A stretch of 64,000 nt of DNA from Bacteroidales bacterium (GCA_012517825.1 JAAYUG010000115.1:827-64826); one strand, 5' to 3'. Shown: positions 1 through 64,000, counted from the first letter of the stretch. The notes: generated by a model not told the origin, from the letters alone. Translations and numbers: made by a program.

Positions 1-422
1 CCCTCTTCAAGCGCCATGGACTGTTCTCTGAATGCCTCATAGAGTTCATCGGGTGTAACATCCCCCGTAAGGAGCATTTTCCCTGTGGGGCCGATAGATC
101 CCATGACAATAACCCGGCTTCCGGCTGCCGTGCGGGAAATTCTGGCGGCCTCTCTGTTGATGTCGTATGCTTTTTCGGATAATCCGTAATGTGCCAGTTT
201 TATGCGGGAACCTCCAAAACTATTGGTTTCAATAATATCGGCACCGGCTTCCACATAAGCCGATGCAACCTTTAATACCAGATCCGGGTGAGAAAGGTTC
301 CATTCCTCAGGGCAATCTCCCGGCTGCAGACCGAGCTGCTGCAAAAAAGTACCCCAGGCTCCGTCGCATACCGGAATTTTTCCTGAATGAATAAGTTCCT
401 GAATTTTTCGCCTGCGTTCCAT
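1..422 (-). CDS. Homocysteine S-methyltransferase domain protein (MetH-like N-terminal domain); the 3' end runs off the window
   Basis: I translated the minus strand by hand from the ATG at 422-420. It gives MERRRKIQELIHSGKIPVCDGAWGTFLQQLGLQPGDCPEEWNLSHPDLVLKVASAYVEAGADIIETNSFGGSR...IGPTGKMLL. This matches the Hcy-binding (S-methyltransferase) domain pattern (GAD-I-ETN-FG). The frame stays open to position 1. Confidence 0.75.
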   Translation of the reverse strand, partial: MERRRKIQELIHSGKIPVCDGAWGTFLQQLGLQPGDCPEEWNLSHPDLVLKVASAYVEAGADIIETNSFGGSRIKLAHYGLSEKAYDINREAARISRTAAGSRVIVMGSIGPTGKMLLTGDVTPDELYEAFREQSMALEE

Positions 423-480
423 AAGGACATTCTGCTGTCTGCAAAACTAACCAATCAGAACAAATAACAAAGCCGTTATT

Positions 481-1818
481 CTAATTGATTTTTTCAGGTA
501 CCTTAGGCGAAATGGAGGTAAAAGGAGGAGGATTCAGCAGATCAAATGGTGGCCATGACTGAACAGAATCAATGGCCATATTCATGTGCCTTACAATTTC
601 GCTGTGAAGGGTATTTCTTCTGGGAGAACTTGTATTAAGAATGACAATCCATACAATATTATCATTGCGCCGCATAACATGAGCCAATGTTCCGGTCATG
701 GTTCCGGTTCTCCACCAGTTGTCCTCTTTATCCTTACCCATCCACCCCAGCAGGTCATCTTCGAAATAACCTGCGCTTGTCATAGCGGCTATTGATTCAG
801 AACTAAGGATATCAGGTTTTTCAGGAAATCCGTCAATGCGAAGCATCAGCATGGCCAGCTCGGGAGAAGAGGCTATCCACCCGCCGGCAGGCCCAAGCAA
901 AGGAATATCAATGCCACCGTTGGCACGTTCTACTTGCTCTTCGCTGCCATCAACGGCAGGAGAAAGCCTTGGTCCATATTGCTCGTAGTATTTTACCTCA
1001 TTGGGATATCTCTGTGCAAAGAAGCTCTTCCCTATATGCATGTCGTATATACCAAGTGGGTAAAGAATCTGCGTCTGAACAAACTGTTCATAGGGCATTT
1101 GTGTAACCTTCTCGATCACCTCTCCCAAAATGATATACCCCAGGTTGGAATACGCATAACGATGCCCCGGGGACGAGGCAAGTGGATAATGCAGGGCAAA
1201 AACAATCAGATCAGACGATTTCAGGGGAAGATCCTTATGAAGAATTTTGGCAACAGCTACAGGATTAAAGGCCGGATCGCCATAACGCGTGCTAAAACCG
1301 GCAACATGGCGCAGGAGATGGTCAACGGTTATTTTTTCGTACCGTTTGTCTCTGTAAATTCGATAGATACTGTCATTCAGAATCCCGGAACTTCCAAAAA
1401 CATGGTCATCGAGCCGCACCTTTCCCTGCTCAACCAGTTTCATGATTGCAACAGCTGTAATGAGTTTTGAAACACTGGCAATGCGAAAAAGATGAGCGGG
1501 GGAAACCGGCACCTGTTTTTCGGCATCAGCAAAACCCAGTCCTTTTGCATAAACAAGACGGCCTTTTACGGCAACGGCAACCGAAGCCCCCCTGACATTG
1601 TATTTGTGCATAATTTGCTGCACCGCTTCATCAATATAATGACAAGCAGGAAAGGAGGAATAGTCATTTGTAATTTTCCAGCTCACCGGTATACCCGCTG
1701 AAGAGGCACCTCCGGGTTCATTTCCGTCGGCAATGGCACTGCTGGAAAGACGAAAGTCGCCTGAACCTGCCAGCAACAAAAGTATAAGCAATATCCAAAA
1801 GCGTGCTACCCTACCCAC
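481..1818 (-). CDS. Secreted serine hydrolase, beta-lactamase (class C/PBP4*-like) family
   Basis: 445-aa ORF with an N-terminal hydrophobic signal (FWILLILLLLAGSG). It has the SxxK motif in FRIASVSKLITAVAIM and a YSN-type motif (YAYSNLGY). GTG start. Confidence 0.8.
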   Translation of the reverse strand: MGRVARFWILLILLLLAGSGDFRLSSSAIADGNEPGGASSAGIPVSWKITNDYSSFPACHYIDEAVQQIMHKYNVRGASVAVAVKGRLVYAKGLGFADAEKQVPVSPAHLFRIASVSKLITAVAIMKLVEQGKVRLDDHVFGSSGILNDSIYRIYRDKRYEKITVDHLLRHVAGFSTRYGDPAFNPVAVAKILHKDLPLKSSDLIVFALHYPLASSPGHRYAYSNLGYIILGEVIEKVTQMPYEQFVQTQILYPLGIYDMHIGKSFFAQRYPNEVKYYEQYGPRLSPAVDGSEEQVERANGGIDIPLLGPAGGWIASSPELAMLMLRIDGFPEKPDILSSESIAAMTSAGYFEDDLLGWMGKDKEDNWWRTGTMTGTLAHVMRRNDNIVWIVILNTSSPRRNTLHSEIVRHMNMAIDSVQSWPPFDLLNPPPFTSISPKVPEKIN

Positions 1819-1932
1819 AATGCATCAATTTAATCAAAATCATACAAAATTACTGCTGTCTGACTGGCCGCAAAAATAATCGAATTGATGAACAGTATGC
1901 AAAAAAATATCAACAGGTTACCCCTCAAGGAT

Positions 1933-2976
1933 TTAGTTCTTGTGAAAAATGTATTTCTTTCTGTACGGAGGGAAGTTAATGGTAAAATAGAATTCATCGA
2001 GACTGGCCGCCATTTTTCCTTTGGTTGTCTCACTCAGGTAAGGGTTTTTGGACAAGCTTGCATAAAAAAACCTTCTGTTTTTATTGAAAAACCTGATGGT
2101 TTGAATCACTTCTTTACGGGAGGAATAGGTTCCTTTAAAATCCCTGGTTGGTTGCAGAATCGTATCATTTGTGGCAGAAGGGATTCGGTAGGGTACACCG
2201 AGAATACCGGCAAAATCAAAATCAAACGGAACTGCGACCGGCCTTTTACTGTACCCGGGTTCAAATATTTCAATATTATGAAGTATGGAAGCGGCCCAAT
2301 CGTTGTTCATTATCATATACTGAAAAAAACAAAGCTTTTTATATTCTTCCTGATCGAGTTCAGCAAGATGTATTTCATTGGCGTTTCTGAATTTCCCCTG
2401 CATTCTTTTTTCAAACGAACCTTTTGTTTCGAGAAGGATAGCATATCTTACAAAAGCGGGAAATGAGCCTCCGAGATTGGAAAAAGTACAGCGGATGAGC
2501 CGCACATTAAAGGCATATCTTGAAATTTTCTGATACCATTTATATAACAAGTATTCTCCTATCACATACTGTTCAAACTGAACATTTTCGGGCCTGCACT
2601 GGACCACCATCTTAATGCTCCTTATACCTTCAAAGATGGTATTTTTTACACTGTCCGGTTCAAAATACAGTCGAAGGGAAGGAAAAGAACAGTTTTCGGG
2701 ACGCTTGCGAAATTTGCCTCTGACACTAATCGATGCGCTCACCATGTGCACATTTCCGCATGCATCCAGGTATCTCAGCCTGGCCGGACGCCGGACAGGG
2801 TCTCCGTTACGATCATTCAGCACCGAATCATAATTGGCAAAAATGATAATGTTCAGGACCGAATCGGAATCAAAAATCCGGGGCAATGAACACGCTGAGG
2901 ATATAAGTTCCTGGCCGCTTGACCCAAAAGGCAGGAGGAGAAACGTCATTAACAGCCCAAAAAAAGACTTTATCAT
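1933..2976 (-). CDS. Secreted hypothetical protein, tentatively CotH-like
   Basis: 347-aa ORF with a signal peptide (MIKSFFGLLMTFLLLPFGSSGQ). The motif stretch ...YAILLETKGSFEKR... and NNDWAASILHNIEIFEPG...PVAVPFDFDFAG recalls the CotH-family HN...(P)(W/F)D.D..(F)G pattern. The family assignment rests on recollection only. Confidence 0.5.
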   Translation of the reverse strand: MIKSFFGLLMTFLLLPFGSSGQELISSACSLPRIFDSDSVLNIIIFANYDSVLNDRNGDPVRRPARLRYLDACGNVHMVSASISVRGKFRKRPENCSFPSLRLYFEPDSVKNTIFEGIRSIKMVVQCRPENVQFEQYVIGEYLLYKWYQKISRYAFNVRLIRCTFSNLGGSFPAFVRYAILLETKGSFEKRMQGKFRNANEIHLAELDQEEYKKLCFFQYMIMNNDWAASILHNIEIFEPGYSKRPVAVPFDFDFAGILGVPYRIPSATNDTILQPTRDFKGTYSSRKEVIQTIRFFNKNRRFFYASLSKNPYLSETTKGKMAASLDEFYFTINFPPYRKKYIFHKN

Positions 2977-3060
2977 AGGTCAAATATACAAACCCATATA
3001 CAATTCAAAAACGCTTTTTGTTCAAACAATCATCAGTAAGCGAAATACGTCGCTATTTTA

Positions 3061-3200
3061 ATCCTATATTCGTCAATTGAAAAACTCAATTAACGAATCG
3101 ACTAACAAAATCTAATCCGATTTTACACGTCGGGATTACCTCGATAAGTCAACAGAAACAAGTTGTTTAAATGTTTTTTTGTTTCTATTGACTAATCTCA
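3061..3200. repeat. Intergenic structured repeat, family A, copy 1
   Basis: About 140 nt that aligns nearly base for base with 27501-27630, apart from an ~11-nt indel in the last hairpin loop. It has three hairpins: TCGTCAATTGA/TCAATTAACGA, AAAATC/GATTTT and GTCAACAGAAAC...GTTTCTATTGAC. Confidence 0.85.
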
Positions 3201-3309
3201 GTTAATGTTACCGGCAGGAAAAATATTGACATCCTTTGGATATGAGCACCAACCGGTTGATGGAAAGGATATTCTGCTTTCTTTGGATTCTTCTGAACAA
3301 TGCGATGGT

Positions 3310-3855
3310 CTATTTCAAACGGTCTTTGAAAGGAAGAAATGTCATGAAATCGCAATGATGAACGATAGTGGCCTCCACACTTCTTTTAACAAGGTCTCCT
3401 TCTCCGGCATGGGCGGCTATAATATGTGTCACTTCGGCAGGTACACCGCAGGCTTCAGCTAATCCCACACCTGAGAATGGATGTCGGAGATACTTGCCAT
3501 AGGCGCCCTGAACAATTTTTCCGTCCTTTTTTTCATATTCGAGAAGTTTGCCTACATCGGCCAGAATAGCTCCTGCAATAAGGGTATCCATATTAACGGG
3601 CAAATCCTTGCCGAAGAAACGGATGATTTCTTCGCCTGCCTTTTTTGCCAGGTGTACCACTGCCCTTTTGTGCGTCATGAACGATACACTGCAATCAGGC
3701 ACCAGAAGAGTAAAAGGAATGGTTTCCAGGTCGTCGGGGGAAAGGGAGCTTCTGGAAAAAGCGAGAGCCCATGTCTCGGCTATTTTCTGCCGAAGTTCCC
3801 GATCGGATATCCATTCCAGTTCAGGCCAGAGATTATATACCACGGTTAAATCCAT
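3310..3855 (-). CDS. HD-domain (metal-dependent phosphohydrolase) protein
   Basis: The ORF has an H...HD-type pattern (THKRAVVHLAKKAGE..., ILADVGK, HIIAAHAGEGD). I chose the ATG at 3855 (MDLTVVY) so the gene does not overlap the upstream gene's stop at 3860. Confidence 0.65.
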   Translation of the reverse strand: MDLTVVYNLWPELEWISDRELRQKIAETWALAFSRSSLSPDDLETIPFTLLVPDCSVSFMTHKRAVVHLAKKAGEEIIRFFGKDLPVNMDTLIAGAILADVGKLLEYEKKDGKIVQGAYGKYLRHPFSGVGLAEACGVPAEVTHIIAAHAGEGDLVKRSVEATIVHHCDFMTFLPFKDRLK

Positions 3856-3859
3856 ATTT

Positions 3860-5050
3860 CTAAAGATTATTGATGATAGCATCAGTCATTTGCACGGTAG
3901 AAGCGGCTCCCTGTGCAATCACGTCAGGCGAGCCTTTCATCATCAGCATATCGTAGGTGCGAACCTTCCCCTCGGCAATTACTTTGCTGACAGCATTCCG
4001 GATACGGAATGAAAGGTCTCTTTCATCCAGATGGTCCAGCATCAGGCATGCTGCTTCGATCATTGCAATCGGATTGACAATGGGGATCTTGTAGTTGGCA
4101 TATTTGGGTGCCGAACCATGGGTAGGTTCAAAGACAGCCACTTCTGTTCCAAGATTTGCGCTGGCGGCGAATCCTAATCCCCCGATTAATCCGGCAAAAC
4201 CATCCGAAACAATATCTCCGAACATATTTCCGGCAACAATAACCCCATAATCTTCGGGGTTTTTGGTCAGCCACATCATTTGTGCATCGATATTGGTATC
4301 CCACAACGCAATTTCAGGATATTCAGTTTTCTGGATTTGTTTGGCAATCCGCAGCATAAGTCCGGAGGTTTCCCTGATAACATTTGGTTTTTCACACACA
4401 GTAACCGAAGGATAATTGTACTTTCTTGCATGTTCGAATGCAGCCCGGACAATTCTTTCGGTTGCACGCCGGGTAAAGATTCTTACGGAGAGGGAAATTT
4501 CGTTTTTAGGCACATTCCCGAAATTCTCCCTGAATTTGGGATGCGTGCAGAGTGCCTGATATACCTGGTCGGGAGGATCGGTCCATTCAACACCCGAATA
4601 AAGACATTCCGTATTCTGCCTGAAAATGACGGCATTAACATAGGGTTCATAGACAGAGCCATCGGGGCGACGCCTCACAAAATTCAGGGGATTTCCTTTG
4701 TATGACCTGCAGGGGCGGATGCAGATATCGAGGTTAAATTTTTGCCTCAATCCGACAATGGGGCTCGAATAAACAAAGCCTTTATCGCGCAGTTCGGGTT
4801 TCAGCTCCGCAGCAGCCTCATCTTTGGGTTTTGAAGTAATGGCACCGAACAAAGCAATTTTATGTTCCCTGATCAGCTGAATTGTTCTATCAGGCAGAGG
4901 ATTCCCCTCATTACACCAAAATTCCCAGCCGATGTCACCTGTTATGTATTCAGCATCAAATCCTGCGGCATCAAGAACACGGACAGCCTGTTCCATCACA
5001 ATCTTTCCGATGCCATCACCCGGTAACAGAACGATTTTTTGTTTTGCCAT
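3860..5050 (-). CDS. Isocitrate/isopropylmalate dehydrogenase family protein
   Basis: MAKQKIVLLPGDGIGKIV..., GLRQKFNLDICIRPCRSY, GDIVSDGFAGLIGGLGFAASANLG and EPTHGSAPKYA are hallmark motifs of beta-decarboxylating dehydrogenases. An alternative start lies at 5056. Confidence 0.85.
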   Translation of the reverse strand: MAKQKIVLLPGDGIGKIVMEQAVRVLDAAGFDAEYITGDIGWEFWCNEGNPLPDRTIQLIREHKIALFGAITSKPKDEAAAELKPELRDKGFVYSSPIVGLRQKFNLDICIRPCRSYKGNPLNFVRRRPDGSVYEPYVNAVIFRQNTECLYSGVEWTDPPDQVYQALCTHPKFRENFGNVPKNEISLSVRIFTRRATERIVRAAFEHARKYNYPSVTVCEKPNVIRETSGLMLRIAKQIQKTEYPEIALWDTNIDAQMMWLTKNPEDYGVIVAGNMFGDIVSDGFAGLIGGLGFAASANLGTEVAVFEPTHGSAPKYANYKIPIVNPIAMIEAACLMLDHLDERDLSFRIRNAVSKVIAEGKVRTYDMLMMKGSPDVIAQGAASTVQMTDAIINNL

Positions 5051-5216
5051 ATGCATCCGTTATTAAATGGTTCAGGTTATTACTGTAAAAATATATGAAA
5101 GCGTATTTGAGCAACAAAATTGATGGTTGTTATACAGCATAGAAATTCAATTTTCTGCTGAAGGTCGGAAGAATAATTGCTATAATTGCACCTTTGTTAG
5201 GAAGGAGGGATGAAAA

Positions 5217-6674
5217 ATGTCAGATTTTGGAGCGATTCAACCGGAAGGCATCTGGAAATGGTTTTCGATACTCTGTAAAATACCAAGACCTTCAGGCCAT
5301 GAAGCTGATGTTATTGCCATGATCCGGAATTACGCTGAAAAGAATGGATTCCCGTCAAGGACTGATCAGGCAGGAAATCTGGTAGTTTATAAAAAGGCTT
5401 CCGAGGGGTATTCGGTTTTTCCAACGGTAATCCTGCAGGCCCATGTTGATATGGTATGCGAAAAAAACAAGGGTACCGACCATGACTTTTACAAAGACCC
5501 GATTGAAACCTACATTGACGATGGATGGGTAAAAGCCAGAGGAACTACGCTGGGTGCCGACAACGGAATCGGTGTATCGGCTATGCTGGCCATTTTGGAA
5601 GACAGACAACTCCAGCATGGTCCGCTGGAATTGCTGTTTACAATTGACGAAGAACGGGGACTCACGGGTGCCAGAAATCTGGATGATACCCTGCTTTCGG
5701 GAAAGATACTCATTAATCTTGATTCGGAAGATGAAGGTGAATTGTTTATAGGATGTGCCGGCGGAATTGACACGATTGCAGAATTTGCCCCCTCATTCGA
5801 TTCTGTTCCCGATGGATACTGTTGCTATACCATTTTTATTTCCGGACTGACGGGCGGCCATTCAGGGGATGAGATTGACAAGGGCCATGCCAATTCCATC
5901 AAACTGCTTGCCCGTCTGTTATGTGAGCTGGAACAAAGCCTGAATGCACGGATCAGCTCTTTTTCGGGTGGCCACCAGCATAATGCTATACCAAGGGAAG
6001 CTATGGCAAAAGTTTGCTTACCATCCGGTAAGAAAGACAAATTTGTGGAGGAAATTATAAAATGGAAAGATATATTCTTAAAGGAATTTAAGGATACTGA
6101 TCCCAACCTGAACCTTTCATGGCAGGAAGAAGAGAATTGTCAGGTTGCCTTCGCAAAAGAATTTCAGGAGAAGCTGATTCATGCACTGAACGCATGTCCT
6201 CATGGAGTTCAGCGGATGAGCCGGAGCATGCCCGGGCTGGTGGAAACTTCAACCAATCTGGCGTCGGTTAAAGAAATCCGAAACAAGATTGTGGTAGCGA
6301 CCAGTCAGCGAAGCTCGGTTGATTCAGCCAAATATAATATTGCAGGCCAGGTCAGAAGTGTTTTTTACCTGGCAGGAGCCAGAACAGAGCATTCGACAGG
6401 ATATCCCGGATGGGAACCCAAACCGGATTCTCCGCTCGTTCAGCACGTATCATCAACGTATCGGAGCCTGTTCGGGAAGGAGCCTGTTGTAAGAGCTATT
6501 CATGCCGGTTTGGAATGCGGCCTTTTTCTCGAAAAATATCCCGGGCTGGATATGATATCCTTTGGCCCCACAATAAAAGGTGTGCATTCTCCCGACGAAC
6601 GGGTCAACATAAACAGCGTAAAAAATTTCTGGGATTTGCTCCTGGAGATTCTGAAAACATTGCCAGTAAGATAG
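5217..6674 (+). CDS. pepD: Aminoacyl-histidine (Xaa-His) dipeptidase, M20C family
   Basis: PRPSGHEADV, LQAHVDMVCEKN, GADNGIGVSAMLA, TIDEERGLTGA and NLDSEDEGELFIGCAGG are classic PepD motifs. An SD-like GGAAGGAGGG lies upstream. Confidence 0.9.
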   Translation: MSDFGAIQPEGIWKWFSILCKIPRPSGHEADVIAMIRNYAEKNGFPSRTDQAGNLVVYKKASEGYSVFPTVILQAHVDMVCEKNKGTDHDFYKDPIETYIDDGWVKARGTTLGADNGIGVSAMLAILEDRQLQHGPLELLFTIDEERGLTGARNLDDTLLSGKILINLDSEDEGELFIGCAGGIDTIAEFAPSFDSVPDGYCCYTIFISGLTGGHSGDEIDKGHANSIKLLARLLCELEQSLNARISSFSGGHQHNAIPREAMAKVCLPSGKKDKFVEEIIKWKDIFLKEFKDTDPNLNLSWQEEENCQVAFAKEFQEKLIHALNACPHGVQRMSRSMPGLVETSTNLASVKEIRNKIVVATSQRSSVDSAKYNIAGQVRSVFYLAGARTEHSTGYPGWEPKPDSPLVQHVSSTYRSLFGKEPVVRAIHAGLECGLFLEKYPGLDMISFGPTIKGVHSPDERVNINSVKNFWDLLLEILKTLPVR

Positions 6675-6725
6675 ATTGTTCCGCGTGTGAGGGCGGAATG
6701 CAATTTCTGACTGAAACATTACATT

Positions 6726-6887
6726 TCAATCCATAGGAACAAAATCGGCTTTGGATACGCCGCAAACCGGGCAATGCCATGTGTCGGGTATTTCTTCGAA
6801 CGGGGTACCGGGAAAAATTCCGCTATCCGGGTCTCCTTCCTCCGGATCATAAACATAGCCGCACACAGTACAACGATATTTTGTCAT
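6726..6887 (-). CDS. Rubredoxin (53 aa; below the ORF-track length cutoff)
   Basis: Hand translation gives [53 protein letters not shown]. It has two CxxCG knuckles with canonical rubredoxin spacing. Confidence 0.9.
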
Positions 6888-7050
6888 GGACTCCAGGTTA
6901 AAATCACCCTAAAAATGCAAAAAAATCTGAAATCATCTATTTCGGACTTCAGGCCGGGATTCAGCTCTATGAACCAAAACCTGATTCAATTTCAAAATAA
7001 TCAGACAGATTGCCGGAGAAAAAACTTATTAATCGATTTTTGGCAGTCTT

Positions 7051-7170
7051 TATGAAACACCCATGATTTGTAAACACAAACTCCAATTAACAATATTCAA
7101 ATCATGGGTGTTCCCCCGCTTTGGCGGGGCAGGCTATCCGACCTTTGAAAATCAATTTTGTTCGGATGAA
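7051..7170. repeat. Intergenic structured repeat, family B, copy 1
   Basis: About 120 nt that aligns with 51185-51303. A long hairpin pairs AACACCCATGATTTG (7056-7070) with CAAATCATGGGTGTT (7098-7112). A GC hairpin CCCCGC-TTTG-GCGGGG follows at 7114-7129. Confidence 0.85.
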
Positions 7171-7226
7171 ATGTTAAGAAAAGATTATGTTATTTTTACC
7201 AAAATGTTTTAGATGTTTTGATTGCA

Positions 7227-8003
7227 ATGACCGCATTTTTGCCCGAAAGTGTCCTGGAAGATTACCAAACCGTATCGCTTGAAGAGGTAATGAGGGCCTC
7301 CCTGGCAGAAAGGATGGAACGAAAGTATATTTTCCCGGCAAGACTTTTGCCTGAAATACTGTTTCTGTTAAAAGAAGATTTTGACCTTATGGTAGCCGGA
7401 AATCAGGCCGTTCAGTTATATGAATCGGTCTATTTTGATACCCCTGCCCTTTCCACTTACCTGGCCCATCACAATGGTGCCGGAGACAGATACAAAATCC
7501 GGCTTCGCAAATACCATTCCACGTCGGCCTGTTTTCTGGAAATAAAGCACAGAATTGTTACCGGGAAGGTAATAAAAAAGCGGGTCGAAATTCCTGACCT
7601 TGCGGCAGACCTTGCCTCGTATTCTGAATTTCTTTGCCATAATTCACCATACCATCCCGAAGAGCTTGAAGAAAAAATAAGGTCATACTATTACCGTATC
7701 ACACTGGTTAACAAGGTACTGGAAGAGAGAGCTACGTTTGATTACGGGCTTTTTTTCACTAATGGAACCGAAAAAAAAGATTTTTCTCCTCTTGTAATCG
7801 CAGAATTCAAGTTCTCAAAGGAACTGCGCCGGCCAAGCTGTCAGAACCTCCTGCGGGGGTTTCATATACGAAGTACAAGTATTTCCAAATACTGTACAGG
7901 CATTGCCAGTTTATACCCTGATGTCAGAAAAAATCGTTTCAAGCAGAAGCTCAGAAAGATTAACCGTATAATTTTAACCCATTATGAGAATCCTGTCAGT
8001 TGA
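7227..8003 (+). CDS. VTC-domain (polyphosphate-polymerase-like, triphosphate tunnel fold) protein
   Basis: RMERKYIF..., YESVYFDT, RYKIRLRKY and FLEIKHR fit the bacterial VTC/CYTH-like family pattern. The start is the ATG at 7227; a TTG at 7218 is possible. Confidence 0.7.
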   Translation: MTAFLPESVLEDYQTVSLEEVMRASLAERMERKYIFPARLLPEILFLLKEDFDLMVAGNQAVQLYESVYFDTPALSTYLAHHNGAGDRYKIRLRKYHSTSACFLEIKHRIVTGKVIKKRVEIPDLAADLASYSEFLCHNSPYHPEELEEKIRSYYYRITLVNKVLEERATFDYGLFFTNGTEKKDFSPLVIAEFKFSKELRRPSCQNLLRGFHIRSTSISKYCTGIASLYPDVRKNRFKQKLRKINRIILTHYENPVS

Positions 8004-8628
8004 AATTTTTGGAATAGAACTGGTTGATTTGCCAGCTCTGCTTGAGCTTACGCTCAGGCTTTTACTGAACCTTGTGACGGTTGTCATCGTTGTCAGGTAC
8101 ATTTATTTCCCGGTCACCAGACGAAAAGATTACTTTTTTTCCTATCTGATTACGGCTGTTCTTGTATTTCTGATCTGTTTTCTTCTGGCCAACGTGAAAC
8201 TGCAGATTGGTTTTGCCCTCGGATTGTTCGCGATTTTTGGCATTATCCGATACCGTACTACCACGGTACCCATAAAAGAAATGACCTATTTGTTTCTGGT
8301 CATCGGGGTCAGTGTAATCAATGCCCTGGCCAACAAGAAAGTAAGCTATGCCGAACTGTTTCTGACCAATTTAACCATCATTTTGATTGCCTTAATAGGA
8401 GAAAGGTTCTGGCTCAGAAAGAAAGAGGCCTTCAAGAACATTCTTTATGAAAAGCCTGATCTGATAAGGCCGGAAAAACGGCAGGAACTCTATGCGGATA
8501 TTAAAAACCGCACCGGATTACCGATCATACGCATCGAAACCGGGGATGTGGATTATTTGCGCGATAGCGTTGAACTCCGCGTATGGTATGAAGATACGGA
8601 AGGGCTTGAAATGGATAAAACCGATTAA
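7984..8628 (+). CDS. DUF4956-like membrane protein, the usual partner of bacterial VTC proteins
   Basis: 214 aa with 4-5 hydrophobic helices followed by a soluble tail. It overlaps the VTC gene by 20 nt, which suggests translational coupling. The family name comes from recollection of the typical VTC/DUF4956 pairing. Confidence 0.6.
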   Translation: MRILSVEIFGIELVDLPALLELTLRLLLNLVTVVIVVRYIYFPVTRRKDYFFSYLITAVLVFLICFLLANVKLQIGFALGLFAIFGIIRYRTTTVPIKEMTYLFLVIGVSVINALANKKVSYAELFLTNLTIILIALIGERFWLRKKEAFKNILYEKPDLIRPEKRQELYADIKNRTGLPIIRIETGDVDYLRDSVELRVWYEDTEGLEMDKTD

Positions 8629-8634
8629 GCGGTC

Positions 8635-10188
8635 TCAGGAACCCACCTGAAATACAGTATCAAGCACAGTACCGTCAACCCATTTGACCACGGCCACCGG
8701 CCTGTCAGTCAATACAGGTTTTTGAGGTTTACCGCAGATTTTTTCAGCCTCCTCCTTAAGTTGTTCAATTGATTTTACGGGTAATCCGGCTTTCAGAGCA
8801 TCGCGTTTAAGATCTTCGCGCAGAGGATTGACAGCAATGCCGCGTTCGGTAACAATGGCATCGATCAGTTCACCCGGGCCGCAGAGAGTTGTAACTTCAT
8901 CCACAATGACAGGAATCCGGTCGCGGAAAAGTGGGACGGGAAGGATAACATTTTTTGAGAACAGACAATTTTGCCAGCCCCCTATTCCATGCAACAGGTA
9001 ACCGTCGGAATGGGTAACCACATTGCCATTGAACTGCAGATCAACCTCCGTTGCACCCAGAATTACCACGTCAACCAATCCGGCAAAATTTCCCTTGCTG
9101 TGGTAGTTGTAGCTGGTAAACGGGCTGGTCCAGACATGCCTGGGATTCTGGGCCATGGACTTAACCCCGTCGAGGTCGAACGTCTGGCCATCGAGAATAT
9201 AATCGACAAGGCCTTCCTGAAGCATTTCCACAAGGTATTTATTGCTTCCTCCCCGGGCAAAACGTGCCTTAATACCTTTTTCCCTCATGATTTTCCGGAA
9301 ATATTCGCTGACAGCAAGAGCTGTTCCTCCGGCTCCTGCCTGAAAAGAAAATCCGGGATGAATGATTCCGGTGGCTTCACAAAAACGGGCCGTCAGTTCG
9401 GCGATATAAAGCCTGTCGGGACTCCTTGTAACCTGCGTTGTTCCGGAAACAATCTTCTCAGGAATCCCGATTCTGTCGGTGACAACAACATAATCGACAT
9501 AGTTTCCCTGTATTTGCCATGGGATGCAGGGAAACTCCACCAGGTTGTCGGTTACCACAATTACCTTATCAGCATATTGTGAATCAGCGAGGGCAAATCC
9601 CAGCAGGCCGCAGGCAGAAGGGCCGTACAATCCGTTGGCGTTACCGAATGAATCAGCGGCAGGAGCTCCGATGACAGCAATATCGATATGCACTGCCCCG
9701 TCCTGAATTGCCTGATATCGGCCGCCATGGGACCGAAGAACACCAATTCCCTTCATCTTCCCTTCGGAGGTGAAACGTCCCAGAGGGCCATTCATACTGC
9801 CTTCGATATGATGGATGGTACCATCTTCCAGATAGGGAATCAGCGAACCGTGACAGGGGAATGAGGCTGAAGGAAACCAGCGAAGGTTCTTAACTCCCAG
9901 CTCCTTTGCTGCAGTGAAGACGGCATGAGCTATCAGGTCTCCGTCGCGGAAATGGTGATGCGTAGAAATCGTCATCCCGTCCTTAATACCGCTTTTCAAC
10001 AGGGCTGATTTCAGATCAGCAACCAGCTTGTTCCCGTCTTCAGGATAATCAATATTGGTCGGAACCGGCGGGGCATATTTTCTGCCTTTGGGCCGGTGTT
10101 TGCCAACACCCTTGTAAGGGATCGTTTCTTCGCCATTAACCAGGAGGGGAACCTTTCTTCCGGCGGCATTTGTTACAAAATCTGTCAT
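8635..10188 (-). CDS. citF: Citrate lyase alpha subunit (citrate CoA-transferase)
   Basis: GRKVPLLVNGEE...TISTHHHFRDGD...HIEGSMNGPLG...VLRSHGGR...IGAPAADSFGNANG is CitF-like along its full length. I chose the ATG at 10188 (MTDFVTNAAG) because the longer ORF would overlap the citE stop. Confidence 0.9.
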   Translation of the reverse strand: MTDFVTNAAGRKVPLLVNGEETIPYKGVGKHRPKGRKYAPPVPTNIDYPEDGNKLVADLKSALLKSGIKDGMTISTHHHFRDGDLIAHAVFTAAKELGVKNLRWFPSASFPCHGSLIPYLEDGTIHHIEGSMNGPLGRFTSEGKMKGIGVLRSHGGRYQAIQDGAVHIDIAVIGAPAADSFGNANGLYGPSACGLLGFALADSQYADKVIVVTDNLVEFPCIPWQIQGNYVDYVVVTDRIGIPEKIVSGTTQVTRSPDRLYIAELTARFCEATGIIHPGFSFQAGAGGTALAVSEYFRKIMREKGIKARFARGGSNKYLVEMLQEGLVDYILDGQTFDLDGVKSMAQNPRHVWTSPFTSYNYHSKGNFAGLVDVVILGATEVDLQFNGNVVTHSDGYLLHGIGGWQNCLFSKNVILPVPLFRDRIPVIVDEVTTLCGPGELIDAIVTERGIAVNPLREDLKRDALKAGLPVKSIEQLKEEAEKICGKPQKPVLTDRPVAVVKWVDGTVLDTVFQVGS

Positions 10189-10231
10189 GGAATTACTTTT
10201 TTGAACGGTTGGTAAAGTATGGCAGTTGGTA

Positions 10232-11452
10232 TCATTCCTTTCCGGAATGGGTTTCCACGTTATTGTTGTCAATCAAATGGAATTTCCGGGCCAGGTCAAT
10301 GGTGCGGAGTGCGCGGTGAACCACCGGAGCATCGATCATTTTGCTACCCAGTGCCACCACTCCCAGTCCGCGTTCACGCGCCTGGTTATAGGCTTCAACA
10401 ATCCGCAGGGCTTTTTCAATTTCATCCTGCCCGGGCAGGTATCCGCTACGGATGGTTTCAATCTGCCGGGGATGTATGCACCCCATTCCATCGAACCCCA
10501 ATGCTTTCGATTTGCTCACATTCTCAACCAGTCCTTCCCTGTCGTCAATATCGGAAAAAACGGAATCGATGGCCTGGATACCGGCCGCTTTGCAGGCATT
10601 GACCAGTCGCTGACGCGCCCATACCGATTCGCTCCCCTCTTTGGTACGGACAACGCCCAGATCGGCGGTATAATCCTCAAGGCCTATTGCCATGGCAACC
10701 ACCATACCGGAGGCAGAGGCTATGGAAAACGCGTTTTCTATACCAAGAGCTGTTTCAATGATGGGCATGAGGAAGGGTAATCTGCCGTCGGGTATCAATC
10801 CGGAGGCTTTAATAAATTCTTCCGTTTCCCTTACCTGATCGGCTGATTCTGTTTTGGGCAGCAGGATCAGATGAACATTATGGGGCAATATGGCTGCCAG
10901 GTCTTCACGTCCTGCCGGGTATTGATTAATGCGCACCATCCGCTCCGCACCAAAAAAGTCGACCTGACACAAGGCGTTTCGCACAAGAATGCGGGCTTCA
11001 AATTTCTTTTCGGGGGCAACGGAATCTTCCAGATCGAGAATCAAACCGTCAGGCTGGTGTATGCCGGCATTTATCATCAGTTTAGGAGTATTCCCCGGCA
11101 CATAGAGGCGCGTCATCCGCATCCGGTCACGCATGGGGGGCTCCATGGCACTTTGTATTTTCGGGAGGATAAATTCCTTAGCACTTCCGGTGGCCATACG
11201 AATGGATGCTTCCGTCCTCGCCGCAATGACAAACGGCAACGCACCGCTGTCCTCAACAAGAATATTCCCCGAACGGATATCATAAAATGAAAGGATTTCC
11301 ATGATCTGACCACGGATGGAATTTCCGTACATGGAAACAACTTTGCTGTTGATAGTCACCGAAAGAGGTTCATCTGAAGGGGTATAGGTAACCCGGCAGT
11401 CGGAACGAACCTCCGGCCCGGCATTACCAGCAGAGAATGATTGTTTTTCCAT
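10232..11452 (-). CDS. Fused citrate lyase acyl-carrier (gamma, CitD) and beta (CitE, citryl-CoA lyase) subunits
   Basis: The N-terminal ~95 aa (AGNAGPEVRSDCRVTY...VEDSGALPFVIAARTEASIRMA) match the CitD pattern AG.LES.D...D.GAL...I.AR. The rest (RLYVPGNTPKLM...LILDLEDSVAPEKK...RINQ...) is HpcH/HpaI-CitE-like. An alternative start lies at 11473. Confidence 0.85.
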   Translation of the reverse strand: MEKQSFSAGNAGPEVRSDCRVTYTPSDEPLSVTINSKVVSMYGNSIRGQIMEILSFYDIRSGNILVEDSGALPFVIAARTEASIRMATGSAKEFILPKIQSAMEPPMRDRMRMTRLYVPGNTPKLMINAGIHQPDGLILDLEDSVAPEKKFEARILVRNALCQVDFFGAERMVRINQYPAGREDLAAILPHNVHLILLPKTESADQVRETEEFIKASGLIPDGRLPFLMPIIETALGIENAFSIASASGMVVAMAIGLEDYTADLGVVRTKEGSESVWARQRLVNACKAAGIQAIDSVFSDIDDREGLVENVSKSKALGFDGMGCIHPRQIETIRSGYLPGQDEIEKALRIVEAYNQARERGLGVVALGSKMIDAPVVHRALRTIDLARKFHLIDNNNVETHSGKE

Positions 11453-11579
11453 ACTGAAAAAGAATTCGAACAAATGTAATGATTGTTGCCCAATGTAAGG
11501 ATGCTGAAGAGCAAACCATAAAATATTCCGGATTTTTGTTGATTTTACATTTTCAGTACCTAAACCGGGTTAAAACGAA

Positions 11580-11616
11580 TCAGCCGGCGGAAAGCGCATT
11601 CCAACCGGCTGATTTT
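11580..11616. terminator. Hairpin, candidate terminator downstream of the 11644-12507 gene
   Basis: AATCAGCCGG-N17-CCGGCTGATT. T-rich runs flank it on both strands (TTTTT on +, TTCGTTTTA on -). Confidence 0.5.
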
Positions 11617-11643
11617 TAATTCAATATTGCAATAAGATTCTGC

Positions 11644-12507
11644 CTATTGCTGAACTTTCACGTCCAGTGTAATCGAGCCGCTTGCTCCGGTAGTAATGGA
11701 AGCAACCTTGATAAGACCTTTCTTGCCGGAAGCAGTTTTGAACGCAATTACTTTACCCTGAGCAAGAGAAGTAACCTTGGATGAGGACGGATTGGCCAGT
11801 GCATTGATGGTGGCGGCAGTGGCTGCATCAAATTCGGCGGCTGTTAATGTTGTCAGGTCAAAACGGGTCTGATTCTTTGTCGTCCAGCTCTGGCACCATG
11901 TAAAATTGTTGGTTCCACCGTTCAGACTGGCATCATCAGGTGCGGCGAGGGTAGCCAGGTTAACATCTCCGTAATAATAGGCAAAATCGGCCTTGGCCTG
12001 ATTGGATGTTGCCTGGTTAAGAGTCATTACTGTACCATCAACCGATGCAAAGAAACTGCCGGTACTACTTTCCTGAGCTCCAAGCGTTTTGCCGGTCCAG
12101 GTCTGGATCGCCGGGGCAGCAGGAATTTTAATGGTAAAACTGGCTGAATTGGTAATGTCATCTTTGTCGGTAGCCGTAACCTTCAGCTTCATTTCCTGGG
12201 TGATTCCCGTGACTTCATGCTGGAACTGATAATTGTTCTTGTCGGAGAAACTTGTTACAGCCTGACCATCCTGGGTTTCATTATCACCCATCACCTTAAA
12301 GAATTTAACTTCCTTAAGGCCGGCATCCGACGTCACAGTCCCGGCAACCGTATAACTGGTCTGGCCGGCACTGAGAGTAACCTCGGTCTGGTTATTCAGA
12401 AATGTGATCACAGGCCCTGTTCCCGTTGTATCGTTAGAACAGGAAGTAAAAGCAAAAGCGGCCATGCCTGCAAAGGCGGCAAAAAGAACTAAACTGTTTT
12501 TTCTCAT
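11644..12507 (-). CDS. Hypothetical lipoprotein (Ig-like/beta-rich, T/S-rich)
   Basis: The start MRKNSLVLFAAFAGMAAFAFTSC carries a lipobox Cys. I recognised no family motif. Confidence 0.6.
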   Translation of the reverse strand: MRKNSLVLFAAFAGMAAFAFTSCSNDTTGTGPVITFLNNQTEVTLSAGQTSYTVAGTVTSDAGLKEVKFFKVMGDNETQDGQAVTSFSDKNNYQFQHEVTGITQEMKLKVTATDKDDITNSASFTIKIPAAPAIQTWTGKTLGAQESSTGSFFASVDGTVMTLNQATSNQAKADFAYYYGDVNLATLAAPDDASLNGGTNNFTWCQSWTTKNQTRFDLTTLTAAEFDAATAATINALANPSSSKVTSLAQGKVIAFKTASGKKGLIKVASITTGASGSITLDVKVQQ

Positions 12508-12616
12508 AGGTATAAAATTTAGTTTAACAATGTCAGTCACATGCATTATGTTAACATAAAACGTTTACGAAAGTTCAGACTGAAGGTTGCAAAAAGTATA
12601 CCAGAATACTTTCCGG

Positions 12617-13018
12617 CTATTTGCTGCAGAATTCGATGAGAACGCCTCCGGCAGAGCGAGGGTGAAGGAAACCGATATTCAGGTTTTCGGCTCCCTTTCG
12701 GGCAACTTTATCGATAAGTTCCGTACCGGAGGAAGCGGCCTCGGCAAGTGCTTCGCTGGCATTTTCAACTGCCAGGGCAATATGATGGAGGCCGGGGCCT
12801 TTCCGCGCAATAAATTTTGCGATGGGGCCCTCCGGGTCAGTGGATTCAAGCAGTTCGATTTTTGTATCGCCCAGGCGAAAAAAAGCTGTTTTAACTTTCT
12901 GGTCAGGAACTTCTTCCATTGCATAACACTCCAGGCCCAGAACCTGTTCATAGAATTTTCTGGCGGTTTCAATGCTTTCCACAGCTATACCGATGTGTTC
13001 GATATGAGTAGGTTTCAT
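12617..13018 (-). CDS. mce: Methylmalonyl-CoA epimerase (VOC/glyoxalase fold)
   Basis: 133 aa with IEHIGIAV....A..FY...LG, IELLE, GPGLHHIAL.V and G..IEF. This matches the epimerase subfamily pattern. Confidence 0.8.
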   Translation of the reverse strand: MKPTHIEHIGIAVESIETARKFYEQVLGLECYAMEEVPDQKVKTAFFRLGDTKIELLESTDPEGPIAKFIARKGPGLHHIALAVENASEALAEAASSGTELIDKVARKGAENLNIGFLHPRSAGGVLIEFCSK

Positions 13019-13091
13019 TTTTCGGAATTTTGAAATGCAAAAGTAGTGAAAAATAGCAGATCGTAATCTAAGACAGCCCTAGGATTAATGG

Positions 13092-13147
13092 TTAAACCCA
13101 CATTGCGCAATTTAACCCACATTGCGCAATAAAAACTGCGCAATGTG
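13092..13147. repeat. Two direct copies of (T)TAA(A)CCCACATTGCGCAAT followed by an inverted TGCGCAATGTG
   Basis: The direct copies lie at 13092-13111 and 13112-13130. The inverted half-site lies at 13137-13147 and forms a CACATTGCGCA/TGCGCAATGTG hairpin. The core TTGCGCAA is itself palindromic. Confidence 0.8.
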
Positions 13148-13384
13148 CCCTAGGGGCCGCTTCCACTGCGTTCCAGCGGGGTTAACCCGGATGCCATCCC
13201 ATAAGGCTAACCCACTGAGCATTAGCTCGCTTTGACTCCTAATGCTCAATCCGGGTTGAAAACTGCGCAATGTGCCACAAGGGCCGCCTTCACTGCGTTT
13301 CGGCGGGGTTAACCCGGATGCCTGAGCGAAAAGTCAACCCACTGAGCATTAGCTCGTTTAAACTCCTAATGCTCCATCCGGGTT
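13131..13384. repeat. Tandem structured repeat, family C (2 x 127 nt)
   Basis: Unit 1 is 13131-13257 and unit 2 is 13258-13384, with no spacer between them. Each unit has an outer stem AACCCGGAT/ATCCGGGTT enclosing GAGCATTAG/CTAATGCTC. A 5-bp stem is CCGCT/AGCGG in unit 1 and CCGCC/GGCGG in unit 2, which is a compensatory change. Confidence 0.9.
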
Positions 13385-16300
13385 AAAAGGAAGGAGGCGA
13401 AGCGTTCTTCAGAGCTCTGTAAAATTCAGAATGAATACGGGTCCGGTATCCCATGTCAATGAGTTTTCCATTGTCCATCGACGGATAAACACGGTTAGAA
13501 AGGAAAATATAGAGCATTCCGTTATCAGGTTCAACCCAGGTGTAAGTTCCGGTAAAACCGCTATGGCCAAAACTGCGGGGAGATGCTTCCGGGCAGGCCG
13601 GGCCACCATTTCCGTTCGGACGGATCAGTGGCTTGTCAAATCCCAGCCCCCGCCGGTTACCTGTTTTACAGAACACGCAGGAAGTGAACAAATCAACGGT
13701 TGTTGAATCCATGTAACGGATGCCGCCATAGGTTCCTCTGTTCAGGTACATCTGCATCAGCTTGGCCAGGTCATTGGAATTTCCAAAAAGACCGGCATGC
13801 CCGGCCACTCCTCCCAGCATGGCCGATGCCATATCATGAACATATCCGTGAACAAGCTGCCTTCGCCAGAATATGTCATTTTCGGTAGGAACTATCTGAT
13901 CAGGTGGAAATTTTGTCAGAGGGTTGAATAATAATTTTGATGCTCCCAATGACCGGTAGAAATTCTCACGGACAATATTCTGTAATGGCTTTCCTGTAAC
14001 CGATTCAACCATCCTGCCAAGAAGGATGAAACCGAGGTCACTGTAAACATAGGTTTTCTTTTTGCTTACGGGAGATTCATAGATGCGCCTGAAAATCGTA
14101 TCTCTCCAGGAATTGTTGAGCCACAGATGGTCCGCAACCCTGATACCGTAGACACCGGAAGAATCGTGCCGGTAAATGCCTGGTTTATAACCAACATGCG
14201 AAAAGAGATAAACGTTTTTCTCAATCCGGAAAGGATAGTCTTCCGACCATGTTTTAGAAAACAGGGGTTTATGGGGTATCAAAGGCTGTAATGTAAAAGT
14301 ATAGAAAGGAATCCATGCTTCCAGCCCTGCCTGGTGGGCGAGGATATCTTCAAGAACAAGCTTTTCCTTGTTGGTTCCCCTGACATCGGGAAGATAGTTT
14401 CCAAGGTACCTCTTAAGGCTGATGATGTTTCGGTCGGCAAGTTGCATTACAACCGGCAGGGTGGCAGAGATTTTTGTTACCGATGCCAGATCATACAAAT
14501 CCTCATTGCTGACCTGCTTCACAGAATCATAAGTCTGAAAGCCGAAGGATTTCCGGTAGAAAACTTTCCCTTTTACGGCACAAAATATCTGACATCCGGG
14601 GGCTGCCTGCTGACGGATCATATCGTTTGCAAGGCTGTCGATACGTGCGAGGCTGTCGCGGGAAATCCCGATCTCTTCAGGGATTATATAGGAAAACCTT
14701 ACCGGTTCGGGAGTATCAAGTCCGCAACCATACCTGAAAGAATCATTGATTGTAACAGGCAGCCGGCCGTTTATCCTTACCCCTCCAAAAATTGCCTGGG
14801 CCGACAGGTCCTGAATAAGAGGATCATCGTCGAATGCAAGCAGAACCGATTTTGCCCTGTCGATATTCCGGAACAACCTCAGGGCGTATGGATTTGCCGT
14901 AAACGAAACGAGACAGGGCTTCCGGATGAACAATGAATCGGCAAAACGGATCAGGAAACTGCTGAACCCAAAGTTGCGGGCCGGCCGGATATCGGTATTT
15001 GAAAAAGAAAGAACAACAAGGTTGCAGGGATTTAACTTCGCAAACAAAGAATCCATGCCGTGAACAGAATCATCTGGAGCAACCGAAATAAAATCGACCG
15101 GAGCATACAAGGCAAGTGTTTTCTGGAAGATTGATGTATCCTTTGCCCCAATATTAACGGCAGCTATCCGCAATGTATCCAGCACTCTGATAGGGAGAAG
15201 GGAATCTGCGTTTTTCAGCAGCACCATACCTTCGCGGATGAGTCGGCGGCAGAGGACTTCATAGAGTGGTTTGTTCAGGTCAGCAGTTAGATGCAATGTA
15301 TCAACGGGGCGGAAGGTCTGCAGTCCAGCCCAGGCTTTTGCCATCAGAACGCGACGGCAGTGCTCGTTGATCTCCTTCTCTGTAATGAGGCTATCGGCTA
15401 CAGCTTTCATTATGGCATTCAAAGCAACCTGCACATCCGAAGGCATTAGAAGGATATCGTTCCCTGCCATCAGAGCTTTCACTTCCAGTTCGCCCGGAGC
15501 ATATTTATCTGCCACCCCTTTCATATTAAGGGCATCGGTAAAAACAAGGCCTTTGAATCCCAGTTCTTCCCGCAGAAGGTTGCCTGTTATCAAGGGAGAT
15601 ACACTGGCAGGTTTGCCTTTTGCTGTATCAAGGGCAGGCACGGAAAGATGGGCCGTCATGATACCTGATATTCCCGCCTGAATAAGATACCTGAAAGGGA
15701 ACAGTTCTATACTATCGAGTCGCTGACGAGAACAGGAAATCACGGGAAGAGTCAGATGCGAATCAAGGAAGGTATCGCCGTGGCCCGGGAAGTGTTTTCC
15801 CACGGCCAGAATGCCTTCGGTCTGCATACCATAGGCATAGGCAATGCCTTTCATTGTTACCTTAAACGGATCTTCTCCGAAAGAGCGTATGCTGATAACA
15901 GAATTATCGGGATTGACATTGACATCAACCACAGGAGAAAAACTGATATGCACACCCAGGCGCCTGAGCTGGGAAGCAATCTGACGACCCATTTCATAAA
16001 CCAAATGATCGTTTTCGACGGCACCCAGCATCAATTGGTAAGGGTATCGGACTGTGCCATCGAGGCGCATGGCCAGACCCCATTCGGCATCCATGGCAAT
16101 AAGAAGAGGCACTGAAGCTGCTGCCTGGAACCTGTTAGTAAAAATTGCCTGTTTTTCAGGATTTCCCTGGAAAAATACTATGCCGCCCGGTTTGAATTTT
16201 CTGATAAGCTGTTCCACTCTGTCAGCCTCCGTTGAATCCCTGGCAGGATAAGCCGCAATCATGAACAACTGGGCAATTTTTTCCTCCAGCGACATGCGCA

Positions 16301-16460
16301 ACATAAGGGAATCAACCCACGCCGATTTCGTTTCAAGAAAAGGAGGATCGTGCCGCTGGTACGGCATAAGAATATCGGAATTCCCGGTTCTGCCAAATGT
16401 TTTGAGGAAGAACAGAAACAAAATGAATACACTAACCAGAGAGCGCGCTGACGAATTCAT
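13383..16460 (-). CDS. Glycoside hydrolase family 3 (NagZ-like beta-N-acetylhexosaminidase) fused to a C-terminal beta-lactamase-family serine hydrolase domain
   Basis: The N-terminal half has GH3 motifs (IAMDAEWG, KHFPGHGDT, GFKGLVFTDAL). The C-terminal half has SxxK (DLASVTKISA) and YSD/HSGFTG motifs. The start at MNSSARSLVSVFILFLFF gives a signal peptide. Confidence 0.85.
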   Translation of the reverse strand: MNSSARSLVSVFILFLFFLKTFGRTGNSDILMPYQRHDPPFLETKSAWVDSLMLRMSLEEKIAQLFMIAAYPARDSTEADRVEQLIRKFKPGGIVFFQGNPEKQAIFTNRFQAAASVPLLIAMDAEWGLAMRLDGTVRYPYQLMLGAVENDHLVYEMGRQIASQLRRLGVHISFSPVVDVNVNPDNSVISIRSFGEDPFKVTMKGIAYAYGMQTEGILAVGKHFPGHGDTFLDSHLTLPVISCSRQRLDSIELFPFRYLIQAGISGIMTAHLSVPALDTAKGKPASVSPLITGNLLREELGFKGLVFTDALNMKGVADKYAPGELEVKALMAGNDILLMPSDVQVALNAIMKAVADSLITEKEINEHCRRVLMAKAWAGLQTFRPVDTLHLTADLNKPLYEVLCRRLIREGMVLLKNADSLLPIRVLDTLRIAAVNIGAKDTSIFQKTLALYAPVDFISVAPDDSVHGMDSLFAKLNPCNLVVLSFSNTDIRPARNFGFSSFLIRFADSLFIRKPCLVSFTANPYALRLFRNIDRAKSVLLAFDDDPLIQDLSAQAIFGGVRINGRLPVTINDSFRYGCGLDTPEPVRFSYIIPEEIGISRDSLARIDSLANDMIRQQAAPGCQIFCAVKGKVFYRKSFGFQTYDSVKQVSNEDLYDLASVTKISATLPVVMQLADRNIISLKRYLGNYLPDVRGTNKEKLVLEDILAHQAGLEAWIPFYTFTLQPLIPHKPLFSKTWSEDYPFRIEKNVYLFSHVGYKPGIYRHDSSGVYGIRVADHLWLNNSWRDTIFRRIYESPVSKKKTYVYSDLGFILLGRMVESVTGKPLQNIVRENFYRSLGASKLLFNPLTKFPPDQIVPTENDIFWRRQLVHGYVHDMASAMLGGVAGHAGLFGNSNDLAKLMQMYLNRGTYGGIRYMDSTTVDLFTSCVFCKTGNRRGLGFDKPLIRPNGNGGPACPEASPRSFGHSGFTGTYTWVEPDNGMLYIFLSNRVYPSMDNGKLIDMGYRTRIHSEFYRALKNASPPSF

Positions 16461-16658
16461 ACTTCTTTGCTCATTCCACAAATATAACAGAATGATTGAA
16501 AAATGGTTGATTGCAGAAAGAAGAACCTGCATTTTCTCCGCCAAACAACCTGCTTCCTGAACAAAGAAGTTTAAAATCCGTTAATAAGGACTTTCATCAT
16601 ATGCAGAAATGAAATTTCAATGTACTTTTAAAGCCAATAATTTCTAAACTTTGTTTTT

Positions 16659-19600
16659 ATGAAACGTTTCTTGTTGTTTTTACTCCTGCTTCCGGGAGTT
16701 TTTATTTTTTCACTGCAGGCCCAGGATGAAGCAAGGTTACTTCGTTTTCCGGCCATTCATGGTGATCAGGTTGTTTTTTCAGCCGGAGGTGACCTCTATA
16801 CGGTAGCCCGCACGGGTGGAATAGCCCGCAAGCTGACCAGCTACGTCGGGTATGAAATGTTTCCCCGCTTTTCCCCTGACGGAAAAACGATAGCTTTTAC
16901 CGGTCAATACGACGGGAATACGGAAGTATTCGTCATACCATCCGTGGGAGGCATTCCGAAACGTCTCACCTTCACAGCAACGCTGGACCGCGATGATGTT
17001 TCCGACCGTATGGGCCCGAACAATATTGTTTTCGGGTGGACACCAGACGGAAAATATATAACCTACCGCTCCCGGAAACAATCCTTCAATTCTTTCCGAG
17101 GAGCTTTGTTCAATGTACCTGTCAACGGGGGATTATCGGAAGAATTGCCCCTGGTTAACGGCGGATTCTGCTCATGGTCTCCGGATGGCAAAAAACTTGC
17201 CCTGAACCGCGTATTCAGGGAATTTCGCACCTGGAAATATTACCAGGGAGGTATGGCCGATGATATCTGGATTTATGATACCGAAACCCACCAGATAGAA
17301 AATATCACCAACAATCCGCATCAGGACATCATTCCCATGTGGGCCGGACGGGAAATATTCTTCCTATCCGACAGGGACCGGACGATGAACCTTTTTGTAT
17401 ATAATCTTGACACAAAACAAACAACGAAAGTCACCAACTTTACCGACTATGATATTAAGTTTCCGAGCTTAGGAGGCAATTACATCGTATTTGAAAAGGG
17501 AGGCTATCTTTACACATTTGACATTAAAACCCGGAATACGGAAAAAATTCCGGTGATAATCGCCGATGATGACCTGTTTGCGAGAAATGAAATCAAAGAC
17601 GCATCGCAGAGCATCCGTACAGCGGACCTCTCACCGGACGGTGAAAGGGTTCTTTTCGGAGCACGGGGAGAAGTATTCTCCGTACCTGCTAAAAAAGGAA
17701 TTACCCGCAACCTTACGCAAACCCCCGGAGTGCATGAACGAAATCCAAACTGGTCGCCTGACGGGAAATATATTGCATGGATATCGGATGAAAGCGGAGA
17801 ATTTGAGATTTACATCCGAAGGTCAGATGGTACGGAAAAACCGGTACAGCTCACCAAAGGCGCAGATACCTATTATTTTAACATTTCCTGGTCGCCCGAC
17901 AGCAAAAAGATACTGTTCAACGACCGCAAACTCCGGCTTCGTTATGTGAATATTGATTCCCGTGAGGTAGTGCCTGTGCGGCAGGCTGTATACGGAACCA
18001 TCTATCAGTTTGCCTGGTCGCCTGACAGCCGTTATATTACCTATACCGAGCAAACAGAAAATGACAACACGGTTATCCGGATATTCGATACGCAAACCAG
18101 CAAAACCTATGATGTTACTGATAACTGGTTCAGTTCTTCCTCGCCTGAATTTTCGAACGACGGAAAATATCTTGTGTTTACCTCAGCCCGCGACTTCAAT
18201 CCAATCTATAGCCAGACCGAATGGAATCATGCCTATACCGACATGACCAGAGTGTATCTTGTGCTGCTATCGCGTGATACGCCCAATCCATTTGCCCCGA
18301 AGAATGACGAAGTAAAAATTCAGGAAACTCAGCCCTCAGCAGTTGCCAAAGAACCTGAAAAAGGGAAAGACAAAGGAAAAGGCAAAACCGAAGAAACCAG
18401 GGCTGGCGAAACAAAACCAGCTGTAACAGTCAAGATTGACTTTGACGGCATCGAAAAGCGCATCCTTTCCTTGCCGGTTGATCCCAGCAACTATGGCAAT
18501 GTATCCTGTGTCGACGGAATTGTATATTATAATGAATATGGGGAAGGAAGAAGGCAGGACGGAATGAAACTGAAGATGTACGACCTGAAGGAGCAAAAAG
18601 AAACCGAACTTGGCAATTACCGTTACACAATTTCTTCTAACAATAAGAAAATGCTTGTAGCCCAGGGTAACAAATATGCAGTTATCGACCTTCCCAAAGG
18701 ACCTATTACGTTAAAAGAAACCGTTGATTTGTCCAACATGAAGGTAATGACCGACTATGCCCGGGAATGGAAGCAGATCTTTGACGAAAGCTGGCGGCAG
18801 ATGCGGGATTTCTTTTACGTAGAAAATATGCACGGGGTTGACTGGCCAAAAATGCATGATAAATATGCGGTTCTGGTTCCTTATGTGCGCCACAGGGCTG
18901 ACCTTACTTACATCATCGGGGAAATGATCGGTGAACTGACAGTAGGACATTCCTATGTCAACAGCGGGGAAATGCCTAAACCTCCCCGCATTAAGACGGG
19001 TCTGCTGGGAGCAAAAATCAGCAAGGATGCTTCCGGTTATTTCCGGGTTGACCATATTCTGGAGGGAGCTAACTGGAGCAAAGAACTGCGCTCACCGCTT
19101 ACAGAACCGGGAAATGAAGTAAAGGAAAATGAATTTATTCTTGCCGTTGATGGAAATGACGTCAGGAATGCAAATGACCTGTACTCCTTCCTTGTCGGCA
19201 AATCAGGCACAGTTGTTGAACTAACGGTGAACAGCAAACCTTCTGCCGAAGGAAGCAGAAAAGTTCTTGTGACACCCATCGATGATGAAGCCTCATTGTA
19301 CTATTACAACTGGGTTCAGAGGAATATCAGGCTGGTGAATGAAAAAACCAACGGACAGGTGGGATATCTGCACATTCCCGATATGGGAGTTGAAGGACTG
19401 AATGAATTTGCCAAATATTTTTATCCCCAGCTTGCCAAAAAGGGTCTGATTATTGATGACCGCGGAAACGGCGGAGGAAATGTATCCCCCATGATCATAG
19501 ACCGTCTGAGCCGGCAGGTTACCCGCTCGAATATGACACGCAATGTCACCGTACCTCGCTATACACCGGGAGAAGCCTTTCTGGGCCCCAAAGTCCTTCT

Positions 19601-19961
19601 GATCGATAATTATTCCGCTTCTGACGGCGATTTGTTCCCATATGCCTTCAGGAAACATAACCTGGGTACAATCATCGGTAAACGCACCTGGGGCGGCGTG
19701 GTCGGGATTACCGGACCTCTTCCGTTTATCGACGGAGCCGACCTGCGTATTCCGCAATTTGCCTCCTATTCAGCCGAAAAAAGCGAATGGATTATTGAAG
19801 GACATGGAGTTGATCCCGATATTGAAGTGGACAATGATCCCTATAAAGAATACATGGGCGAAGACGCCCAGTTGAACAAAGCCATCGAGGTAATTCTTGA
19901 ACAGATAAAGAACTATAAGGGAATTCCCCCCATACCTCCGGCACCTGACAAAAGCAAATAG
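16659..19961 (+). CDS. Tricorn-like protease (TolB/PD40 beta-propellers + PDZ + S41 peptidase domain)
   Basis: 1100 aa with a signal peptide. LLRFPAIHGDQVVFSAGGDLYTV, repeated SPDGK propeller motifs and a C-terminal S41 core (GYLHIPDM, IDDRGNGGG, SASDGD) are present. Confidence 0.9.
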   Translation: MKRFLLFLLLLPGVFIFSLQAQDEARLLRFPAIHGDQVVFSAGGDLYTVARTGGIARKLTSYVGYEMFPRFSPDGKTIAFTGQYDGNTEVFVIPSVGGIPKRLTFTATLDRDDVSDRMGPNNIVFGWTPDGKYITYRSRKQSFNSFRGALFNVPVNGGLSEELPLVNGGFCSWSPDGKKLALNRVFREFRTWKYYQGGMADDIWIYDTETHQIENITNNPHQDIIPMWAGREIFFLSDRDRTMNLFVYNLDTKQTTKVTNFTDYDIKFPSLGGNYIVFEKGGYLYTFDIKTRNTEKIPVIIADDDLFARNEIKDASQSIRTADLSPDGERVLFGARGEVFSVPAKKGITRNLTQTPGVHERNPNWSPDGKYIAWISDESGEFEIYIRRSDGTEKPVQLTKGADTYYFNISWSPDSKKILFNDRKLRLRYVNIDSREVVPVRQAVYGTIYQFAWSPDSRYITYTEQTENDNTVIRIFDTQTSKTYDVTDNWFSSSSPEFSNDGKYLVFTSARDFNPIYSQTEWNHAYTDMTRVYLVLLSRDTPNPFAPKNDEVKIQETQPSAVAKEPEKGKDKGKGKTEETRAGETKPAVTVKIDFDGIEKRILSLPVDPSNYGNVSCVDGIVYYNEYGEGRRQDGMKLKMYDLKEQKETELGNYRYTISSNNKKMLVAQGNKYAVIDLPKGPITLKETVDLSNMKVMTDYAREWKQIFDESWRQMRDFFYVENMHGVDWPKMHDKYAVLVPYVRHRADLTYIIGEMIGELTVGHSYVNSGEMPKPPRIKTGLLGAKISKDASGYFRVDHILEGANWSKELRSPLTEPGNEVKENEFILAVDGNDVRNANDLYSFLVGKSGTVVELTVNSKPSAEGSRKVLVTPIDDEASLYYYNWVQRNIRLVNEKTNGQVGYLHIPDMGVEGLNEFAKYFYPQLAKKGLIIDDRGNGGGNVSPMIIDRLSRQVTRSNMTRNVTVPRYTPGEAFLGPKVLLIDNYSASDGDLFPYAFRKHNLGTIIGKRTWGGVVGITGPLPFIDGADLRIPQFASYSAEKSEWIIEGHGVDPDIEVDNDPYKEYMGEDAQLNKAIEVILEQIKNYKGIPPIPPAPDKSK

Positions 19962-19996
19962 AGAATAGCGTTTGCAGAACTTAGGAAGGAATCAAA

Positions 19997-20039
19997 ATCA
20001 GCCGGTTGACCAGTGCGTCAGCCGGCTGATTTATTTATT
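19997..20039 (+). terminator. Rho-independent terminator after the tricorn-like gene
   Basis: ATCAGCCGG-loop-CCGGCTGAT followed by TTATTTATT. Confidence 0.7.
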
Positions 20040-20127
20040 CCGGATTGCACATCAGGAGTGTAAACGAACCAATGTGCAGTGGACTGGCCTTTAGCGCAGT
20101 CCTCCGGCTTAACTTTCTGTAACCGAC

Positions 20128-20145
20128 TTATGTTGTACAACATAA
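20128..20145. promoter_or_regulatory. Perfect 18-bp palindrome, candidate operator of the downstream Fur-family regulator
   Basis: TTATGTTGT|ACAACATAA is a 9+9 perfect inverted repeat. It lies ~65 nt upstream of the Fur-like start and abuts a putative -33 TTTG. Confidence 0.45.
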
Positions 20146-20148
20146 TTC

Positions 20149-20184
20149 TTTGCTCTGGATTTTAACCTATTTAATTTAATTTTG
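20149..20184 (+). promoter_or_regulatory. Candidate Bacteroidota-type promoter (-33 TTTG / -7 TAATTTTG)
   Basis: TTTG lies at 20149-20152 and TAATTTTG (matching TAnnTTTG) at 20177-20184. The spacing is a few nt longer than the usual consensus spacing. Confidence 0.3.
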
Positions 20185-20211
20185 AATAATTCTTTTTTAA
20201 GAATTTTTCTT

Positions 20212-20652
20212 ATGAATATTCCGGATGTTTTAAAGAAAGCTGGCCTTAAATGCACTACACAGCGGCGCATTGTTCTGGAAGCCCTGATTCACCTGAACAA
20301 TCACCCGACAGCTGATGAATTGACCGGATATATTCATAAAACCCACCCTGAGATTGCACAAGGCACAATTTATCATATTCTTGGGGTATTTCTGGAAAAA
20401 GGCCTGGCCAGAAACGTGATGAGTGATGGGTTACCGTTGCGTTACGAGTTTGCGGTGGAAAAGCATCATCATCTTCATTTTGTTGATTCGGGAGAAATAA
20501 AAGATTATCCTGATCCTGAACTGGACCGGATACTGCTGAGCTATTTCAGGGACAAGGGAATTTCTGATTTCCGGATCGATGACATCGAAGTGCACATTAA
20601 AGGGAGGAAAAAGAACAGCGATACTATCAGAAACAAAGAAAAAAATAAGTAA
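20212..20652 (+). CDS. Fur-family transcriptional regulator (PerR-like by context), lacking CxxC motifs
   Basis: LKKAGLKCTTQRRIVLEALIHLNNHPTADEL...GTIYHILGVFLEKGL is a Fur-type winged helix, and a His-rich EKHHHLH follows. There is no Cys pair in the C-terminal half. Confidence 0.8.
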   Translation: MNIPDVLKKAGLKCTTQRRIVLEALIHLNNHPTADELTGYIHKTHPEIAQGTIYHILGVFLEKGLARNVMSDGLPLRYEFAVEKHHHLHFVDSGEIKDYPDPELDRILLSYFRDKGISDFRIDDIEVHIKGRKKNSDTIRNKEKNK

Positions 20653-20683
20653 ATTTTATTGTTTAATTTAAAACCAATGCATT

Positions 20684-21400
20684 ATGGAAAACACAGAAGT
20701 TCGTGAATTTACGCCCATGCCCAGAATAGGCGATCCGGCACCTGAATTCAAGGCAGTGACCACACAGGGTGAGATTCATTTCCCCAATGATTATAAAGGG
20801 AAATGGGTCATTCTTTTCAGTCATCCTGCTGATTTTACACCGGTATGTACATCGGAATTTATCACCTTCGCTTCCATGGAAGAGGAGTTTAAAAAACTGA
20901 ATTGCTCTCTGGTGGGGTTATCCGTTGACGGTTTATACAGCCACATTGCCTGGCTGAGGACCATCAAGGAAAAAATTGAGTACAAGGGAATGAAGAATGT
21001 GGAAGTGAATTTTCCACTGATTGAGGATATTACAATGGAAGTAGCGAAGAAATACGGAATGATTCAACCGGGGGAAAGCAATACAAAAGCAGTGCGGGCA
21101 GTATTTTTTGTCGATCCGAAAGGGATTATCCGTACCATTATATACTATCCTCTGTCCCTGGGCCGAAACTTTGATGAACTGAAACGGGTACTGATTGCTC
21201 TGCAGACAGCCGACAAATTTGGAATAGCTACACCCGCCGACTGGAGACCGGGAGACGACGTGATAGTTCCTCCTGCCGGCTCATGTGGTACAGCCAAGGA
21301 ACGTATGGAAGCAAAATCAGAGGACATGAAATGCTATGACTGGTTCTTCTGCACCAAGAAGTTACCGAAAGAAAAAGTGTTTGAATCCTTGGGTAAATAA
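20684..21400 (+). CDS. Peroxiredoxin (Prx6/1-Cys-like AhpC/TSA family)
   Basis: WVILFSHPADFTPVCTSEF and HIAWL..I are hallmark Prx motifs. Confidence 0.9.
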   Translation: MENTEVREFTPMPRIGDPAPEFKAVTTQGEIHFPNDYKGKWVILFSHPADFTPVCTSEFITFASMEEEFKKLNCSLVGLSVDGLYSHIAWLRTIKEKIEYKGMKNVEVNFPLIEDITMEVAKKYGMIQPGESNTKAVRAVFFVDPKGIIRTIIYYPLSLGRNFDELKRVLIALQTADKFGIATPADWRPGDDVIVPPAGSCGTAKERMEAKSEDMKCYDWFFCTKKLPKEKVFESLGK

Positions 21401-21454
21401 GAGTTTCCTTGTAAGATCTTATCAAACAAAAGAAAAAAGTTTTTTGCATGGTGG

Positions 21455-21488
21455 AATCCCGGTGTTTTCCCTCACCGGGATTTTTTTT
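21455..21488 (+). terminator. Rho-independent terminator after the peroxiredoxin gene
   Basis: AATCCCGGTG-TTTTCCCT-CACCGGGATT followed by TTTTTT. Confidence 0.8.
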
Positions 21489-21686
21489 AAAGTGCCTGAA
21501 AAGAGACTTCTCTTAATATTTATCCAACGCAACTTTCTCCCAAGACATACAGGCATCAAGCCATTAAATGCATAAATATACATTCTAAATAAACCTCTTG
21601 ACTTTGAAATAATGATTTCATTCATTATTTTTGTTCGTTAAAGTGCATATTTATACAATTTAACACATTAAATAAAGGAGGGAATT

Positions 21687-23318
21687 ATGTTTTACTGGCT
21701 AAAAAACATTGATTCCATCGGAACTGTCAACAGGGGAGTTCCGGGGGAATCGAGTCTGTGTACTCTATGTCTGGCTTCTTGCAAAGGAACCTGTGAAACG
21801 TGGACTTCATCCCTTGTCGGGAGGAAGCTTTTATATCCGCGCAATTTCGGCGACAGCACAGCAGGAGGAAATCATATTACCTCTCTGGGCATTGGTTATC
21901 ATGCCATTCGTATTCAGGGATATGCATACGGAGCGAGGGGGATTGCCGATAAGAATCCTGATAAGTGTTTGTTTACACACGCCAGTGTGGAAACGAGTTT
22001 CGGGAATACAGTTATAACCAAATGCAAAATGCCGGTAATGACAGGAGCTCTTGGTTCCACCTTTGTAGCGGCCAAATACTGGAATTCCTTTGCTGTAGGT
22101 GCGGCACTATGCGGTATTCCCATTGTGGTTGGTGAGAATGTAGTAGGGGTTGATAAGGCATCAGAAATTGAAAACGGAAAAATTAAGAAGGCTCCGGAAC
22201 TCGACAGAAGGATTGAAACCTACCTGAAATATTATGATGGTTACGGAGCCATTATTGTGCAGATGAACGTTGAAGACACACGGAACGGTGTTGCTGAGTA
22301 TGTTATCAACAAATACGGTGATAAAGTAATCATTGAGCTGAAGTGGGGTCAGGGGGCAAAAGACATTGGAGGTGAAATTCAGGTTGACAGCATTGAATAT
22401 GCCAAATTTCTGAAGGACCGGGGCTATCTGGTTGATCCCGATCCGTATGACCCTTCGGTTCAGGCGGCATTTGAAGCCAGGGCCATTACTTCGTTTGCCC
22501 GTCATAGCCGGTTGGGAGGCACAGATTTATCGACACCGGAAGAGGTACATGCTTCATTCATGAAGTCGGTTGACTATCTGCGGAAACTGGGTTACAAACG
22601 AATTACCCTGAAAACAGGAGCCTACGGAATGGAAGCCCTTGCCATGGCCATCCGTTTTTCGTCGGATGCCGGTCTGGATTTACTTACAGTTGACGGGGCC
22701 GGAGGTGGAACTGGTATGAGTCCATGGAATATGATGCAGCACTGGGGAATCCCTTCTCTCCCGCTTCATGCCAAGACATATGAATATTGCAAGGTTTTGG
22801 CCGACAGGGGGAAGAAGGTTCCGGACATTTCTCTGGCCGGAGGCTTTGCAAGAGAAGATCACATTTTCAAAGCGCTCGCCCTTGGTGCTCCCTTCACAAA
22901 ACTGGTTTGTATGGGAAGGGCTCCCATGATCTGCGGGTTTGTAGGTAGTAATATCGAAGGGGTCTTTAAGCCCGACAAAAGAGCAGAACTGAGCGGCCAC
23001 TGGACGGAATTACCACCTTCGGTTACTGCAATCGGAAAATATCCTGAAGAAATATTTGCCGGATGGGAAGAAGTAAAGAAAATTGTAGGAAACGAAGAAA
23101 TGAAGGTCATCCCGTATGGTGCCATAGCTATGTATACCTACATGGACAAACTTAAATGCGGTTTGCAACAATTCATGGCCGGCGCCAGAAAGTTCAGAAT
23201 TTCCGAAATTGCGCGCGATGACCTGATTGCCTCCAACAGGGAAACGGCCGAAGTAACCGGTATACCATTTATGACAGATGCGCTTGACGAACAAGCCAGG
23301 CGTATTCTTACTCATTAA
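21687..23318 (+). CDS. FMN-binding glutamate synthase family protein (GltB central-domain-like) with an N-terminal Cys cluster
   Basis: CTLCLASCKGTCE lies near the N-terminus. LTVDGAGGGTGMSP and GGFAREDHIFKALALGA are typical of the glutamate synthase FMN domain. A strong SD-like AAAGGAGGG lies upstream. Confidence 0.8.
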   Translation: MFYWLKNIDSIGTVNRGVPGESSLCTLCLASCKGTCETWTSSLVGRKLLYPRNFGDSTAGGNHITSLGIGYHAIRIQGYAYGARGIADKNPDKCLFTHASVETSFGNTVITKCKMPVMTGALGSTFVAAKYWNSFAVGAALCGIPIVVGENVVGVDKASEIENGKIKKAPELDRRIETYLKYYDGYGAIIVQMNVEDTRNGVAEYVINKYGDKVIIELKWGQGAKDIGGEIQVDSIEYAKFLKDRGYLVDPDPYDPSVQAAFEARAITSFARHSRLGGTDLSTPEEVHASFMKSVDYLRKLGYKRITLKTGAYGMEALAMAIRFSSDAGLDLLTVDGAGGGTGMSPWNMMQHWGIPSLPLHAKTYEYCKVLADRGKKVPDISLAGGFAREDHIFKALALGAPFTKLVCMGRAPMICGFVGSNIEGVFKPDKRAELSGHWTELPPSVTAIGKYPEEIFAGWEEVKKIVGNEEMKVIPYGAIAMYTYMDKLKCGLQQFMAGARKFRISEIARDDLIASNRETAEVTGIPFMTDALDEQARRILTH

Positions 23319-23351
23319 ACCTTCTGTTTTTTCATAGATCCAGTCTGCAGC

Positions 23352-23394
23352 AAAAGCGTAGAAATCAGTTTAGGATTTTTACGCTTTTTTTTTC
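23352..23394. terminator. Terminator hairpin between convergent genes
   Basis: AAAAGCGTA-loop-TACGCTTTT followed by TTTTTTT on the + strand. The A-run on the other side could serve the minus-strand gene. Confidence 0.75.
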
Positions 23395-23399
23395 TGTTT

Positions 23400-23609
23400 T
23401 CAATTCCACCATGCTCCTCTTTTCTGATAGAGTGATATGAAGCATTCGATGGAGCGGTCATAGGTCTTTTCAGCATCGGAAGGAAAATAACAGGCCGGCA
23501 GTTCGCCGTTCAGCCGGTGGTTTCTCAGGCACTCGCAGCAGATACCTTTGGAAGAGCAGGGATAGGTGCAATTGCACCATGATGCATTTCTGTTTTTGTT
23601 GCATTCCAT
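23400..23609 (-). CDS. Small Cys-rich protein (DUF6485-like by recollection)
   Basis: 69 aa with 9 Cys: [28 protein letters not shown]...LPACYFP. Confidence 0.55.
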
Positions 23610-23619
23610 ATTCTATATG

Positions 23620-24789
23620 TTATTTTGTCAAATGGAGTTTGCGTTTTAGTTCATCGAGCATTGCTTCCTTCGGCATTAAAATGGAAATGGTTTTGGCCCT
23701 GAAATAGGGCCCGGATACCAGCAAATACCCATTAAATTTCGTTCCCCTCGTACCCCATGAGTTTTTTGTAATGTACCACACCCGGCCTGTCGAATCTTCA
23801 GCCATTCCGATTATGTGCATGGCATGGTCGTCGGTAGTTGCATACCTGTCAAATTCCTTCTGACGGAATAACTGATTTACAAAAGGTTCCTGAGAAGGAA
23901 GGGAAATTTTATCGCAGGACTCATCCTGAGCACCGGCACTTTGCCCGGCATACGCCGGAACCGGTTCTCCGGAAAGATAGGCCATCCCATTTTTCCAATC
24001 AAACCCGGGTTCTGAGATATCAGCTGCCCATGCGATCGTATAACCATATGACAGAGCATGGCGGACTGTCTGCTCCAGTTCATCCAGAGGCACATTCCAG
24101 GCACTGGCCCAGTTCCAGTTGTCGGGTACTTCAATAGGAAATTCGGAATACCAGGGATGATGAAGAAAAGAAGTTAATTCAATGTAGTGCGAAGGCTCTA
24201 TTCCGAGGCTGTCTCTGAACGCAAACGGAGTAAAGTAATGCCTCTTCCAGGAAAAATGATCAGGAACCTCCCCCAGCCAGTCATCAAGAAGTGCGCTGAA
24301 CCTGCCTTTCCATGCAGTATCGGTAAAGGCAACCTGATCATTTACCAACGTTTCCATAAAGCTTTTAACCGTTTTATCCAGCAGGGTATGGTCCTGAAGG
24401 GAACCCCCTGTCCTGCCGGCAGGATAGGCCTGTTCGGGAACAACTCCGACCGCAGGAACGGCATCCATAACATCGTTCAGAACACCTCCACCTGACAGAC
24501 TTATTGTTCCATGCATCCTGAAGTACTTTTCTGCTTTTTTTTCATACACATTCCGCACAAAGTACATTTCGGAGAGGTCGAAGGTGTCCTTCAGCTTTCT
24601 TAACAATTCCGATTCAAGAAAAGAGACAACGGAAAAACTCCAGCAGGTATTGGTTTTATACTGGTCTTTTACCGGTGTGGACGGATTAAGACAAACAACC
24701 CGGAATGGTCCAAAATGATCTGGCTTCTGGGGAAATGCACTAACGGCCGCATGCAGAATAAAGACGAGCCATAGAATTTCTTTTCTCAT
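23620..24789 (-). CDS. C1-family cysteine peptidase (aminopeptidase C / bleomycin-hydrolase-like), exported
   Basis: Signal peptide, an active-site Cys context QYKTNTCWSFS, a His context DHAMHIIG and NSWG. Confidence 0.85.
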   Translation of the reverse strand: MRKEILWLVFILHAAVSAFPQKPDHFGPFRVVCLNPSTPVKDQYKTNTCWSFSVVSFLESELLRKLKDTFDLSEMYFVRNVYEKKAEKYFRMHGTISLSGGGVLNDVMDAVPAVGVVPEQAYPAGRTGGSLQDHTLLDKTVKSFMETLVNDQVAFTDTAWKGRFSALLDDWLGEVPDHFSWKRHYFTPFAFRDSLGIEPSHYIELTSFLHHPWYSEFPIEVPDNWNWASAWNVPLDELEQTVRHALSYGYTIAWAADISEPGFDWKNGMAYLSGEPVPAYAGQSAGAQDESCDKISLPSQEPFVNQLFRQKEFDRYATTDDHAMHIIGMAEDSTGRVWYITKNSWGTRGTKFNGYLLVSGPYFRAKTISILMPKEAMLDELKRKLHLTK

Positions 24790-24852
24790 ACAGAATACTC
24801 AATAAAAAATCCATATACCCGGCATGAATCAGCAAAATACAAACATGCACTT

Positions 24853-26808
24853 TCATTTTCCGAGGATTCTGAATTCGGTACGTCGGTTAAGGGCTCTTCC
24901 CTCTTCGGTGTCGTTTCCTGCCACCGGCTGTTTTTCTCCATATCCTCTGGCAACAATGCGGGAAGGATCCATTCCGTTCTTAATCAGATAATCGGCAACC
25001 ACCTTTGCCCGGTTAAGGGAAAGTTTAAGGTTGTATTCCGGAGAACCGGTATTATCGGTATGGCCACTCACCTCGATCCGCACCTCAGGATTTTCACGCA
25101 TAAAGGAAAGGAGTTTGTTGAGTTCGGCGAAGGATTCCGGCTGAAGTTCCGCCGAATTCCATGCGAAGAATATGTTTTTCAGAACCGCTTTTTCACCCGG
25201 TTTGACAGGATGCAGGGCTATTCTCATCAGGAAAGGTTTTGCTTCGGTGAACGTATCGGCCAGGGCAAAATGATCGGAATAAAAAAGGTAGCCCTGTTTT
25301 GAAACATTCAGCATATAGTTAAAGCCAGGAGGCAAGGCGACAAGGAAAGTTCCCGTAACCGGATCTGATTTTGCCGTAACCAAAGAAAGCGAAGTTTTCA
25401 GGTTGATCAGCTCAAAGCTGGCCTCCAGTGGTGCACCGGTTACTGCATCCGTAACCACCCCTTTTATGTAAGAGACCGGGACAGGCCGTGCCTGAGGATA
25501 CAGGTCAAAGTAATAAATATCCTGTCCCCGGGCCGTTTCGCGGTTGGTGGCGAAATAGGCTCTGTTACCTGAAGCATTGACGATCAGTCCAATTTCGTCG
25601 CGGCAGGTATTGATGGGATATCCGAGATTCACCGGTGCAGACCAGGTACTATCCTTTCTGCGGCGTGTCATATAAATATCAAATCCTCCCATACCAATAT
25701 GTCCGTTGGAAGAGAAATACAAAGTAGTATTGTCGGCATGAATAAAAGGCGATTGTTCATCCTTCGGGGTATTGATGCTGTCGCCCATGTTCACGGGATT
25801 TTGCCAGGAACCATCTTCATTTTTTGTACTGAACCAGATGTCGAGCCCGCCTTTACTGCCCGGCCGGTTGGATGCAAAGAACAGGGTTTTCCCGTCGGGC
25901 GAAATGGATGGTTGTTTTTCACTGGCTGAGGTGTTAACGGGACTTCCGAGATTTTCCGGCTCGGTCCATTTTTCACCCTGATGGTAGGATACATAAATAT
26001 CGCACTGGCCTTTTCCATCGGGCCTGTTGCAAGCTGTAAAATACATGGTGCGGCCATCAGGGGTAAGCGTCTGGGCACCTTCATTATCAAGGGTATTCAG
26101 GGGAGGCCCCATATCAACACCCTTGCTCCAGAAACCGTTTCTGAAGTAGCTCACATAAAAATCCTCCTGCCTGCTTCGCTGTTTTCCCTGTATTCTCATA
26201 TTCACCGGAAGCAGAACCGTATAAACAAGAATCTGCTCATCAACGGAAAGGCTTGGCCAGTATTCATCGTATGCCGTATTAATACTGTCACCCAGGTTGA
26301 CCGGCACAAACGGTACCGGATTTTCCACGGCCTGCAGGGCAAAATCGCAGGAACGCAGATAAAACTTCGCCTGCTGAACCAGCGATTCATTCTGTCCTTT
26401 GTACTGAAGAAAACGGAGAAAAGCACTTTTCGCCTCCTGGTATCCGCCTTCAGAAAAATGCGCCTTGCCCAGATTGTACCAGGCGGCCGGAAACAGATCG
26501 GGTTTTTCTTCCAGAATGTGTTTCAGGGTACTGATGATACCCTGATTATTGTTCATCTCGGCATAAATATCAGCCATCAGAAACCAGGCTTCGGCAAACG
26601 ACCTGTCAATATCAACCGCCTGCTTAATATAATCGAGAGCAACGGAATAGTTTCGTGACTGATACTCCTGAAGAGCTATATTGAAAGCATGAACGGCTTT
26701 TTTTGACGTTGTAGTGTACTGGTTCTGAGAGAATGCTGAAGATACTGACAGGCAGATGATGACTGCAAGGAATGTGGTTATACGGAAACATCTGAAAAAA
26801 TACTGCAT
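24853..26808 (-). CDS. OmpA-family protein with TPR, PD40/TolB-like repeats and a carboxypeptidase-regulatory-like domain
   Basis: The C-terminal OmpA_C motif is GHTDNTGSPEYNLKLSLNRA...GEKQPVA.NDTEEGRALNRRTEF. Repeated SPDG...F.S.R propeller motifs are present. The start is at MQYFF (26808), just inside the queE stop. Confidence 0.85.
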   Translation of the reverse strand: MQYFFRCFRITTFLAVIICLSVSSAFSQNQYTTTSKKAVHAFNIALQEYQSRNYSVALDYIKQAVDIDRSFAEAWFLMADIYAEMNNNQGIISTLKHILEEKPDLFPAAWYNLGKAHFSEGGYQEAKSAFLRFLQYKGQNESLVQQAKFYLRSCDFALQAVENPVPFVPVNLGDSINTAYDEYWPSLSVDEQILVYTVLLPVNMRIQGKQRSRQEDFYVSYFRNGFWSKGVDMGPPLNTLDNEGAQTLTPDGRTMYFTACNRPDGKGQCDIYVSYHQGEKWTEPENLGSPVNTSASEKQPSISPDGKTLFFASNRPGSKGGLDIWFSTKNEDGSWQNPVNMGDSINTPKDEQSPFIHADNTTLYFSSNGHIGMGGFDIYMTRRRKDSTWSAPVNLGYPINTCRDEIGLIVNASGNRAYFATNRETARGQDIYYFDLYPQARPVPVSYIKGVVTDAVTGAPLEASFELINLKTSLSLVTAKSDPVTGTFLVALPPGFNYMLNVSKQGYLFYSDHFALADTFTEAKPFLMRIALHPVKPGEKAVLKNIFFAWNSAELQPESFAELNKLLSFMRENPEVRIEVSGHTDNTGSPEYNLKLSLNRAKVVADYLIKNGMDPSRIVARGYGEKQPVAGNDTEEGRALNRRTEFRILGK

Positions 26809-26821
26809 AGGAGCATTTCTA

Positions 26822-27481
26822 TCAGGGAATGTGCATAAACTTATGGGCCTGGAGGGAAATATTCCACTCAGGGTGAGATTTGGCATACGCAACAATTTCC
26901 GGTATATTTTTCTCATATCTACTCCATTCCGGCTGAAGATAAAGATAGCAGTTTTTTTTGACCCTGCGGGCATTTTTTTCGGCCCAGGCAAAATCGGCGG
27001 TATCCCTGATTATTACTTTCAGTTCGCTGGCTTTTTCATAGATTTCTTCCAGAGGAGGCATATTTTCCTTGGGAGAAAGGCAAATCCAGTCCCAATGCCC
27101 TGTTAAAGGATAGGCACCCGATGTTTCAAGGAACAGGGAGATACCTCTCGCCCTGAGTGCAGTTGTAAGAGGTTCCATGTTATACATAAGAGGCTCGCCT
27201 CCTGTTACTACAACTGCCCTGGCAGGACAGGCCACAGCCTTTTCCACAATATTTTCTATGGGAACCAGAGGATGCAGGGCCGGATTCCATGAAAATTTGG
27301 TGTCACACCATTCGCATCCCACATCACAACCGCCAATACGGATAAAATAGGCCGGCTTTCCTGTATGGAAACCTTCGCCCTGGATGGTATAGAATTCCTC
27401 TACCAAAGGAAGTTTCCATCCGTTCTCCGGCTGAAAAAGCGCATCATGTTTGCCCCTGATCATAAAAAAAAATTCAGGCAA
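26822..27481 (-). CDS. queE: 7-carboxy-7-deazaguanine synthase (radical SAM)
   Basis: EEFYTIQGEGFHTGKPAYFIRIGGCDVGCEWCDTKFSW shows the CX3CX2C cluster and the QueE N-terminal motif. Confidence 0.9.
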   Translation of the reverse strand: MPEFFFMIRGKHDALFQPENGWKLPLVEEFYTIQGEGFHTGKPAYFIRIGGCDVGCEWCDTKFSWNPALHPLVPIENIVEKAVACPARAVVVTGGEPLMYNMEPLTTALRARGISLFLETSGAYPLTGHWDWICLSPKENMPPLEEIYEKASELKVIIRDTADFAWAEKNARRVKKNCYLYLQPEWSRYEKNIPEIVAYAKSHPEWNISLQAHKFMHIP

Positions 27482-27500
27482 AAGTACAGTGTTTTATTGA

Positions 27501-27630
27501 ATCCAAATTCGTCAATTGAAAAACTCAATTAACGAATCGACGAACAAAATCTCATCAGATTTTATACGGCGGGATTACCTCGATAAGTCAATAGAAACAA
27601 TGTTTTTTGTGTTTCTATTGACTAATCTCC
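27501..27630. repeat. Intergenic structured repeat, family A, copy 2
   Basis: It aligns with 3061-3200 and has the same three hairpins. It lies ~20 nt from the queE start codon. Confidence 0.85.
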
Positions 27631-27811
27631 TCTAAAAGTAATTTTGCTATAGCCTGGTTGAATTTGTTAATTCATGGTACTTCGGTTGAACCAACCGATA
27701 CTTATTGCCTGAAGAATATTTTGCCCATTAACTGCTTAATGAAGCCTGCCAGGGGTTTTTGCCGGACAGTTTGAAAATACGGAATAATCAGAATTTCCAA
27801 ATTACTCTGCC

Positions 27812-28891
27812 TTATTTTTCCAGTTTTAACAGGTGCATCATTTTATGGAACACATCGGTGTTGTCATAGATTCCTGTAAAGAGGGATGCACCGGGCCCGA
27901 AAGCATAAACCGGCACCATGATTCCGGTATGATCATGAGCGGAAAAGCGGATGCTGACAGTATGATTTTTAAGATCTCCGGCAGGCAGGCTCACTCCGCC
28001 AGTTTCATGGTCTGCCAGTACAATAACTGTTGTGTTTTTGCTGTTAGCGGCAAACTTCAACCCCTCTCCCACTGCCTTATCGAAATCCAGCACTTCTTTC
28101 ACCAGCCATAAGGAATCATTTGAATGGCATGCCCAGTCAATCTGAGATCCTTCGACCATCAGAAAAAAACCTTTCTTATTGTTGGAAAGGATATTGAGTG
28201 CAAGCCGAACTGATTCAGCGAGGGCCTCCCCTCTTCCGTTCAAGGCGCCGGGCATATGGCCGGAAGCTCTGAACCAGGCCAGTTTCCCGGGAAGGGATGA
28301 TGGAATCTGCCAAACCGAATCAGGAACGGTATATCCTCTGGATGTGAGATCAGCTATCAGATTCCTTCCATCGGATCGAGTTTCGAAATATTTTCTTCCG
28401 CCTCCAATGAGAACATCAACATCGGTCTTGACGATATCAGCTGCGATGGCCTCATTGTTCTCCCTGCCTGTCTGGTGTGCAATAAAAGCTGCCGGGGTAG
28501 CGTGTGTAACTGCACAGGTAACTACCAGACCCGTTGAGAGGTCTGCATCTTCAGCAAACTCGAGAATGGTTTTAAGGGGATTCCCGGTAGAATCCACTGC
28601 CAGATATGAGTTCCTGGTTTTGTGTCCTGTTGAAAATGCTGTTGCTCCTGCGGCTGAATCGGTAATGTAATTATCCAGCGACTGGGTCTTCATCAGACCA
28701 ACATGTGAACACCGCTCTATATTCAGTGCGTCGGCCACAGAACCGCTTGCTGCGCAGAGCTGCGCCAGGCCCATTCCGTCACCAATGAATAGTATGACAT
28801 TTTGCCTTTCTTCCTCCCTTGCCGGTTTGTTACACGAAAACACGATCAGCCCTGCAAAGGCAAACACCAAAATCCGAAATAAAGTTTTCAT
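27812..28891 (-). CDS. Alkaline phosphatase (PhoA family), exported lipoprotein
   Basis: ILFIGDGMG, TDSAAGATAFSTGHKT (active-site Ser), EGSQIDWACH and ADHETGG. Confidence 0.9.
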   Translation of the reverse strand: MKTLFRILVFAFAGLIVFSCNKPAREEERQNVILFIGDGMGLAQLCAASGSVADALNIERCSHVGLMKTQSLDNYITDSAAGATAFSTGHKTRNSYLAVDSTGNPLKTILEFAEDADLSTGLVVTCAVTHATPAAFIAHQTGRENNEAIAADIVKTDVDVLIGGGRKYFETRSDGRNLIADLTSRGYTVPDSVWQIPSSLPGKLAWFRASGHMPGALNGRGEALAESVRLALNILSNNKKGFFLMVEGSQIDWACHSNDSLWLVKEVLDFDKAVGEGLKFAANSKNTTVIVLADHETGGVSLPAGDLKNHTVSIRFSAHDHTGIMVPVYAFGPGASLFTGIYDNTDVFHKMMHLLKLEK

Positions 28892-28942
28892 AGAATGAAA
28901 TTTTTGAATTATTTATTTGCATTACTGTAATGAACGTTTTCA

Positions 28943-29185
28943 TCAGCTACGGGGACGTTTCAGAATGTACCTGACAATCCACCAGATAATCCGAGCAATC
29001 CACACAAGGGCATACAGAAAACCTGTGACGGCCAGTACCCATAACTGTGCGGTAAAGAGCTCCTTCCATGGTGTATGGAATCTGAGAATTCCCCATACAT
29101 TAAAAAGATTTGCCAGTGCATAACAAATCAATACTATCCGCAGTTCGTTAATTTTCTGACGGGCCGTAATCACTGTATCTTTCAT
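28943..29185 (-). CDS. Small hypothetical membrane protein (2 predicted TM helices)
   Basis: 80-aa ORF with two hydrophobic stretches and a basic C-terminus. I recognised no family. Confidence 0.4.
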   Translation of the reverse strand: MKDTVITARQKINELRIVLICYALANLFNVWGILRFHTPWKELFTAQLWVLAVTGFLYALVWIARIIWWIVRYILKRPRS

Positions 29186-29228
29186 GGCAATGTTAATCAG
29201 TTAGTATTAAATGCATCTTATCTTACTT

Positions 29229-30530
29229 TTAAATTTCTGCAGTCTTTTTTATGGCTTCCACTTCCAGTTCGGAAGGCCAGTAAATAGTTTTTCCGGTGAG
29301 GGTAGCCTCATCACCCAGGAGGGTTGCCACTCCGGCCAGGTAGCCCTGTTCGGCCAGACCGGGGACGATTTTATTTTGTCTTACCGCTTCGGCAAAAGCA
29401 ACAAGCTGCATATCAGAGCCGTCACTATAAAGAATTTTATTGATAAAATAAGTTCCTTTGTCTTCTGATGGATTTTCAGGTACCCAACTGGGACCTCCAA
29501 CCGGAACCACCTCAAATAAATCTTTTTCGATTGAGTTGATGAGTTGAACGATTCCCGGGGCTGGGGGCGGGTTCTCAAGGAAATATTTCCCGGCTTCCAT
29601 CTCTACGGTTCCCAGGGGTCCCATAACCTGCACCTCGAGACCATATTTTTTGTTACTGATCACAGAATCGTATATAAACTGCACGCCACCGGGATAGGTA
29701 TATATAACAGCAACATTATCAAACACTTCTCTGCCATCCTTCCAGTAATTTATACTGCCTGTTCCGGTAACCGAAACGGGATGTGCATCCAGCACCCAAT
29801 TGGCTACCTGAAGGTGATGGCTGGCCAGCTCTGTCATGAGCCCGCAGGAGTATTCCCTGTATAGCCGCCAGTTTGTCCTTCGTTCAGTGGATGGAGGAAT
29901 TACCTCTCTCCTCCAGTCATTATTCCTGTGCCACCATGCCCTGATCTGGGTAACCGGCCCGATGTGTCCGTCCCTGATCCATTGAACACCCCTGACAAAC
30001 CGGATATCGAAAACCCGCTGATGTCCTATCTGAAGGATTTTGCCTGTCTGGTAATGCACTTTGAGCATGGAAGCACATTCATCCGTTGTCTTTGCCATGC
30101 TTTTTTCAGAAAAAACATGCTTTCCGGCCTTCATGGCATCAATTGCAATCGCGGCATGAAGATGCAAGGGAACAGCAATGATAACCCCTTCAACATCCTT
30201 TCGCTCCAGCAACCTTCTGTAATCTGAGTAGGGCGATGCTTTGCCTCCGGTAAGGGCAACCGCCTGATCAAGGTGGGGTTTAAAGTCGTCACATACCGCC
30301 ACAATTGCGGTATCGGGAACGTTCTGAAGCATTTGCATAAGATACTGGCCCCGTGAACCGGTGCCGATAACACCCAGTCGGACAACCGGTTGCGAAGGGG
30401 ATTTATTAACAGAAGATGCATATAGCTTCGCCATTGAAGGAAATGTTGACAGCAATGCTGTTCCGCCTGCCATCAGCGAAAATGTCTTCAGAAATTCCCT
30501 TCGTCCGGATTCTGGTAAATCTCTGCTCAT
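29229..30530 (-). CDS. Tat-exported Gfo/Idh/MocA-family oxidoreductase
   Basis: Twin-arginine signal SGRREFLKTFSLMAGGTALL. Rossmann motif LGVIGTGSRGQ, followed by the EKSMA motif. Confidence 0.85.
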   Translation of the reverse strand: MSRDLPESGRREFLKTFSLMAGGTALLSTFPSMAKLYASSVNKSPSQPVVRLGVIGTGSRGQYLMQMLQNVPDTAIVAVCDDFKPHLDQAVALTGGKASPYSDYRRLLERKDVEGVIIAVPLHLHAAIAIDAMKAGKHVFSEKSMAKTTDECASMLKVHYQTGKILQIGHQRVFDIRFVRGVQWIRDGHIGPVTQIRAWWHRNNDWRREVIPPSTERRTNWRLYREYSCGLMTELASHHLQVANWVLDAHPVSVTGTGSINYWKDGREVFDNVAVIYTYPGGVQFIYDSVISNKKYGLEVQVMGPLGTVEMEAGKYFLENPPPAPGIVQLINSIEKDLFEVVPVGGPSWVPENPSEDKGTYFINKILYSDGSDMQLVAFAEAVRQNKIVPGLAEQGYLAGVATLLGDEATLTGKTIYWPSELEVEAIKKTAEI

Positions 30531-31441
30531 TGATCTGAATTTTTAAAAGAATATTTGGTAATCTTTCCTGCCTTATCCGGCATAAGCCGATACACCAGAG
30601 AACAATCAAAAGCCTTCATGATGGATTGATAGTCATCAGGATCAGCAAGAAACAGAGCTGTGGACAATGCTTCTGCTTCCAGACCTGATTTTGCCACCAC
30701 AGCAACCACACCGGTGGTATTTACTGCCTTTCCTGTCCGGGGGTCGATAATATGGACCTTCTGCTCAGGGGGTGATTCCGCAAATTTCGGAACATTACCT
30801 GATACTGAAACAAATGCATCTGAAAGAGATATTTCGCATTCTGCATCATTTCCCGGCACATTCAGACGAATCTTCCAGGCATTTCCTGAAGGATGAAGCC
30901 CCATACCCAGCAAGGAACTTTCGCCGAAGCTTAAAAAAGCATTTGCAATGCCTTCTTCCGACAGAATGCTCCGGATACGGTCCAGGGCATAACCTTTTCC
31001 GAAAGCCCCCGTGTCAATCTGAACATCGGGCGAAAGAAAGCGGATGGTATTCTTTTCTTCGTTCAAAATGACGGAGGTTATTGCTGATACCTGCTGACGC
31101 CCAGAAGCATAATCATCAGGATAGGCATATTCCTTCAGCCTTTGTTTGGTTCTGAGCATTGATATATCGAATAGTCCGCTGGTAAATTGAACATACCGGA
31201 TGCACCGGTGCAGCAGATGAATCAGTTCGCTTCCTGTTTCCACTTCATGATGATAAGCAAAACGGTTCACTCTGGCAATGATGCTATCGCTGAGGTATGG
31301 ATTAAGCAGATTTTCCAGCCGGTTAAGTTCACTCCGTATTTTTAAGGCCACATTATCTCCCTGTTTTCCGGCAATTCCCGGAATGACAAGATCGAGACGG
31401 GATGCCATAGCCCCGATGGTAGTATGAAAGACTGCTGCCAA
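30527..31441 (-). CDS. apbE: ApbE-family FAD:protein FMN transferase, no signal peptide
   Basis: GAFGKGYALD, HIIDPRTG and AEALSTALF. The ORF opens only two codons after an in-frame TAA, with a TTG start at 31441. That leaves no room for a signal peptide or lipobox. Its stop overlaps the downstream Gfo start (ATGA). Confidence 0.8.
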   Translation of the reverse strand: MAAVFHTTIGAMASRLDLVIPGIAGKQGDNVALKIRSELNRLENLLNPYLSDSIIARVNRFAYHHEVETGSELIHLLHRCIRYVQFTSGLFDISMLRTKQRLKEYAYPDDYASGRQQVSAITSVILNEEKNTIRFLSPDVQIDTGAFGKGYALDRIRSILSEEGIANAFLSFGESSLLGMGLHPSGNAWKIRLNVPGNDAECEISLSDAFVSVSGNVPKFAESPPEQKVHIIDPRTGKAVNTTGVVAVVAKSGLEAEALSTALFLADPDDYQSIMKAFDCSLVYRLMPDKAGKITKYSFKNSDQ

Positions 31442-31560
31442 GCCTTACTTTTTCTATGGAAAAGACAAAGATATTGTTTCGCACCAAAAACCATTAAGCA
31501 CACGGAATTTTTTGATTTTTTTTGGGAGTTTTGGGCAGTTACAGTATTTTAGTGAAAATT

Positions 31561-32616
31561 ATGGATACTATGGAAGAAACGATTAAGGTTGGACTGGCCT
31601 CCTATGGCATGTCGGGTGAAGTATTTCATGCTCCGCTGCTGCATGTGCATGAAGGGTTTGAACTAAGGGCAGTTTGCGAAAGAAGCCGTAAGAAAGCAGC
31701 AGAGAAATATCCGTATATTCATTCCTATTCTACCTATGAAGACCTTCTCAACGACAGGGAAATCGAACTGGTTGTTGTCAACACGCCTGATTACCTGCAT
31801 TTCGAAATGGCAAAAGCTGCCCTGGAGGCCGGCAAGCATGTGGTTGTAGAAAAGCCATTTACGATAACTTCGGGAGAAGCCGATAAATTGATCAGAATTT
31901 CAAGAGAGAGAGGGAAACTCCTCAGTGTATTTCATAACCGCCGCTGGGACAACGGGTCTCTGACCGTGCGGCAGGTTCTTGCTGAAAAGCTCCTGGGCAG
32001 GCTGGTTCTTTTTGAATCCCATTTTGACCGGTTCAGAAATTATCTGCAGGACTCGTGGAAAGAAAAAGCTGGCATTGGTACCGGCACAGTCTATAATCTG
32101 GGATCACACCTGATCTATGAAGCGCTTGATTTTTTCGGGGAACCAAAGACTGTATTTGCTGATATCAGGGCAGAGAGGACCGGAAGTTGCGTTGATGACA
32201 CGTTCGACATTTTTCTGGGGTATCCTGAGCTTAAGGTACTGCTTCGCAGCAGTTATCTGGTAAAGGAACCCGGACCACGGTACATACTGCATGGAACAGA
32301 AGGTTCCTATCTGAAGTGGGGCCAGGATCCGCAGGAAGAGGCCATGAAAGCGGGAAAATGGCCCGGCACTCCCGGTTGGGGTACTGAACCGCCTGAATTT
32401 TGGGGAACTCTAAATACCACCATTAACGGAACGCATTTCCGGGGCAAAATTGAAACCCTTCCAGGCAATTATCTTGCCTTTTACGATAACATTTTCAATG
32501 CCATTAGAAAGGGAGAAGAACTGATCATAACTCCGGAAAAGGCAGCAAAAGTAATCCGGATTATTGAAATGGCGTATCAGAGCAACAAGGAGCAAAAAGT
32601 AATAGCTTATTCATGA
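31561..32616 (+). CDS. Gfo/Idh/MocA-family oxidoreductase (cytoplasmic)
   Basis: IKVGLASYGMSGEVFHAP, VVEKPF and a typical C-terminal alpha/beta domain. I chose the ATG at 31561 over the TTG at 31522. Confidence 0.85.
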   Translation: MDTMEETIKVGLASYGMSGEVFHAPLLHVHEGFELRAVCERSRKKAAEKYPYIHSYSTYEDLLNDREIELVVVNTPDYLHFEMAKAALEAGKHVVVEKPFTITSGEADKLIRISRERGKLLSVFHNRRWDNGSLTVRQVLAEKLLGRLVLFESHFDRFRNYLQDSWKEKAGIGTGTVYNLGSHLIYEALDFFGEPKTVFADIRAERTGSCVDDTFDIFLGYPELKVLLRSSYLVKEPGPRYILHGTEGSYLKWGQDPQEEAMKAGKWPGTPGWGTEPPEFWGTLNTTINGTHFRGKIETLPGNYLAFYDNIFNAIRKGEELIITPEKAAKVIRIIEMAYQSNKEQKVIAYS

Positions 32617-32656
32617 ACAAAGTCTTGTGGTAAATGTTTATCAGAAAAACCAGACT

Positions 32657-33517
32657 ATGAACCGGAGGAAATTCATCCGCAATTCAGCGTTGTCAGCAGG
32701 TGTTATTTCTCTTCCGTCATTTACTGCCTCCACCCTTCCGTCCCTGTTTGGGAAAAAAGCTTCTGATGAGATAATTTTAGGAAATACAGGCCTTAAAGTT
32801 ACCCGCATGGCAATGGGAACAGGCACATCGGGCTGGAACAAGCAGTCAAATCAAACCCGTACGCTTGGTATTCAGGGACTGGCCTCTCTGCTTCACTATG
32901 CCTATGATCAGGGCATTCGTTTCTGGGATTCTGCTGATCAATACGGAACCCATCCCCATCTCAGAGAAGCTTTAAAATACGTGCCGCGCGAAAAGATTGT
33001 CATCCTCACAAAAACCCATGCTTCAACGCGGGAGGAAATGAAGGCTGATCTTGACAGATTTCGTTCCGAAATCGGCACAGATTATATTGACATCGTTCTT
33101 CTTCACTGCATGCTTGATGGAAACTGGCCGGAAAAGAAAAAAGGTGCAATGGAATATCTTTCAGAAGCAAGGGAAAAAGGAATCATTAAGGCCCACGGTG
33201 TATCCTGTCATACCCTGAAGGCTCTGAAGGCCGCTGCCGAAAGCGACTGGGTTCAGGTTGACCTGGCCAGAATCAATCCCACCGGAGACAATATGGATGC
33301 TGATGTTCCAACCGTAATTCCTCTTCTCAAAAAGATGAAATCAGACGGCAAAGGAATCATCGGAATGAAGATTTTTGGCGGAGGTACCCTCACAAACCGC
33401 GTGGATGAATGCCTTCGGTTTATCCTGAATCAGAACTATGTTGACAGCTTTACTATTGGAATTGAAAGCAAGGAACAGCTGCAGGAGATTCTGAGAAAAA
33501 TACCGGAACTCAGCTGA
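32657..33517 (+). CDS. Tat-signal aldo/keto-reductase-like TIM-barrel protein
   Basis: MNRRKFIRNSALSAGVISL is a twin-arginine signal. LGNTGLKVTRMAMGTG, FWDSADQYG and DIVLLH are AKR-like motifs. Confidence 0.75.
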   Translation: MNRRKFIRNSALSAGVISLPSFTASTLPSLFGKKASDEIILGNTGLKVTRMAMGTGTSGWNKQSNQTRTLGIQGLASLLHYAYDQGIRFWDSADQYGTHPHLREALKYVPREKIVILTKTHASTREEMKADLDRFRSEIGTDYIDIVLLHCMLDGNWPEKKKGAMEYLSEAREKGIIKAHGVSCHTLKALKAAAESDWVQVDLARINPTGDNMDADVPTVIPLLKKMKSDGKGIIGMKIFGGGTLTNRVDECLRFILNQNYVDSFTIGIESKEQLQEILRKIPELS

Positions 33518-33683
33518 ATTCTGCGTGAGCCTCCGGTATATTTCAGCAACCTTCCTGTAAAAAATCTTTTTATCCCGGAGTATGCATCAAAACTACAAAC
33601 CCCAGTATGCCGGCCTTATGTGCAGGCATTCGGATTGATCCGGCTGAAACAATGTGAAAGCGGCCATTTGGGCACATGCAGGT

Positions 33684-34769
33684 TTATTTGCCCGGTTGTT
33701 CCCGGGAAAAACCTGAAAACAGCTTGTCGGCTTTTTCCCGAGAAAGCCATTTTCCGGAACAAATGACGATCATATGGTTAAAAACCATTTCCTGGCCCGG
33801 TTTCAGAGTAAAAATCTGTTTTTCTTCCTTTGGATTAAACACCTGCTGTCCGAGGTTATTGACTGCGAAAAGACCATAGCCTCTGGCATGAAAGTGCGCC
33901 GGATACCCCGGATTGGAAGGATGGTCAAACAAGGTGACGGAGACTTTTCTGCCCTGGTTTTCCCCGCACAAGGTAACCCAATTATTGCGTGTGCCCCATA
34001 CTGCATCACCTTCTTTCCCTGAACTGCCGATATAATTTCCCGTAACTCCCGAATTGTCGGCTACAGGAACAGAAGTAATCTTTCCATGCGAATCAGTCAG
34101 CACAACAGGTTCAGTGGAAGGCATTTCCAGAAAACGGGCTACTCTTAAACCCAGCATTCCTTCTTTGTTGTCAGTAAATACCACCGTTTCATTCAGTGCA
34201 CGCAAACGGGTATTGCGTTTAATGATGCGCACTGAATCGCCGGCATCGAATACATACCGGGTTGATTCGTACAGAAGGTCCTTGCCTGTTTCTGTGCGCC
34301 ACACTGCACTGTATGAAAGTGAGGAAGGTTTTCCGTTGCCTGAGGAAACAGCTGGTATTCCCTGAACTACAATTCGCCCGTACTTCGGTTTTTCTTTCGG
34401 TGGTATGGCGTACGAATTATTCCAGAAATCAAATCCATTGACATCTCCATAGTTAAACCAAACCCCTACATGGTGCGGATGATCGGTTCGTTCGCCGGCC
34501 ACCTTTTCAAGCGGAAACGCCCGTGTTATTCTTTGCCCCGACGCATCCAGCACCGGATAAAGAAACGGTTTCTCGAGCGTGTCAGAGTACCAGAAAGCAG
34601 AAAAAAGGTTTTGTCCGCAATAAATTAAAATCTTTGCCTGTGTGGTATCATTGACAAAAGAATACCCCCGATCCTTTAACTTTCCTCCAGAGTTCTGGCA
34701 TGCTGTCATGACCGGAAAAACCATGGTTACGATTAACAAAACTGTTAAAAAGAATATATTGTTTTTCAT
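33684..34769 (-). CDS. PmoA-like (PF14100/DUF6807-type) exported protein
   Basis: Signal/lipobox VMTAC. The DHPHHVGVWFNYGDVNGFDFW motif is typical of this family, which commonly neighbours Gfo/Idh/MocA genes. The family name is from recollection. Confidence 0.6.
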   Translation of the reverse strand: MKNNIFFLTVLLIVTMVFPVMTACQNSGGKLKDRGYSFVNDTTQAKILIYCGQNLFSAFWYSDTLEKPFLYPVLDASGQRITRAFPLEKVAGERTDHPHHVGVWFNYGDVNGFDFWNNSYAIPPKEKPKYGRIVVQGIPAVSSGNGKPSSLSYSAVWRTETGKDLLYESTRYVFDAGDSVRIIKRNTRLRALNETVVFTDNKEGMLGLRVARFLEMPSTEPVVLTDSHGKITSVPVADNSGVTGNYIGSSGKEGDAVWGTRNNWVTLCGENQGRKVSVTLFDHPSNPGYPAHFHARGYGLFAVNNLGQQVFNPKEEKQIFTLKPGQEMVFNHMIVICSGKWLSREKADKLFSGFSREQPGK

Positions 34770-34868
34770 ATGGGTTAATGTTACACACCATCGTTAGGTG
34801 TATCATCTGATGGCTGAATGTTTGGCATTACAGTATAAATTGACAAGGTAAAATCACCGGAAATCAGA

Positions 34869-36218
34869 TCACATGGTGAATACCCTGCCACCGGCCAGCA
34901 CTTCCTGCCGTTCCTCGTCGAAGGTGACTTTTTCTCCGGTATGAAGGGCAGCCGTAACCATGATATTGGCAATTGAATGGTTGTAGGCGGCTACCACATC
35001 TCCGTTGCACTTCCTGCGGCTTCGCAGGCATTCCATCCAGTTGCGCATATGAGCATTTGTCATCGGATCAGCGCCGGTATTGGCACCGGTGACCACTTTC
35101 ATCTGCGGCAGAGATTGTTCTTTCAGCAGATTGGCTTTCATGCCCATAGCCCTGGCTTCACTTTCCTGCAGTCCGCCGTCGGACGTAATTTTGTTCAGAT
35201 CAAGGTTCAGCATTCCTCCATTGGAGAAATACAGTTCCTTGGTGCCGCCATAGGAATTGGTAAAACGGGAGGAGTATACCACCTGGAATCCGCGGGAAGG
35301 ATCATCCAGTGGGCCATAATCGAATACGGCCGTCATGGTATCGGCATTGGCTCTGCCATCTTTCCAGAGGTAAACTCCGCCGTTTGCTGCCACCGAGCGG
35401 GGATGGGGAAGGCCGGTAAACCAGTGCACCGTATCAATCTGGTGCGACATCCACTGGCCGGGAATCCCTGATGAATAGGGCCAGAACAGCCGGTACTCAA
35501 GATAGTACCTTGGATTCCATGGAACATAAGGACGATTGATGAGAAAACGTTTCCAGTCGGTGTCTTCTTCCTTAATGGAGGCTACCAGGTCGGGTCTTCT
35601 CCACCGCCCCGGCTGATTGACATTCCAGGTCATTTCCACCATGACGATATCACCAAACTTACCTGATTGAATAAATTCGGCTGCAGCAATATAATTGTCA
35701 GCCGATCTTCTCTGGGAACCAATCTGGAAGACCCTGTCCGATTCCTGCACGACCTTCAGGGCATTTCTGTTATCTTCCATCGTTTCGGCAAAGGGTTTTT
35801 CCACATAAACATCCCTTCCTGCCTGAACTGCCTCGATGGTATGCATGGCATGCTGGAAATCGGCCGTACTGATAATAACAGCATCCACATCCTTTCTTTC
35901 GTATAACTCCTCATTGTTGCGGGCCAGGGCTACTTTAATCCCCTGTCTGCCAAAGTAGGCCTGCGCTTCTTCTCTCCGGCGACTCCATATGTCAGAAACC
36001 GCTACAATCTCCATATTCAGGTCTTTGGCCGAAGCAAGAAAGGCCGGTATTAGGGATGATCTTGCACGATCAGAGAAGCCAACAATACCAACACGGATAC
36101 GGTCGTTTGCACCTGTAATGCGCTGGTAGGCGCTGGCAGGAAGACTGATGCCCCCCAGGGCGACCCCGGCTGTTCCGGCCGCCATAACTTTTACAAACTT
36201 CCTTCTGTCTGTTTTCAT
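34869..36218 (-). CDS. Tat-exported Gfo/Idh/MocA-family oxidoreductase
   Basis: MKTDRRKFVKVMAAGTAGVALGG twin-arginine signal, RVGIVGFSDRA Rossmann motif and VEKPFA. Confidence 0.85.
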   Translation of the reverse strand: MKTDRRKFVKVMAAGTAGVALGGISLPASAYQRITGANDRIRVGIVGFSDRARSSLIPAFLASAKDLNMEIVAVSDIWSRRREEAQAYFGRQGIKVALARNNEELYERKDVDAVIISTADFQHAMHTIEAVQAGRDVYVEKPFAETMEDNRNALKVVQESDRVFQIGSQRRSADNYIAAAEFIQSGKFGDIVMVEMTWNVNQPGRWRRPDLVASIKEEDTDWKRFLINRPYVPWNPRYYLEYRLFWPYSSGIPGQWMSHQIDTVHWFTGLPHPRSVAANGGVYLWKDGRANADTMTAVFDYGPLDDPSRGFQVVYSSRFTNSYGGTKELYFSNGGMLNLDLNKITSDGGLQESEARAMGMKANLLKEQSLPQMKVVTGANTGADPMTNAHMRNWMECLRSRRKCNGDVVAAYNHSIANIMVTAALHTGEKVTFDEERQEVLAGGRVFTM

Positions 36219-36274
36219 ATTGTATTTGATTAGCAGGTTATTACTTGATAGAACCCAAAATATAGATTTTTCAG

Positions 36275-37669
36275 TTACAGTTGTTTTATCTTGATGCTGC
36301 GGAAGGAGACCTCATCCCCATGATCCTGGAGTAAAATATGCCCCTCGGGTGCTTCGCCGAAGTTTTTCCAGACCTTGTACTTGCTTTCGCTAACCAGTTT
36401 TCTGAATTCAGCTGAACCGCGCTCATATTCAAGAACTTTAAAGCCGTTCAGCCAGTGCTCAACGTGGTTTCCTCTGGAAACAATGCGTGCCTGGTTCCAT
36501 TCACCAGGCGCATTGACCCGTTTGTTAGTGGCCTTGATCAGATCATAAAGGGAGGCAAGAGTTCTGCTTCCTTCATGGTTTCCCAGTTTGGCGTCAGGAT
36601 GGTTTTCATCATCCAGAATCTGGTATTCCAGCCCAATAGCAGAACCTTTGTTGTGTTCCGATTCGGTAACAAAGTATTTTATGCCGCTGTTGGCTCCCCT
36701 GGTAATTTTGAATTCCAGGGTCAGATCAAAGTCAGAATATTTGTCCACGGTAACAATATCGCCTCCATTGGCAGATTCAGCGCCCCCGGAAGGAAGAACT
36801 GTCAGCATGCCATCAGCAATTTTCCATCCTTTTTCAGGGAACTTATCCTTATATGCTCCCCTCCATCCATTGGACGTCTTTCCGTCGAAAAGAAGTTTCC
36901 AGCCATGATTTTTTTCCCAATCGCTCAGCGTATTGGGAATCATGTTCACCTGGCGGATGCCTGGGTCTCCATGAAATCCGTAGAAATCAAGACTGTCGGT
37001 ACGTATTCTGATGTTCCTGAAACGAACCTGAAGCCCAACCTTTGACGCATCATCTCCCACCGAATGTACCTGCAGAGCAATCAATCCTTTGGGAGTGAGG
37101 TTATCCAGCAACCAGGAAGCAGGGACGTCGTTGATCCATGTGCGGATGGTATCACCTATGGCTTCAATCCTGAATTTATTCCATTCTCCCTGCCGGAATG
37201 CGTTACGGGCAGGTTCATTGTCGGCAAGAGTATACAACCAGCCTCTGCGGGATTCATCATATATTCCGCCGGTCCATGCCCTGGGAGAAGGGTCAATCTC
37301 CACCTGGTAACCATGTACCCGGCCGTTCATAACGAGAGGAGAACTGATGCTCCGGATTTGCACGCCGGAATTAAGCTGTGAATCAACTTTGAACTCAAGT
37401 TCAAGAATAAAGTTGTCAAATTCCTTTTCGGTACAAAGAAAACTGTTGGGACTTTTCAGCACGGTGGTTCCCACAATCTCACCGTTTTCAACTTTATATT
37501 CAGCGGTTCCGTTTTTCTGAACCCATCCGCTGAGGTCTTTTCCGTTAAAAAGCTGATACCAGCCAGTTTTTTCAACCGAAGGAGCAGACGAACAGGAAGC
37601 GGCCAGGACAAAGACAACCATTCCGGTTGCTACGACTGTTAATTTCTTGATATTTATAAAGTGCTTCAT
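36275..37669 (-). CDS. Tandem DUF1080 (3-keto-disaccharide-hydrolase-like, concanavalin-like fold) lipoprotein
   Basis: Lipobox LAASC. The pattern W..LFNGK.L.GW.......(W/Y)KVE.G...G occurs twice, and each half ends in ...FRNI(R/K)I.... Confidence 0.8.
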   Translation of the reverse strand: MKHFINIKKLTVVATGMVVFVLAASCSSAPSVEKTGWYQLFNGKDLSGWVQKNGTAEYKVENGEIVGTTVLKSPNSFLCTEKEFDNFILELEFKVDSQLNSGVQIRSISSPLVMNGRVHGYQVEIDPSPRAWTGGIYDESRRGWLYTLADNEPARNAFRQGEWNKFRIEAIGDTIRTWINDVPASWLLDNLTPKGLIALQVHSVGDDASKVGLQVRFRNIRIRTDSLDFYGFHGDPGIRQVNMIPNTLSDWEKNHGWKLLFDGKTSNGWRGAYKDKFPEKGWKIADGMLTVLPSGGAESANGGDIVTVDKYSDFDLTLEFKITRGANSGIKYFVTESEHNKGSAIGLEYQILDDENHPDAKLGNHEGSRTLASLYDLIKATNKRVNAPGEWNQARIVSRGNHVEHWLNGFKVLEYERGSAEFRKLVSESKYKVWKNFGEAPEGHILLQDHGDEVSFRSIKIKQL

Positions 37670-37678
37670 AGAAAATTA

Positions 37679-38557
37679 TTAAGATGTTGTTTGCTTCGCA
37701 ATATATTTTTTGAGCCATTCAAGGAATTCGACGCCAAATTCGGGATGTTTTACACCGTAAATAACATTTGTTTTCAGGAAGTCAATTTTACTGCCAATAT
37801 CATATCGCTGTCCGGCAAAACGGAGTCCGTAGGCAGGCCTGGTCCGAACCATAAGGCGAAGGGCATCGGTGAGCTGAATTTCATTGTTTACGCCCGGAGG
37901 AATGGTGTCAAGGTAATCAAAAATATCAGGTGTAAGAATGTAGCGGCTGGCAATGGCCAGGTTGGAGGGTGCCTTATCGGCCGGTGGTTTTTCGACAAAG
38001 TCGTTGATGAGATAAACATCCCGGTCAATTTCGGTTCCGCTGATAACTCCGTACCGGCTCACAACAGCAGGATCGACCTCTTCCAGAGCAACGACCGGAT
38101 GTTGGTATTTGTCATAAAGTGCTCCAAGCTGGCGGGTTACAGGGCCCTGATCAGAATCAATCAGCGTATCGCCGAGAAGTACGGCAAACGGCTGGCCATT
38201 AACGTGATCGCGGGCATACCGGATCGCATCACCAAGTCCGTTAAGTTCTTTCTGCCACACAAAATGGATATTGGCCATCGAGGTAATTGCGCGGATGGTA
38301 GCAAGCTCATCCGTTTTTCCTTTTTCCATGAGCTGGTTTTCGAGTTCGAAACTCCGGTCAAAATGCTCTTCAATGGCTCGCTTTCCTTTACCGATGATCA
38401 TGAGGATATCGGTAATACCGGATGTAACAGCTTCTTCAACCACATACTGGATTACCGGTGTATCGACCACCGGAAGCATTTCTTTTGGCTGTGATTTTGT
38501 AGCCGGAAGAAACCGGGTACCGAAACCGGCCGCGGGTATTACTGCTTTGGTTATCAT
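37679..38557 (-). CDS. galU: UTP--glucose-1-phosphate uridylyltransferase family (GalU-type nucleotidyltransferase)
   Basis: KAVIPAAGFGTRFLPATKSQPKEMLPVVDTPVIQYVVEEA and VLLGD are canonical GalU motifs. Start at the ATG at 38557. Confidence 0.9.
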   Translation of the reverse strand: MITKAVIPAAGFGTRFLPATKSQPKEMLPVVDTPVIQYVVEEAVTSGITDILMIIGKGKRAIEEHFDRSFELENQLMEKGKTDELATIRAITSMANIHFVWQKELNGLGDAIRYARDHVNGQPFAVLLGDTLIDSDQGPVTRQLGALYDKYQHPVVALEEVDPAVVSRYGVISGTEIDRDVYLINDFVEKPPADKAPSNLAIASRYILTPDIFDYLDTIPPGVNNEIQLTDALRLMVRTRPAYGLRFAGQRYDIGSKIDFLKTNVIYGVKHPEFGVEFLEWLKKYIAKQTTS

Positions 38558-38611
38558 ATTATTACATTTTCCGTGTACGTACACGGAATCAATTGCAATA
38601 TATAAAAAACT

Positions 38612-39616
38612 TCAGATATTATAAACAATGGCGGGTTTTATTACCTGTATTCTGTGCGGTGCCATTGTTTCGACGAGCTGATGGAACATGGAATCTCCCT
38701 CGTAGGTACCAATGACAGCGCCTCCTGAACCGGTAAATTTGGCGGTAGCCCCCACGGAACGGGCCAGTTCAACCATGAGAATATTGCCTTTGCTGATAGG
38801 CATCACCTTTCTTCGAAGGTCGAAATTTTCATTCAGAAGCTGACCGAGGCGGCTTTTCTGGCCGCGCAGGAGGAATTCATAAGCTTTTTCGGTTAGCTCG
38901 CTCCACTGCCTGATGGCATCCAATACCTGAGGATCGCCGGCATGGTATCTTTCCCGGAAGGTATTGTGCACCACTTCAGAACCTTCTGAAAGGTCGGTGC
39001 GATAAGCAATATAGAGATCGGGAAGAAGGGCGGGGTCGAAAGGTTCATATTTTCCGTACCCCTGTTGATCCATGTATTTTTTGTTGAAATCCATATACAC
39101 AGGGCATTCATAGGCCTGAGCCACACGATCCTGAAGTCCTGCTGCTATTTTCAGTTCATCGTTTTCCACACTGAGCACGAGGTTGGCCAGAATGGGCTTT
39201 GGGATAGATACCTCGTAAAAACTCATCAGGGCTTTCATACAGGCTGTAATAATAGCACTTGACCCGGCCAGGCCCAGACCGTATGGAATGTCGGACTGAT
39301 AGCGGACAGTAAAATTCTTTTCCGGCAGTTGAATGCCTTTTGTCAGGCAATAATTGTAGAACACTTTAATGGTGGCTTTGATAAGTCGAATGCCCCCGTA
39401 ATAACCATATGCCTTTACGTCATCGTTCAGTTTCTGGATGTTGCTGTACACGAGTGAATCGTACACAGAAGGCACAATCTCTATCTCAGGCGATTCGTAG
39501 AGCAATACTTCTGCCCTGAAGTTACTGAAAACAAAAGCGATCGTTTTACCAAAGTAACCGTCGGAGGGATTTCCGATGAGAGCAGCACGCGGATAGCTTG
39601 TGGTCTTAATGATCAT
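38612..39616 (-). CDS. GHMP-family sugar-1-kinase, glucuronokinase-like subgroup
   Basis: GNPSDGYFGKTIAF, GYYGGIRL, GLGLAGSSAII (GHMP motif II), AGLQDRVAQAY, NFDLRRKV and KFTGSGGAV. As I recall it, this motif set matches plant-type glucuronokinase. ATGA overlap with the upstream GT2. Confidence 0.75.
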   Translation of the reverse strand: MIIKTTSYPRAALIGNPSDGYFGKTIAFVFSNFRAEVLLYESPEIEIVPSVYDSLVYSNIQKLNDDVKAYGYYGGIRLIKATIKVFYNYCLTKGIQLPEKNFTVRYQSDIPYGLGLAGSSAIITACMKALMSFYEVSIPKPILANLVLSVENDELKIAAGLQDRVAQAYECPVYMDFNKKYMDQQGYGKYEPFDPALLPDLYIAYRTDLSEGSEVVHNTFRERYHAGDPQVLDAIRQWSELTEKAYEFLLRGQKSRLGQLLNENFDLRRKVMPISKGNILMVELARSVGATAKFTGSGGAVIGTYEGDSMFHQLVETMAPHRIQVIKPAIVYNI

Positions 39617-40362
39617 GACAACGGAATAAGATACTGATATTTTTTCAGGCCTGTTTTATGCAGAAAATATTGAAAACTGACCCTGAGTACGCCCAGACCA
39701 TAGACAACACTTCTGCGGAAATTAATGGATGAAGCTTCCTTAAAATATTTTGTAGGACATGTAATTTCAGCAATTTCAAAACCTGCCATAAAAATCTGGG
39801 CTATCATCTGGTTATCGAACACAAAATCATCTGAATTGGCATTATAGTTGACCTTTTCGAGCACACGGCGCGAAAAGGCCCTGTAGCCGGTATGGTATTC
39901 GGAAAGCTTCTGATTCAAAAGGACATTCTGCGCCAACGTAAGAATACGGTTAGCAACGTATTTGTAAAGAGGCATTCCGCCCCTGAGGGCACCTCGGCCC
40001 AGAATGCGCGAACCGAAGACGACATCGTATACTTCGTTGGCAATCAGATAGCACATTGACTGAATCAGGCGGGGTGTGTACTGGTAATCGGGGTGCAGCA
40101 TAACAACGATATCGGAATTCAGCTCAAGAGCCTTGTTGTAACAGGTTTTCTGATTTCCGCCGTACCCTTTGTTTTTTTCGTGGCGAATGATATGACGGAT
40201 TCCAAGGCGTTCCGCTTCCTGTATTGTATTGTCGGTACTATGGTCATCAACCAGAATAACATGATCCACTATATCAAACGGAATCTCCCTGTAGGTTTGT
40301 TCCAGGGTTTTTTCTGCATTATAAGCCGGTAAAACTACGGTAATGACTTTGTTGTTTATCAT
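39613..40362 (-). CDS. Family 2 glycosyltransferase (polyprenyl-phosphate glycosyltransferase, DPM1/ArnC-like)
   Basis: VVLPAYNAEKTL, ILVDDHSTDNT, NKGYGGN and HPDYQY. The size and motifs fit polyprenol-P sugar synthases. Confidence 0.8.
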   Translation of the reverse strand: MINNKVITVVLPAYNAEKTLEQTYREIPFDIVDHVILVDDHSTDNTIQEAERLGIRHIIRHEKNKGYGGNQKTCYNKALELNSDIVVMLHPDYQYTPRLIQSMCYLIANEVYDVVFGSRILGRGALRGGMPLYKYVANRILTLAQNVLLNQKLSEYHTGYRAFSRRVLEKVNYNANSDDFVFDNQMIAQIFMAGFEIAEITCPTKYFKEASSINFRRSVVYGLGVLRVSFQYFLHKTGLKKYQYLIPLS

Positions 40363-40373
40363 GAAGCATTTAA

Positions 40374-42050
40374 TTAATCCGTTGAATTTTGGGAAACAAC
40401 CTGCATAAAAACAAACCCGTTTTTTTCGTACAATACGCGCAACAAAGGGTATAATTTAAGGTATTTTTCCTTTTTGCTGATTTTGGTAACGGCATAAACC
40501 GGAATTCCTGCTTTCCCTTTGTACAATTCCTCCCCGAGTGTGGTAAAATTGCTTTCTTCCGGCATTCTTGCGGCATAGAACAAATTGGCATAGCTTTTAA
40601 AGCCCAGGGTCATAACAAGGCATTTTTCCTTCTGTTTGCTTTTATAAAAATCAATAGCCGCTCTCTGGGAAAAAGCTTCAATGCGGGAAGTGAAGAAGGT
40701 CATTGAAAACCAGGTAAAAGCCAACGTGCCCGCAAGAAGGAGCAATGTTCCCCGCAGGTATTGACGTGTTTTGAGGTGCAGCGAAGCCCATGCTGCACAA
40801 ACAAGCAAAACTGCACCTCCTGCCCATTCGATTCCGGAAAACGTGACATCAGCCTGAAGATTTCCCGCTGCAAAAGGATCTTTTATCCACCCTGTTGCCA
40901 GGAGCCGGGAACGGTTTTGTATCACCAGCATGGCAAGTGCCGGAATCATGGCAAGAATGAGTGACTGTATCCAGAGCCATGTGTGCTGCCAGTGAGGATA
41001 ATTTCTTCTGTTTTCAATGAGGGTATTGACATAATAAGCTGCCAGGAAGGTAAGCGGAAAATAGCAAAGGGAGGAATAATGCACGATTTTTGTTTTTACG
41101 ATGCTAAAAAGAACCAATACAATCCAGAATAAAATCTGCAACCATAAAACAGATTGTTTCTGAAGGGAATTGTCGGTTTCCTGTTTTCCGAACAGCACGG
41201 GAACGGCAAGAACCGATGCCGGAAAAACTCCGAAAAGAAGCACTACCACGTGGTAAAGGAAAAAACCTCCATGTCCGGCATCCTGTGTCGAAAACAATCT
41301 GATCTGATAGCGGATAAATTCCAGAACAAGATTCATATTTCCGTTCACAATCTGCAGGAGAAACCAGAATCCTCCCGTTAAGGCTACAAGAATGAAGTAA
41401 AGAACCACATGCCAGACGGAGGCATTAAGGCGGAACTTATTAAAAGCCAACCACATGATAAAGGTCAGCATCAGAATCAGAACCGCCACCGGGCCTTTGG
41501 TAAGAATAGCGAGGCCTATGGATAAAGCGGAGAAAATCAACATGGGGATACCCTTTTCTTCCTTTCTGCGCTCAAGGAAGAAGATAAGAAACAGAATGCC
41601 TGCGAAAATGAACAAATTGAACCAGGGGTCGATAATACCTGACCTGAAATAAAAAAAAGGCAGCATAGAACCAAGGTACAGAGCGATCCAGAGGATGGCA
41701 AAGCGGGTTGAAAAAATCCGTCGGCCGGCAAACCAGAGGAGAAAGATGGTGCAAACTCCTGCTACGGCATTGGGAAAGCGGGCGGCAAATTCATTTATCC
41801 CGAACAGATGCATAGATAACACCTGCATCCAGATAAACAAAGGGGGTTTTTCCCAGAAAGGCTGATAATTGATGCGTACTGTCAGATAATCGCCCGAAAC
41901 AATCATTTCACGGGCTGATTCGGCAAAATTCACTTCATCCCAGTCGAACAGGTTTACCCGCCCAAGAAACGGGAGAAACAAAGTGAGGGCGAAAAGAGAG
42001 ATCAGAACAGGATACAGGGCGTTCCTGCCCTTAAAAAAGTCAGTCAGCAT
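40374..42050 (-). CDS. ArnT-like polyprenyl-phosphate-sugar-dependent glycosyltransferase (GT83/GT39, PMT_2)
   Basis: Multi-TM protein. LFDWDEVNFAESAREMIVSGDYL...FWEKPPLFIW parallels the ArnT DE.RYAE.SREM...FEKP motif. I chose the start at 42050 (MLTDFF). Confidence 0.8.
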   Translation of the reverse strand: MLTDFFKGRNALYPVLISLFALTLFLPFLGRVNLFDWDEVNFAESAREMIVSGDYLTVRINYQPFWEKPPLFIWMQVLSMHLFGINEFAARFPNAVAGVCTIFLLWFAGRRIFSTRFAILWIALYLGSMLPFFYFRSGIIDPWFNLFIFAGILFLIFFLERRKEEKGIPMLIFSALSIGLAILTKGPVAVLILMLTFIMWLAFNKFRLNASVWHVVLYFILVALTGGFWFLLQIVNGNMNLVLEFIRYQIRLFSTQDAGHGGFFLYHVVVLLFGVFPASVLAVPVLFGKQETDNSLQKQSVLWLQILFWIVLVLFSIVKTKIVHYSSLCYFPLTFLAAYYVNTLIENRRNYPHWQHTWLWIQSLILAMIPALAMLVIQNRSRLLATGWIKDPFAAGNLQADVTFSGIEWAGGAVLLVCAAWASLHLKTRQYLRGTLLLLAGTLAFTWFSMTFFTSRIEAFSQRAAIDFYKSKQKEKCLVMTLGFKSYANLFYAARMPEESNFTTLGEELYKGKAGIPVYAVTKISKKEKYLKLYPLLRVLYEKNGFVFMQVVSQNSTD

Positions 42051-42693
42051 GCTTGAGCAAGTTTCGAAGGTTATTGTCGAACCAGGGTTTTTCAATCCGT
42101 TTTAAAATCATCAACGAAAAAACAACGGAAATGATTCCAAGGAAAGAACCGGCCAGAATATCGATCAGGAAATGCTGCGACAGATATACTCTGGAGTAAG
42201 CCACCGCAAAAGCCATTAAGAGAAAGAAAATCTCCCAATGCCAGCGCCTTGTGATGTGTGCCAGAGCGAAAAACAGAGCAAAAGCGCTGGCACTATGGCC
42301 GGAAGGAAACGAATGACTCCGGAGCATTTTAACCCCGTGAACGATATGGAGGTTGTAAATACCATCAAAAAAGGCAACCGGACGCATGGCCCCGGGGAAA
42401 GCAAAGTTTTTAAGAATCTGTGCGAGCAATCCTGAAATTATGAATGACAGCAGGATCAGAAAAAACCATCGCAACCTGATGAAACTAACCAGGAAGGAAA
42501 GCATGACAATGAACAATCCATTACCCAACAGGGTTAAATACTTAAAAAGCTCATCAGTTAACTGGACATGAAAGGAGGTGGCATAAATATGCGACTGTGC
42601 TTTACCGTATATGAGCAAAAAAGAAAGTGCCACCAATGCAATGAATAGCCAGCCTATGAGGAAAAGTTTCCGGGCAAACAGCAATTTCAGCAT
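42040..42693 (-). CDS. PAP2-family lipid phosphatase (LpxE/LpxF/undecaprenyl-PP-phosphatase-like)
   Basis: The tripartite PAP2 motif is present: K....RP (ILKNFAFPGAMRP), SFPSGHS and SRVYLSQHFLIDILAG. The protein is membrane-embedded. Confidence 0.85.
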   Translation of the reverse strand: MLKLLFARKLFLIGWLFIALVALSFLLIYGKAQSHIYATSFHVQLTDELFKYLTLLGNGLFIVMLSFLVSFIRLRWFFLILLSFIISGLLAQILKNFAFPGAMRPVAFFDGIYNLHIVHGVKMLRSHSFPSGHSASAFALFFALAHITRRWHWEIFFLLMAFAVAYSRVYLSQHFLIDILAGSFLGIISVVFSLMILKRIEKPWFDNNLRNLLKHAD

Positions 42694-42813
42694 ACGGATG
42701 GTTTATGTGAACAGCACAAAAATAGTATATTCCGCGCAAAACAGGAGGTGTCTCAACCTCCTGTGAAATTTTATTTTGGCACAAAACCTATTTGTTCATT
42801 GAATAGCCGGCAG

Positions 42814-43959
42814 TTATTTTCCAGCAGAAAAAACGTATTCAATCGTTTCGTGGAATTTTTCTCCCGGATTCAGTACAACGGACGGAAAGTTTTTCTGATT
42901 GGGCGAATCGGGGAAATGGTGAGGTTCAAGAGCAAGTCCATTCCGAAAGGCATAGATTCCACCGGACTTTCCTTTAGCAGTTCCGTCCATAAAATTTCCG
43001 CTATAGAACTGAATACCGGGTTGGGTTGTCCAGATTTCAAGAATCCTGCCCGTTACCGGCGAATGAAGGCGTGCGGCCAGGCCAAATGATCCGGGAGCTT
43101 TCGACAGAACCCAGTTATGGTCATATCCCTTTCCGTAAAGCAATTGCTGATGCGATTCGTTTATGCGGGCACCAATAGTTTGTGGTTTTCTGAAATCGAA
43201 TGGGGTATTGTCAACCGGCATCAACTCACCGGTAGGGATCAGCGTTGAATCAACGGGAGTAATGGCATCGGCAACCAATGTCAGATCATGGCCGAGAATG
43301 TCTCCTGTTCCTTCTCCATTCAGATTAAAATAGGCATGGTTTGTGAGATTGATAATGGTTTTTTTGTCCGTTTCGGCCTGCATATCAAGCACCAAGCGGT
43401 TGTCGTCCGTAAGTGTATAAAAAACATTCACCGTAAGATTGCCAGGATAGCCTTCCTCCCCGTCTTTTGAAAGGTAAGAAAAGAAAACAGTGTCCCCGTT
43501 CTGCCGGCTATCCCATACATGTTTGTCAAATCCCTTCAGGCCTCCGTGCAGGGTATTTGGACCATTATTGAGGTAAAGGTTATAGGTAACTCCATCGAGG
43601 GCAAATTTCCCTTTGGCAATTCTGTTGGCATAGCGTCCCACAATGCAACCAAGGTACATGTTATCATTGAGGTATTCGTCGAATGTATGGTAGCCCAGCG
43701 TTATATCAGCACGATTTCCGGCTGAATCAGGCGTAATAACCGACAATATCCTGGCGCCGTAATTGGTGAGCCATACTTCCGTTCCCTTGCTGTTTTTCAG
43801 GGTATACAGCTTAATCTCCTTACCGTCAACCAAACGGTGAAATGTTGCTGTATCAAGTGCCGGCAAAGTTGCATTCTGCTTCTGAGAATTGCGGGAGCAA
43901 CTTCCCGATACAAGTGCTAATACCAATAGCGAAAGAAAAAATGCAGGTTGTGATTTCAT
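42814..43959 (-). CDS. galM: Aldose 1-epimerase (galactose mutarotase), exported lipoprotein form
   Basis: Lipobox LVSGSC. GRYANRIAKGKF.LDG..Y.L..NNGPN.LHGG, TNHAYFNL and EPHHFPDSPN. Confidence 0.9.
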   Translation of the reverse strand: MKSQPAFFLSLLVLALVSGSCSRNSQKQNATLPALDTATFHRLVDGKEIKLYTLKNSKGTEVWLTNYGARILSVITPDSAGNRADITLGYHTFDEYLNDNMYLGCIVGRYANRIAKGKFALDGVTYNLYLNNGPNTLHGGLKGFDKHVWDSRQNGDTVFFSYLSKDGEEGYPGNLTVNVFYTLTDDNRLVLDMQAETDKKTIINLTNHAYFNLNGEGTGDILGHDLTLVADAITPVDSTLIPTGELMPVDNTPFDFRKPQTIGARINESHQQLLYGKGYDHNWVLSKAPGSFGLAARLHSPVTGRILEIWTTQPGIQFYSGNFMDGTAKGKSGGIYAFRNGLALEPHHFPDSPNQKNFPSVVLNPGEKFHETIEYVFSAGK

Positions 43960-44216
43960 AGTTATCTGATTATTTATACCATTGCAAATTAAAGGAATTT
44001 CCTTAAAAATATGCGACTGATATTGTTGAATTATTATTCAGTATGGATATTAACCCAAGATTATTCTTTCCTATCAGGTAATTTATTGAGAAAAACCAAA
44101 AAATGCGTTCTTTTGTAGAGGGTCGAAATACGGCATTTTTTAATTAAAAAAATTATCTGCTATTTTAGCGCTTCGTTGCAGAAAGAAAATTGTTGAATAA
44201 TTAACCTGCTTTTGTT

Positions 44217-45380
44217 ATGGATACCAGAACGCTGCTGCAGAATTTCCAATCAGTTTATCCCGACAACCATCATGAGGTGCGCATATATTTCAGTCCGGGG
44301 AGAGTCAATCTCATCGGAGAGCATACAGACTATAACGGGGGGTATGTTTTCCCGTGCGCATTAAGTTTTGGCACGTATCTGGTAATGGCACCGAACGATA
44401 CCAACAAAGTGCAGTTTGCCACCGGCAATTTTGATGTCCGGCACGAGCAAAACGTCAATGCCCTCAACAAAAAAATTGATCAATTATGGATTAACTATCC
44501 CATGGGTGTGATGTATGAATTTATTACGCGGGGTTATGCTATTCCGGGAATTGACCTGTTTTTTTACGGCAATGTTCCCAATGGTGCCGGATTGTCCTCT
44601 TCCGCCTCTATCGAAGTTGTTACTGCCACTGCCTTGAATGACTTCCTTCATGCAAAGATTGGTGGTGTTGATATAGCCTTGTTATGCCAGCACGCTGAAA
44701 ATCATTTTGTTGGGGTTAACTGCGGAATCATGGATCAGTTTGCCTCGGCCATGGGTAAAAAGGACCATGCTATTTATCTGGATTGCAATACGCTGGATTA
44801 CCAGCTGGTACCGCTGGTTCTGAAAGGGTACAAATTGGTGATTGCCAACACCAATAAGCGTCGCGGGCTGGCTGATTCGAAGTACAACGAACGGCGCAGG
44901 GAATGCGACCAGGCAGTGGCCGAAATCAGCCGTGTTAAACCCATCAAATACCTGTGCGAACTAACGGTGGAAGAATTCAATCAGGTGCAGGGAGCCATAA
45001 GCGACGATACGGTAAGGCGCAGGGCACGACATGCCATTTCAGAAAATGAGCGGACAGGAAAAGCTGTTCAATTGCTCCGCGAAGGGGATCTTGCAGGATT
45101 TGGGCAATTGATGAATGCTTCCCATGATTCACTCCGGTATGATTATGAAGTTACCGGCGTTGAACTCGATACGCTTGTTGAAGAAGCAAGAAAAATTCCC
45201 GGAGTGATCGGTTCAAGAATGACCGGAGCCGGATTCGGAGGATGCACTGTGAGCCTGGTTAAAGAAGAAGCGGTAAATGAATTGATTGAAAAGGTTGGAA
45301 AAGGATACCATGCAGTAACCGGTCTGAAGGCTGATTTTTATGTAGCGGAAGTCGGAGACGGTGCAAGGAGAATTCTCTGA
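44217..45380 (+). CDS. galK: Galactokinase
   Basis: GRVNLIGEHTDYNGGYVFPCA, PNGAGLSSSAS, RRRARHAISEN and MTGAGFGGC are canonical GalK signatures. Confidence 0.95.
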   Translation: MDTRTLLQNFQSVYPDNHHEVRIYFSPGRVNLIGEHTDYNGGYVFPCALSFGTYLVMAPNDTNKVQFATGNFDVRHEQNVNALNKKIDQLWINYPMGVMYEFITRGYAIPGIDLFFYGNVPNGAGLSSSASIEVVTATALNDFLHAKIGGVDIALLCQHAENHFVGVNCGIMDQFASAMGKKDHAIYLDCNTLDYQLVPLVLKGYKLVIANTNKRRGLADSKYNERRRECDQAVAEISRVKPIKYLCELTVEEFNQVQGAISDDTVRRRARHAISENERTGKAVQLLREGDLAGFGQLMNASHDSLRYDYEVTGVELDTLVEEARKIPGVIGSRMTGAGFGGCTVSLVKEEAVNELIEKVGKGYHAVTGLKADFYVAEVGDGARRIL

Positions 45381-45390
45381 AGGCCTTCTT

Positions 45391-47250
45391 TCAGGGTATT
45401 ACAAAGCGTGCTGCATAACGAATTTTATTTTCCGTAATCATCAGAACATATACACCGGGTGTCCACTGACTGACATCCAGTTCCAGATGGGATTCGCTGC
45501 TGTCAAATTTCCGGACTATCTGACCCGACAGATTGATTACACTAATTGTACGCCTGGCGTCTTTCAAATAAAAATCCAATGTTACCTTGCCGGCGGCCGG
45601 ATTTGGGTATAAAAGCAGATACTTGCCCGAAGTATCCATTGGAACTACGGTAATTCTGGCCAGCACATCAGATTCTGTATCGGCAGCGATGCCGGTTATA
45701 CGATGGGGAAAATTCATTGCCAGACTCTGTTCTGCCTGATCGATCCTTATCATGATGGTTGAATCACCCCCGGGATAGTAGATTGTGAGAGGAAGCGAAA
45801 AGCGAAAGACAGGAGTCTTTGGTGATGATCCCTGCTGTTGCAAATTCAGCAGTAAATGGTTGCCGATTTGCTGCCATTCAACCTGAACAACCGGATAACC
45901 AAATCCATAATACCACTGATCAAAGAATCCCTGCCAGTCCCTGCCGGTTACCTGCTGAAAGGCATTCATGAAATCGCTTACCGAAGCAACGGAATATTTA
46001 TTCTGCTGCAAATAATACCTCAATGCTTCAAAGAAAAGTGAATCATTGCCTGTCTCTTTCCGGAGCATATGCAAAACGGCTGCCCCTTTTTTGTAACTGA
46101 GATTGTAATTAAAGATGCGGTATACATTGGTCGCTTCTTCCGGCGGGACGTACAGGCTACCTTCGGGCATGGCAAAGGCAAAAGAATGTGCCTGGCTCAT
46201 CCATGCGTTAGCTGATTCTTTTCCTTCAAAATGATCCAGGGCGAGGTATTCACCGTAGGAAGCAAAGCCCTCGTTGAGCCAGATATCGGACCAGGAAGCA
46301 CAGGTCACCATATCGCCAAACCACATATGGAAAAGCTCATGGGAAACAAGAAGAAATCCGAAATTGCTGAGGGTGGTCATAGTCTGATGTTCCATACCTC
46401 CACCCATCGGGGCCAGGCAGTGTCCGTATTTTTCTTCCGGGAAAGGAAAGCCCTTCATCAGAGCAGAAAAATATTCGATAAAATCTTTTGTTCTGTCGAT
46501 CTCTGTTTTGAAATTTTCAAGAATGGAAGGAACATTATAAATGAAATTCACAACCGGCAGTGAATCAGCCATCCCATAGGGCCGGGCAAATATTGTGTAA
46601 TTCTGATAGTTTGCCACCGCTATGGAAATCAGATAATAAGCAATCGGGTAACGGGATTTCCAGTGAAAGCGCAGTCTTTTATCGGGCAGGGTATCGACAC
46701 CGGCAAGGGTACCGTTGGAACCGGCCATGCACCAGGGAGGAACGGTTACCACGACATCTGACGAATCAATTTTGTCAGAAAGAACCTGCTTTGCAGGAAA
46801 CCAGTCACTTGCAGCAAAAGGTTCCGATAGCGTCCAGGTAACAGGAACATTCCATTGCGTATCTTTCCTGTTGGTTATGCCGGAGAAAAAACCGCTTCCT
46901 CCAGCATTTCCGGAATAATGAATTTCAGATTCAGCCAGGGTATTGGCAGGAAAAGGGCCGGAAACGAACAGAAGGTTGTTCTGATGAGACCAGGCAACCG
47001 GAACATGATCTACCAGAACAGAATCGACATGGTATTTTTCCGAAAGCTCAAAGCAGATCCTCTGAACATCCTGGCTGACAATAAAACGGCAGATTGCCTT
47101 GCCTTTGATGAAGGCTGAAGTATCGGAAGCTTCCAGTTCAAGGCGAAGGTATTTGACATCATAACCGGAAGAGTCGGATGCCGGCTCGGCATGAGCTCTG
47201 AATGTAAACAGGAAAGGAGCAAGAATGCATACAAGAAGCCGTACGTCCAT
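45391..47250 (-). CDS. M1-family zinc metallopeptidase with a T9SS C-terminal sorting domain
   Basis: Signal peptide, GGMEHQT (GxMEN-like), HELFHMWFGD...WLNEGFA (HExxH-E), and a C-terminal LYPNPAAGKVTL...GVYVLMI... tail typical of the Por/T9SS CTD. Confidence 0.85.
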   Translation of the reverse strand: MDVRLLVCILAPFLFTFRAHAEPASDSSGYDVKYLRLELEASDTSAFIKGKAICRFIVSQDVQRICFELSEKYHVDSVLVDHVPVAWSHQNNLLFVSGPFPANTLAESEIHYSGNAGGSGFFSGITNRKDTQWNVPVTWTLSEPFAASDWFPAKQVLSDKIDSSDVVVTVPPWCMAGSNGTLAGVDTLPDKRLRFHWKSRYPIAYYLISIAVANYQNYTIFARPYGMADSLPVVNFIYNVPSILENFKTEIDRTKDFIEYFSALMKGFPFPEEKYGHCLAPMGGGMEHQTMTTLSNFGFLLVSHELFHMWFGDMVTCASWSDIWLNEGFASYGEYLALDHFEGKESANAWMSQAHSFAFAMPEGSLYVPPEEATNVYRIFNYNLSYKKGAAVLHMLRKETGNDSLFFEALRYYLQQNKYSVASVSDFMNAFQQVTGRDWQGFFDQWYYGFGYPVVQVEWQQIGNHLLLNLQQQGSSPKTPVFRFSLPLTIYYPGGDSTIMIRIDQAEQSLAMNFPHRITGIAADTESDVLARITVVPMDTSGKYLLLYPNPAAGKVTLDFYLKDARRTISVINLSGQIVRKFDSSESHLELDVSQWTPGVYVLMITENKIRYAARFVIP

Positions 47251-47253
47251 ATC

Positions 47254-50049
47254 CTATGGGTTTCTGGTTGTTCCTGCCGGCAACGGCAAGGCATCCTTAA
47301 CGCATCTGAATCCGACGGTGGCTGAACGGTCAAAACCCGGAGCCACCCTGATGAGGATCTGTCGCTTGTTCACCGGCTGCGGACCACCCTTAATATACCA
47401 TTCGCTTGCATCGGGCCGGAAATAAGAACCGCCCCTGATGACAGAAAAAAGATAGGATCCGTTATCATATTCATCCTCTGTCATCTGCCATACATTGCCC
47501 ACCAGATCCTCGACCTTGAAAGGAGATTTACCTTTCGGGAAAGCGTCAACCGGTGTAGTTACGCCAAAGGCGCTGTTGCATTTGGTGGCGTGAAATTCAT
47601 TCCCCCATGGCCAGGCTCTTCCGTCGGTTCCCTGGGCAGCATACTGCCATTCATGTTCGGTCGGCAGACGTTTTCCTGCCCATCTGGCATAGGCCCTGGC
47701 ATCCTCCATACTAACCCATACAACAGGATGATTTTCCATCCCTCTTGGATACATTCCGTTTGTCCAGTGCCGGAGGTAGCCGGTTGTGTCGGCAGGACGG
47801 TAGCCTGTTTCCTGAATGAACTGGTAAAACTGCTTATTGGTTACAGGGTACCGATCCATGAAAAAGCGGTTCATATCGATCCATACGCTATCAGGTTCCG
47901 GCGGATACGGAATGAATGACTCGTCATGCCATGCTGTATAAAGAAATTTTCCGGCAGGTATCTCAACCATGTCGTTCGGACAGGCAGAAACAGGCTCAGT
48001 TGGTGAAAGCCGGTTAATTTTCCGAATCCATCCCTGAGGAAATTCATACACCATTTCATCAATAAGTTCCTTGTTGTTGAAAAGCTGGAAAATTAACCTT
48101 CCCTGGTAATGCCCGTACTTTTCACAGAAATTGATGTGTAACTGGCCGGCAGGGTATTCATCCGGAGTATTCTGATAGGAAGGCTCATTTTTCCAGATCA
48201 GAAGCCGGTTACCCCGGTCTGCCCTAATGTAAAGAGAATCTCCCGTCCATTCTATTTTTATGGTACGCGGAAAAGAGGCCACACATTCAATACTTCCTTC
48301 GAGGCGGGTATGAAGATTTTCTTTGGGGAAAGGAAGAACCGGCACCGGCAGGTAAAACTGATCGCCAATACGGACAGGTGTCAGTTCCGTATGACTCCAC
48401 AGGCTGACAAAGTGAGTGCCTTCGGTATTCCTTACCGGAAAAAGTGCGCCAGCGTGTCCTCCGGGGATCAATGAAAAGATGGTGAACAAGGTTTTATCCT
48501 CGTTTTCCCAGCGGTTAATGTAAATGCTGTCTCTCAGGGATGCGATAAGGGGAGTGAAGTTTCCCTGCTGAAAGACCTGGCTGTTTTCGCGCAGTATGCG
48601 GGTAGTTTTTCCCAGAAAAAGAAACTCCTCCCCTATCCATTGCGGACGTCCGGGGGCCATGGTGTTGATTTCGGTTCCGTATCCGTTAAAGAAAGAAATG
48701 GCTATTTCGCGACGGATGTGTCCTTCGCTGAGCTGGCATACCCGAAAGATCGCAAAGTCAGGTCTGATGAGCTTGTTCAGGTTCAGTGGCGGCTGATAAT
48801 AGATGGCATCGTGCACTCTTCCCGCAAGAATTCCCTGCATATCCCTTGGCACAGCCATTCCTTCGCTGTACATAATAACGCCGTCACGCACACTGTCGGC
48901 GGCAGCCTGCAGTTCATGGCTTGAACTTCCCCTGGTGTCCAGCACCACCCCGTCGGCTCCAATTGATTTAATCAGGTACGACATTCCCGCGAGCTGATCA
49001 CCATCGCGGGTGCTTTTATCCCAGGGATTATATGAAATAAAAAAACGGGTGCCATTTTGCCTTGCATAATTTGCCAGTTCCTGCAATTTAGGCAACCCGA
49101 ACGGCAAATCAGCATAAAGATCCCACTGATTTCTCTGGTCCAGTCCGAGCCGCGGCCAGGTAGGCCAGAGAGCATAAATATCATACCCTCCGAAATACTT
49201 CTTGCCTTCTTCGAGAAATCCATAAAACGTATACTTTCTGGTCCGGGAATCATAAAAACGCTGGTCCCAGGCAAACTGAACCGTAGCAACATAGGCTGAA
49301 CGAACCCACTGAAGATCTGCCCGTTTATAAAGAGCCTCATCAAACTGCGCCACATCAAAAAGATAGCGGTCATGAAATGCTTTTTTAAGGCCATTTTGCC
49401 ATTCTCCTTCAAAAGGCTCAATAAACAGGGTGTATTCGACGGAAGAACCCGGCGCCAGGATAGTGGAATACCGGCGCAGGACAGCTTCCTCTCCGGAAGT
49501 TCTTCGGGCAAGACCATAGGCAGAGGTTTTTCCGTTCAGATCAATGGAGGAATATCCTAATTCCCAGACATTGTCAGGAAGGGTAACATCGACCGGTCCG
49601 CATCCCGGACGGAATATTTTGGCCCGGGCCAGAGCCGGAGGTCCGGATGCTGTAAGATACAGCCTGTCAGAAGCCGTTCCGAAAGGTACTACATTGGAAA
49701 TCTGAACTGTGTCTGATGAAATATTTTCTATGATCAGAACAGTTTTGTATACCAACCCTCCGGAAGAATCAGATTTCAGGGTAAATTTCAGACTGTGGTT
49801 GTATTCTATGCCCAGATCAGGAGGCAGATTGCTTTTTACCACTGAAGGATCGATGTTTTTGCCATTGAGCAGGCAGGTAAATAACGGCAGGGGCGTTTTT
49901 AACGTATACCGCACGTTGTCAGAGGTTCTGAATTCAGTTATCCGGAAAGGAAAAACATTATCAAAAACCGGAGTGAGGGCGGGTTGCGCCGGCAATAAAG
50001 CATATTTCAGCCAAACCAACACCAGAAAAAGCAAAATTCTTCTGTGCAT
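47254..50049 (-). CDS. Large secreted protein: uncharacterised ~680-aa N-terminal region plus a C-terminal FGE/SUMF1-like domain
   Basis: The signal peptide is followed by a region with TIM-barrel-like stretches (GADGVVLDTRG). The C-terminus has FMDRYPVTNKQF..., HPVVWVSMEDARAYARWAGKRLPTEHEWQYAA and RGGSYF, the FGE-sulfatase fold signature. Confidence 0.7.
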   Translation of the reverse strand: MHRRILLFLVLVWLKYALLPAQPALTPVFDNVFPFRITEFRTSDNVRYTLKTPLPLFTCLLNGKNIDPSVVKSNLPPDLGIEYNHSLKFTLKSDSSGGLVYKTVLIIENISSDTVQISNVVPFGTASDRLYLTASGPPALARAKIFRPGCGPVDVTLPDNVWELGYSSIDLNGKTSAYGLARRTSGEEAVLRRYSTILAPGSSVEYTLFIEPFEGEWQNGLKKAFHDRYLFDVAQFDEALYKRADLQWVRSAYVATVQFAWDQRFYDSRTRKYTFYGFLEEGKKYFGGYDIYALWPTWPRLGLDQRNQWDLYADLPFGLPKLQELANYARQNGTRFFISYNPWDKSTRDGDQLAGMSYLIKSIGADGVVLDTRGSSSHELQAAADSVRDGVIMYSEGMAVPRDMQGILAGRVHDAIYYQPPLNLNKLIRPDFAIFRVCQLSEGHIRREIAISFFNGYGTEINTMAPGRPQWIGEEFLFLGKTTRILRENSQVFQQGNFTPLIASLRDSIYINRWENEDKTLFTIFSLIPGGHAGALFPVRNTEGTHFVSLWSHTELTPVRIGDQFYLPVPVLPFPKENLHTRLEGSIECVASFPRTIKIEWTGDSLYIRADRGNRLLIWKNEPSYQNTPDEYPAGQLHINFCEKYGHYQGRLIFQLFNNKELIDEMVYEFPQGWIRKINRLSPTEPVSACPNDMVEIPAGKFLYTAWHDESFIPYPPEPDSVWIDMNRFFMDRYPVTNKQFYQFIQETGYRPADTTGYLRHWTNGMYPRGMENHPVVWVSMEDARAYARWAGKRLPTEHEWQYAAQGTDGRAWPWGNEFHATKCNSAFGVTTPVDAFPKGKSPFKVEDLVGNVWQMTEDEYDNGSYLFSVIRGGSYFRPDASEWYIKGGPQPVNKRQILIRVAPGFDRSATVGFRCVKDALPLPAGTTRNP

Positions 50050-50057
50050 AGATTCTG

Positions 50058-51077
50058 TTATTGCACCTGATAAAAACGATAAATTGTTGTCTGCTTATAG
50101 GTATCTCCGGGCTGAAGCACCACAGAAGGAAATTCCGGATGATTGGGAGAATCGGGATAATGCTGGGCCTCAAGGCAAAGTCCCCAGAACTGATTGTACC
50201 GGACATTCTTTTTTCCGACCTGTGATCCGTCAAAGTGATTGGCTGTATATAGCTGAACAGCAGGTTCGGTAGTTTTCATTTCAAGAGCAAGGCCGGTTTC
50301 GGGATTTATCACTACCGCCGAAGGCTTTGACAAGCCAGGTTCATCCAAAATGAAATTGTTGTCATATCCTTTGAAAGGAAAATCCTCCCGCTTCACCTTT
50401 ACCGGTTTTCTAAAGTCAAATTCCGTACCGGTCACGGGCAGAATTCTGCCTGTTGGTATTAGCTCGCTATCGGTTTCGGTAATGGACGAGGCGTTTATCC
50501 ATAAAAGATGGTTGACAACATTTTCTTTAGCTCCGGTAAGGTTAAAATAAGAATGGTTTGTTAAATTAACCACCGTCATCCTGTCGGTTTCTGCCTTATA
50601 ATCGAACACAATCTCATTTCGTTCCGTAACACTCACACGCACAGCCACCTTCAGGTTTCCGGGAAAGCCTTCTTCTCCATCCGGACTAAGGTATGTAAAG
50701 ACGACGGCCTCCTGACCCGGTTCAGGATGTGCTTCCCATATTTTTCTGTTAAATCCTTTATAACCACCGTGCAGGCAATGCTTTCCGCTGTTGGGAGTAA
50801 CTTTGTACTCATGATTTCCCAGCCTGAAAGAGGCATTACTGATCCGATTGGCATACCGGCCGCAAATTACTCCAATGTATGAAGCATCCTGAGCATAGGA
50901 TTCAGGTGTATCAAATCCAAGCACAACATCGGTCAGGTTTCCCTTCTGATCCGGCACCATAACCTTATGAAGGGCTATTCCAAGATTAAGAATCTCAATG
51001 AAAAACCCATCCCTGCCATGCATACGAAACAGGATAACCTGTTGTCCGTCATACGATCCAAACGACATGCTTTCCAT
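50058..51077 (-). CDS. galM: Aldose 1-epimerase (cytoplasmic form)
   Basis: GRYANRISNASF.LG...Y.V..N.GKH.LHGG, TNHSYFNL and EAQHYPDSPN. No signal peptide. Start at the ATG at 51077 (MESMSF); a TTG at 51104 is possible. Confidence 0.9.
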   Translation of the reverse strand: MESMSFGSYDGQQVILFRMHGRDGFFIEILNLGIALHKVMVPDQKGNLTDVVLGFDTPESYAQDASYIGVICGRYANRISNASFRLGNHEYKVTPNSGKHCLHGGYKGFNRKIWEAHPEPGQEAVVFTYLSPDGEEGFPGNLKVAVRVSVTERNEIVFDYKAETDRMTVVNLTNHSYFNLTGAKENVVNHLLWINASSITETDSELIPTGRILPVTGTEFDFRKPVKVKREDFPFKGYDNNFILDEPGLSKPSAVVINPETGLALEMKTTEPAVQLYTANHFDGSQVGKKNVRYNQFWGLCLEAQHYPDSPNHPEFPSVVLQPGDTYKQTTIYRFYQVQ

Positions 51078-51184
51078 GATAGAATCAGTTTTTTTCCGAG
51101 TCAAAGCTATTAAAATGATATATTTAAAAAAACTAAACGGACTGAAATTTTATTTCATACCTTAGCAGAAATTTAATTCCTGCC

Positions 51185-51303
51185 TATGAAACACCCATGT
51201 ATTGCAAACACAAACATCTATGAACAAAATTCAAATCATGGGTGTTCCCCGCTTTGGCGGGGCAGGCTATCCTACCTTTAAAAATCAATTTTGTCCAGAT
51301 GAA
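51185..51303. repeat. Intergenic structured repeat, family B, copy 2
   Basis: It aligns with 7051-7170. Its 3' end contains the ATG (51299) of the downstream lipoprotein gene. Confidence 0.85.
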
Positions 51304-52120
51304 AAAAACGATAAATTTCCTCACTGTTCTGTTATTTACAATTCTTCTCCTGGCAGGGGGTTGTAAAGGCCGGACACCTGCCACAGGAGCTTCTGAAAAC
51401 AGAGATTCCGTGGTTTCAAAAGATGTACTCATAAAGGAAGTATTTGAATATCCTTTACCTACGGCATTTGAGGTAACGAACATGCTCGTAAATGCCAAGG
51501 CACCCTGTATCATTGATTTATGCAATCCGGTTTCCAATGCTGAGAAATATATCAGTCAAACCCGGAAAGCAATCAATCTTGGAGTTTACGGGGCTGATCT
51601 GTGTTATACGGTCGCCTACAATCAGAACCAGGAGACCATGAACTACATGAATGTGACACGAAAGCTGGCTGATGAACTGAACATTGGCACAACCTTCAAT
51701 GCTTCCGTTGCAGAACAGATTGAAGCCAATCTTCAGAACAAGGATACATTGATCCGGATCATTTCCGATGCGTTTTATAAAACGTACAACAGCCTGATGC
51801 AAAACAAACAAGACAAGCTAAGCGCGTTTGTAATGGCCGGTTCCTGGGTAGAAGCCTTTTACATTACTTCCCAGATTTATCTTACAGCCCGCGACAAAGA
51901 TGCAATAGCCTCCATTCTTATAGCCCATGGGAATTCTCTGAATAAGCTGCTGGAAATAATGCAGCCACTTTCAGAGGAAGGTGATGCAGCCTCGTTGTAC
52001 AATGATCTTCTGTCAGTAAAAAAAGAATACGCAAAGCTGGAAAAGGAAAAGAAAGCCAAGCCGGATTACTCAGGTCTGGTGCGCCTTGCAGAAAAAATCA
52101 GAACGCAGATAACCGTATAA
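51299..52120 (+). CDS. Hypothetical lipoprotein (helical)
   Basis: MKKTINFLTVLLFTILLLAGGC is a lipobox. I recognised no family. Confidence 0.6.
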   Translation: MKKTINFLTVLLFTILLLAGGCKGRTPATGASENRDSVVSKDVLIKEVFEYPLPTAFEVTNMLVNAKAPCIIDLCNPVSNAEKYISQTRKAINLGVYGADLCYTVAYNQNQETMNYMNVTRKLADELNIGTTFNASVAEQIEANLQNKDTLIRIISDAFYKTYNSLMQNKQDKLSAFVMAGSWVEAFYITSQIYLTARDKDAIASILIAHGNSLNKLLEIMQPLSEEGDAASLYNDLLSVKKEYAKLEKEKKAKPDYSGLVRLAEKIRTQITV

Positions 52121-52217
52121 TACGGTGATTGCATTTGCTGCTCCGCCTGCTTCAGATGGTAAGATCATACAGCGTTATTATTAATGTTCAGAAGATCTGT
52201 TCCACAGTGTTTAAGAG

Positions 52218-55200
52218 ATGCGTGAGCCTGTTCTTGTAGCTTTGATGCATTTGTTCGCTCTGGCTGAAAGTTTGCATTTAAAGGCGTTTTCAGCCAAAGG
52301 AAGAGCTATTGCTGCATCGTTTGTAAAAAACATTGCCCGTTCGGGAGAATTTATTAAGCTTTACGACGACTATCTTGATTTTTACAAACGTGAGCTGAAA
52401 GAAAACGAATCGCCCGGCATCCGCGAACTTATGGTCAAACGCCTGGGGAAAAAGCTATGCAGGGAACTGATTCTGCAGGAAAGGCTGGTTGTTCTTATCC
52501 GTCTTACTGAATCATTTTTGCAGCACGAAAAGCTTTCAAAAACCGAACTTGCTTTTCTTGAGAGTATTGCAACTGAATTTCACATCAGCGTTGAAGACAG
52601 AAACGCATTATTTGATTTTGCGCAAGGTTTAACCGCTGAATGGAAAGACACATCCTCCCTGCTGGTGATTGAAAAACCGGGAGCAGAATCATCCGATGAA
52701 CTGGAAGGTGCATGGATTGAGCAGAACAAACCCCTCACCGGCACTACAGAACGGGTTATTGCCAGGGCAGGGCTAAATGGGAAAATTGAGATCCTTCATC
52801 TTTCAGATGCCAGAGCAATTCTGTTTAAATATATCGGAACCTCTGAATTGTTCATCAACCAGCAAAAAGTAGAATCCGGTTTGTTGTATCTGTTGACGGA
52901 TGGTTCCATCATCAGAGGGAACAATATTTCTCCGGTTTATTTCAGTGAAATCATCAGCCGGTTTTATCAGACCGACAAACCAAAAATTGTTTTGCAAGGG
53001 AAGAATGTTTCCTATTCGTTCGGGCCAAACGGGAAAGGCATTGCTCCCTTTTCATTCTATGAAGAATCAGGGCATCTGGTAGGAATTATTGGCGGAAGCG
53101 GCGTTGGTAAATCCACTCTGTTGCGTCTCCTCAGCGGGCAATTGCCATTGAAAAGCGGTACCATCACCATAAACGGGTATGACCTCCACCGTGACAAATT
53201 CAGGTTACAGGGAATGATAGGCTATGTTCCGCAGGATGACCTTTTGTTTGAGGAACTGACCGTATATCAGAATCTGTTCTACAATGCCTGCCTTTGTTTT
53301 GGAAGCATGAGCAAGGGGGAAATAACTGCGATTACCCGCAAAATGCTCCGCGAACTGGATCTTGAAGAAATTAAAGACCTGAAAGTTGGTTCTCCGCTGA
53401 ACAACATTATAAGCGGAGGTCAGCGGAAACGGTTGAACATAGGACTGGAACTGATGCGAGAACCTTCCATTCTGCTGGTGGATGAACCTACTTCAGGTTT
53501 ATCATCAACTGATGCGGAAAAGGTGATGCTCCTGCTTCGGGAACTAGCCAACAAGGGAAAACTTGTCATTGTCAATATACACCAGCCATCGTCAAATATT
53601 TTCAGGCTATTTGACAACATCTGGGTACTTGATCAGGGTGGATTTCCTGTATACTCCGGGAATCCGATCGAAGCGGTGCATTACTTTAAAAGCATAGCTT
53701 TTCATGCCAATGCGCTTGAAAACGAGTGCCCGGTCTGCGGAAATATTGACACAGACCAGATCCTGCGGATTCTTGAAGCCCGGGAAATTGATGAACAGGG
53801 AAGACTTCTGGGTAAGCGGCGAAGACAACCTGAAGAATGGTACCGGTTGTACAAGGAAAATATTCCGCAGAACCATGATCTGAAAGCAGAAAAATCCCTT
53901 CTGCCCCGCCATGCATCAGGTATTCCTGATGAGACCCGGCAACTTGTTGTATTCAGCAAACGAAATTTTCTCAGTAAGATCGGAAATATTCAGTATCTGA
54001 TTGTTGCCTTTCTTGAAGCACCTCTGCTGGCATTGATACTGGCCTGGTTTACACGTTACGAAACCGATGCCGGTTATTTTTTCAGTGAAAACAAGAATGT
54101 TCCGCAATATTTATTTATGGCCGTGGTTGTTGCGCTGTTCATAGGTCTCACCATCAGTGCCGAAGAAATAATCAAGGATCGCAGGATTCTCCTCAGAGAG
54201 AGCTATCTGAATCTAAGCTGGTTCAGTTATATCAATTCCAAGGTTTTTTACCTTTTTGGACTGTCAGCCATTCAGACTATGCTGTTTGTCCTGGTCGGAA
54301 ATATTGTGCTTGGTAATCCTGAAATGATTCCGGCTTACTGGATTGTGTTGTTCTCAACCGCCTGTTTTGCCAACCTTCTGGGCCTAAACCTCTCATCGGG
54401 ACTTAAATCGGTAATAGCCGTCTATATCTCCATACCCTTACTCCTGGTACCTCAGCTTTTGTTCAGCGGGGTTATCGTATCATTCGATGACCTGCATAAA
54501 AGCCTGACGCGCAGAACTGTTGTCCCCGTTATAGGTGAAATCATGGCTTCTCGATGGGCCTATGAAGCACTTGCCGTCGAACAGTTCAGCCACAATTCGT
54601 TTCAGAAGCACTTTTTCAAAGCAGAACAAGAAATAAGTGATGCCGGATTCAAAGTCAATTTTCTCATTCCCCGCCTGGAAAATGTAGCTCAGGCAACGAT
54701 AAGAAAACTCAATGATTCTGCGGCATTCCATGAACGGCAAAACAACCTGAAGCTTCTGTACAATGAAATAAAAAAATTCCCTGAAAATAACGGGCTTTAT
54801 CCTTTCGAATATATTGACAGCCTCAAAATACAGTCTTTTAACGAAACCATCGGAGAGGAATTACTTGACTACCTGACGTATGTGCGGTTGCAGTTTCTGG
54901 GAAGACTGGAAGAAGGCAACCGGCAGAAGGACTCCATTTACAATTCCTTACTTACCCGGTTGGGAGAAGATGGTGTTTATCGCCTGAAATCCAGGTCGCA
55001 TAACAGCAGGCTTGCCGACATTGTGCAGAATAAAAATGAACTTGTCAAATTTATTGAAGTTAATAACCATATAATTCCCAAAAAGGACCCGATTTACGTA
55101 TTGCCTGAATCGGATTACGGAAGGGCCCATTTTTATGCGGCATACAAAAGGCTGAACGGACAGTATATTGACACCCTGTGGTTCAATCTTGTGGTATTAT

Positions 55201-55307
55201 GGCTGATGACCTTTATTCTTTACGCAATCCTTCTCACAAATGGCCTGGCCGGGACTCTTGATTATTTCAGCAGGGAAATAAAGAATATAAGCCGAATCCG
55301 CCGATAA
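52218..55307 (+). CDS. ABCG/ABC-2-type transporter (NBD then TMD) with a ~280-aa N-terminal extension
   Basis: Walker A GIIGGSGVGKSTLL, signature ISGGQRKRLNIG and Walker B LLVDEPTSGLS. About 6 TM helices follow, then a long extra C-terminal segment and a final TM. Confidence 0.85.
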   Translation: MREPVLVALMHLFALAESLHLKAFSAKGRAIAASFVKNIARSGEFIKLYDDYLDFYKRELKENESPGIRELMVKRLGKKLCRELILQERLVVLIRLTESFLQHEKLSKTELAFLESIATEFHISVEDRNALFDFAQGLTAEWKDTSSLLVIEKPGAESSDELEGAWIEQNKPLTGTTERVIARAGLNGKIEILHLSDARAILFKYIGTSELFINQQKVESGLLYLLTDGSIIRGNNISPVYFSEIISRFYQTDKPKIVLQGKNVSYSFGPNGKGIAPFSFYEESGHLVGIIGGSGVGKSTLLRLLSGQLPLKSGTITINGYDLHRDKFRLQGMIGYVPQDDLLFEELTVYQNLFYNACLCFGSMSKGEITAITRKMLRELDLEEIKDLKVGSPLNNIISGGQRKRLNIGLELMREPSILLVDEPTSGLSSTDAEKVMLLLRELANKGKLVIVNIHQPSSNIFRLFDNIWVLDQGGFPVYSGNPIEAVHYFKSIAFHANALENECPVCGNIDTDQILRILEAREIDEQGRLLGKRRRQPEEWYRLYKENIPQNHDLKAEKSLLPRHASGIPDETRQLVVFSKRNFLSKIGNIQYLIVAFLEAPLLALILAWFTRYETDAGYFFSENKNVPQYLFMAVVVALFIGLTISAEEIIKDRRILLRESYLNLSWFSYINSKVFYLFGLSAIQTMLFVLVGNIVLGNPEMIPAYWIVLFSTACFANLLGLNLSSGLKSVIAVYISIPLLLVPQLLFSGVIVSFDDLHKSLTRRTVVPVIGEIMASRWAYEALAVEQFSHNSFQKHFFKAEQEISDAGFKVNFLIPRLENVAQATIRKLNDSAAFHERQNNLKLLYNEIKKFPENNGLYPFEYIDSLKIQSFNETIGEELLDYLTYVRLQFLGRLEEGNRQKDSIYNSLLTRLGEDGVYRLKSRSHNSRLADIVQNKNELVKFIEVNNHIIPKKDPIYVLPESDYGRAHFYAAYKRLNGQYIDTLWFNLVVLWLMTFILYAILLTNGLAGTLDYFSREIKNISRIRR

Positions 55308-55379
55308 ATTCTATCAAACCGGTTTGCCAGAAAGTTTGTATTTTTTATTTTTACCAAAACCAAACAACTTGATGCAAGT

Positions 55380-56576
55380 ATGAAAAAGAAAGAATTTGAA
55401 AAAAAGGTATCCCAGCTCTTTTCTGAGTACAACAAATTGATTAACAGGACAAACAAACCCCTTAAACAGGGTAACGGAATTTTTACCCGGTACAAACACC
55501 CCATACTCACGGCCGATCATACGCCGGTTTTCTGGAGGTATGATCTCAATCAGAAAACGAATCCCCATCTGATGACCCGTCTCGGTATCAATTCGGTTTT
55601 TAATTCCGGGGCAATACTGTTTAAGGGGAAATATACTCTGGTGGCAAGAGTTGAAGGATGGGACCGAAAATCATTTTTTGCTGTTGCCCAAAGTCCCAAC
55701 GGAATTGATCATTGGGAATTCTGGGATTATCCTGTCACCCTGCCGGAAACGAAGGAACCCGATACCAACGTATATGACATGCGGCTTACCCAGCATGAAG
55801 ACGGCTGGATTTACGGGCTTTTCTGTGCGGAAAGAAAGGATCCCAATGCACCTCCGGGAGACACATCTTCGGCAGTTGCCGCATGCGGTATTGCCCGTAC
55901 CAAAGACCTGGTGACCTGGGAACGACTCCCTGATCTCAGAAGCAATTCGGGTCAGCAAAGGAACTGCGTTCTTCACCCCGAATTCGTCAATGGTAAATAT
56001 GCCATTTATACACGGCCGCAGGAAGGTTTTATTGAAGTCGGTTCCGGTGGCGGCATCGGATTTGGTCTCACTGACAGCATGGAAAATGCTGTGCTCGAAA
56101 CGGAAGTCATTATTGAGAATAAAGAATACCATACCATCAAGGAATTGAAAAACGGTTTGGGTCCGGCCCCGATAAAAACAAAGGAAGGCTGGCTTCACCT
56201 GGCCCATGGTGTAAGAAATACGGCGGCCGGCCTGCGTTACGTGCTATATATGTTCCTGGCCGACCTGAACGATCCCTCCAAAGTAATCCGGCAACCCGGA
56301 GGGTATTTCCTTGCACCGGAAGGAGAAGAAAGAGTGGGTGATGTTTCCAATGTTACTTTCTCCAATGGCTGGATTGTGAACGACAAAGAGGAAGTATTTA
56401 TTTACTATGGATCTTCCGATACACGCATGCACGTAGCCACATCTACGGTTGAAAAATTGCTTGACTACGTTCTTCACACCCCGGAAGATGGCTTTCGCTC
56501 AGCAGTATCGGTAATGCAGCGCAAGGAGCTTATTGAAAAAAATCTGAAAATTCTGGGTAAAAAGAAAAGATTATGA
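55380..56576 (+). CDS. GH130 beta-mannoside phosphorylase (4-O-beta-D-mannosyl-D-glucose phosphorylase-like)
   Basis: [30 protein letters not shown] and [23 protein letters not shown] closely follow my recollection of the GH130_1 MGP N-terminus. Confidence 0.85.
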
Positions 56577-59008
56577 AATTCGGATATTTTGACGATGCGC
56601 ACCGGGAGTATGTAATTCAAAATCCCAGAACTCCCTACCCCTGGATTAACTACCTCGGAGCCGAGGCATTCTTTTCACTGATTTCCAATACAGGCGGAGG
56701 GTATAGCTTCTTCAGGGATGCGCGCCTGCGCCGCATTACAAGGTTCAGATACAATAATATCCCTCTCGACTCAAACGGAAAATACTTTTATATAAAGGAA
56801 GGAAATGAATTCTGGAATCCGGGATGGCAACCTTCGCGTACTCCCCTTGATTTTTATGAGTGCCGGCACGGGTTGGGGTATTCCGTCATTACAGGGGAAA
56901 AAAATCAGCTAAGGGCTGAATTGCTGGCTTTTGTTCCTCTGAAATTTAACGGAGAAGTGCAACGACTGCGTTTAACAAACAAAAGTTCATCAGAAAAGAA
57001 AATTCAGGTTTTCAGTTTCGTTGAATGGTGTTTGTGGAATGCACTTGATGACATGACCAATTTCCAGCGTAATTTTTCCACCGGGGAAGTGGAAGTTGAA
57101 GGTTCTGCAATTTACCATAAAACGGAGTATAAGGAGCGGCGGAACCATTTTGCATTTCATTCGGTCAATGTTCCCGTGACAGCGTTCGATACTGACAGGG
57201 AAAGTTTTTTAGGCATGTATAACGGCCTCGACAGGCCAGAAACTGTTGCAGCGGGGAAGCTGACCGGCAGCATTGCGCACGGATGGTCGCCGGTAGCGGC
57301 ATTTCAGATTGACATTTCAATAGAACCAGGTACATCAAAAGATCTTGTTTTTATTCTTGGATATGTTGAAAACCCTGAAGACAGGAAGTGGGAAACTAAG
57401 GGTATCATCAACAAGGAACAGGCCCGGCTTATGATAAACCGCTTTGCAGATACCCGCTCGGTTGATGAGGCAATGAAAGAACTGAAGGATTACTGGACGG
57501 GACTGTTTTCTGTTTTTCAGGTCAGATCGCACGATGAACGGATTGACAGAATGGTCAACATCTGGAACCAGTATCAGTGCATGGTCACTTTCAACATGTC
57601 ACGCAGTGCCTCCTATTTTGAATCAGGGATTGGCAGGGGACTGGGATTCAGGGATTCCAACCAGGACCTTATAGGTTTTGTGCATCAGGATCCTGAAAGG
57701 GCGCGTGAGCGCATCATTGATATCGCTTCCACCCAGTTTGAAGACGGAGGAGCCTACCATCAATATCAACCGCTGACCAAGCGGGGGAACAATGAAATAG
57801 GAGGTAATTTCAATGATGATCCCCTCTGGCTCATTCTTTCGACCACTGCCTATATTAAAGAAACGGGCGATTTCGGCATCCTTGATGTTTCAGTGCCTTT
57901 TGATAATCACCCTGATAAGGCCGCTCCTTTAATGGAGCACCTCAAGCGGTCATTCGATCACGTCGTCAATAATCTGGGTCCGCACGGCCTGCCCCTGATA
58001 GGAAGAGCTGACTGGAACGACTGTTTGAACCTCAACTGTTTTTCAACCAACCCTGACGAATCGTTTCAGACAACAGAAAACAAAAAAGGAGGAGTTGCCG
58101 AATCGGTATTTATAGGAGGAATGTTTGTATTGTACGGAAATGAATATGCACGGTTATGTGAGATAAGGGGAATGGAAGAAGAAGCCCGTCGCGCACGGGC
58201 ACATGTGCATGCCATGGAGAAAGCTGTGATGGATCACGGATGGGACGGTGAATGGTTCCTCAGGGCATATGATTACTTCGGAAACAAGGTTGGGTCAAAA
58301 GAAAATGAAGAGGGGAAAATATTCATCGAACCCCAGGGCTTTTGTATCATGGCCGGAATAGGGCTTGCTGACGGAAAAGCAGAAACGGCACTTGCCTCGG
58401 TAAAAAAATACCTTGACTGTCCTTACGGGATAGTTCTTAATCACCCAGCCTTTACCTATTACCATCTGAATCTGGGAGAAATCAGCACTTATCCGGCCGG
58501 ATACAAGGAAAATGCCGGCATTTTCTGCCACAATAACCCCTGGATCATGATTGCGGAAACGATGGTTGGCAACGGAAAACAGGCATTTGAATATTACACC
58601 AAAATTGCTCCTTCCTTTCTTGAGGATATAAGTGATCTGCACAAAACAGAACCATACGTTTATTCCCAGATGATAGCCGGCAAAGACGCATGGAAACCGG
58701 GAGAGGCAAAAAATTCGTGGCTAACAGGCACAGCGGCATGGAATTTCTATGCCATTACACAGTATATACTGGGAATACGTCCTGATTATTTCGGACTGAT
58801 AGTAGATCCCTGTATTCCTTCTGAATGGAAAGAGTTTCATGTACAAAGAATTTTCAGGGGAGTAAAATACCATATCCATATCAAGAACCCCGCCGGTGTT
58901 ATGAAAGGAATCCGGTCGGTTACCCTGAACGGAAAGCCTGTGGAGGGAAACATGCTGCCCCTTCTCAAATCCGGAGAAGAAGCATCTGTTGAAGTCATTA
59001 TGGGATAG
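56573..59008 (+). CDS. GH94 disaccharide phosphorylase (cellobiose/chitobiose-phosphorylase family)
   Basis: [41 protein letters not shown] and the 811-aa size are typical of GH94. ATGA overlap with the GH130 gene. Confidence 0.9.
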
Positions 59009-59045
59009 TGAGACTATGCCATTTCAACAGTCACCTTGTTAAAGG

Positions 59046-59711
59046 GTGAGGCCTGTTCGAAGGGAATCAGATTTTGACAGCAACGGGAATTATCTGCATG
59101 CAATGCCCAGTTCGGGGAAACCTGCACCGGGCGATATCATGTTTGCTGACCTCAACCGGGATGGCATAATAAATGACCTGGACCGCACTATCATCGGGAA
59201 AGCTATTCCGGATGGGATGGCAAGCCTGATTTTTAACGGCACAATACGTCAATTTGATCTGTACTTCCTGCTCAACGGAATATGGAATTTCGATATTTTC
59301 AATCTGCAGCGCTCCAGACTCATGTCGTTTGACAGCCAGGACATGAATCATAACAAACTGGCAGAATATGCAAAGAACTATTATCGTCAGGGATATCCAA
59401 GCTCAGAGTACCTTCGTGCTGATCTGAATAACAGCAATCTGAATGACAGGATTTCAACCTGGTGGATTGAAAACGGTTCTTATCTGCGGTTCAAAGAAAT
59501 TCAGCTCGGCTATACACTTAAAACGACTGCACCGGAACAGAATCCGACAGTCAGGCTATATGCCTCCGCTTCAAACCTTTTCACAATTACCAGATACAAA
59601 GGAAGAGATCCGGAAGGGGCGCTTTCCTCCTCCCCTTTAAATTCAGGAATCGATAACGGCATTTATCCTGTCCCCAGATTTTTCGGCATAGGCGTTCAGG
59701 TCAGGTTTTAA
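59046..59711 (+). pseudogene. C-terminal remnant (~220 aa) of a SusC/RagA-type TonB-dependent transporter
   Basis: PGDIMFADLNRDGIINDLDRTIIG, ENGSYLRFKEIQLGYTL, ASASNLFTITRYKGRDPE and the terminal ...FGIGVQVRF match the last barrel strands of SusC proteins. The plug and about 3/4 of the barrel are absent, and no SusD gene follows. Confidence 0.75.
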
Positions 59712-59830
59712 GAAAGATCATGTCAGTAATTCTGATAAATAAGATAAAAAAGAAAAAAAACGAGCAGAGACATCGCATGAAATAAAATTCTATATTTAAA
59801 AGCAATTAAAAATTATCAAAACAATTTTAT

Positions 59831-62098
59831 ATGAATACAAGGTATTTTTTCTTTGTTTTCCTGGCGGTACTTCTGTTTTCCTGCCAGAATAAGGAAGATA
59901 TTGTTATCAACACCGACGTAAAATGGAAGTTTAAAACCGGGGATAGTAATCTCTATGCAAAGCCTGAATACGATGATTCTTCCTGGGACAGTATCTCCCC
60001 TGACATGGTTTGGGAATTGCAAGGCTACAGCGCCTATAACGGAATCGGATGGTACCGGTTGCATTTCTTTTTACCGGAAAAAATGAAGAAAAATGCATGG
60101 ATGAAGGATAGTATCCAGATTGTCGTAGGGCAGGTAGATGACTGGGATGAAACCTATCTGAACGGAGAAATACTTGGTCAGAACGGATTAACTATCCTGC
60201 CCGACAAAAGCAATTTGCCGGCTAAGCTGACAGGGAGCACAGATGCATACCGGCTTCTGCGGAAATATGTCCTTTCTGTTACCGATCCTCGTTTACGGTG
60301 GAATCAGGAAAATGTACTGGCCGTTCGGGCAATTGATTTTGGAGGAGGCGGCGGAATATATGGCAAGGCACATGGCATAAGCATGATTGATCTGAAAGAT
60401 TATTTGCAATTTGATGCCGGAAAGTTTCAGGTTACACTCAAAGGGAACAATCAATTTCAGATTAAAACGGCTCTGGTTAATACCCATGGTTCATACCAGT
60501 TTAAAGGCATACTGAAATGCCGGATAGTATCAGCCGATAACCAGCAGACTGTATTTGACACAACAGTACGTCTTTCGGTTCTTCCGCAGAATGAACAGGA
60601 GAAAGAGTTTCTTTTTACAGCCGATCAAACGAAAAGACACACATATTTTATTTCTTTCCGTGATCAGAAATCGGGGAAGACATTTTCGGCATCGGCCGAG
60701 ATGCCCTATATTCTTACACCTCCTGCACCGGAAGAACCTCGTATCAACGGAGCCGGCATCATCGGAGTCCGACCGGGAAATGAGTTTCTGTTTTACATTC
60801 CTGTAACCGGAAGCAGGCCGTTGACCTACAAAGCGAAAGGGTTACCCCAGGGGTTGTCTCTGGATTCATTGAAAGGAATCATTACAGGCCGGACAAACAC
60901 AAAAGGTGAATACCGCGTTCTGGTGGAGGTTTCCAACAGCAAAGGCACGGCCAAAAAAGAAATACGGATTGTGGTTGGTGACAAGATTGCCCTCACACCT
61001 CCGATGGGCTGGAACAGTTGGAATTGCTGGGGTTTAAGTGTTGACGACAGGAAAGTACGCGATGCAGCCGATCAGTTTGTCAATTCCGGATTAATTGATC
61101 ATGGATGGACATACATCAATATTGATGATGGATGGGAAGCACCCGAAAGGGCCAAAAATGGAGAAATTTTGCCTAATGAAAAGTTCCCTGACATGAAAGG
61201 ATTGACCGATTATGTTCATTCAAAAGGACTCAGGTTCGGTATTTACAGTTCACCCGGGCCACTGACCTGCGGCGGCTATCTGGGTTCTTACCAGCACGAA
61301 ATGCAGGATGCGAAAAGTTATGCCAGATGGGGAATAGACTATTTGAAATACGACTGGTGCTCGTATGGAAGAATAGCCAGGGACAACAGCCTGGAAGAAC
61401 TGAAAAAGCCTTATCTGCTTATGCGAAAATGCCTTGACAGGGCCGGAAGGGATATTGTGTTCAGTCTATGCCAGTATGGTATGGGAGAAGTCTGGAAATG
61501 GGGGCACGAAGTAGGAGGAGATTGCTGGAGAACCACAGGAGATATTGAGGATACATGGGAAAGCATGAGCAACATAGGATTTTCGCAGGATGTATGCGCT
61601 CCGTATACACGTCCCGGTTACTGGAACGATCCCGACATGCTGGTTGTTGGTTGGGTAGGTTGGGGACCCAGCCTTCACCCAACCCACCTGACACCCAGCG
61701 AGCAATACACCCATATCAGCCTGTGGTGCCTGCTATCAGCTCCCCTGCTGATTGGATGTGATCTGACAAAGCTGGATGATTTCACCCTGAATCTCCTGAC
61801 CAATGATGAAATACTTGCTGTTAATCAGGATCCGGCAGCAAACCCGGCTAAACGCATTGTAAAAAATGAAAACGGACAAATCTGGGTAAAACTTCTTGAA
61901 GACGGGTCATATGCCGTTGGATTGTTCAATACTTCCGAAAAAGATCAGATCATGACTCTGTCATTCCGTGATCTGAATCTCTCAGGAAAACACAGGATAC
62001 GTGATCTCTGGCGGCAAAAAGATTCCGGCAACTTTACCGATGAATTTGAATGCAAAGTTCCGGCTCACGGAGCTGAGATGATCCGAATTTTTCCCTGA
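59831..62098 (+). CDS. GH27 alpha-galactosidase with N-terminal galactose-binding-like and Ig-like (He_PIG-type) domains
   Basis: Signal/lipobox LFSC. The catalytic core has PPMGWNSWNCW, INIDDGW, KYDWC and DPDML. The LTYKAKGLPQGLSLDSLKGIITG Ig-like motif is present. Confidence 0.85.
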   Translation: MNTRYFFFVFLAVLLFSCQNKEDIVINTDVKWKFKTGDSNLYAKPEYDDSSWDSISPDMVWELQGYSAYNGIGWYRLHFFLPEKMKKNAWMKDSIQIVVGQVDDWDETYLNGEILGQNGLTILPDKSNLPAKLTGSTDAYRLLRKYVLSVTDPRLRWNQENVLAVRAIDFGGGGGIYGKAHGISMIDLKDYLQFDAGKFQVTLKGNNQFQIKTALVNTHGSYQFKGILKCRIVSADNQQTVFDTTVRLSVLPQNEQEKEFLFTADQTKRHTYFISFRDQKSGKTFSASAEMPYILTPPAPEEPRINGAGIIGVRPGNEFLFYIPVTGSRPLTYKAKGLPQGLSLDSLKGIITGRTNTKGEYRVLVEVSNSKGTAKKEIRIVVGDKIALTPPMGWNSWNCWGLSVDDRKVRDAADQFVNSGLIDHGWTYINIDDGWEAPERAKNGEILPNEKFPDMKGLTDYVHSKGLRFGIYSSPGPLTCGGYLGSYQHEMQDAKSYARWGIDYLKYDWCSYGRIARDNSLEELKKPYLLMRKCLDRAGRDIVFSLCQYGMGEVWKWGHEVGGDCWRTTGDIEDTWESMSNIGFSQDVCAPYTRPGYWNDPDMLVVGWVGWGPSLHPTHLTPSEQYTHISLWCLLSAPLLIGCDLTKLDDFTLNLLTNDEILAVNQDPAANPAKRIVKNENGQIWVKLLEDGSYAVGLFNTSEKDQIMTLSFRDLNLSGKHRIRDLWRQKDSGNFTDEFECKVPAHGAEMIRIFP

Positions 62099-62136
62099 GC
62101 AACTATTTAACCAACTAACCAAACTGAATCAGAATT

Positions 62137-63684
62137 ATGAAAAACCATTCATTGAGCAAAGGAGGGCTGATAGCAGTATTTTTGCTCAGAACTGCTATTG
62201 GCTGGCACTTTTTATATGAAGGGTTAACAAAACTTTTCATGCCCGGATGGACATCTGCCGATTATCTGCAGATTGCCAACGGGATATTTCCCGGTTTTTT
62301 TCATTCCATAGCCGAAAATCCCGTTGCTCTGCAGATTGCCGATCAACTCAATATTTGGGGGCTCATTCTTACAGGCACCGGCCTTTTCATTGGCATGTTC
62401 GACCGCTGGGCATCAATTGCCGGAATGATTCTTCTGGCCTTATACTGGATGGCTAATCCTCCGTTTATTTCGAATGATTTCGGTATGGTGCGAGAAGGGC
62501 ATTATCTCATTGTTGATAAAAATGTAGTGGAATTTTTTGCTCTTTTGCTCCTGGCTCTTTTCCCGAGCGGGAAATATCTGGGACTGGAACATTTTGTAAA
62601 AAAGAGAAAAGAAAGGCCGGAATCGGCCGGAGCATTTCCTTTGGCTGCTGAAGAGAAAATGCCCGATGTAAGCCGCAGAAGCCTTTTAAAAGGACTTTCA
62701 TTTGCACCGTTTGCTGCAGCCTTCGCCTGGGCATTCGTGCGCAAGTTGCAATGGCAAAGCTATGAAGAGAAGAATCTTGTCGATGCTGTTACCGGAGCCA
62801 GTGCCAAAACTTTTAACGCAGGTACACTCAAGGATCTTAAAGGTACCATTCCTCCGGCAAAGATTGGAAACATCACCTTCAGCAGACTTATTCTGGGAGG
62901 CAATCTGCTTTCGGGCTGGGCTCATTCGCGCGATCTGATTTATGTTTCTCAGCTTGTAAAAGCATATCATCATAAAGATAAAATATTTGCCACCTTGCTA
63001 CTGGCAGAAAAATGCGGCATCAACACCCTGCTGACAAATCCAATTCTTTGCTCGCTCATAGATGAATACTGGAGAAAAGGTATTGGCAAAATTCAGTTTA
63101 TTACTGACTGTGCCGGATTAAATTATGATGCCAAGGGACAGCCATCAGCCATGCCAATAAATGAATACATTGATAAGGTTAAAAGAGCAATTGACACTGG
63201 AGCAGTGGCAGGATATGTTCAGGGTGAAACGGCAGATTACTATATTCAGCAGAAACAACCTGAAGTAATTGGCCGCATTCTTGATTTGCTAAGGTCAAAC
63301 GGCCTTCTGGCCGGCATCGGAGCACACCATATTGAAACCATCAAGGCGTGTGTTGATTATGGATTTCAACCCGACTTCTGGATGAAAACATTGCATCATC
63401 ATAATTATTGGTCAGCAAAAAATCCGGAATGGCACGATAACATGTTCTGTTACAAGCCCGATGAGACGATTGCCTATATGAAAGAACGGCCTGAGCCATT
63501 TATAGCATTTAAGGTTATGGCGGCCGGAGCCATCCATCCAAAAGACGGTTTCCGGTATGCCTTTGAAAACGGAGCTGATTTTATATGTGCAGGAATGTAT
63601 GACTTTCAGATGATTGAAGATGTGAACATAGCTTGTGAAATTTTAGCTTCTGATATAAAAAGAGAACGACCATGGAGAGCATGA
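62137..63684 (+). CDS. DoxX-family membrane domain fused to an extra TM, a flavinylation-type motif and an AKR-like TIM-barrel domain
   Basis: The N-terminal ~165 aa are DoxX-like (LLRTAIGWHFLYEGLTKL). A basic loop KKRKERPE...SRRSLLKGLSFAPFAAAFAWAFV follows (Tat-like signal or TM5). Next comes DAVTGAS (62782-62802). A ~300-aa domain follows, starting KIGNITFSRLILGGNLLSGW, which resembles the start of the Tat-AKR-like protein at 32657. Confidence 0.7.
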   Translation: MKNHSLSKGGLIAVFLLRTAIGWHFLYEGLTKLFMPGWTSADYLQIANGIFPGFFHSIAENPVALQIADQLNIWGLILTGTGLFIGMFDRWASIAGMILLALYWMANPPFISNDFGMVREGHYLIVDKNVVEFFALLLLALFPSGKYLGLEHFVKKRKERPESAGAFPLAAEEKMPDVSRRSLLKGLSFAPFAAAFAWAFVRKLQWQSYEEKNLVDAVTGASAKTFNAGTLKDLKGTIPPAKIGNITFSRLILGGNLLSGWAHSRDLIYVSQLVKAYHHKDKIFATLLLAEKCGINTLLTNPILCSLIDEYWRKGIGKIQFITDCAGLNYDAKGQPSAMPINEYIDKVKRAIDTGAVAGYVQGETADYYIQQKQPEVIGRILDLLRSNGLLAGIGAHHIETIKACVDYGFQPDFWMKTLHHHNYWSAKNPEWHDNMFCYKPDETIAYMKERPEPFIAFKVMAAGAIHPKDGFRYAFENGADFICAGMYDFQMIEDVNIACEILASDIKRERPWRA

Positions 63685-64000
63685 ATATTCTTCAGCCCGA
63701 AAATTACCTCGCCTCGGATCAGCGGTATGAGCGTATGAAATACCGCAGGTGCGGTAAAAGCGGAATTGACCTTCCCGTTCTTTCACTTGGATTGTGGCAT
63801 AATTTTGGTCATTACGATGATTTCACGACGATCAGAAAACTGCTTCACTTTGCTTTTGATCATGGTATTACGCATTTTGACCTGGCCAATAATTATGGTC
63901 CTCCTCCCGGTGCAGCAGAGGAAAACTTTGGTAAGGTTCTTCATTCCGATTTCAAAGGGTACCGCGATGAAATGATTATCAGTACCAAAGCGGGTTATTA
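63681..64000 (+). CDS. Aldo/keto reductase, YghZ/Kv-beta-like (L-glyceraldehyde-3-phosphate-reductase-type); the 3' end runs off the window
   Basis: Hand translation gives MNILQPENYLASDQRYERMKYRRCGKSGIDLPVLSLGLWHNFG...HFDLANNYGPPPGAAEENFG...STKAGY. ATGA overlap with the upstream gene. Confidence 0.8.
   Translation, partial: MNILQPENYLASDQRYERMKYRRCGKSGIDLPVLSLGLWHNFGHYDDFTTIRKLLHFAFDHGITHFDLANNYGPPPGAAEENFGKVLHSDFKGYRDEMIISTKAGY

Follow-up and report, generated by a model that had tools for sequence, protein, structure and literature searches.

A PAP2, ArnT-like GT-C and GT2 gene trio next to a putative glucuronokinase and GalU-type gene pair in a Bacteroidales genome

In Rhizobium, the LpxE/LpxF, RgtD and RgtE proteins bring about lipid A dephosphorylation and galacturonosylation via dodecaprenyl-P-GalA. 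Related systems are Francisella FlmF/FlmK with LpxE/LpxF, Bordetella LgmABC, and the enterobacterial Arn pathway. Salvage of sugars for surface glycans is exemplified by Fkp of Bacteroides fragilis, an L-fucokinase/GDP-fucose pyrophosphorylase, in which a GHMP anomeric kinase and a pyrophosphorylase put a scavenged sugar into the surface glycoconjugates of a member of the Bacteroidales. In plants, glucuronokinase (GlcAK of Arabidopsis, EC 2.7.1.43) is likewise paired with a nucleotidyltransferase, the UDP-sugar pyrophosphorylase (USP). Zebrafish has a bifunctional glucuronokinase/putative UDP-GlcA pyrophosphorylase, and in lower animals the two form one polypeptide (PMC3938481). Bacillus subtilis YngB, a GalU-type enzyme, provides the UDP-glucose with which wall teichoic acid is glucosylated and glycolipids are formed (PMC7961091). 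Literature searches for bacterial studies of the gene trio or the gene pair described here, or for a characterized bacterial member of the glucuronokinase clade, found none.

The locus lies in a window of 64,000 nucleotides (the whole stretch of DNA analyzed) from a Bacteroidales bacterium, with all five genes on the minus strand. The first gene of the unit encodes a PAP2-family membrane phosphatase (42040..42693; PF01569, 71.7 bits), followed by an ArnT-like GT-C membrane glycosyltransferase of the PMT_2 family (40374..42050; PF13231, 558 aa counted from the ATG), a short soluble-type GT2 (39613..40362; PF00535, 78 bits), a GHMP kinase of the glucuronokinase clade (38612..39616; GHMP_kinases_N, 45.5 bits), and a GalU-type uridylyltransferase (37679..38557 from the ATG; TIGR01099, 348 bits). 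Our reading of the window agrees with the genes, domains, and spacings of the initial annotation. The PAP2 and GT-C genes overlap by 11 nt (42040-42050), GT-C and GT2 are separated by 11 nt (ttaaatgcttc), the kinase start lies over the GT2 stop in an ATGA overlap (39613-39616), and the last gap, given as about 55 nt, measures 54 nt. Alternative open starts are present upstream of the ATG in the GT-C gene (TTG at 42095) and in the GalU-type gene (GTG at 38584). The kinase-GalU spacer contains a perfect 20-bp palindrome, TTCCGTGTACGTACACGGAA (38569..38588), whose conservation does not extend beyond the nearest relatives (L001, L084, and L110).

Upstream of the unit, the minus strand carries the motif TAnnTTTG (TATTTTTG, 42717..42724), which ends at 42717, 23 nt 5' of the A in the PAP2 ATG, and which, going by the Bacteroides promoter consensus, we take to be a Bacteroidetes-type -7 promoter; the promoter scan of the window covered sigma-70 promoters, a different type. 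A minus-strand hairpin with a 9-bp stem followed by TTTTG (42741..42764), 3' of galM, is likely a terminator parting galM from the PAP2 unit. Given the tight spacing, the promoter motif, and this upstream hairpin, we read the locus as one apparent transcription unit. The earlier designation as a five-gene operon holds as far as the tight, co-directional packing is concerned, but the run continues past the fifth gene. A minus-strand gene for a tandem DUF1080 (3-keto-disaccharide hydrolase family) lipoprotein (36275..37669; two PF06439 domains, 314 bits) begins 9 nt past the GalU stop and is followed in the same direction by a TAT-signal GFO/IDH/MocA gene and then a DUF6807 gene. The tandem DUF1080 gene is also found 3' of GalU in L001, L005, L046, and L086, and it is probably co-transcribed with the module. 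As had been proposed, a domain search found no UDP-sugar-modifying enzyme in the roughly 10 kb flanking the five genes on each side; the window locus has no epimerase, UDP-glucose dehydrogenase, flippase, or deacetylase.

The PAP2 protein has intact catalytic motifs (PSGH and SRX5HX3D, read in translation), and its closest solved relative is Aquifex LpxE (6ebu, E 1.3e-10), in line with its earlier comparison to lipid A enzymes; its NCBIfam matches (SepP, YbjG-type, PgpB, and LpxE) are all far under their cutoffs. The GT-C protein is ArnT-like in sequence and predicted fold. ArnT is its sole NCBIfam match (104 bits versus a cutoff of 567, E 7.7e-30) and its sole PDB sequence match by phmmer (5ezm, E 3.9e-14), while Pfam places it in PMT_2 (PF13231, 66.6 bits). 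In Foldseek searches, its AlphaFold model (pLDDT 84.5, pTM 0.87) aligned with ArnT 5f15/5ezm over the full length (TM 0.73-0.75, E 2e-16), whereas alignments with PMT1, PMT2, and PMT4 were partial (TM 0.30-0.47, E 3e-4 or worse). The motif noted in the initial annotation, DEVNFAESAREM, is present, and residues D36, D38, E39, R47, and E48 show no variation across 35 homologues, in which the counterparts of ArnT D55/E56, E84/K85, D158, and Y345 are invariant as well. ArnT D158 presumably has a functional role. The roles of ArnT D55/E56, E84/K85, and Y345 have been described (PMC7801869).

The GT2 protein is 249 aa long and lacks C-terminal transmembrane helices. Its best NCBIfam matches are AglJ, PpgS, and Dol-P-hexose transferase (all under cutoff), and its best PDB matches are Pyrococcus Dol-P-Man synthase (4.7e-10) and then ArnC. 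All of the best matches are polyprenyl-phosphate glycosyltransferases, as the initial annotation had suggested, and we predict a polyprenyl-phosphate sugar synthase of the PpgS/DPM1/AglJ type. GT2 identity is 65-78% in loci where that of GT-C is just 39-50%. The three genes cluster in several arrangements that differ in order and orientation. PAP2 lies within 1 kb of GT-C in 17/40 well-flanked metagenome loci, and the two are fused in one database protein (P0216). The recurring linkage and the fusion suggest that the trio is a functional unit. Most metagenome trio loci, as well as L081-L083, lack the kinase pair, and no other nucleotide-sugar genes were seen beside the trio in any arrangement.

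The trio has the enzyme classes of the Rhizobium LpxE/LpxF-RgtD-RgtE system (a PAP2 phosphatase, an ArnT-like GT-C, and a GT2 polyprenyl-phosphate synthase), the predicted topology and logic of that system, and the ArnT-type catalytic residues. It differs from the Rgt, Flm, Lgm, and Arn systems in its tight clustering, with PAP2 and GT-C once fused, in its short PpgS/DPM1-type rather than ArnC-like GT2, in its lack of a flippase, deacetylase, or UDP-sugar-modifying gene, in scores below the ArnT and LpxE equivalog cutoffs, and in its Bacteroidales host. Since these cutoffs are missed widely, any assignment of the acceptor is tentative.

The family placement of the kinase is equally consistent with what had been proposed. 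Over 306 aa it shares 43% identity (E 4e-83) with the Arabidopsis protein P0242, which NCBI labels putative glucuronokinase. Alternative assignments score far lower: identity to the galactokinase encoded in the same window is just 20%, and the closest solved structure is a heptose kinase (1e-10). The Arabidopsis glucuronokinase is the subject of PMC2823444. Seventy bacterial homologues have 39-47% identity to the plant enzyme, JGI gives many homologues the name glucuronokinase, and the family comprises 468 representatives of 50%-identity clusters (E<=1e-30). By sequence, the kinase thus belongs to the plant-type glucuronokinase clade and is predicted to be an anomeric sugar-1-kinase. A zebrafish-type pyrophosphorylase domain is present in 33 of the 150 best family representatives. 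The partner in the window is instead GalU-type, distinct from both plant USP and the N-terminal domain of the zebrafish type, and BLASTP of the window GalU against P0387 and P0389 gave no significant match. The Fkp route differs in its kinase clade, in its use of GDP versus UDP, in being fused, and in lacking linked GT-C/PAP2 genes.

The tie between the kinase and the GalU-type gene was borne out broadly. The latter is directly 3' of the kinase in 70/72 species-representative loci, which span Bacteroidota, Planctomycetota, Verrucomicrobiota, Kiritimatiellia, and Lentisphaerae, and one database protein (P0396) joins a GalU-type domain (35% identity, E 2e-42) to a kinase (42%, E 1e-88). This adjacency and fusion suggest a functional unit. 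P0216 and P0396 are each single database entries, for which a gene-calling or sequencing artifact is possible. In other phyla the neighbors of the pair are chiefly housekeeping genes, so that a general nucleotide-sugar supply fits as well as a dedicated role. In eight loci the gene next after the pair encodes an SDR epimerase, with Bacillus cereus UDP-glucuronate 4-epimerase (6zl6, E 1.7e-60) among its best relatives of solved structure.

The GalU-type protein passes the TIGR01099 cutoff (326.8 bits), its best PDB match is B. subtilis YngB (E 6.8e-87), and it retains all catalytic residues, with E189, K190, G170, and D130 kept. The kinase-linked subfamily nevertheless differs from canonical GalU/YngB enzymes, with T33, I55, W101, D110, and T131 in place of K, T, R, H, and D/V. 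T33, I55, W101, D110, G244, and T263 are subfamily-specific, each conserved in 85% or more of the 65 kinase-linked copies, and T131, in the consensus LLGDT, is found in at least 90% of copies versus Asp134 in YngB, which contacts glucose (PMC7961091). The T131 position is a glucose contact in both YngB and PaUGP. R101W loses a positive charge and H110D gains a negative one, changes that would not obviously favor an anionic sugar. Together with the epimerase-like neighbors, Thr131, W101, and D110 indicate that the product of the pair may be other than UDP-glucose.

The window locus is two independently conserved modules placed adjacently. GT2 and GT-C are upstream of the kinase-GalU pair in 5/63 kinase-anchored loci with sufficient upstream sequence, and the pair is beside GT-C in 1/40 GT-C-anchored loci, the window's own contig. 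The five-gene order is kept just in a narrow Bacteroidales clade; gene order is largely not conserved, the outcome named beforehand as counting against the proposal. Because the modules are adjacent in this clade alone, their coupling is not general, and because the supposed operon is two separate modules, the view of a salvage-fed cassette is just partly supported. Within the clade that has both modules, order is constant, the genes are co-directional, and the GT2-kinase spacing is 0-150 nt. Direct coupling of the modules is a plausible hypothesis. The genes, their family placement, and their patterns of conservation are observed, whereas the sugar, the acceptor, and the coupling are inferred.

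We tentatively favor, at less than even confidence, a scheme in which one apparent transcription unit joins lipid A glycosylation to hexuronate salvage. GT2 would build a polyprenyl-phosphate sugar at the cytoplasmic face; after flipping, GT-C would pass the sugar to an envelope lipid at the periplasmic face, most likely lipid A at the position freed by the PAP2 phosphatase. As the GT-C reaction frees polyprenyl monophosphate, we infer that the phosphatase fits acceptor preparation over carrier recycling. The kinase and GalU-type enzyme would convert a free hexuronate, probably D-glucuronate, to the sugar-1-phosphate and then to a UDP-sugar, which is a plausible GT2 donor in this lineage given that the pair is directly behind GT2 with the ATGA overlap. 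Alternatively, and about one chance in three by our estimate, the modules are unrelated neighbors, the pair being a general cytoplasmic supply of UDP-GlcA or UDP-Glc for many glycans and the trio using another sugar (e.g., a hexose like mannose or glucose). The pair is kept across phyla amid housekeeping genes with no trio nearby, most trio loci lack the pair, and the closest characterized relatives of GT2 make polyprenyl-P-hexose/-HexNAc, not hexuronates. The outlet of the pair may be capsule or the GlcA core of Bacteroidota protein O-glycans, whose common Man/Rha/GlcA core (PMC12871550) implies that UDP-GlcA is required elsewhere in the cell. Such independence is at odds with the invariable shared order, direction, and close GT2-kinase spacing where both modules occur, with the overlap in the window, which suggests co-expression, and with the trio never being accompanied by other nucleotide-sugar genes.

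Two further explanations reassign the enzymes themselves. It is unlikely that the GalU-type protein is an ordinary UDP-glucose pyrophosphorylase, with the kinase giving hexose-1-phosphate or acting on another sugar and the trio performing Gtr/CsbB-YfhO-like glucosylation of LPS or another periplasmic acceptor by way of polyprenyl-phosphate-bound glucose. The TIGR01099 score, best PDB matches to proven UGPases, the retained core catalytic and sugar-contact residues, and the envelope-glycosylation precedent of YngB (PMC7961091) are consistent with it, but the kinase groups with glucuronokinase and no hexose-1-kinase, the linked GalU departs from canonical enzymes at conserved sites including the glucose-contacting Asp, and the eight loci noted above have a UDP-GlcA-4-epimerase-like gene 3' of the pair. 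More improbable still is that GT2 and GT-C are the polyprenyl-P-mannose synthase and PMT-like O-mannosyltransferase of core Bacteroidota protein O-glycosylation, with the pair supplying UDP-GlcA for the core GlcA residue. A 2025 review describes the core-glycan machinery, oligosaccharyltransferase, and ligase as unidentified and the pathway as similar to eukaryotic O-mannosylation (PMC12871550), a gap these proteins could fill given the PMT_2 assignment of GT-C, matches of some homologues to PF02366, the Dol-P-Man synthase as closest solved relative of GT2, and the unusually high GT2 conservation. The full-length ArnT fold against partial PMT alignments, the presence of ArnT but no PMT among phmmer PDB matches, and a Pfam search that found no MIR domain in GT-C argue otherwise, as does the recurring, once fused PAP2 link, which has no role in O-mannosylation.

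Under the favored scheme, the trio probably replaces a phosphate on an outer-membrane lipid with a sugar, most likely working, by analogy, in the mode of LpxE/LpxF with RgtD and RgtE or of the Flm/Lgm systems. Within the phylum, Echinicola lipid A, in which D-GalA replaces the 4'-phosphate through genes not identified in that paper, is a precedent for a sugar in place of phosphate (PMC8707317). The pair probably reuses free glucuronic acid to make a UDP-sugar, most likely doing in bacteria, with two genes, what the glucuronokinase route does in plants and the fused enzyme does in lower animals. In this lineage, lipid A modification is possibly fed by UDP-glucuronate salvage.

The five genes are co-directional on the minus strand, as the initial annotation described, and each of its domain calls is borne out by Pfam and NCBIfam. 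In order of transcription they encode a PAP2 phosphatase (42040-42693), an ArnT-like GT-C glycosyltransferase (40374-42050, from its ATG), a short GT2 glycosyltransferase (39613-40362), a GHMP kinase (38612-39616), and a GalU-type uridylyltransferase (37679-38557, from its ATG). Read from the sequence, the successive junctions are an 11-nt overlap, an 11-nt gap, an ATGA overlap, and a 54-nt gap. The PAP2 gene is probably the start of the transcription unit. The gene galM is followed by a hairpin with a 9-bp stem and then TTTTG (42741-42764), and downstream of it, 23 nt before the PAP2 ATG, is a Bacteroidetes-type TAnnTTTG promoter motif (42717-42724). A scan for sigma-70 promoters and intrinsic terminators returned counts not above shuffled expectation, with a promoter model ill-suited to Bacteroidota, and only the hairpin after galM was used from it; an Rfam scan of the whole window gave zero matches. 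The galM and galK genes flank the unit (42814-45380), and a second aldose 1-epimerase gene is located 7 kb away (50058-51104). Between these (45391-50049, minus strand) are two further genes: one encodes an M1-family peptidase that ends in a sorting domain for type IX secretion, the other a 931-aa protein in which a C-terminal FGE-sulfatase (formylglycine-generating enzyme-like) domain is the sole recognised part.

The five-gene arrangement is present only in L001, L002, L003, L005, L006, L046, L084, L086, and L110 (L numbers denote homologous loci fetched from genome collections and metagenomes); the L003 contig stops before the GalU-type gene and L110 is partial. The window (G+C content ~45%) comes from an uncultured Bacteroidales bacterium. 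The nearest species-representative locus is L001, whose kinase is 95% identical to that of the window, and JGI contig L084 (Ga0078972_1000179) is 99-100% identical to the window across the region. Among loci found by homology to the window kinase that have enough upstream sequence, GT2 and GT-C genes are directly upstream of the kinase in only 5 of 63, and the order is seen in 1 of 40 loci found by homology to the window GT-C, that one being the window's own contig. These counts confine the five-gene order to a small Bacteroidales clade; it is not conserved more widely in related genomes. Throughout the clade that has both modules, the kinase and GalU-type genes come after GT2 in the same orientation, the kinase gene starting 0-150 nt from it and, in the window, overlapping it. 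This arrangement hints at one common transcript and perhaps a common pathway.

The transcription unit does not obviously end at the GalU-type gene, as co-directional genes continue. A gene for a tandem-DUF1080 lipoprotein (36275-37669, minus strand) begins 9 nt after it, followed by genes for a TAT-signal GFO/IDH/MocA oxidoreductase, with a weak match to the BT_2158 glycoside 3-dehydrogenase family, and a DUF6807 protein. The products of this three-gene run (33684-37669, minus strand) look like periplasmic glycoside-oxidation enzymes. The tandem-DUF1080 gene is also behind the GalU-type gene in L001, L005, L046, and L086, so that the block conserved in the clade comprises at least six genes. 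The 54-nt spacer between the kinase and GalU-type genes holds a 20-bp perfect palindrome, TTCCGTGTACGTACACGGAA (38569-38588). This palindrome, kept only in the nearest relatives, L001, L084, and L110, may act as an operator or form a hairpin in RNA. The L001 spacer has an additional ~170-nt insertion with a 12-bp-arm inverted repeat.

Beyond this clade, the kinase and GalU-type genes form an old and widespread pair. Scanning GTDB at one genome for each species recovered at least 583 relatives of the kinase. The best 80 loci, with kinase identities of 57-66%, are from Bacteroidota, Planctomycetota, Verrucomicrobiota, Kiritimatiellia, and Lentisphaerae, plus one Leptospirales-labelled and one Chitinivibrionales-labelled bin, the labels being the depositors' own. 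Sequence downstream of the kinase extends for 1 kb or more in 72 loci, and in 70 of these a GalU-type gene comes directly behind it. The two domains also occur in one polypeptide, P0396 (626 aa, a single database entry), of which the GalU-type domain shares 35% identity with the window GalU (E 2e-42) and carries the GLGD signature of the subfamily discussed below, and the kinase part is 42% identical to the window kinase (E 1e-88). A different N-terminal nucleotidyltransferase domain is present on 33 of the 150 best kinase representatives, of the type found in the zebrafish bifunctional glucuronokinase/putative UDP-GlcA pyrophosphorylase (PMC3938481). This domain has no significant homology to the window GalU, which makes the eukaryotic fusion analogous rather than orthologous to the pair. 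In several Prolixibacteraceae (L008, L013, L015, and others), genes for a regulator and an MFS sugar transporter, together with galM, galT, and a galK-like gene, are within a few kb of the pair, and an acyl-CoA synthetase gene occupies the place that the PAP2, GT-C, and GT2 genes have in the window.

By sequence, the kinase falls in the glucuronokinase (EC 2.7.1.43) clade and is a predicted ATP-dependent D-GlcA 1-kinase. NCBIfam models gave weak, sub-threshold matches only (mevalonate kinase at 53.7 bits, heptose-7-P kinase, and GalK). The best solved structure is the heptose kinase HddA (1e-10), and the PDB search with the window kinase returned no GlcAK structure. Many close homologues are named "glucuronokinase" by JGI. 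A search with an Arabidopsis GlcAK sequence as query retrieved P0242, the NCBI entry "putative glucuronokinase [Arabidopsis thaliana]", which is 99% identical to the query. Over 306 residues the window kinase shares 43% identity with P0242 (E 4e-83), against only 20% with the galactokinase encoded 5 kb away (E 8e-8). The similarity to P0242 is far above that to other GHMP clades; clustering with a non-sugar GHMP clade, which would have spoken against the sugar-kinase assignment of the initial annotation, is not seen. Seventy bacterial homologues taken from the fetched loci have 39-47% identity to the plant enzyme, and the family is compact: clustering at 50% identity leaves 468 representatives at E<=1e-30. 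Literature searches found no paper on a characterised bacterial glucuronokinase.

The GalU-type protein is formally GalU by score, reaching 348 bits against the curated equivalog TIGR01099 (cutoff 326.8), and on residue evidence belongs to a distinct kinase-linked subfamily. We compared 65 kinase-linked copies with four canonical enzymes, three read from PDB alignments and the fourth being E. coli GalU. The kinase-linked copies have VDTP for VDKP, IIG for VTG, VWQ for VRQ, GLGD for GLGH, and LLGDT for LLGDD. The closest PDB relative is Bacillus subtilis YngB (E 6.8e-87), a proven UDP-glucose pyrophosphorylase (PMC7961091). Of the YngB glucose contacts D134, G172, E191, and V204, the last three are kept as G170, E189, and I202, and the position of D134 is occupied by Thr131, found in at least 90% of the kinase-linked copies. 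Asp134 in YngB and Asp131 in PaUGP touch the glucose moiety, and the equivalent residue in the active Klebsiella GalU is a non-essential Val (PMC7961091, PMC11796359). An electrostatic rationale for GlcA-1-P binding was dropped, as the changes from R to W and from H to D add no positive charge. In eight loci (L004, L014, L017, L064, L065, L073, L079, and L080), mostly from Planctomycetes with one Opitutia and one Chitinivibrionales bin, the next gene behind the pair encodes an SDR epimerase. Among solved structures, the best match to this epimerase is 5u4q, whose deposited name is dTDP-glucose dehydratase; 6zl6 (E 1.7e-60), the Bacillus cereus UDP-glucuronate 4-epimerase, likewise ranks ahead of GalE enzymes; NCBIfam assigns the Planctomycetes epimerases to generic SDR only. 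Together, the subfamily residues and the epimerase context point to a UDP-hexuronate product, short of proof.

The PAP2, GT-C, and GT2 genes are a unit separate from the pair. Relatives of the GT-C number in the thousands at ~50% identity in Bacteroidales bins, and the trio occurs without the kinase pair in L081 (a complete 3.5-Mb genome), L082, and L083. Forty GT-C loci extend for 1.5 kb or more to either side of the gene. Of these, a GT2 is within 3 kb of the GT-C in 19, a PAP2 is within 1 kb in 17, either is nearby in 28, and both are in 8; the kinase is present as well in one, the window's own contig. Across 80 metagenome loci, there are several arrangements of the GT2 and PAP2 genes around the GT-C, differing in order and in orientation. 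The only recurring neighbours in this set are MazG (9 loci) and a 2OG-Fe(II) oxygenase (PF13640; 12 loci: L106, L107, L109, L121, L122, L124, L125, L128, L129, L131, L137, and L148), and in lineages with the oxygenase the PAP2 or GT2 is often not adjacent. In L083, a 7.8-kb JGI contig, PAP2 and GT-C are joined in one 768-aa ORF (P0216, 385-2691) followed by GT2; as a single observation, this fusion may stem from a frameshift or from faulty assembly. A GFO/IDH/MocA-ApbE-GFO/IDH/MocA gene set is found near the trio in the window (29229-32616) and immediately after it in L083 (3417-6550), reflecting either conserved synteny or a functional link in which ApbE flavinylates periplasmic proteins. In L082, galT is a divergent neighbour of the trio. 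No report of the trio in Bacteroidota was found in literature searches.

The only NCBIfam match and the only PDB sequence match of the GT-C is ArnT. Its AlphaFold model is confident (pLDDT 84.5, pTM 0.87) and superposes in Foldseek on ArnT 5f15/5ezm over the whole length (TM 0.73-0.75, E 2e-16), with AglB as the runner-up (TM 0.52). Residues D38/E39, E67/K68, D141, and Y325 do not vary among 35 homologues and align with ArnT D55/E56, E84/K85, D158, and Y345, in agreement with the ArnT-like assignment made initially; ArnT D158 presumably has a catalytic or carrier-phosphate role. Such roles are documented for ArnT D55/E56, E84/K85, and Y345 (PMC7801869). ArnT R270 aligns one residue off the near-invariant R251 of the GT-C. 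The GT2 (249 aa, no transmembrane helices) has as its nearest characterised relatives polyprenyl-phosphate glycosyltransferases throughout: AglJ, PpgS, and Dol-P-hexose transferase are the top NCBIfam matches, all below their equivalog cutoffs, and Pyrococcus DPMS (5mlz, 4.7e-10), then ArnC, are the top PDB matches. In the PAP2 protein the catalytic motifs PSGH and SRX5HX3D are intact, and Aquifex LpxE is the best solved relative (1.3e-10).

The trio shares the working logic of the arn/lgm/flm/rgt class but falls in no curated equivalog. The GT-C scores 104 bits against the ArnT equivalog NF009784 (cutoff 567) and is therefore termed ArnT-like rather than ArnT, and the PAP2 protein scores 21.6 bits against NCBIfam LpxE (cutoff 177), with undecaprenyl-diphosphatases scoring above LpxE. 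The unit in the window also lacks the accessory genes of those loci. Within ~10 kb on either side there are no flippase or sugar-tailoring genes (ArnA/B/D/E/F, LgmC, NaxD, or UDP-GlcA epimerase), consistent with the earlier remark that UDP-sugar-modifying enzymes are missing from the cassette. Neither these nor other nucleotide-sugar genes recur next to the GT-C in neighbourhood clustering of the 80 metagenome loci. Rhizobium LpxE/LpxF-RgtD-RgtE and related systems glycosylate an acceptor that a phosphatase has prepared. The PAP2 protein would likewise be a dedicated phosphatase preparing the acceptor for the GT-C, a role that fits better than carrier recycling because the GT-C reaction releases polyprenyl monophosphate. 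In lipid A of Echinicola, a member of the Bacteroidota, D-GalA replaces the phosphate on the non-reducing glucosamine, with the biosynthetic genes left to future studies (PMC8707317). This precedent, the PAP2 linkage, and the one fusion indirectly suggest lipid A or LPS core as a candidate GT-C acceptor.

How the two modules relate in the window can be read in several ways. The reading that we tentatively favour, at somewhat below even odds, is that UDP-GlcA salvaged by the pair would be used by the GT2 and so feed the trio; here the sugar, the acceptor, and the transcript structure are all ones that we infer. Nearly as good is the reading of unrelated neighbours, a possibility carrying about one chance in three, in which the pair is a general supply and the trio works separately. 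Outside this clade, the pair usually sits among housekeeping genes, and the conserved Man/Rha/GlcA core of Bacteroidota O-glycans creates a further demand for UDP-GlcA (PMC12871550); the constant placement of the pair behind GT2 in the clade is what suggests coupling. The salvage-fed lipid modification cassette first proposed may exist, but as a lineage-specific junction and not as a conserved cassette.

The GalU-type protein passing TIGR01099 and being closest to YngB would suit a UDP-glucose donor and a Gtr-like system; the kinase-linked residues and epimerase context point to a hexuronate, and we regard a glucose donor as improbable. Protein O-mannosylation is the least likely of these readings and is ranked low on the GT-C fold and the PAP2 linkage. 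The PMTs (GT39) have a MIR domain, whereas the window GT-C has none in Pfam and no PMT match in phmmer, and in Foldseek Pmt1, Pmt2, and Pmt4 align with its model only partly (TM 0.30-0.47). Literature searches found no identified Bacteroidota O-mannosyltransferase. Within the coupled reading, a more specific proposal, which we consider unlikely though less so than a glucose donor, is that in some Bacteroidota the trio swaps a lipid A phosphate for a hexuronic acid and that in this lineage the donor comes from scavenged glucuronate via the pair. Environmental glucuronate would then be converted directly to the donor by a hitherto uncharacterised bacterial glucuronokinase and a GalU-derived UDP-glucuronate pyrophosphorylase.

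The locus is a caution that genes packed and overlapping as in an "operon" may be two older modules joined in one lineage. Even if the modules are mere neighbours, the kinase-GalU pair merits biochemical characterisation. If its predicted function is correct, it would represent the bacterial equivalent of the route by which plants and lower animals salvage UDP-glucuronate, as yet uncharacterised but widespread, in Bacteroidota, Planctomycetota, Verrucomicrobiota, Kiritimatiellia, and Lentisphaerae. It would also provide a GalU subfamily with a possible change in sugar specificity, useful for enzymatic UDP-GlcA synthesis, which in the literature found relies on the Arabidopsis kinase. If the trio acts on lipid A as proposed, it would supply candidate genes for hexuronosylated lipid A in Bacteroidota, and the genes responsible for the GalA-substituted lipid A of Echinicola, left unidentified in PMC8707317, would have a name. 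Were the donor also made from scavenged glucuronate by the pair, polysaccharide foraging in these Bacteroidales would be tied to the charge of the outer membrane and to cationic-peptide resistance.
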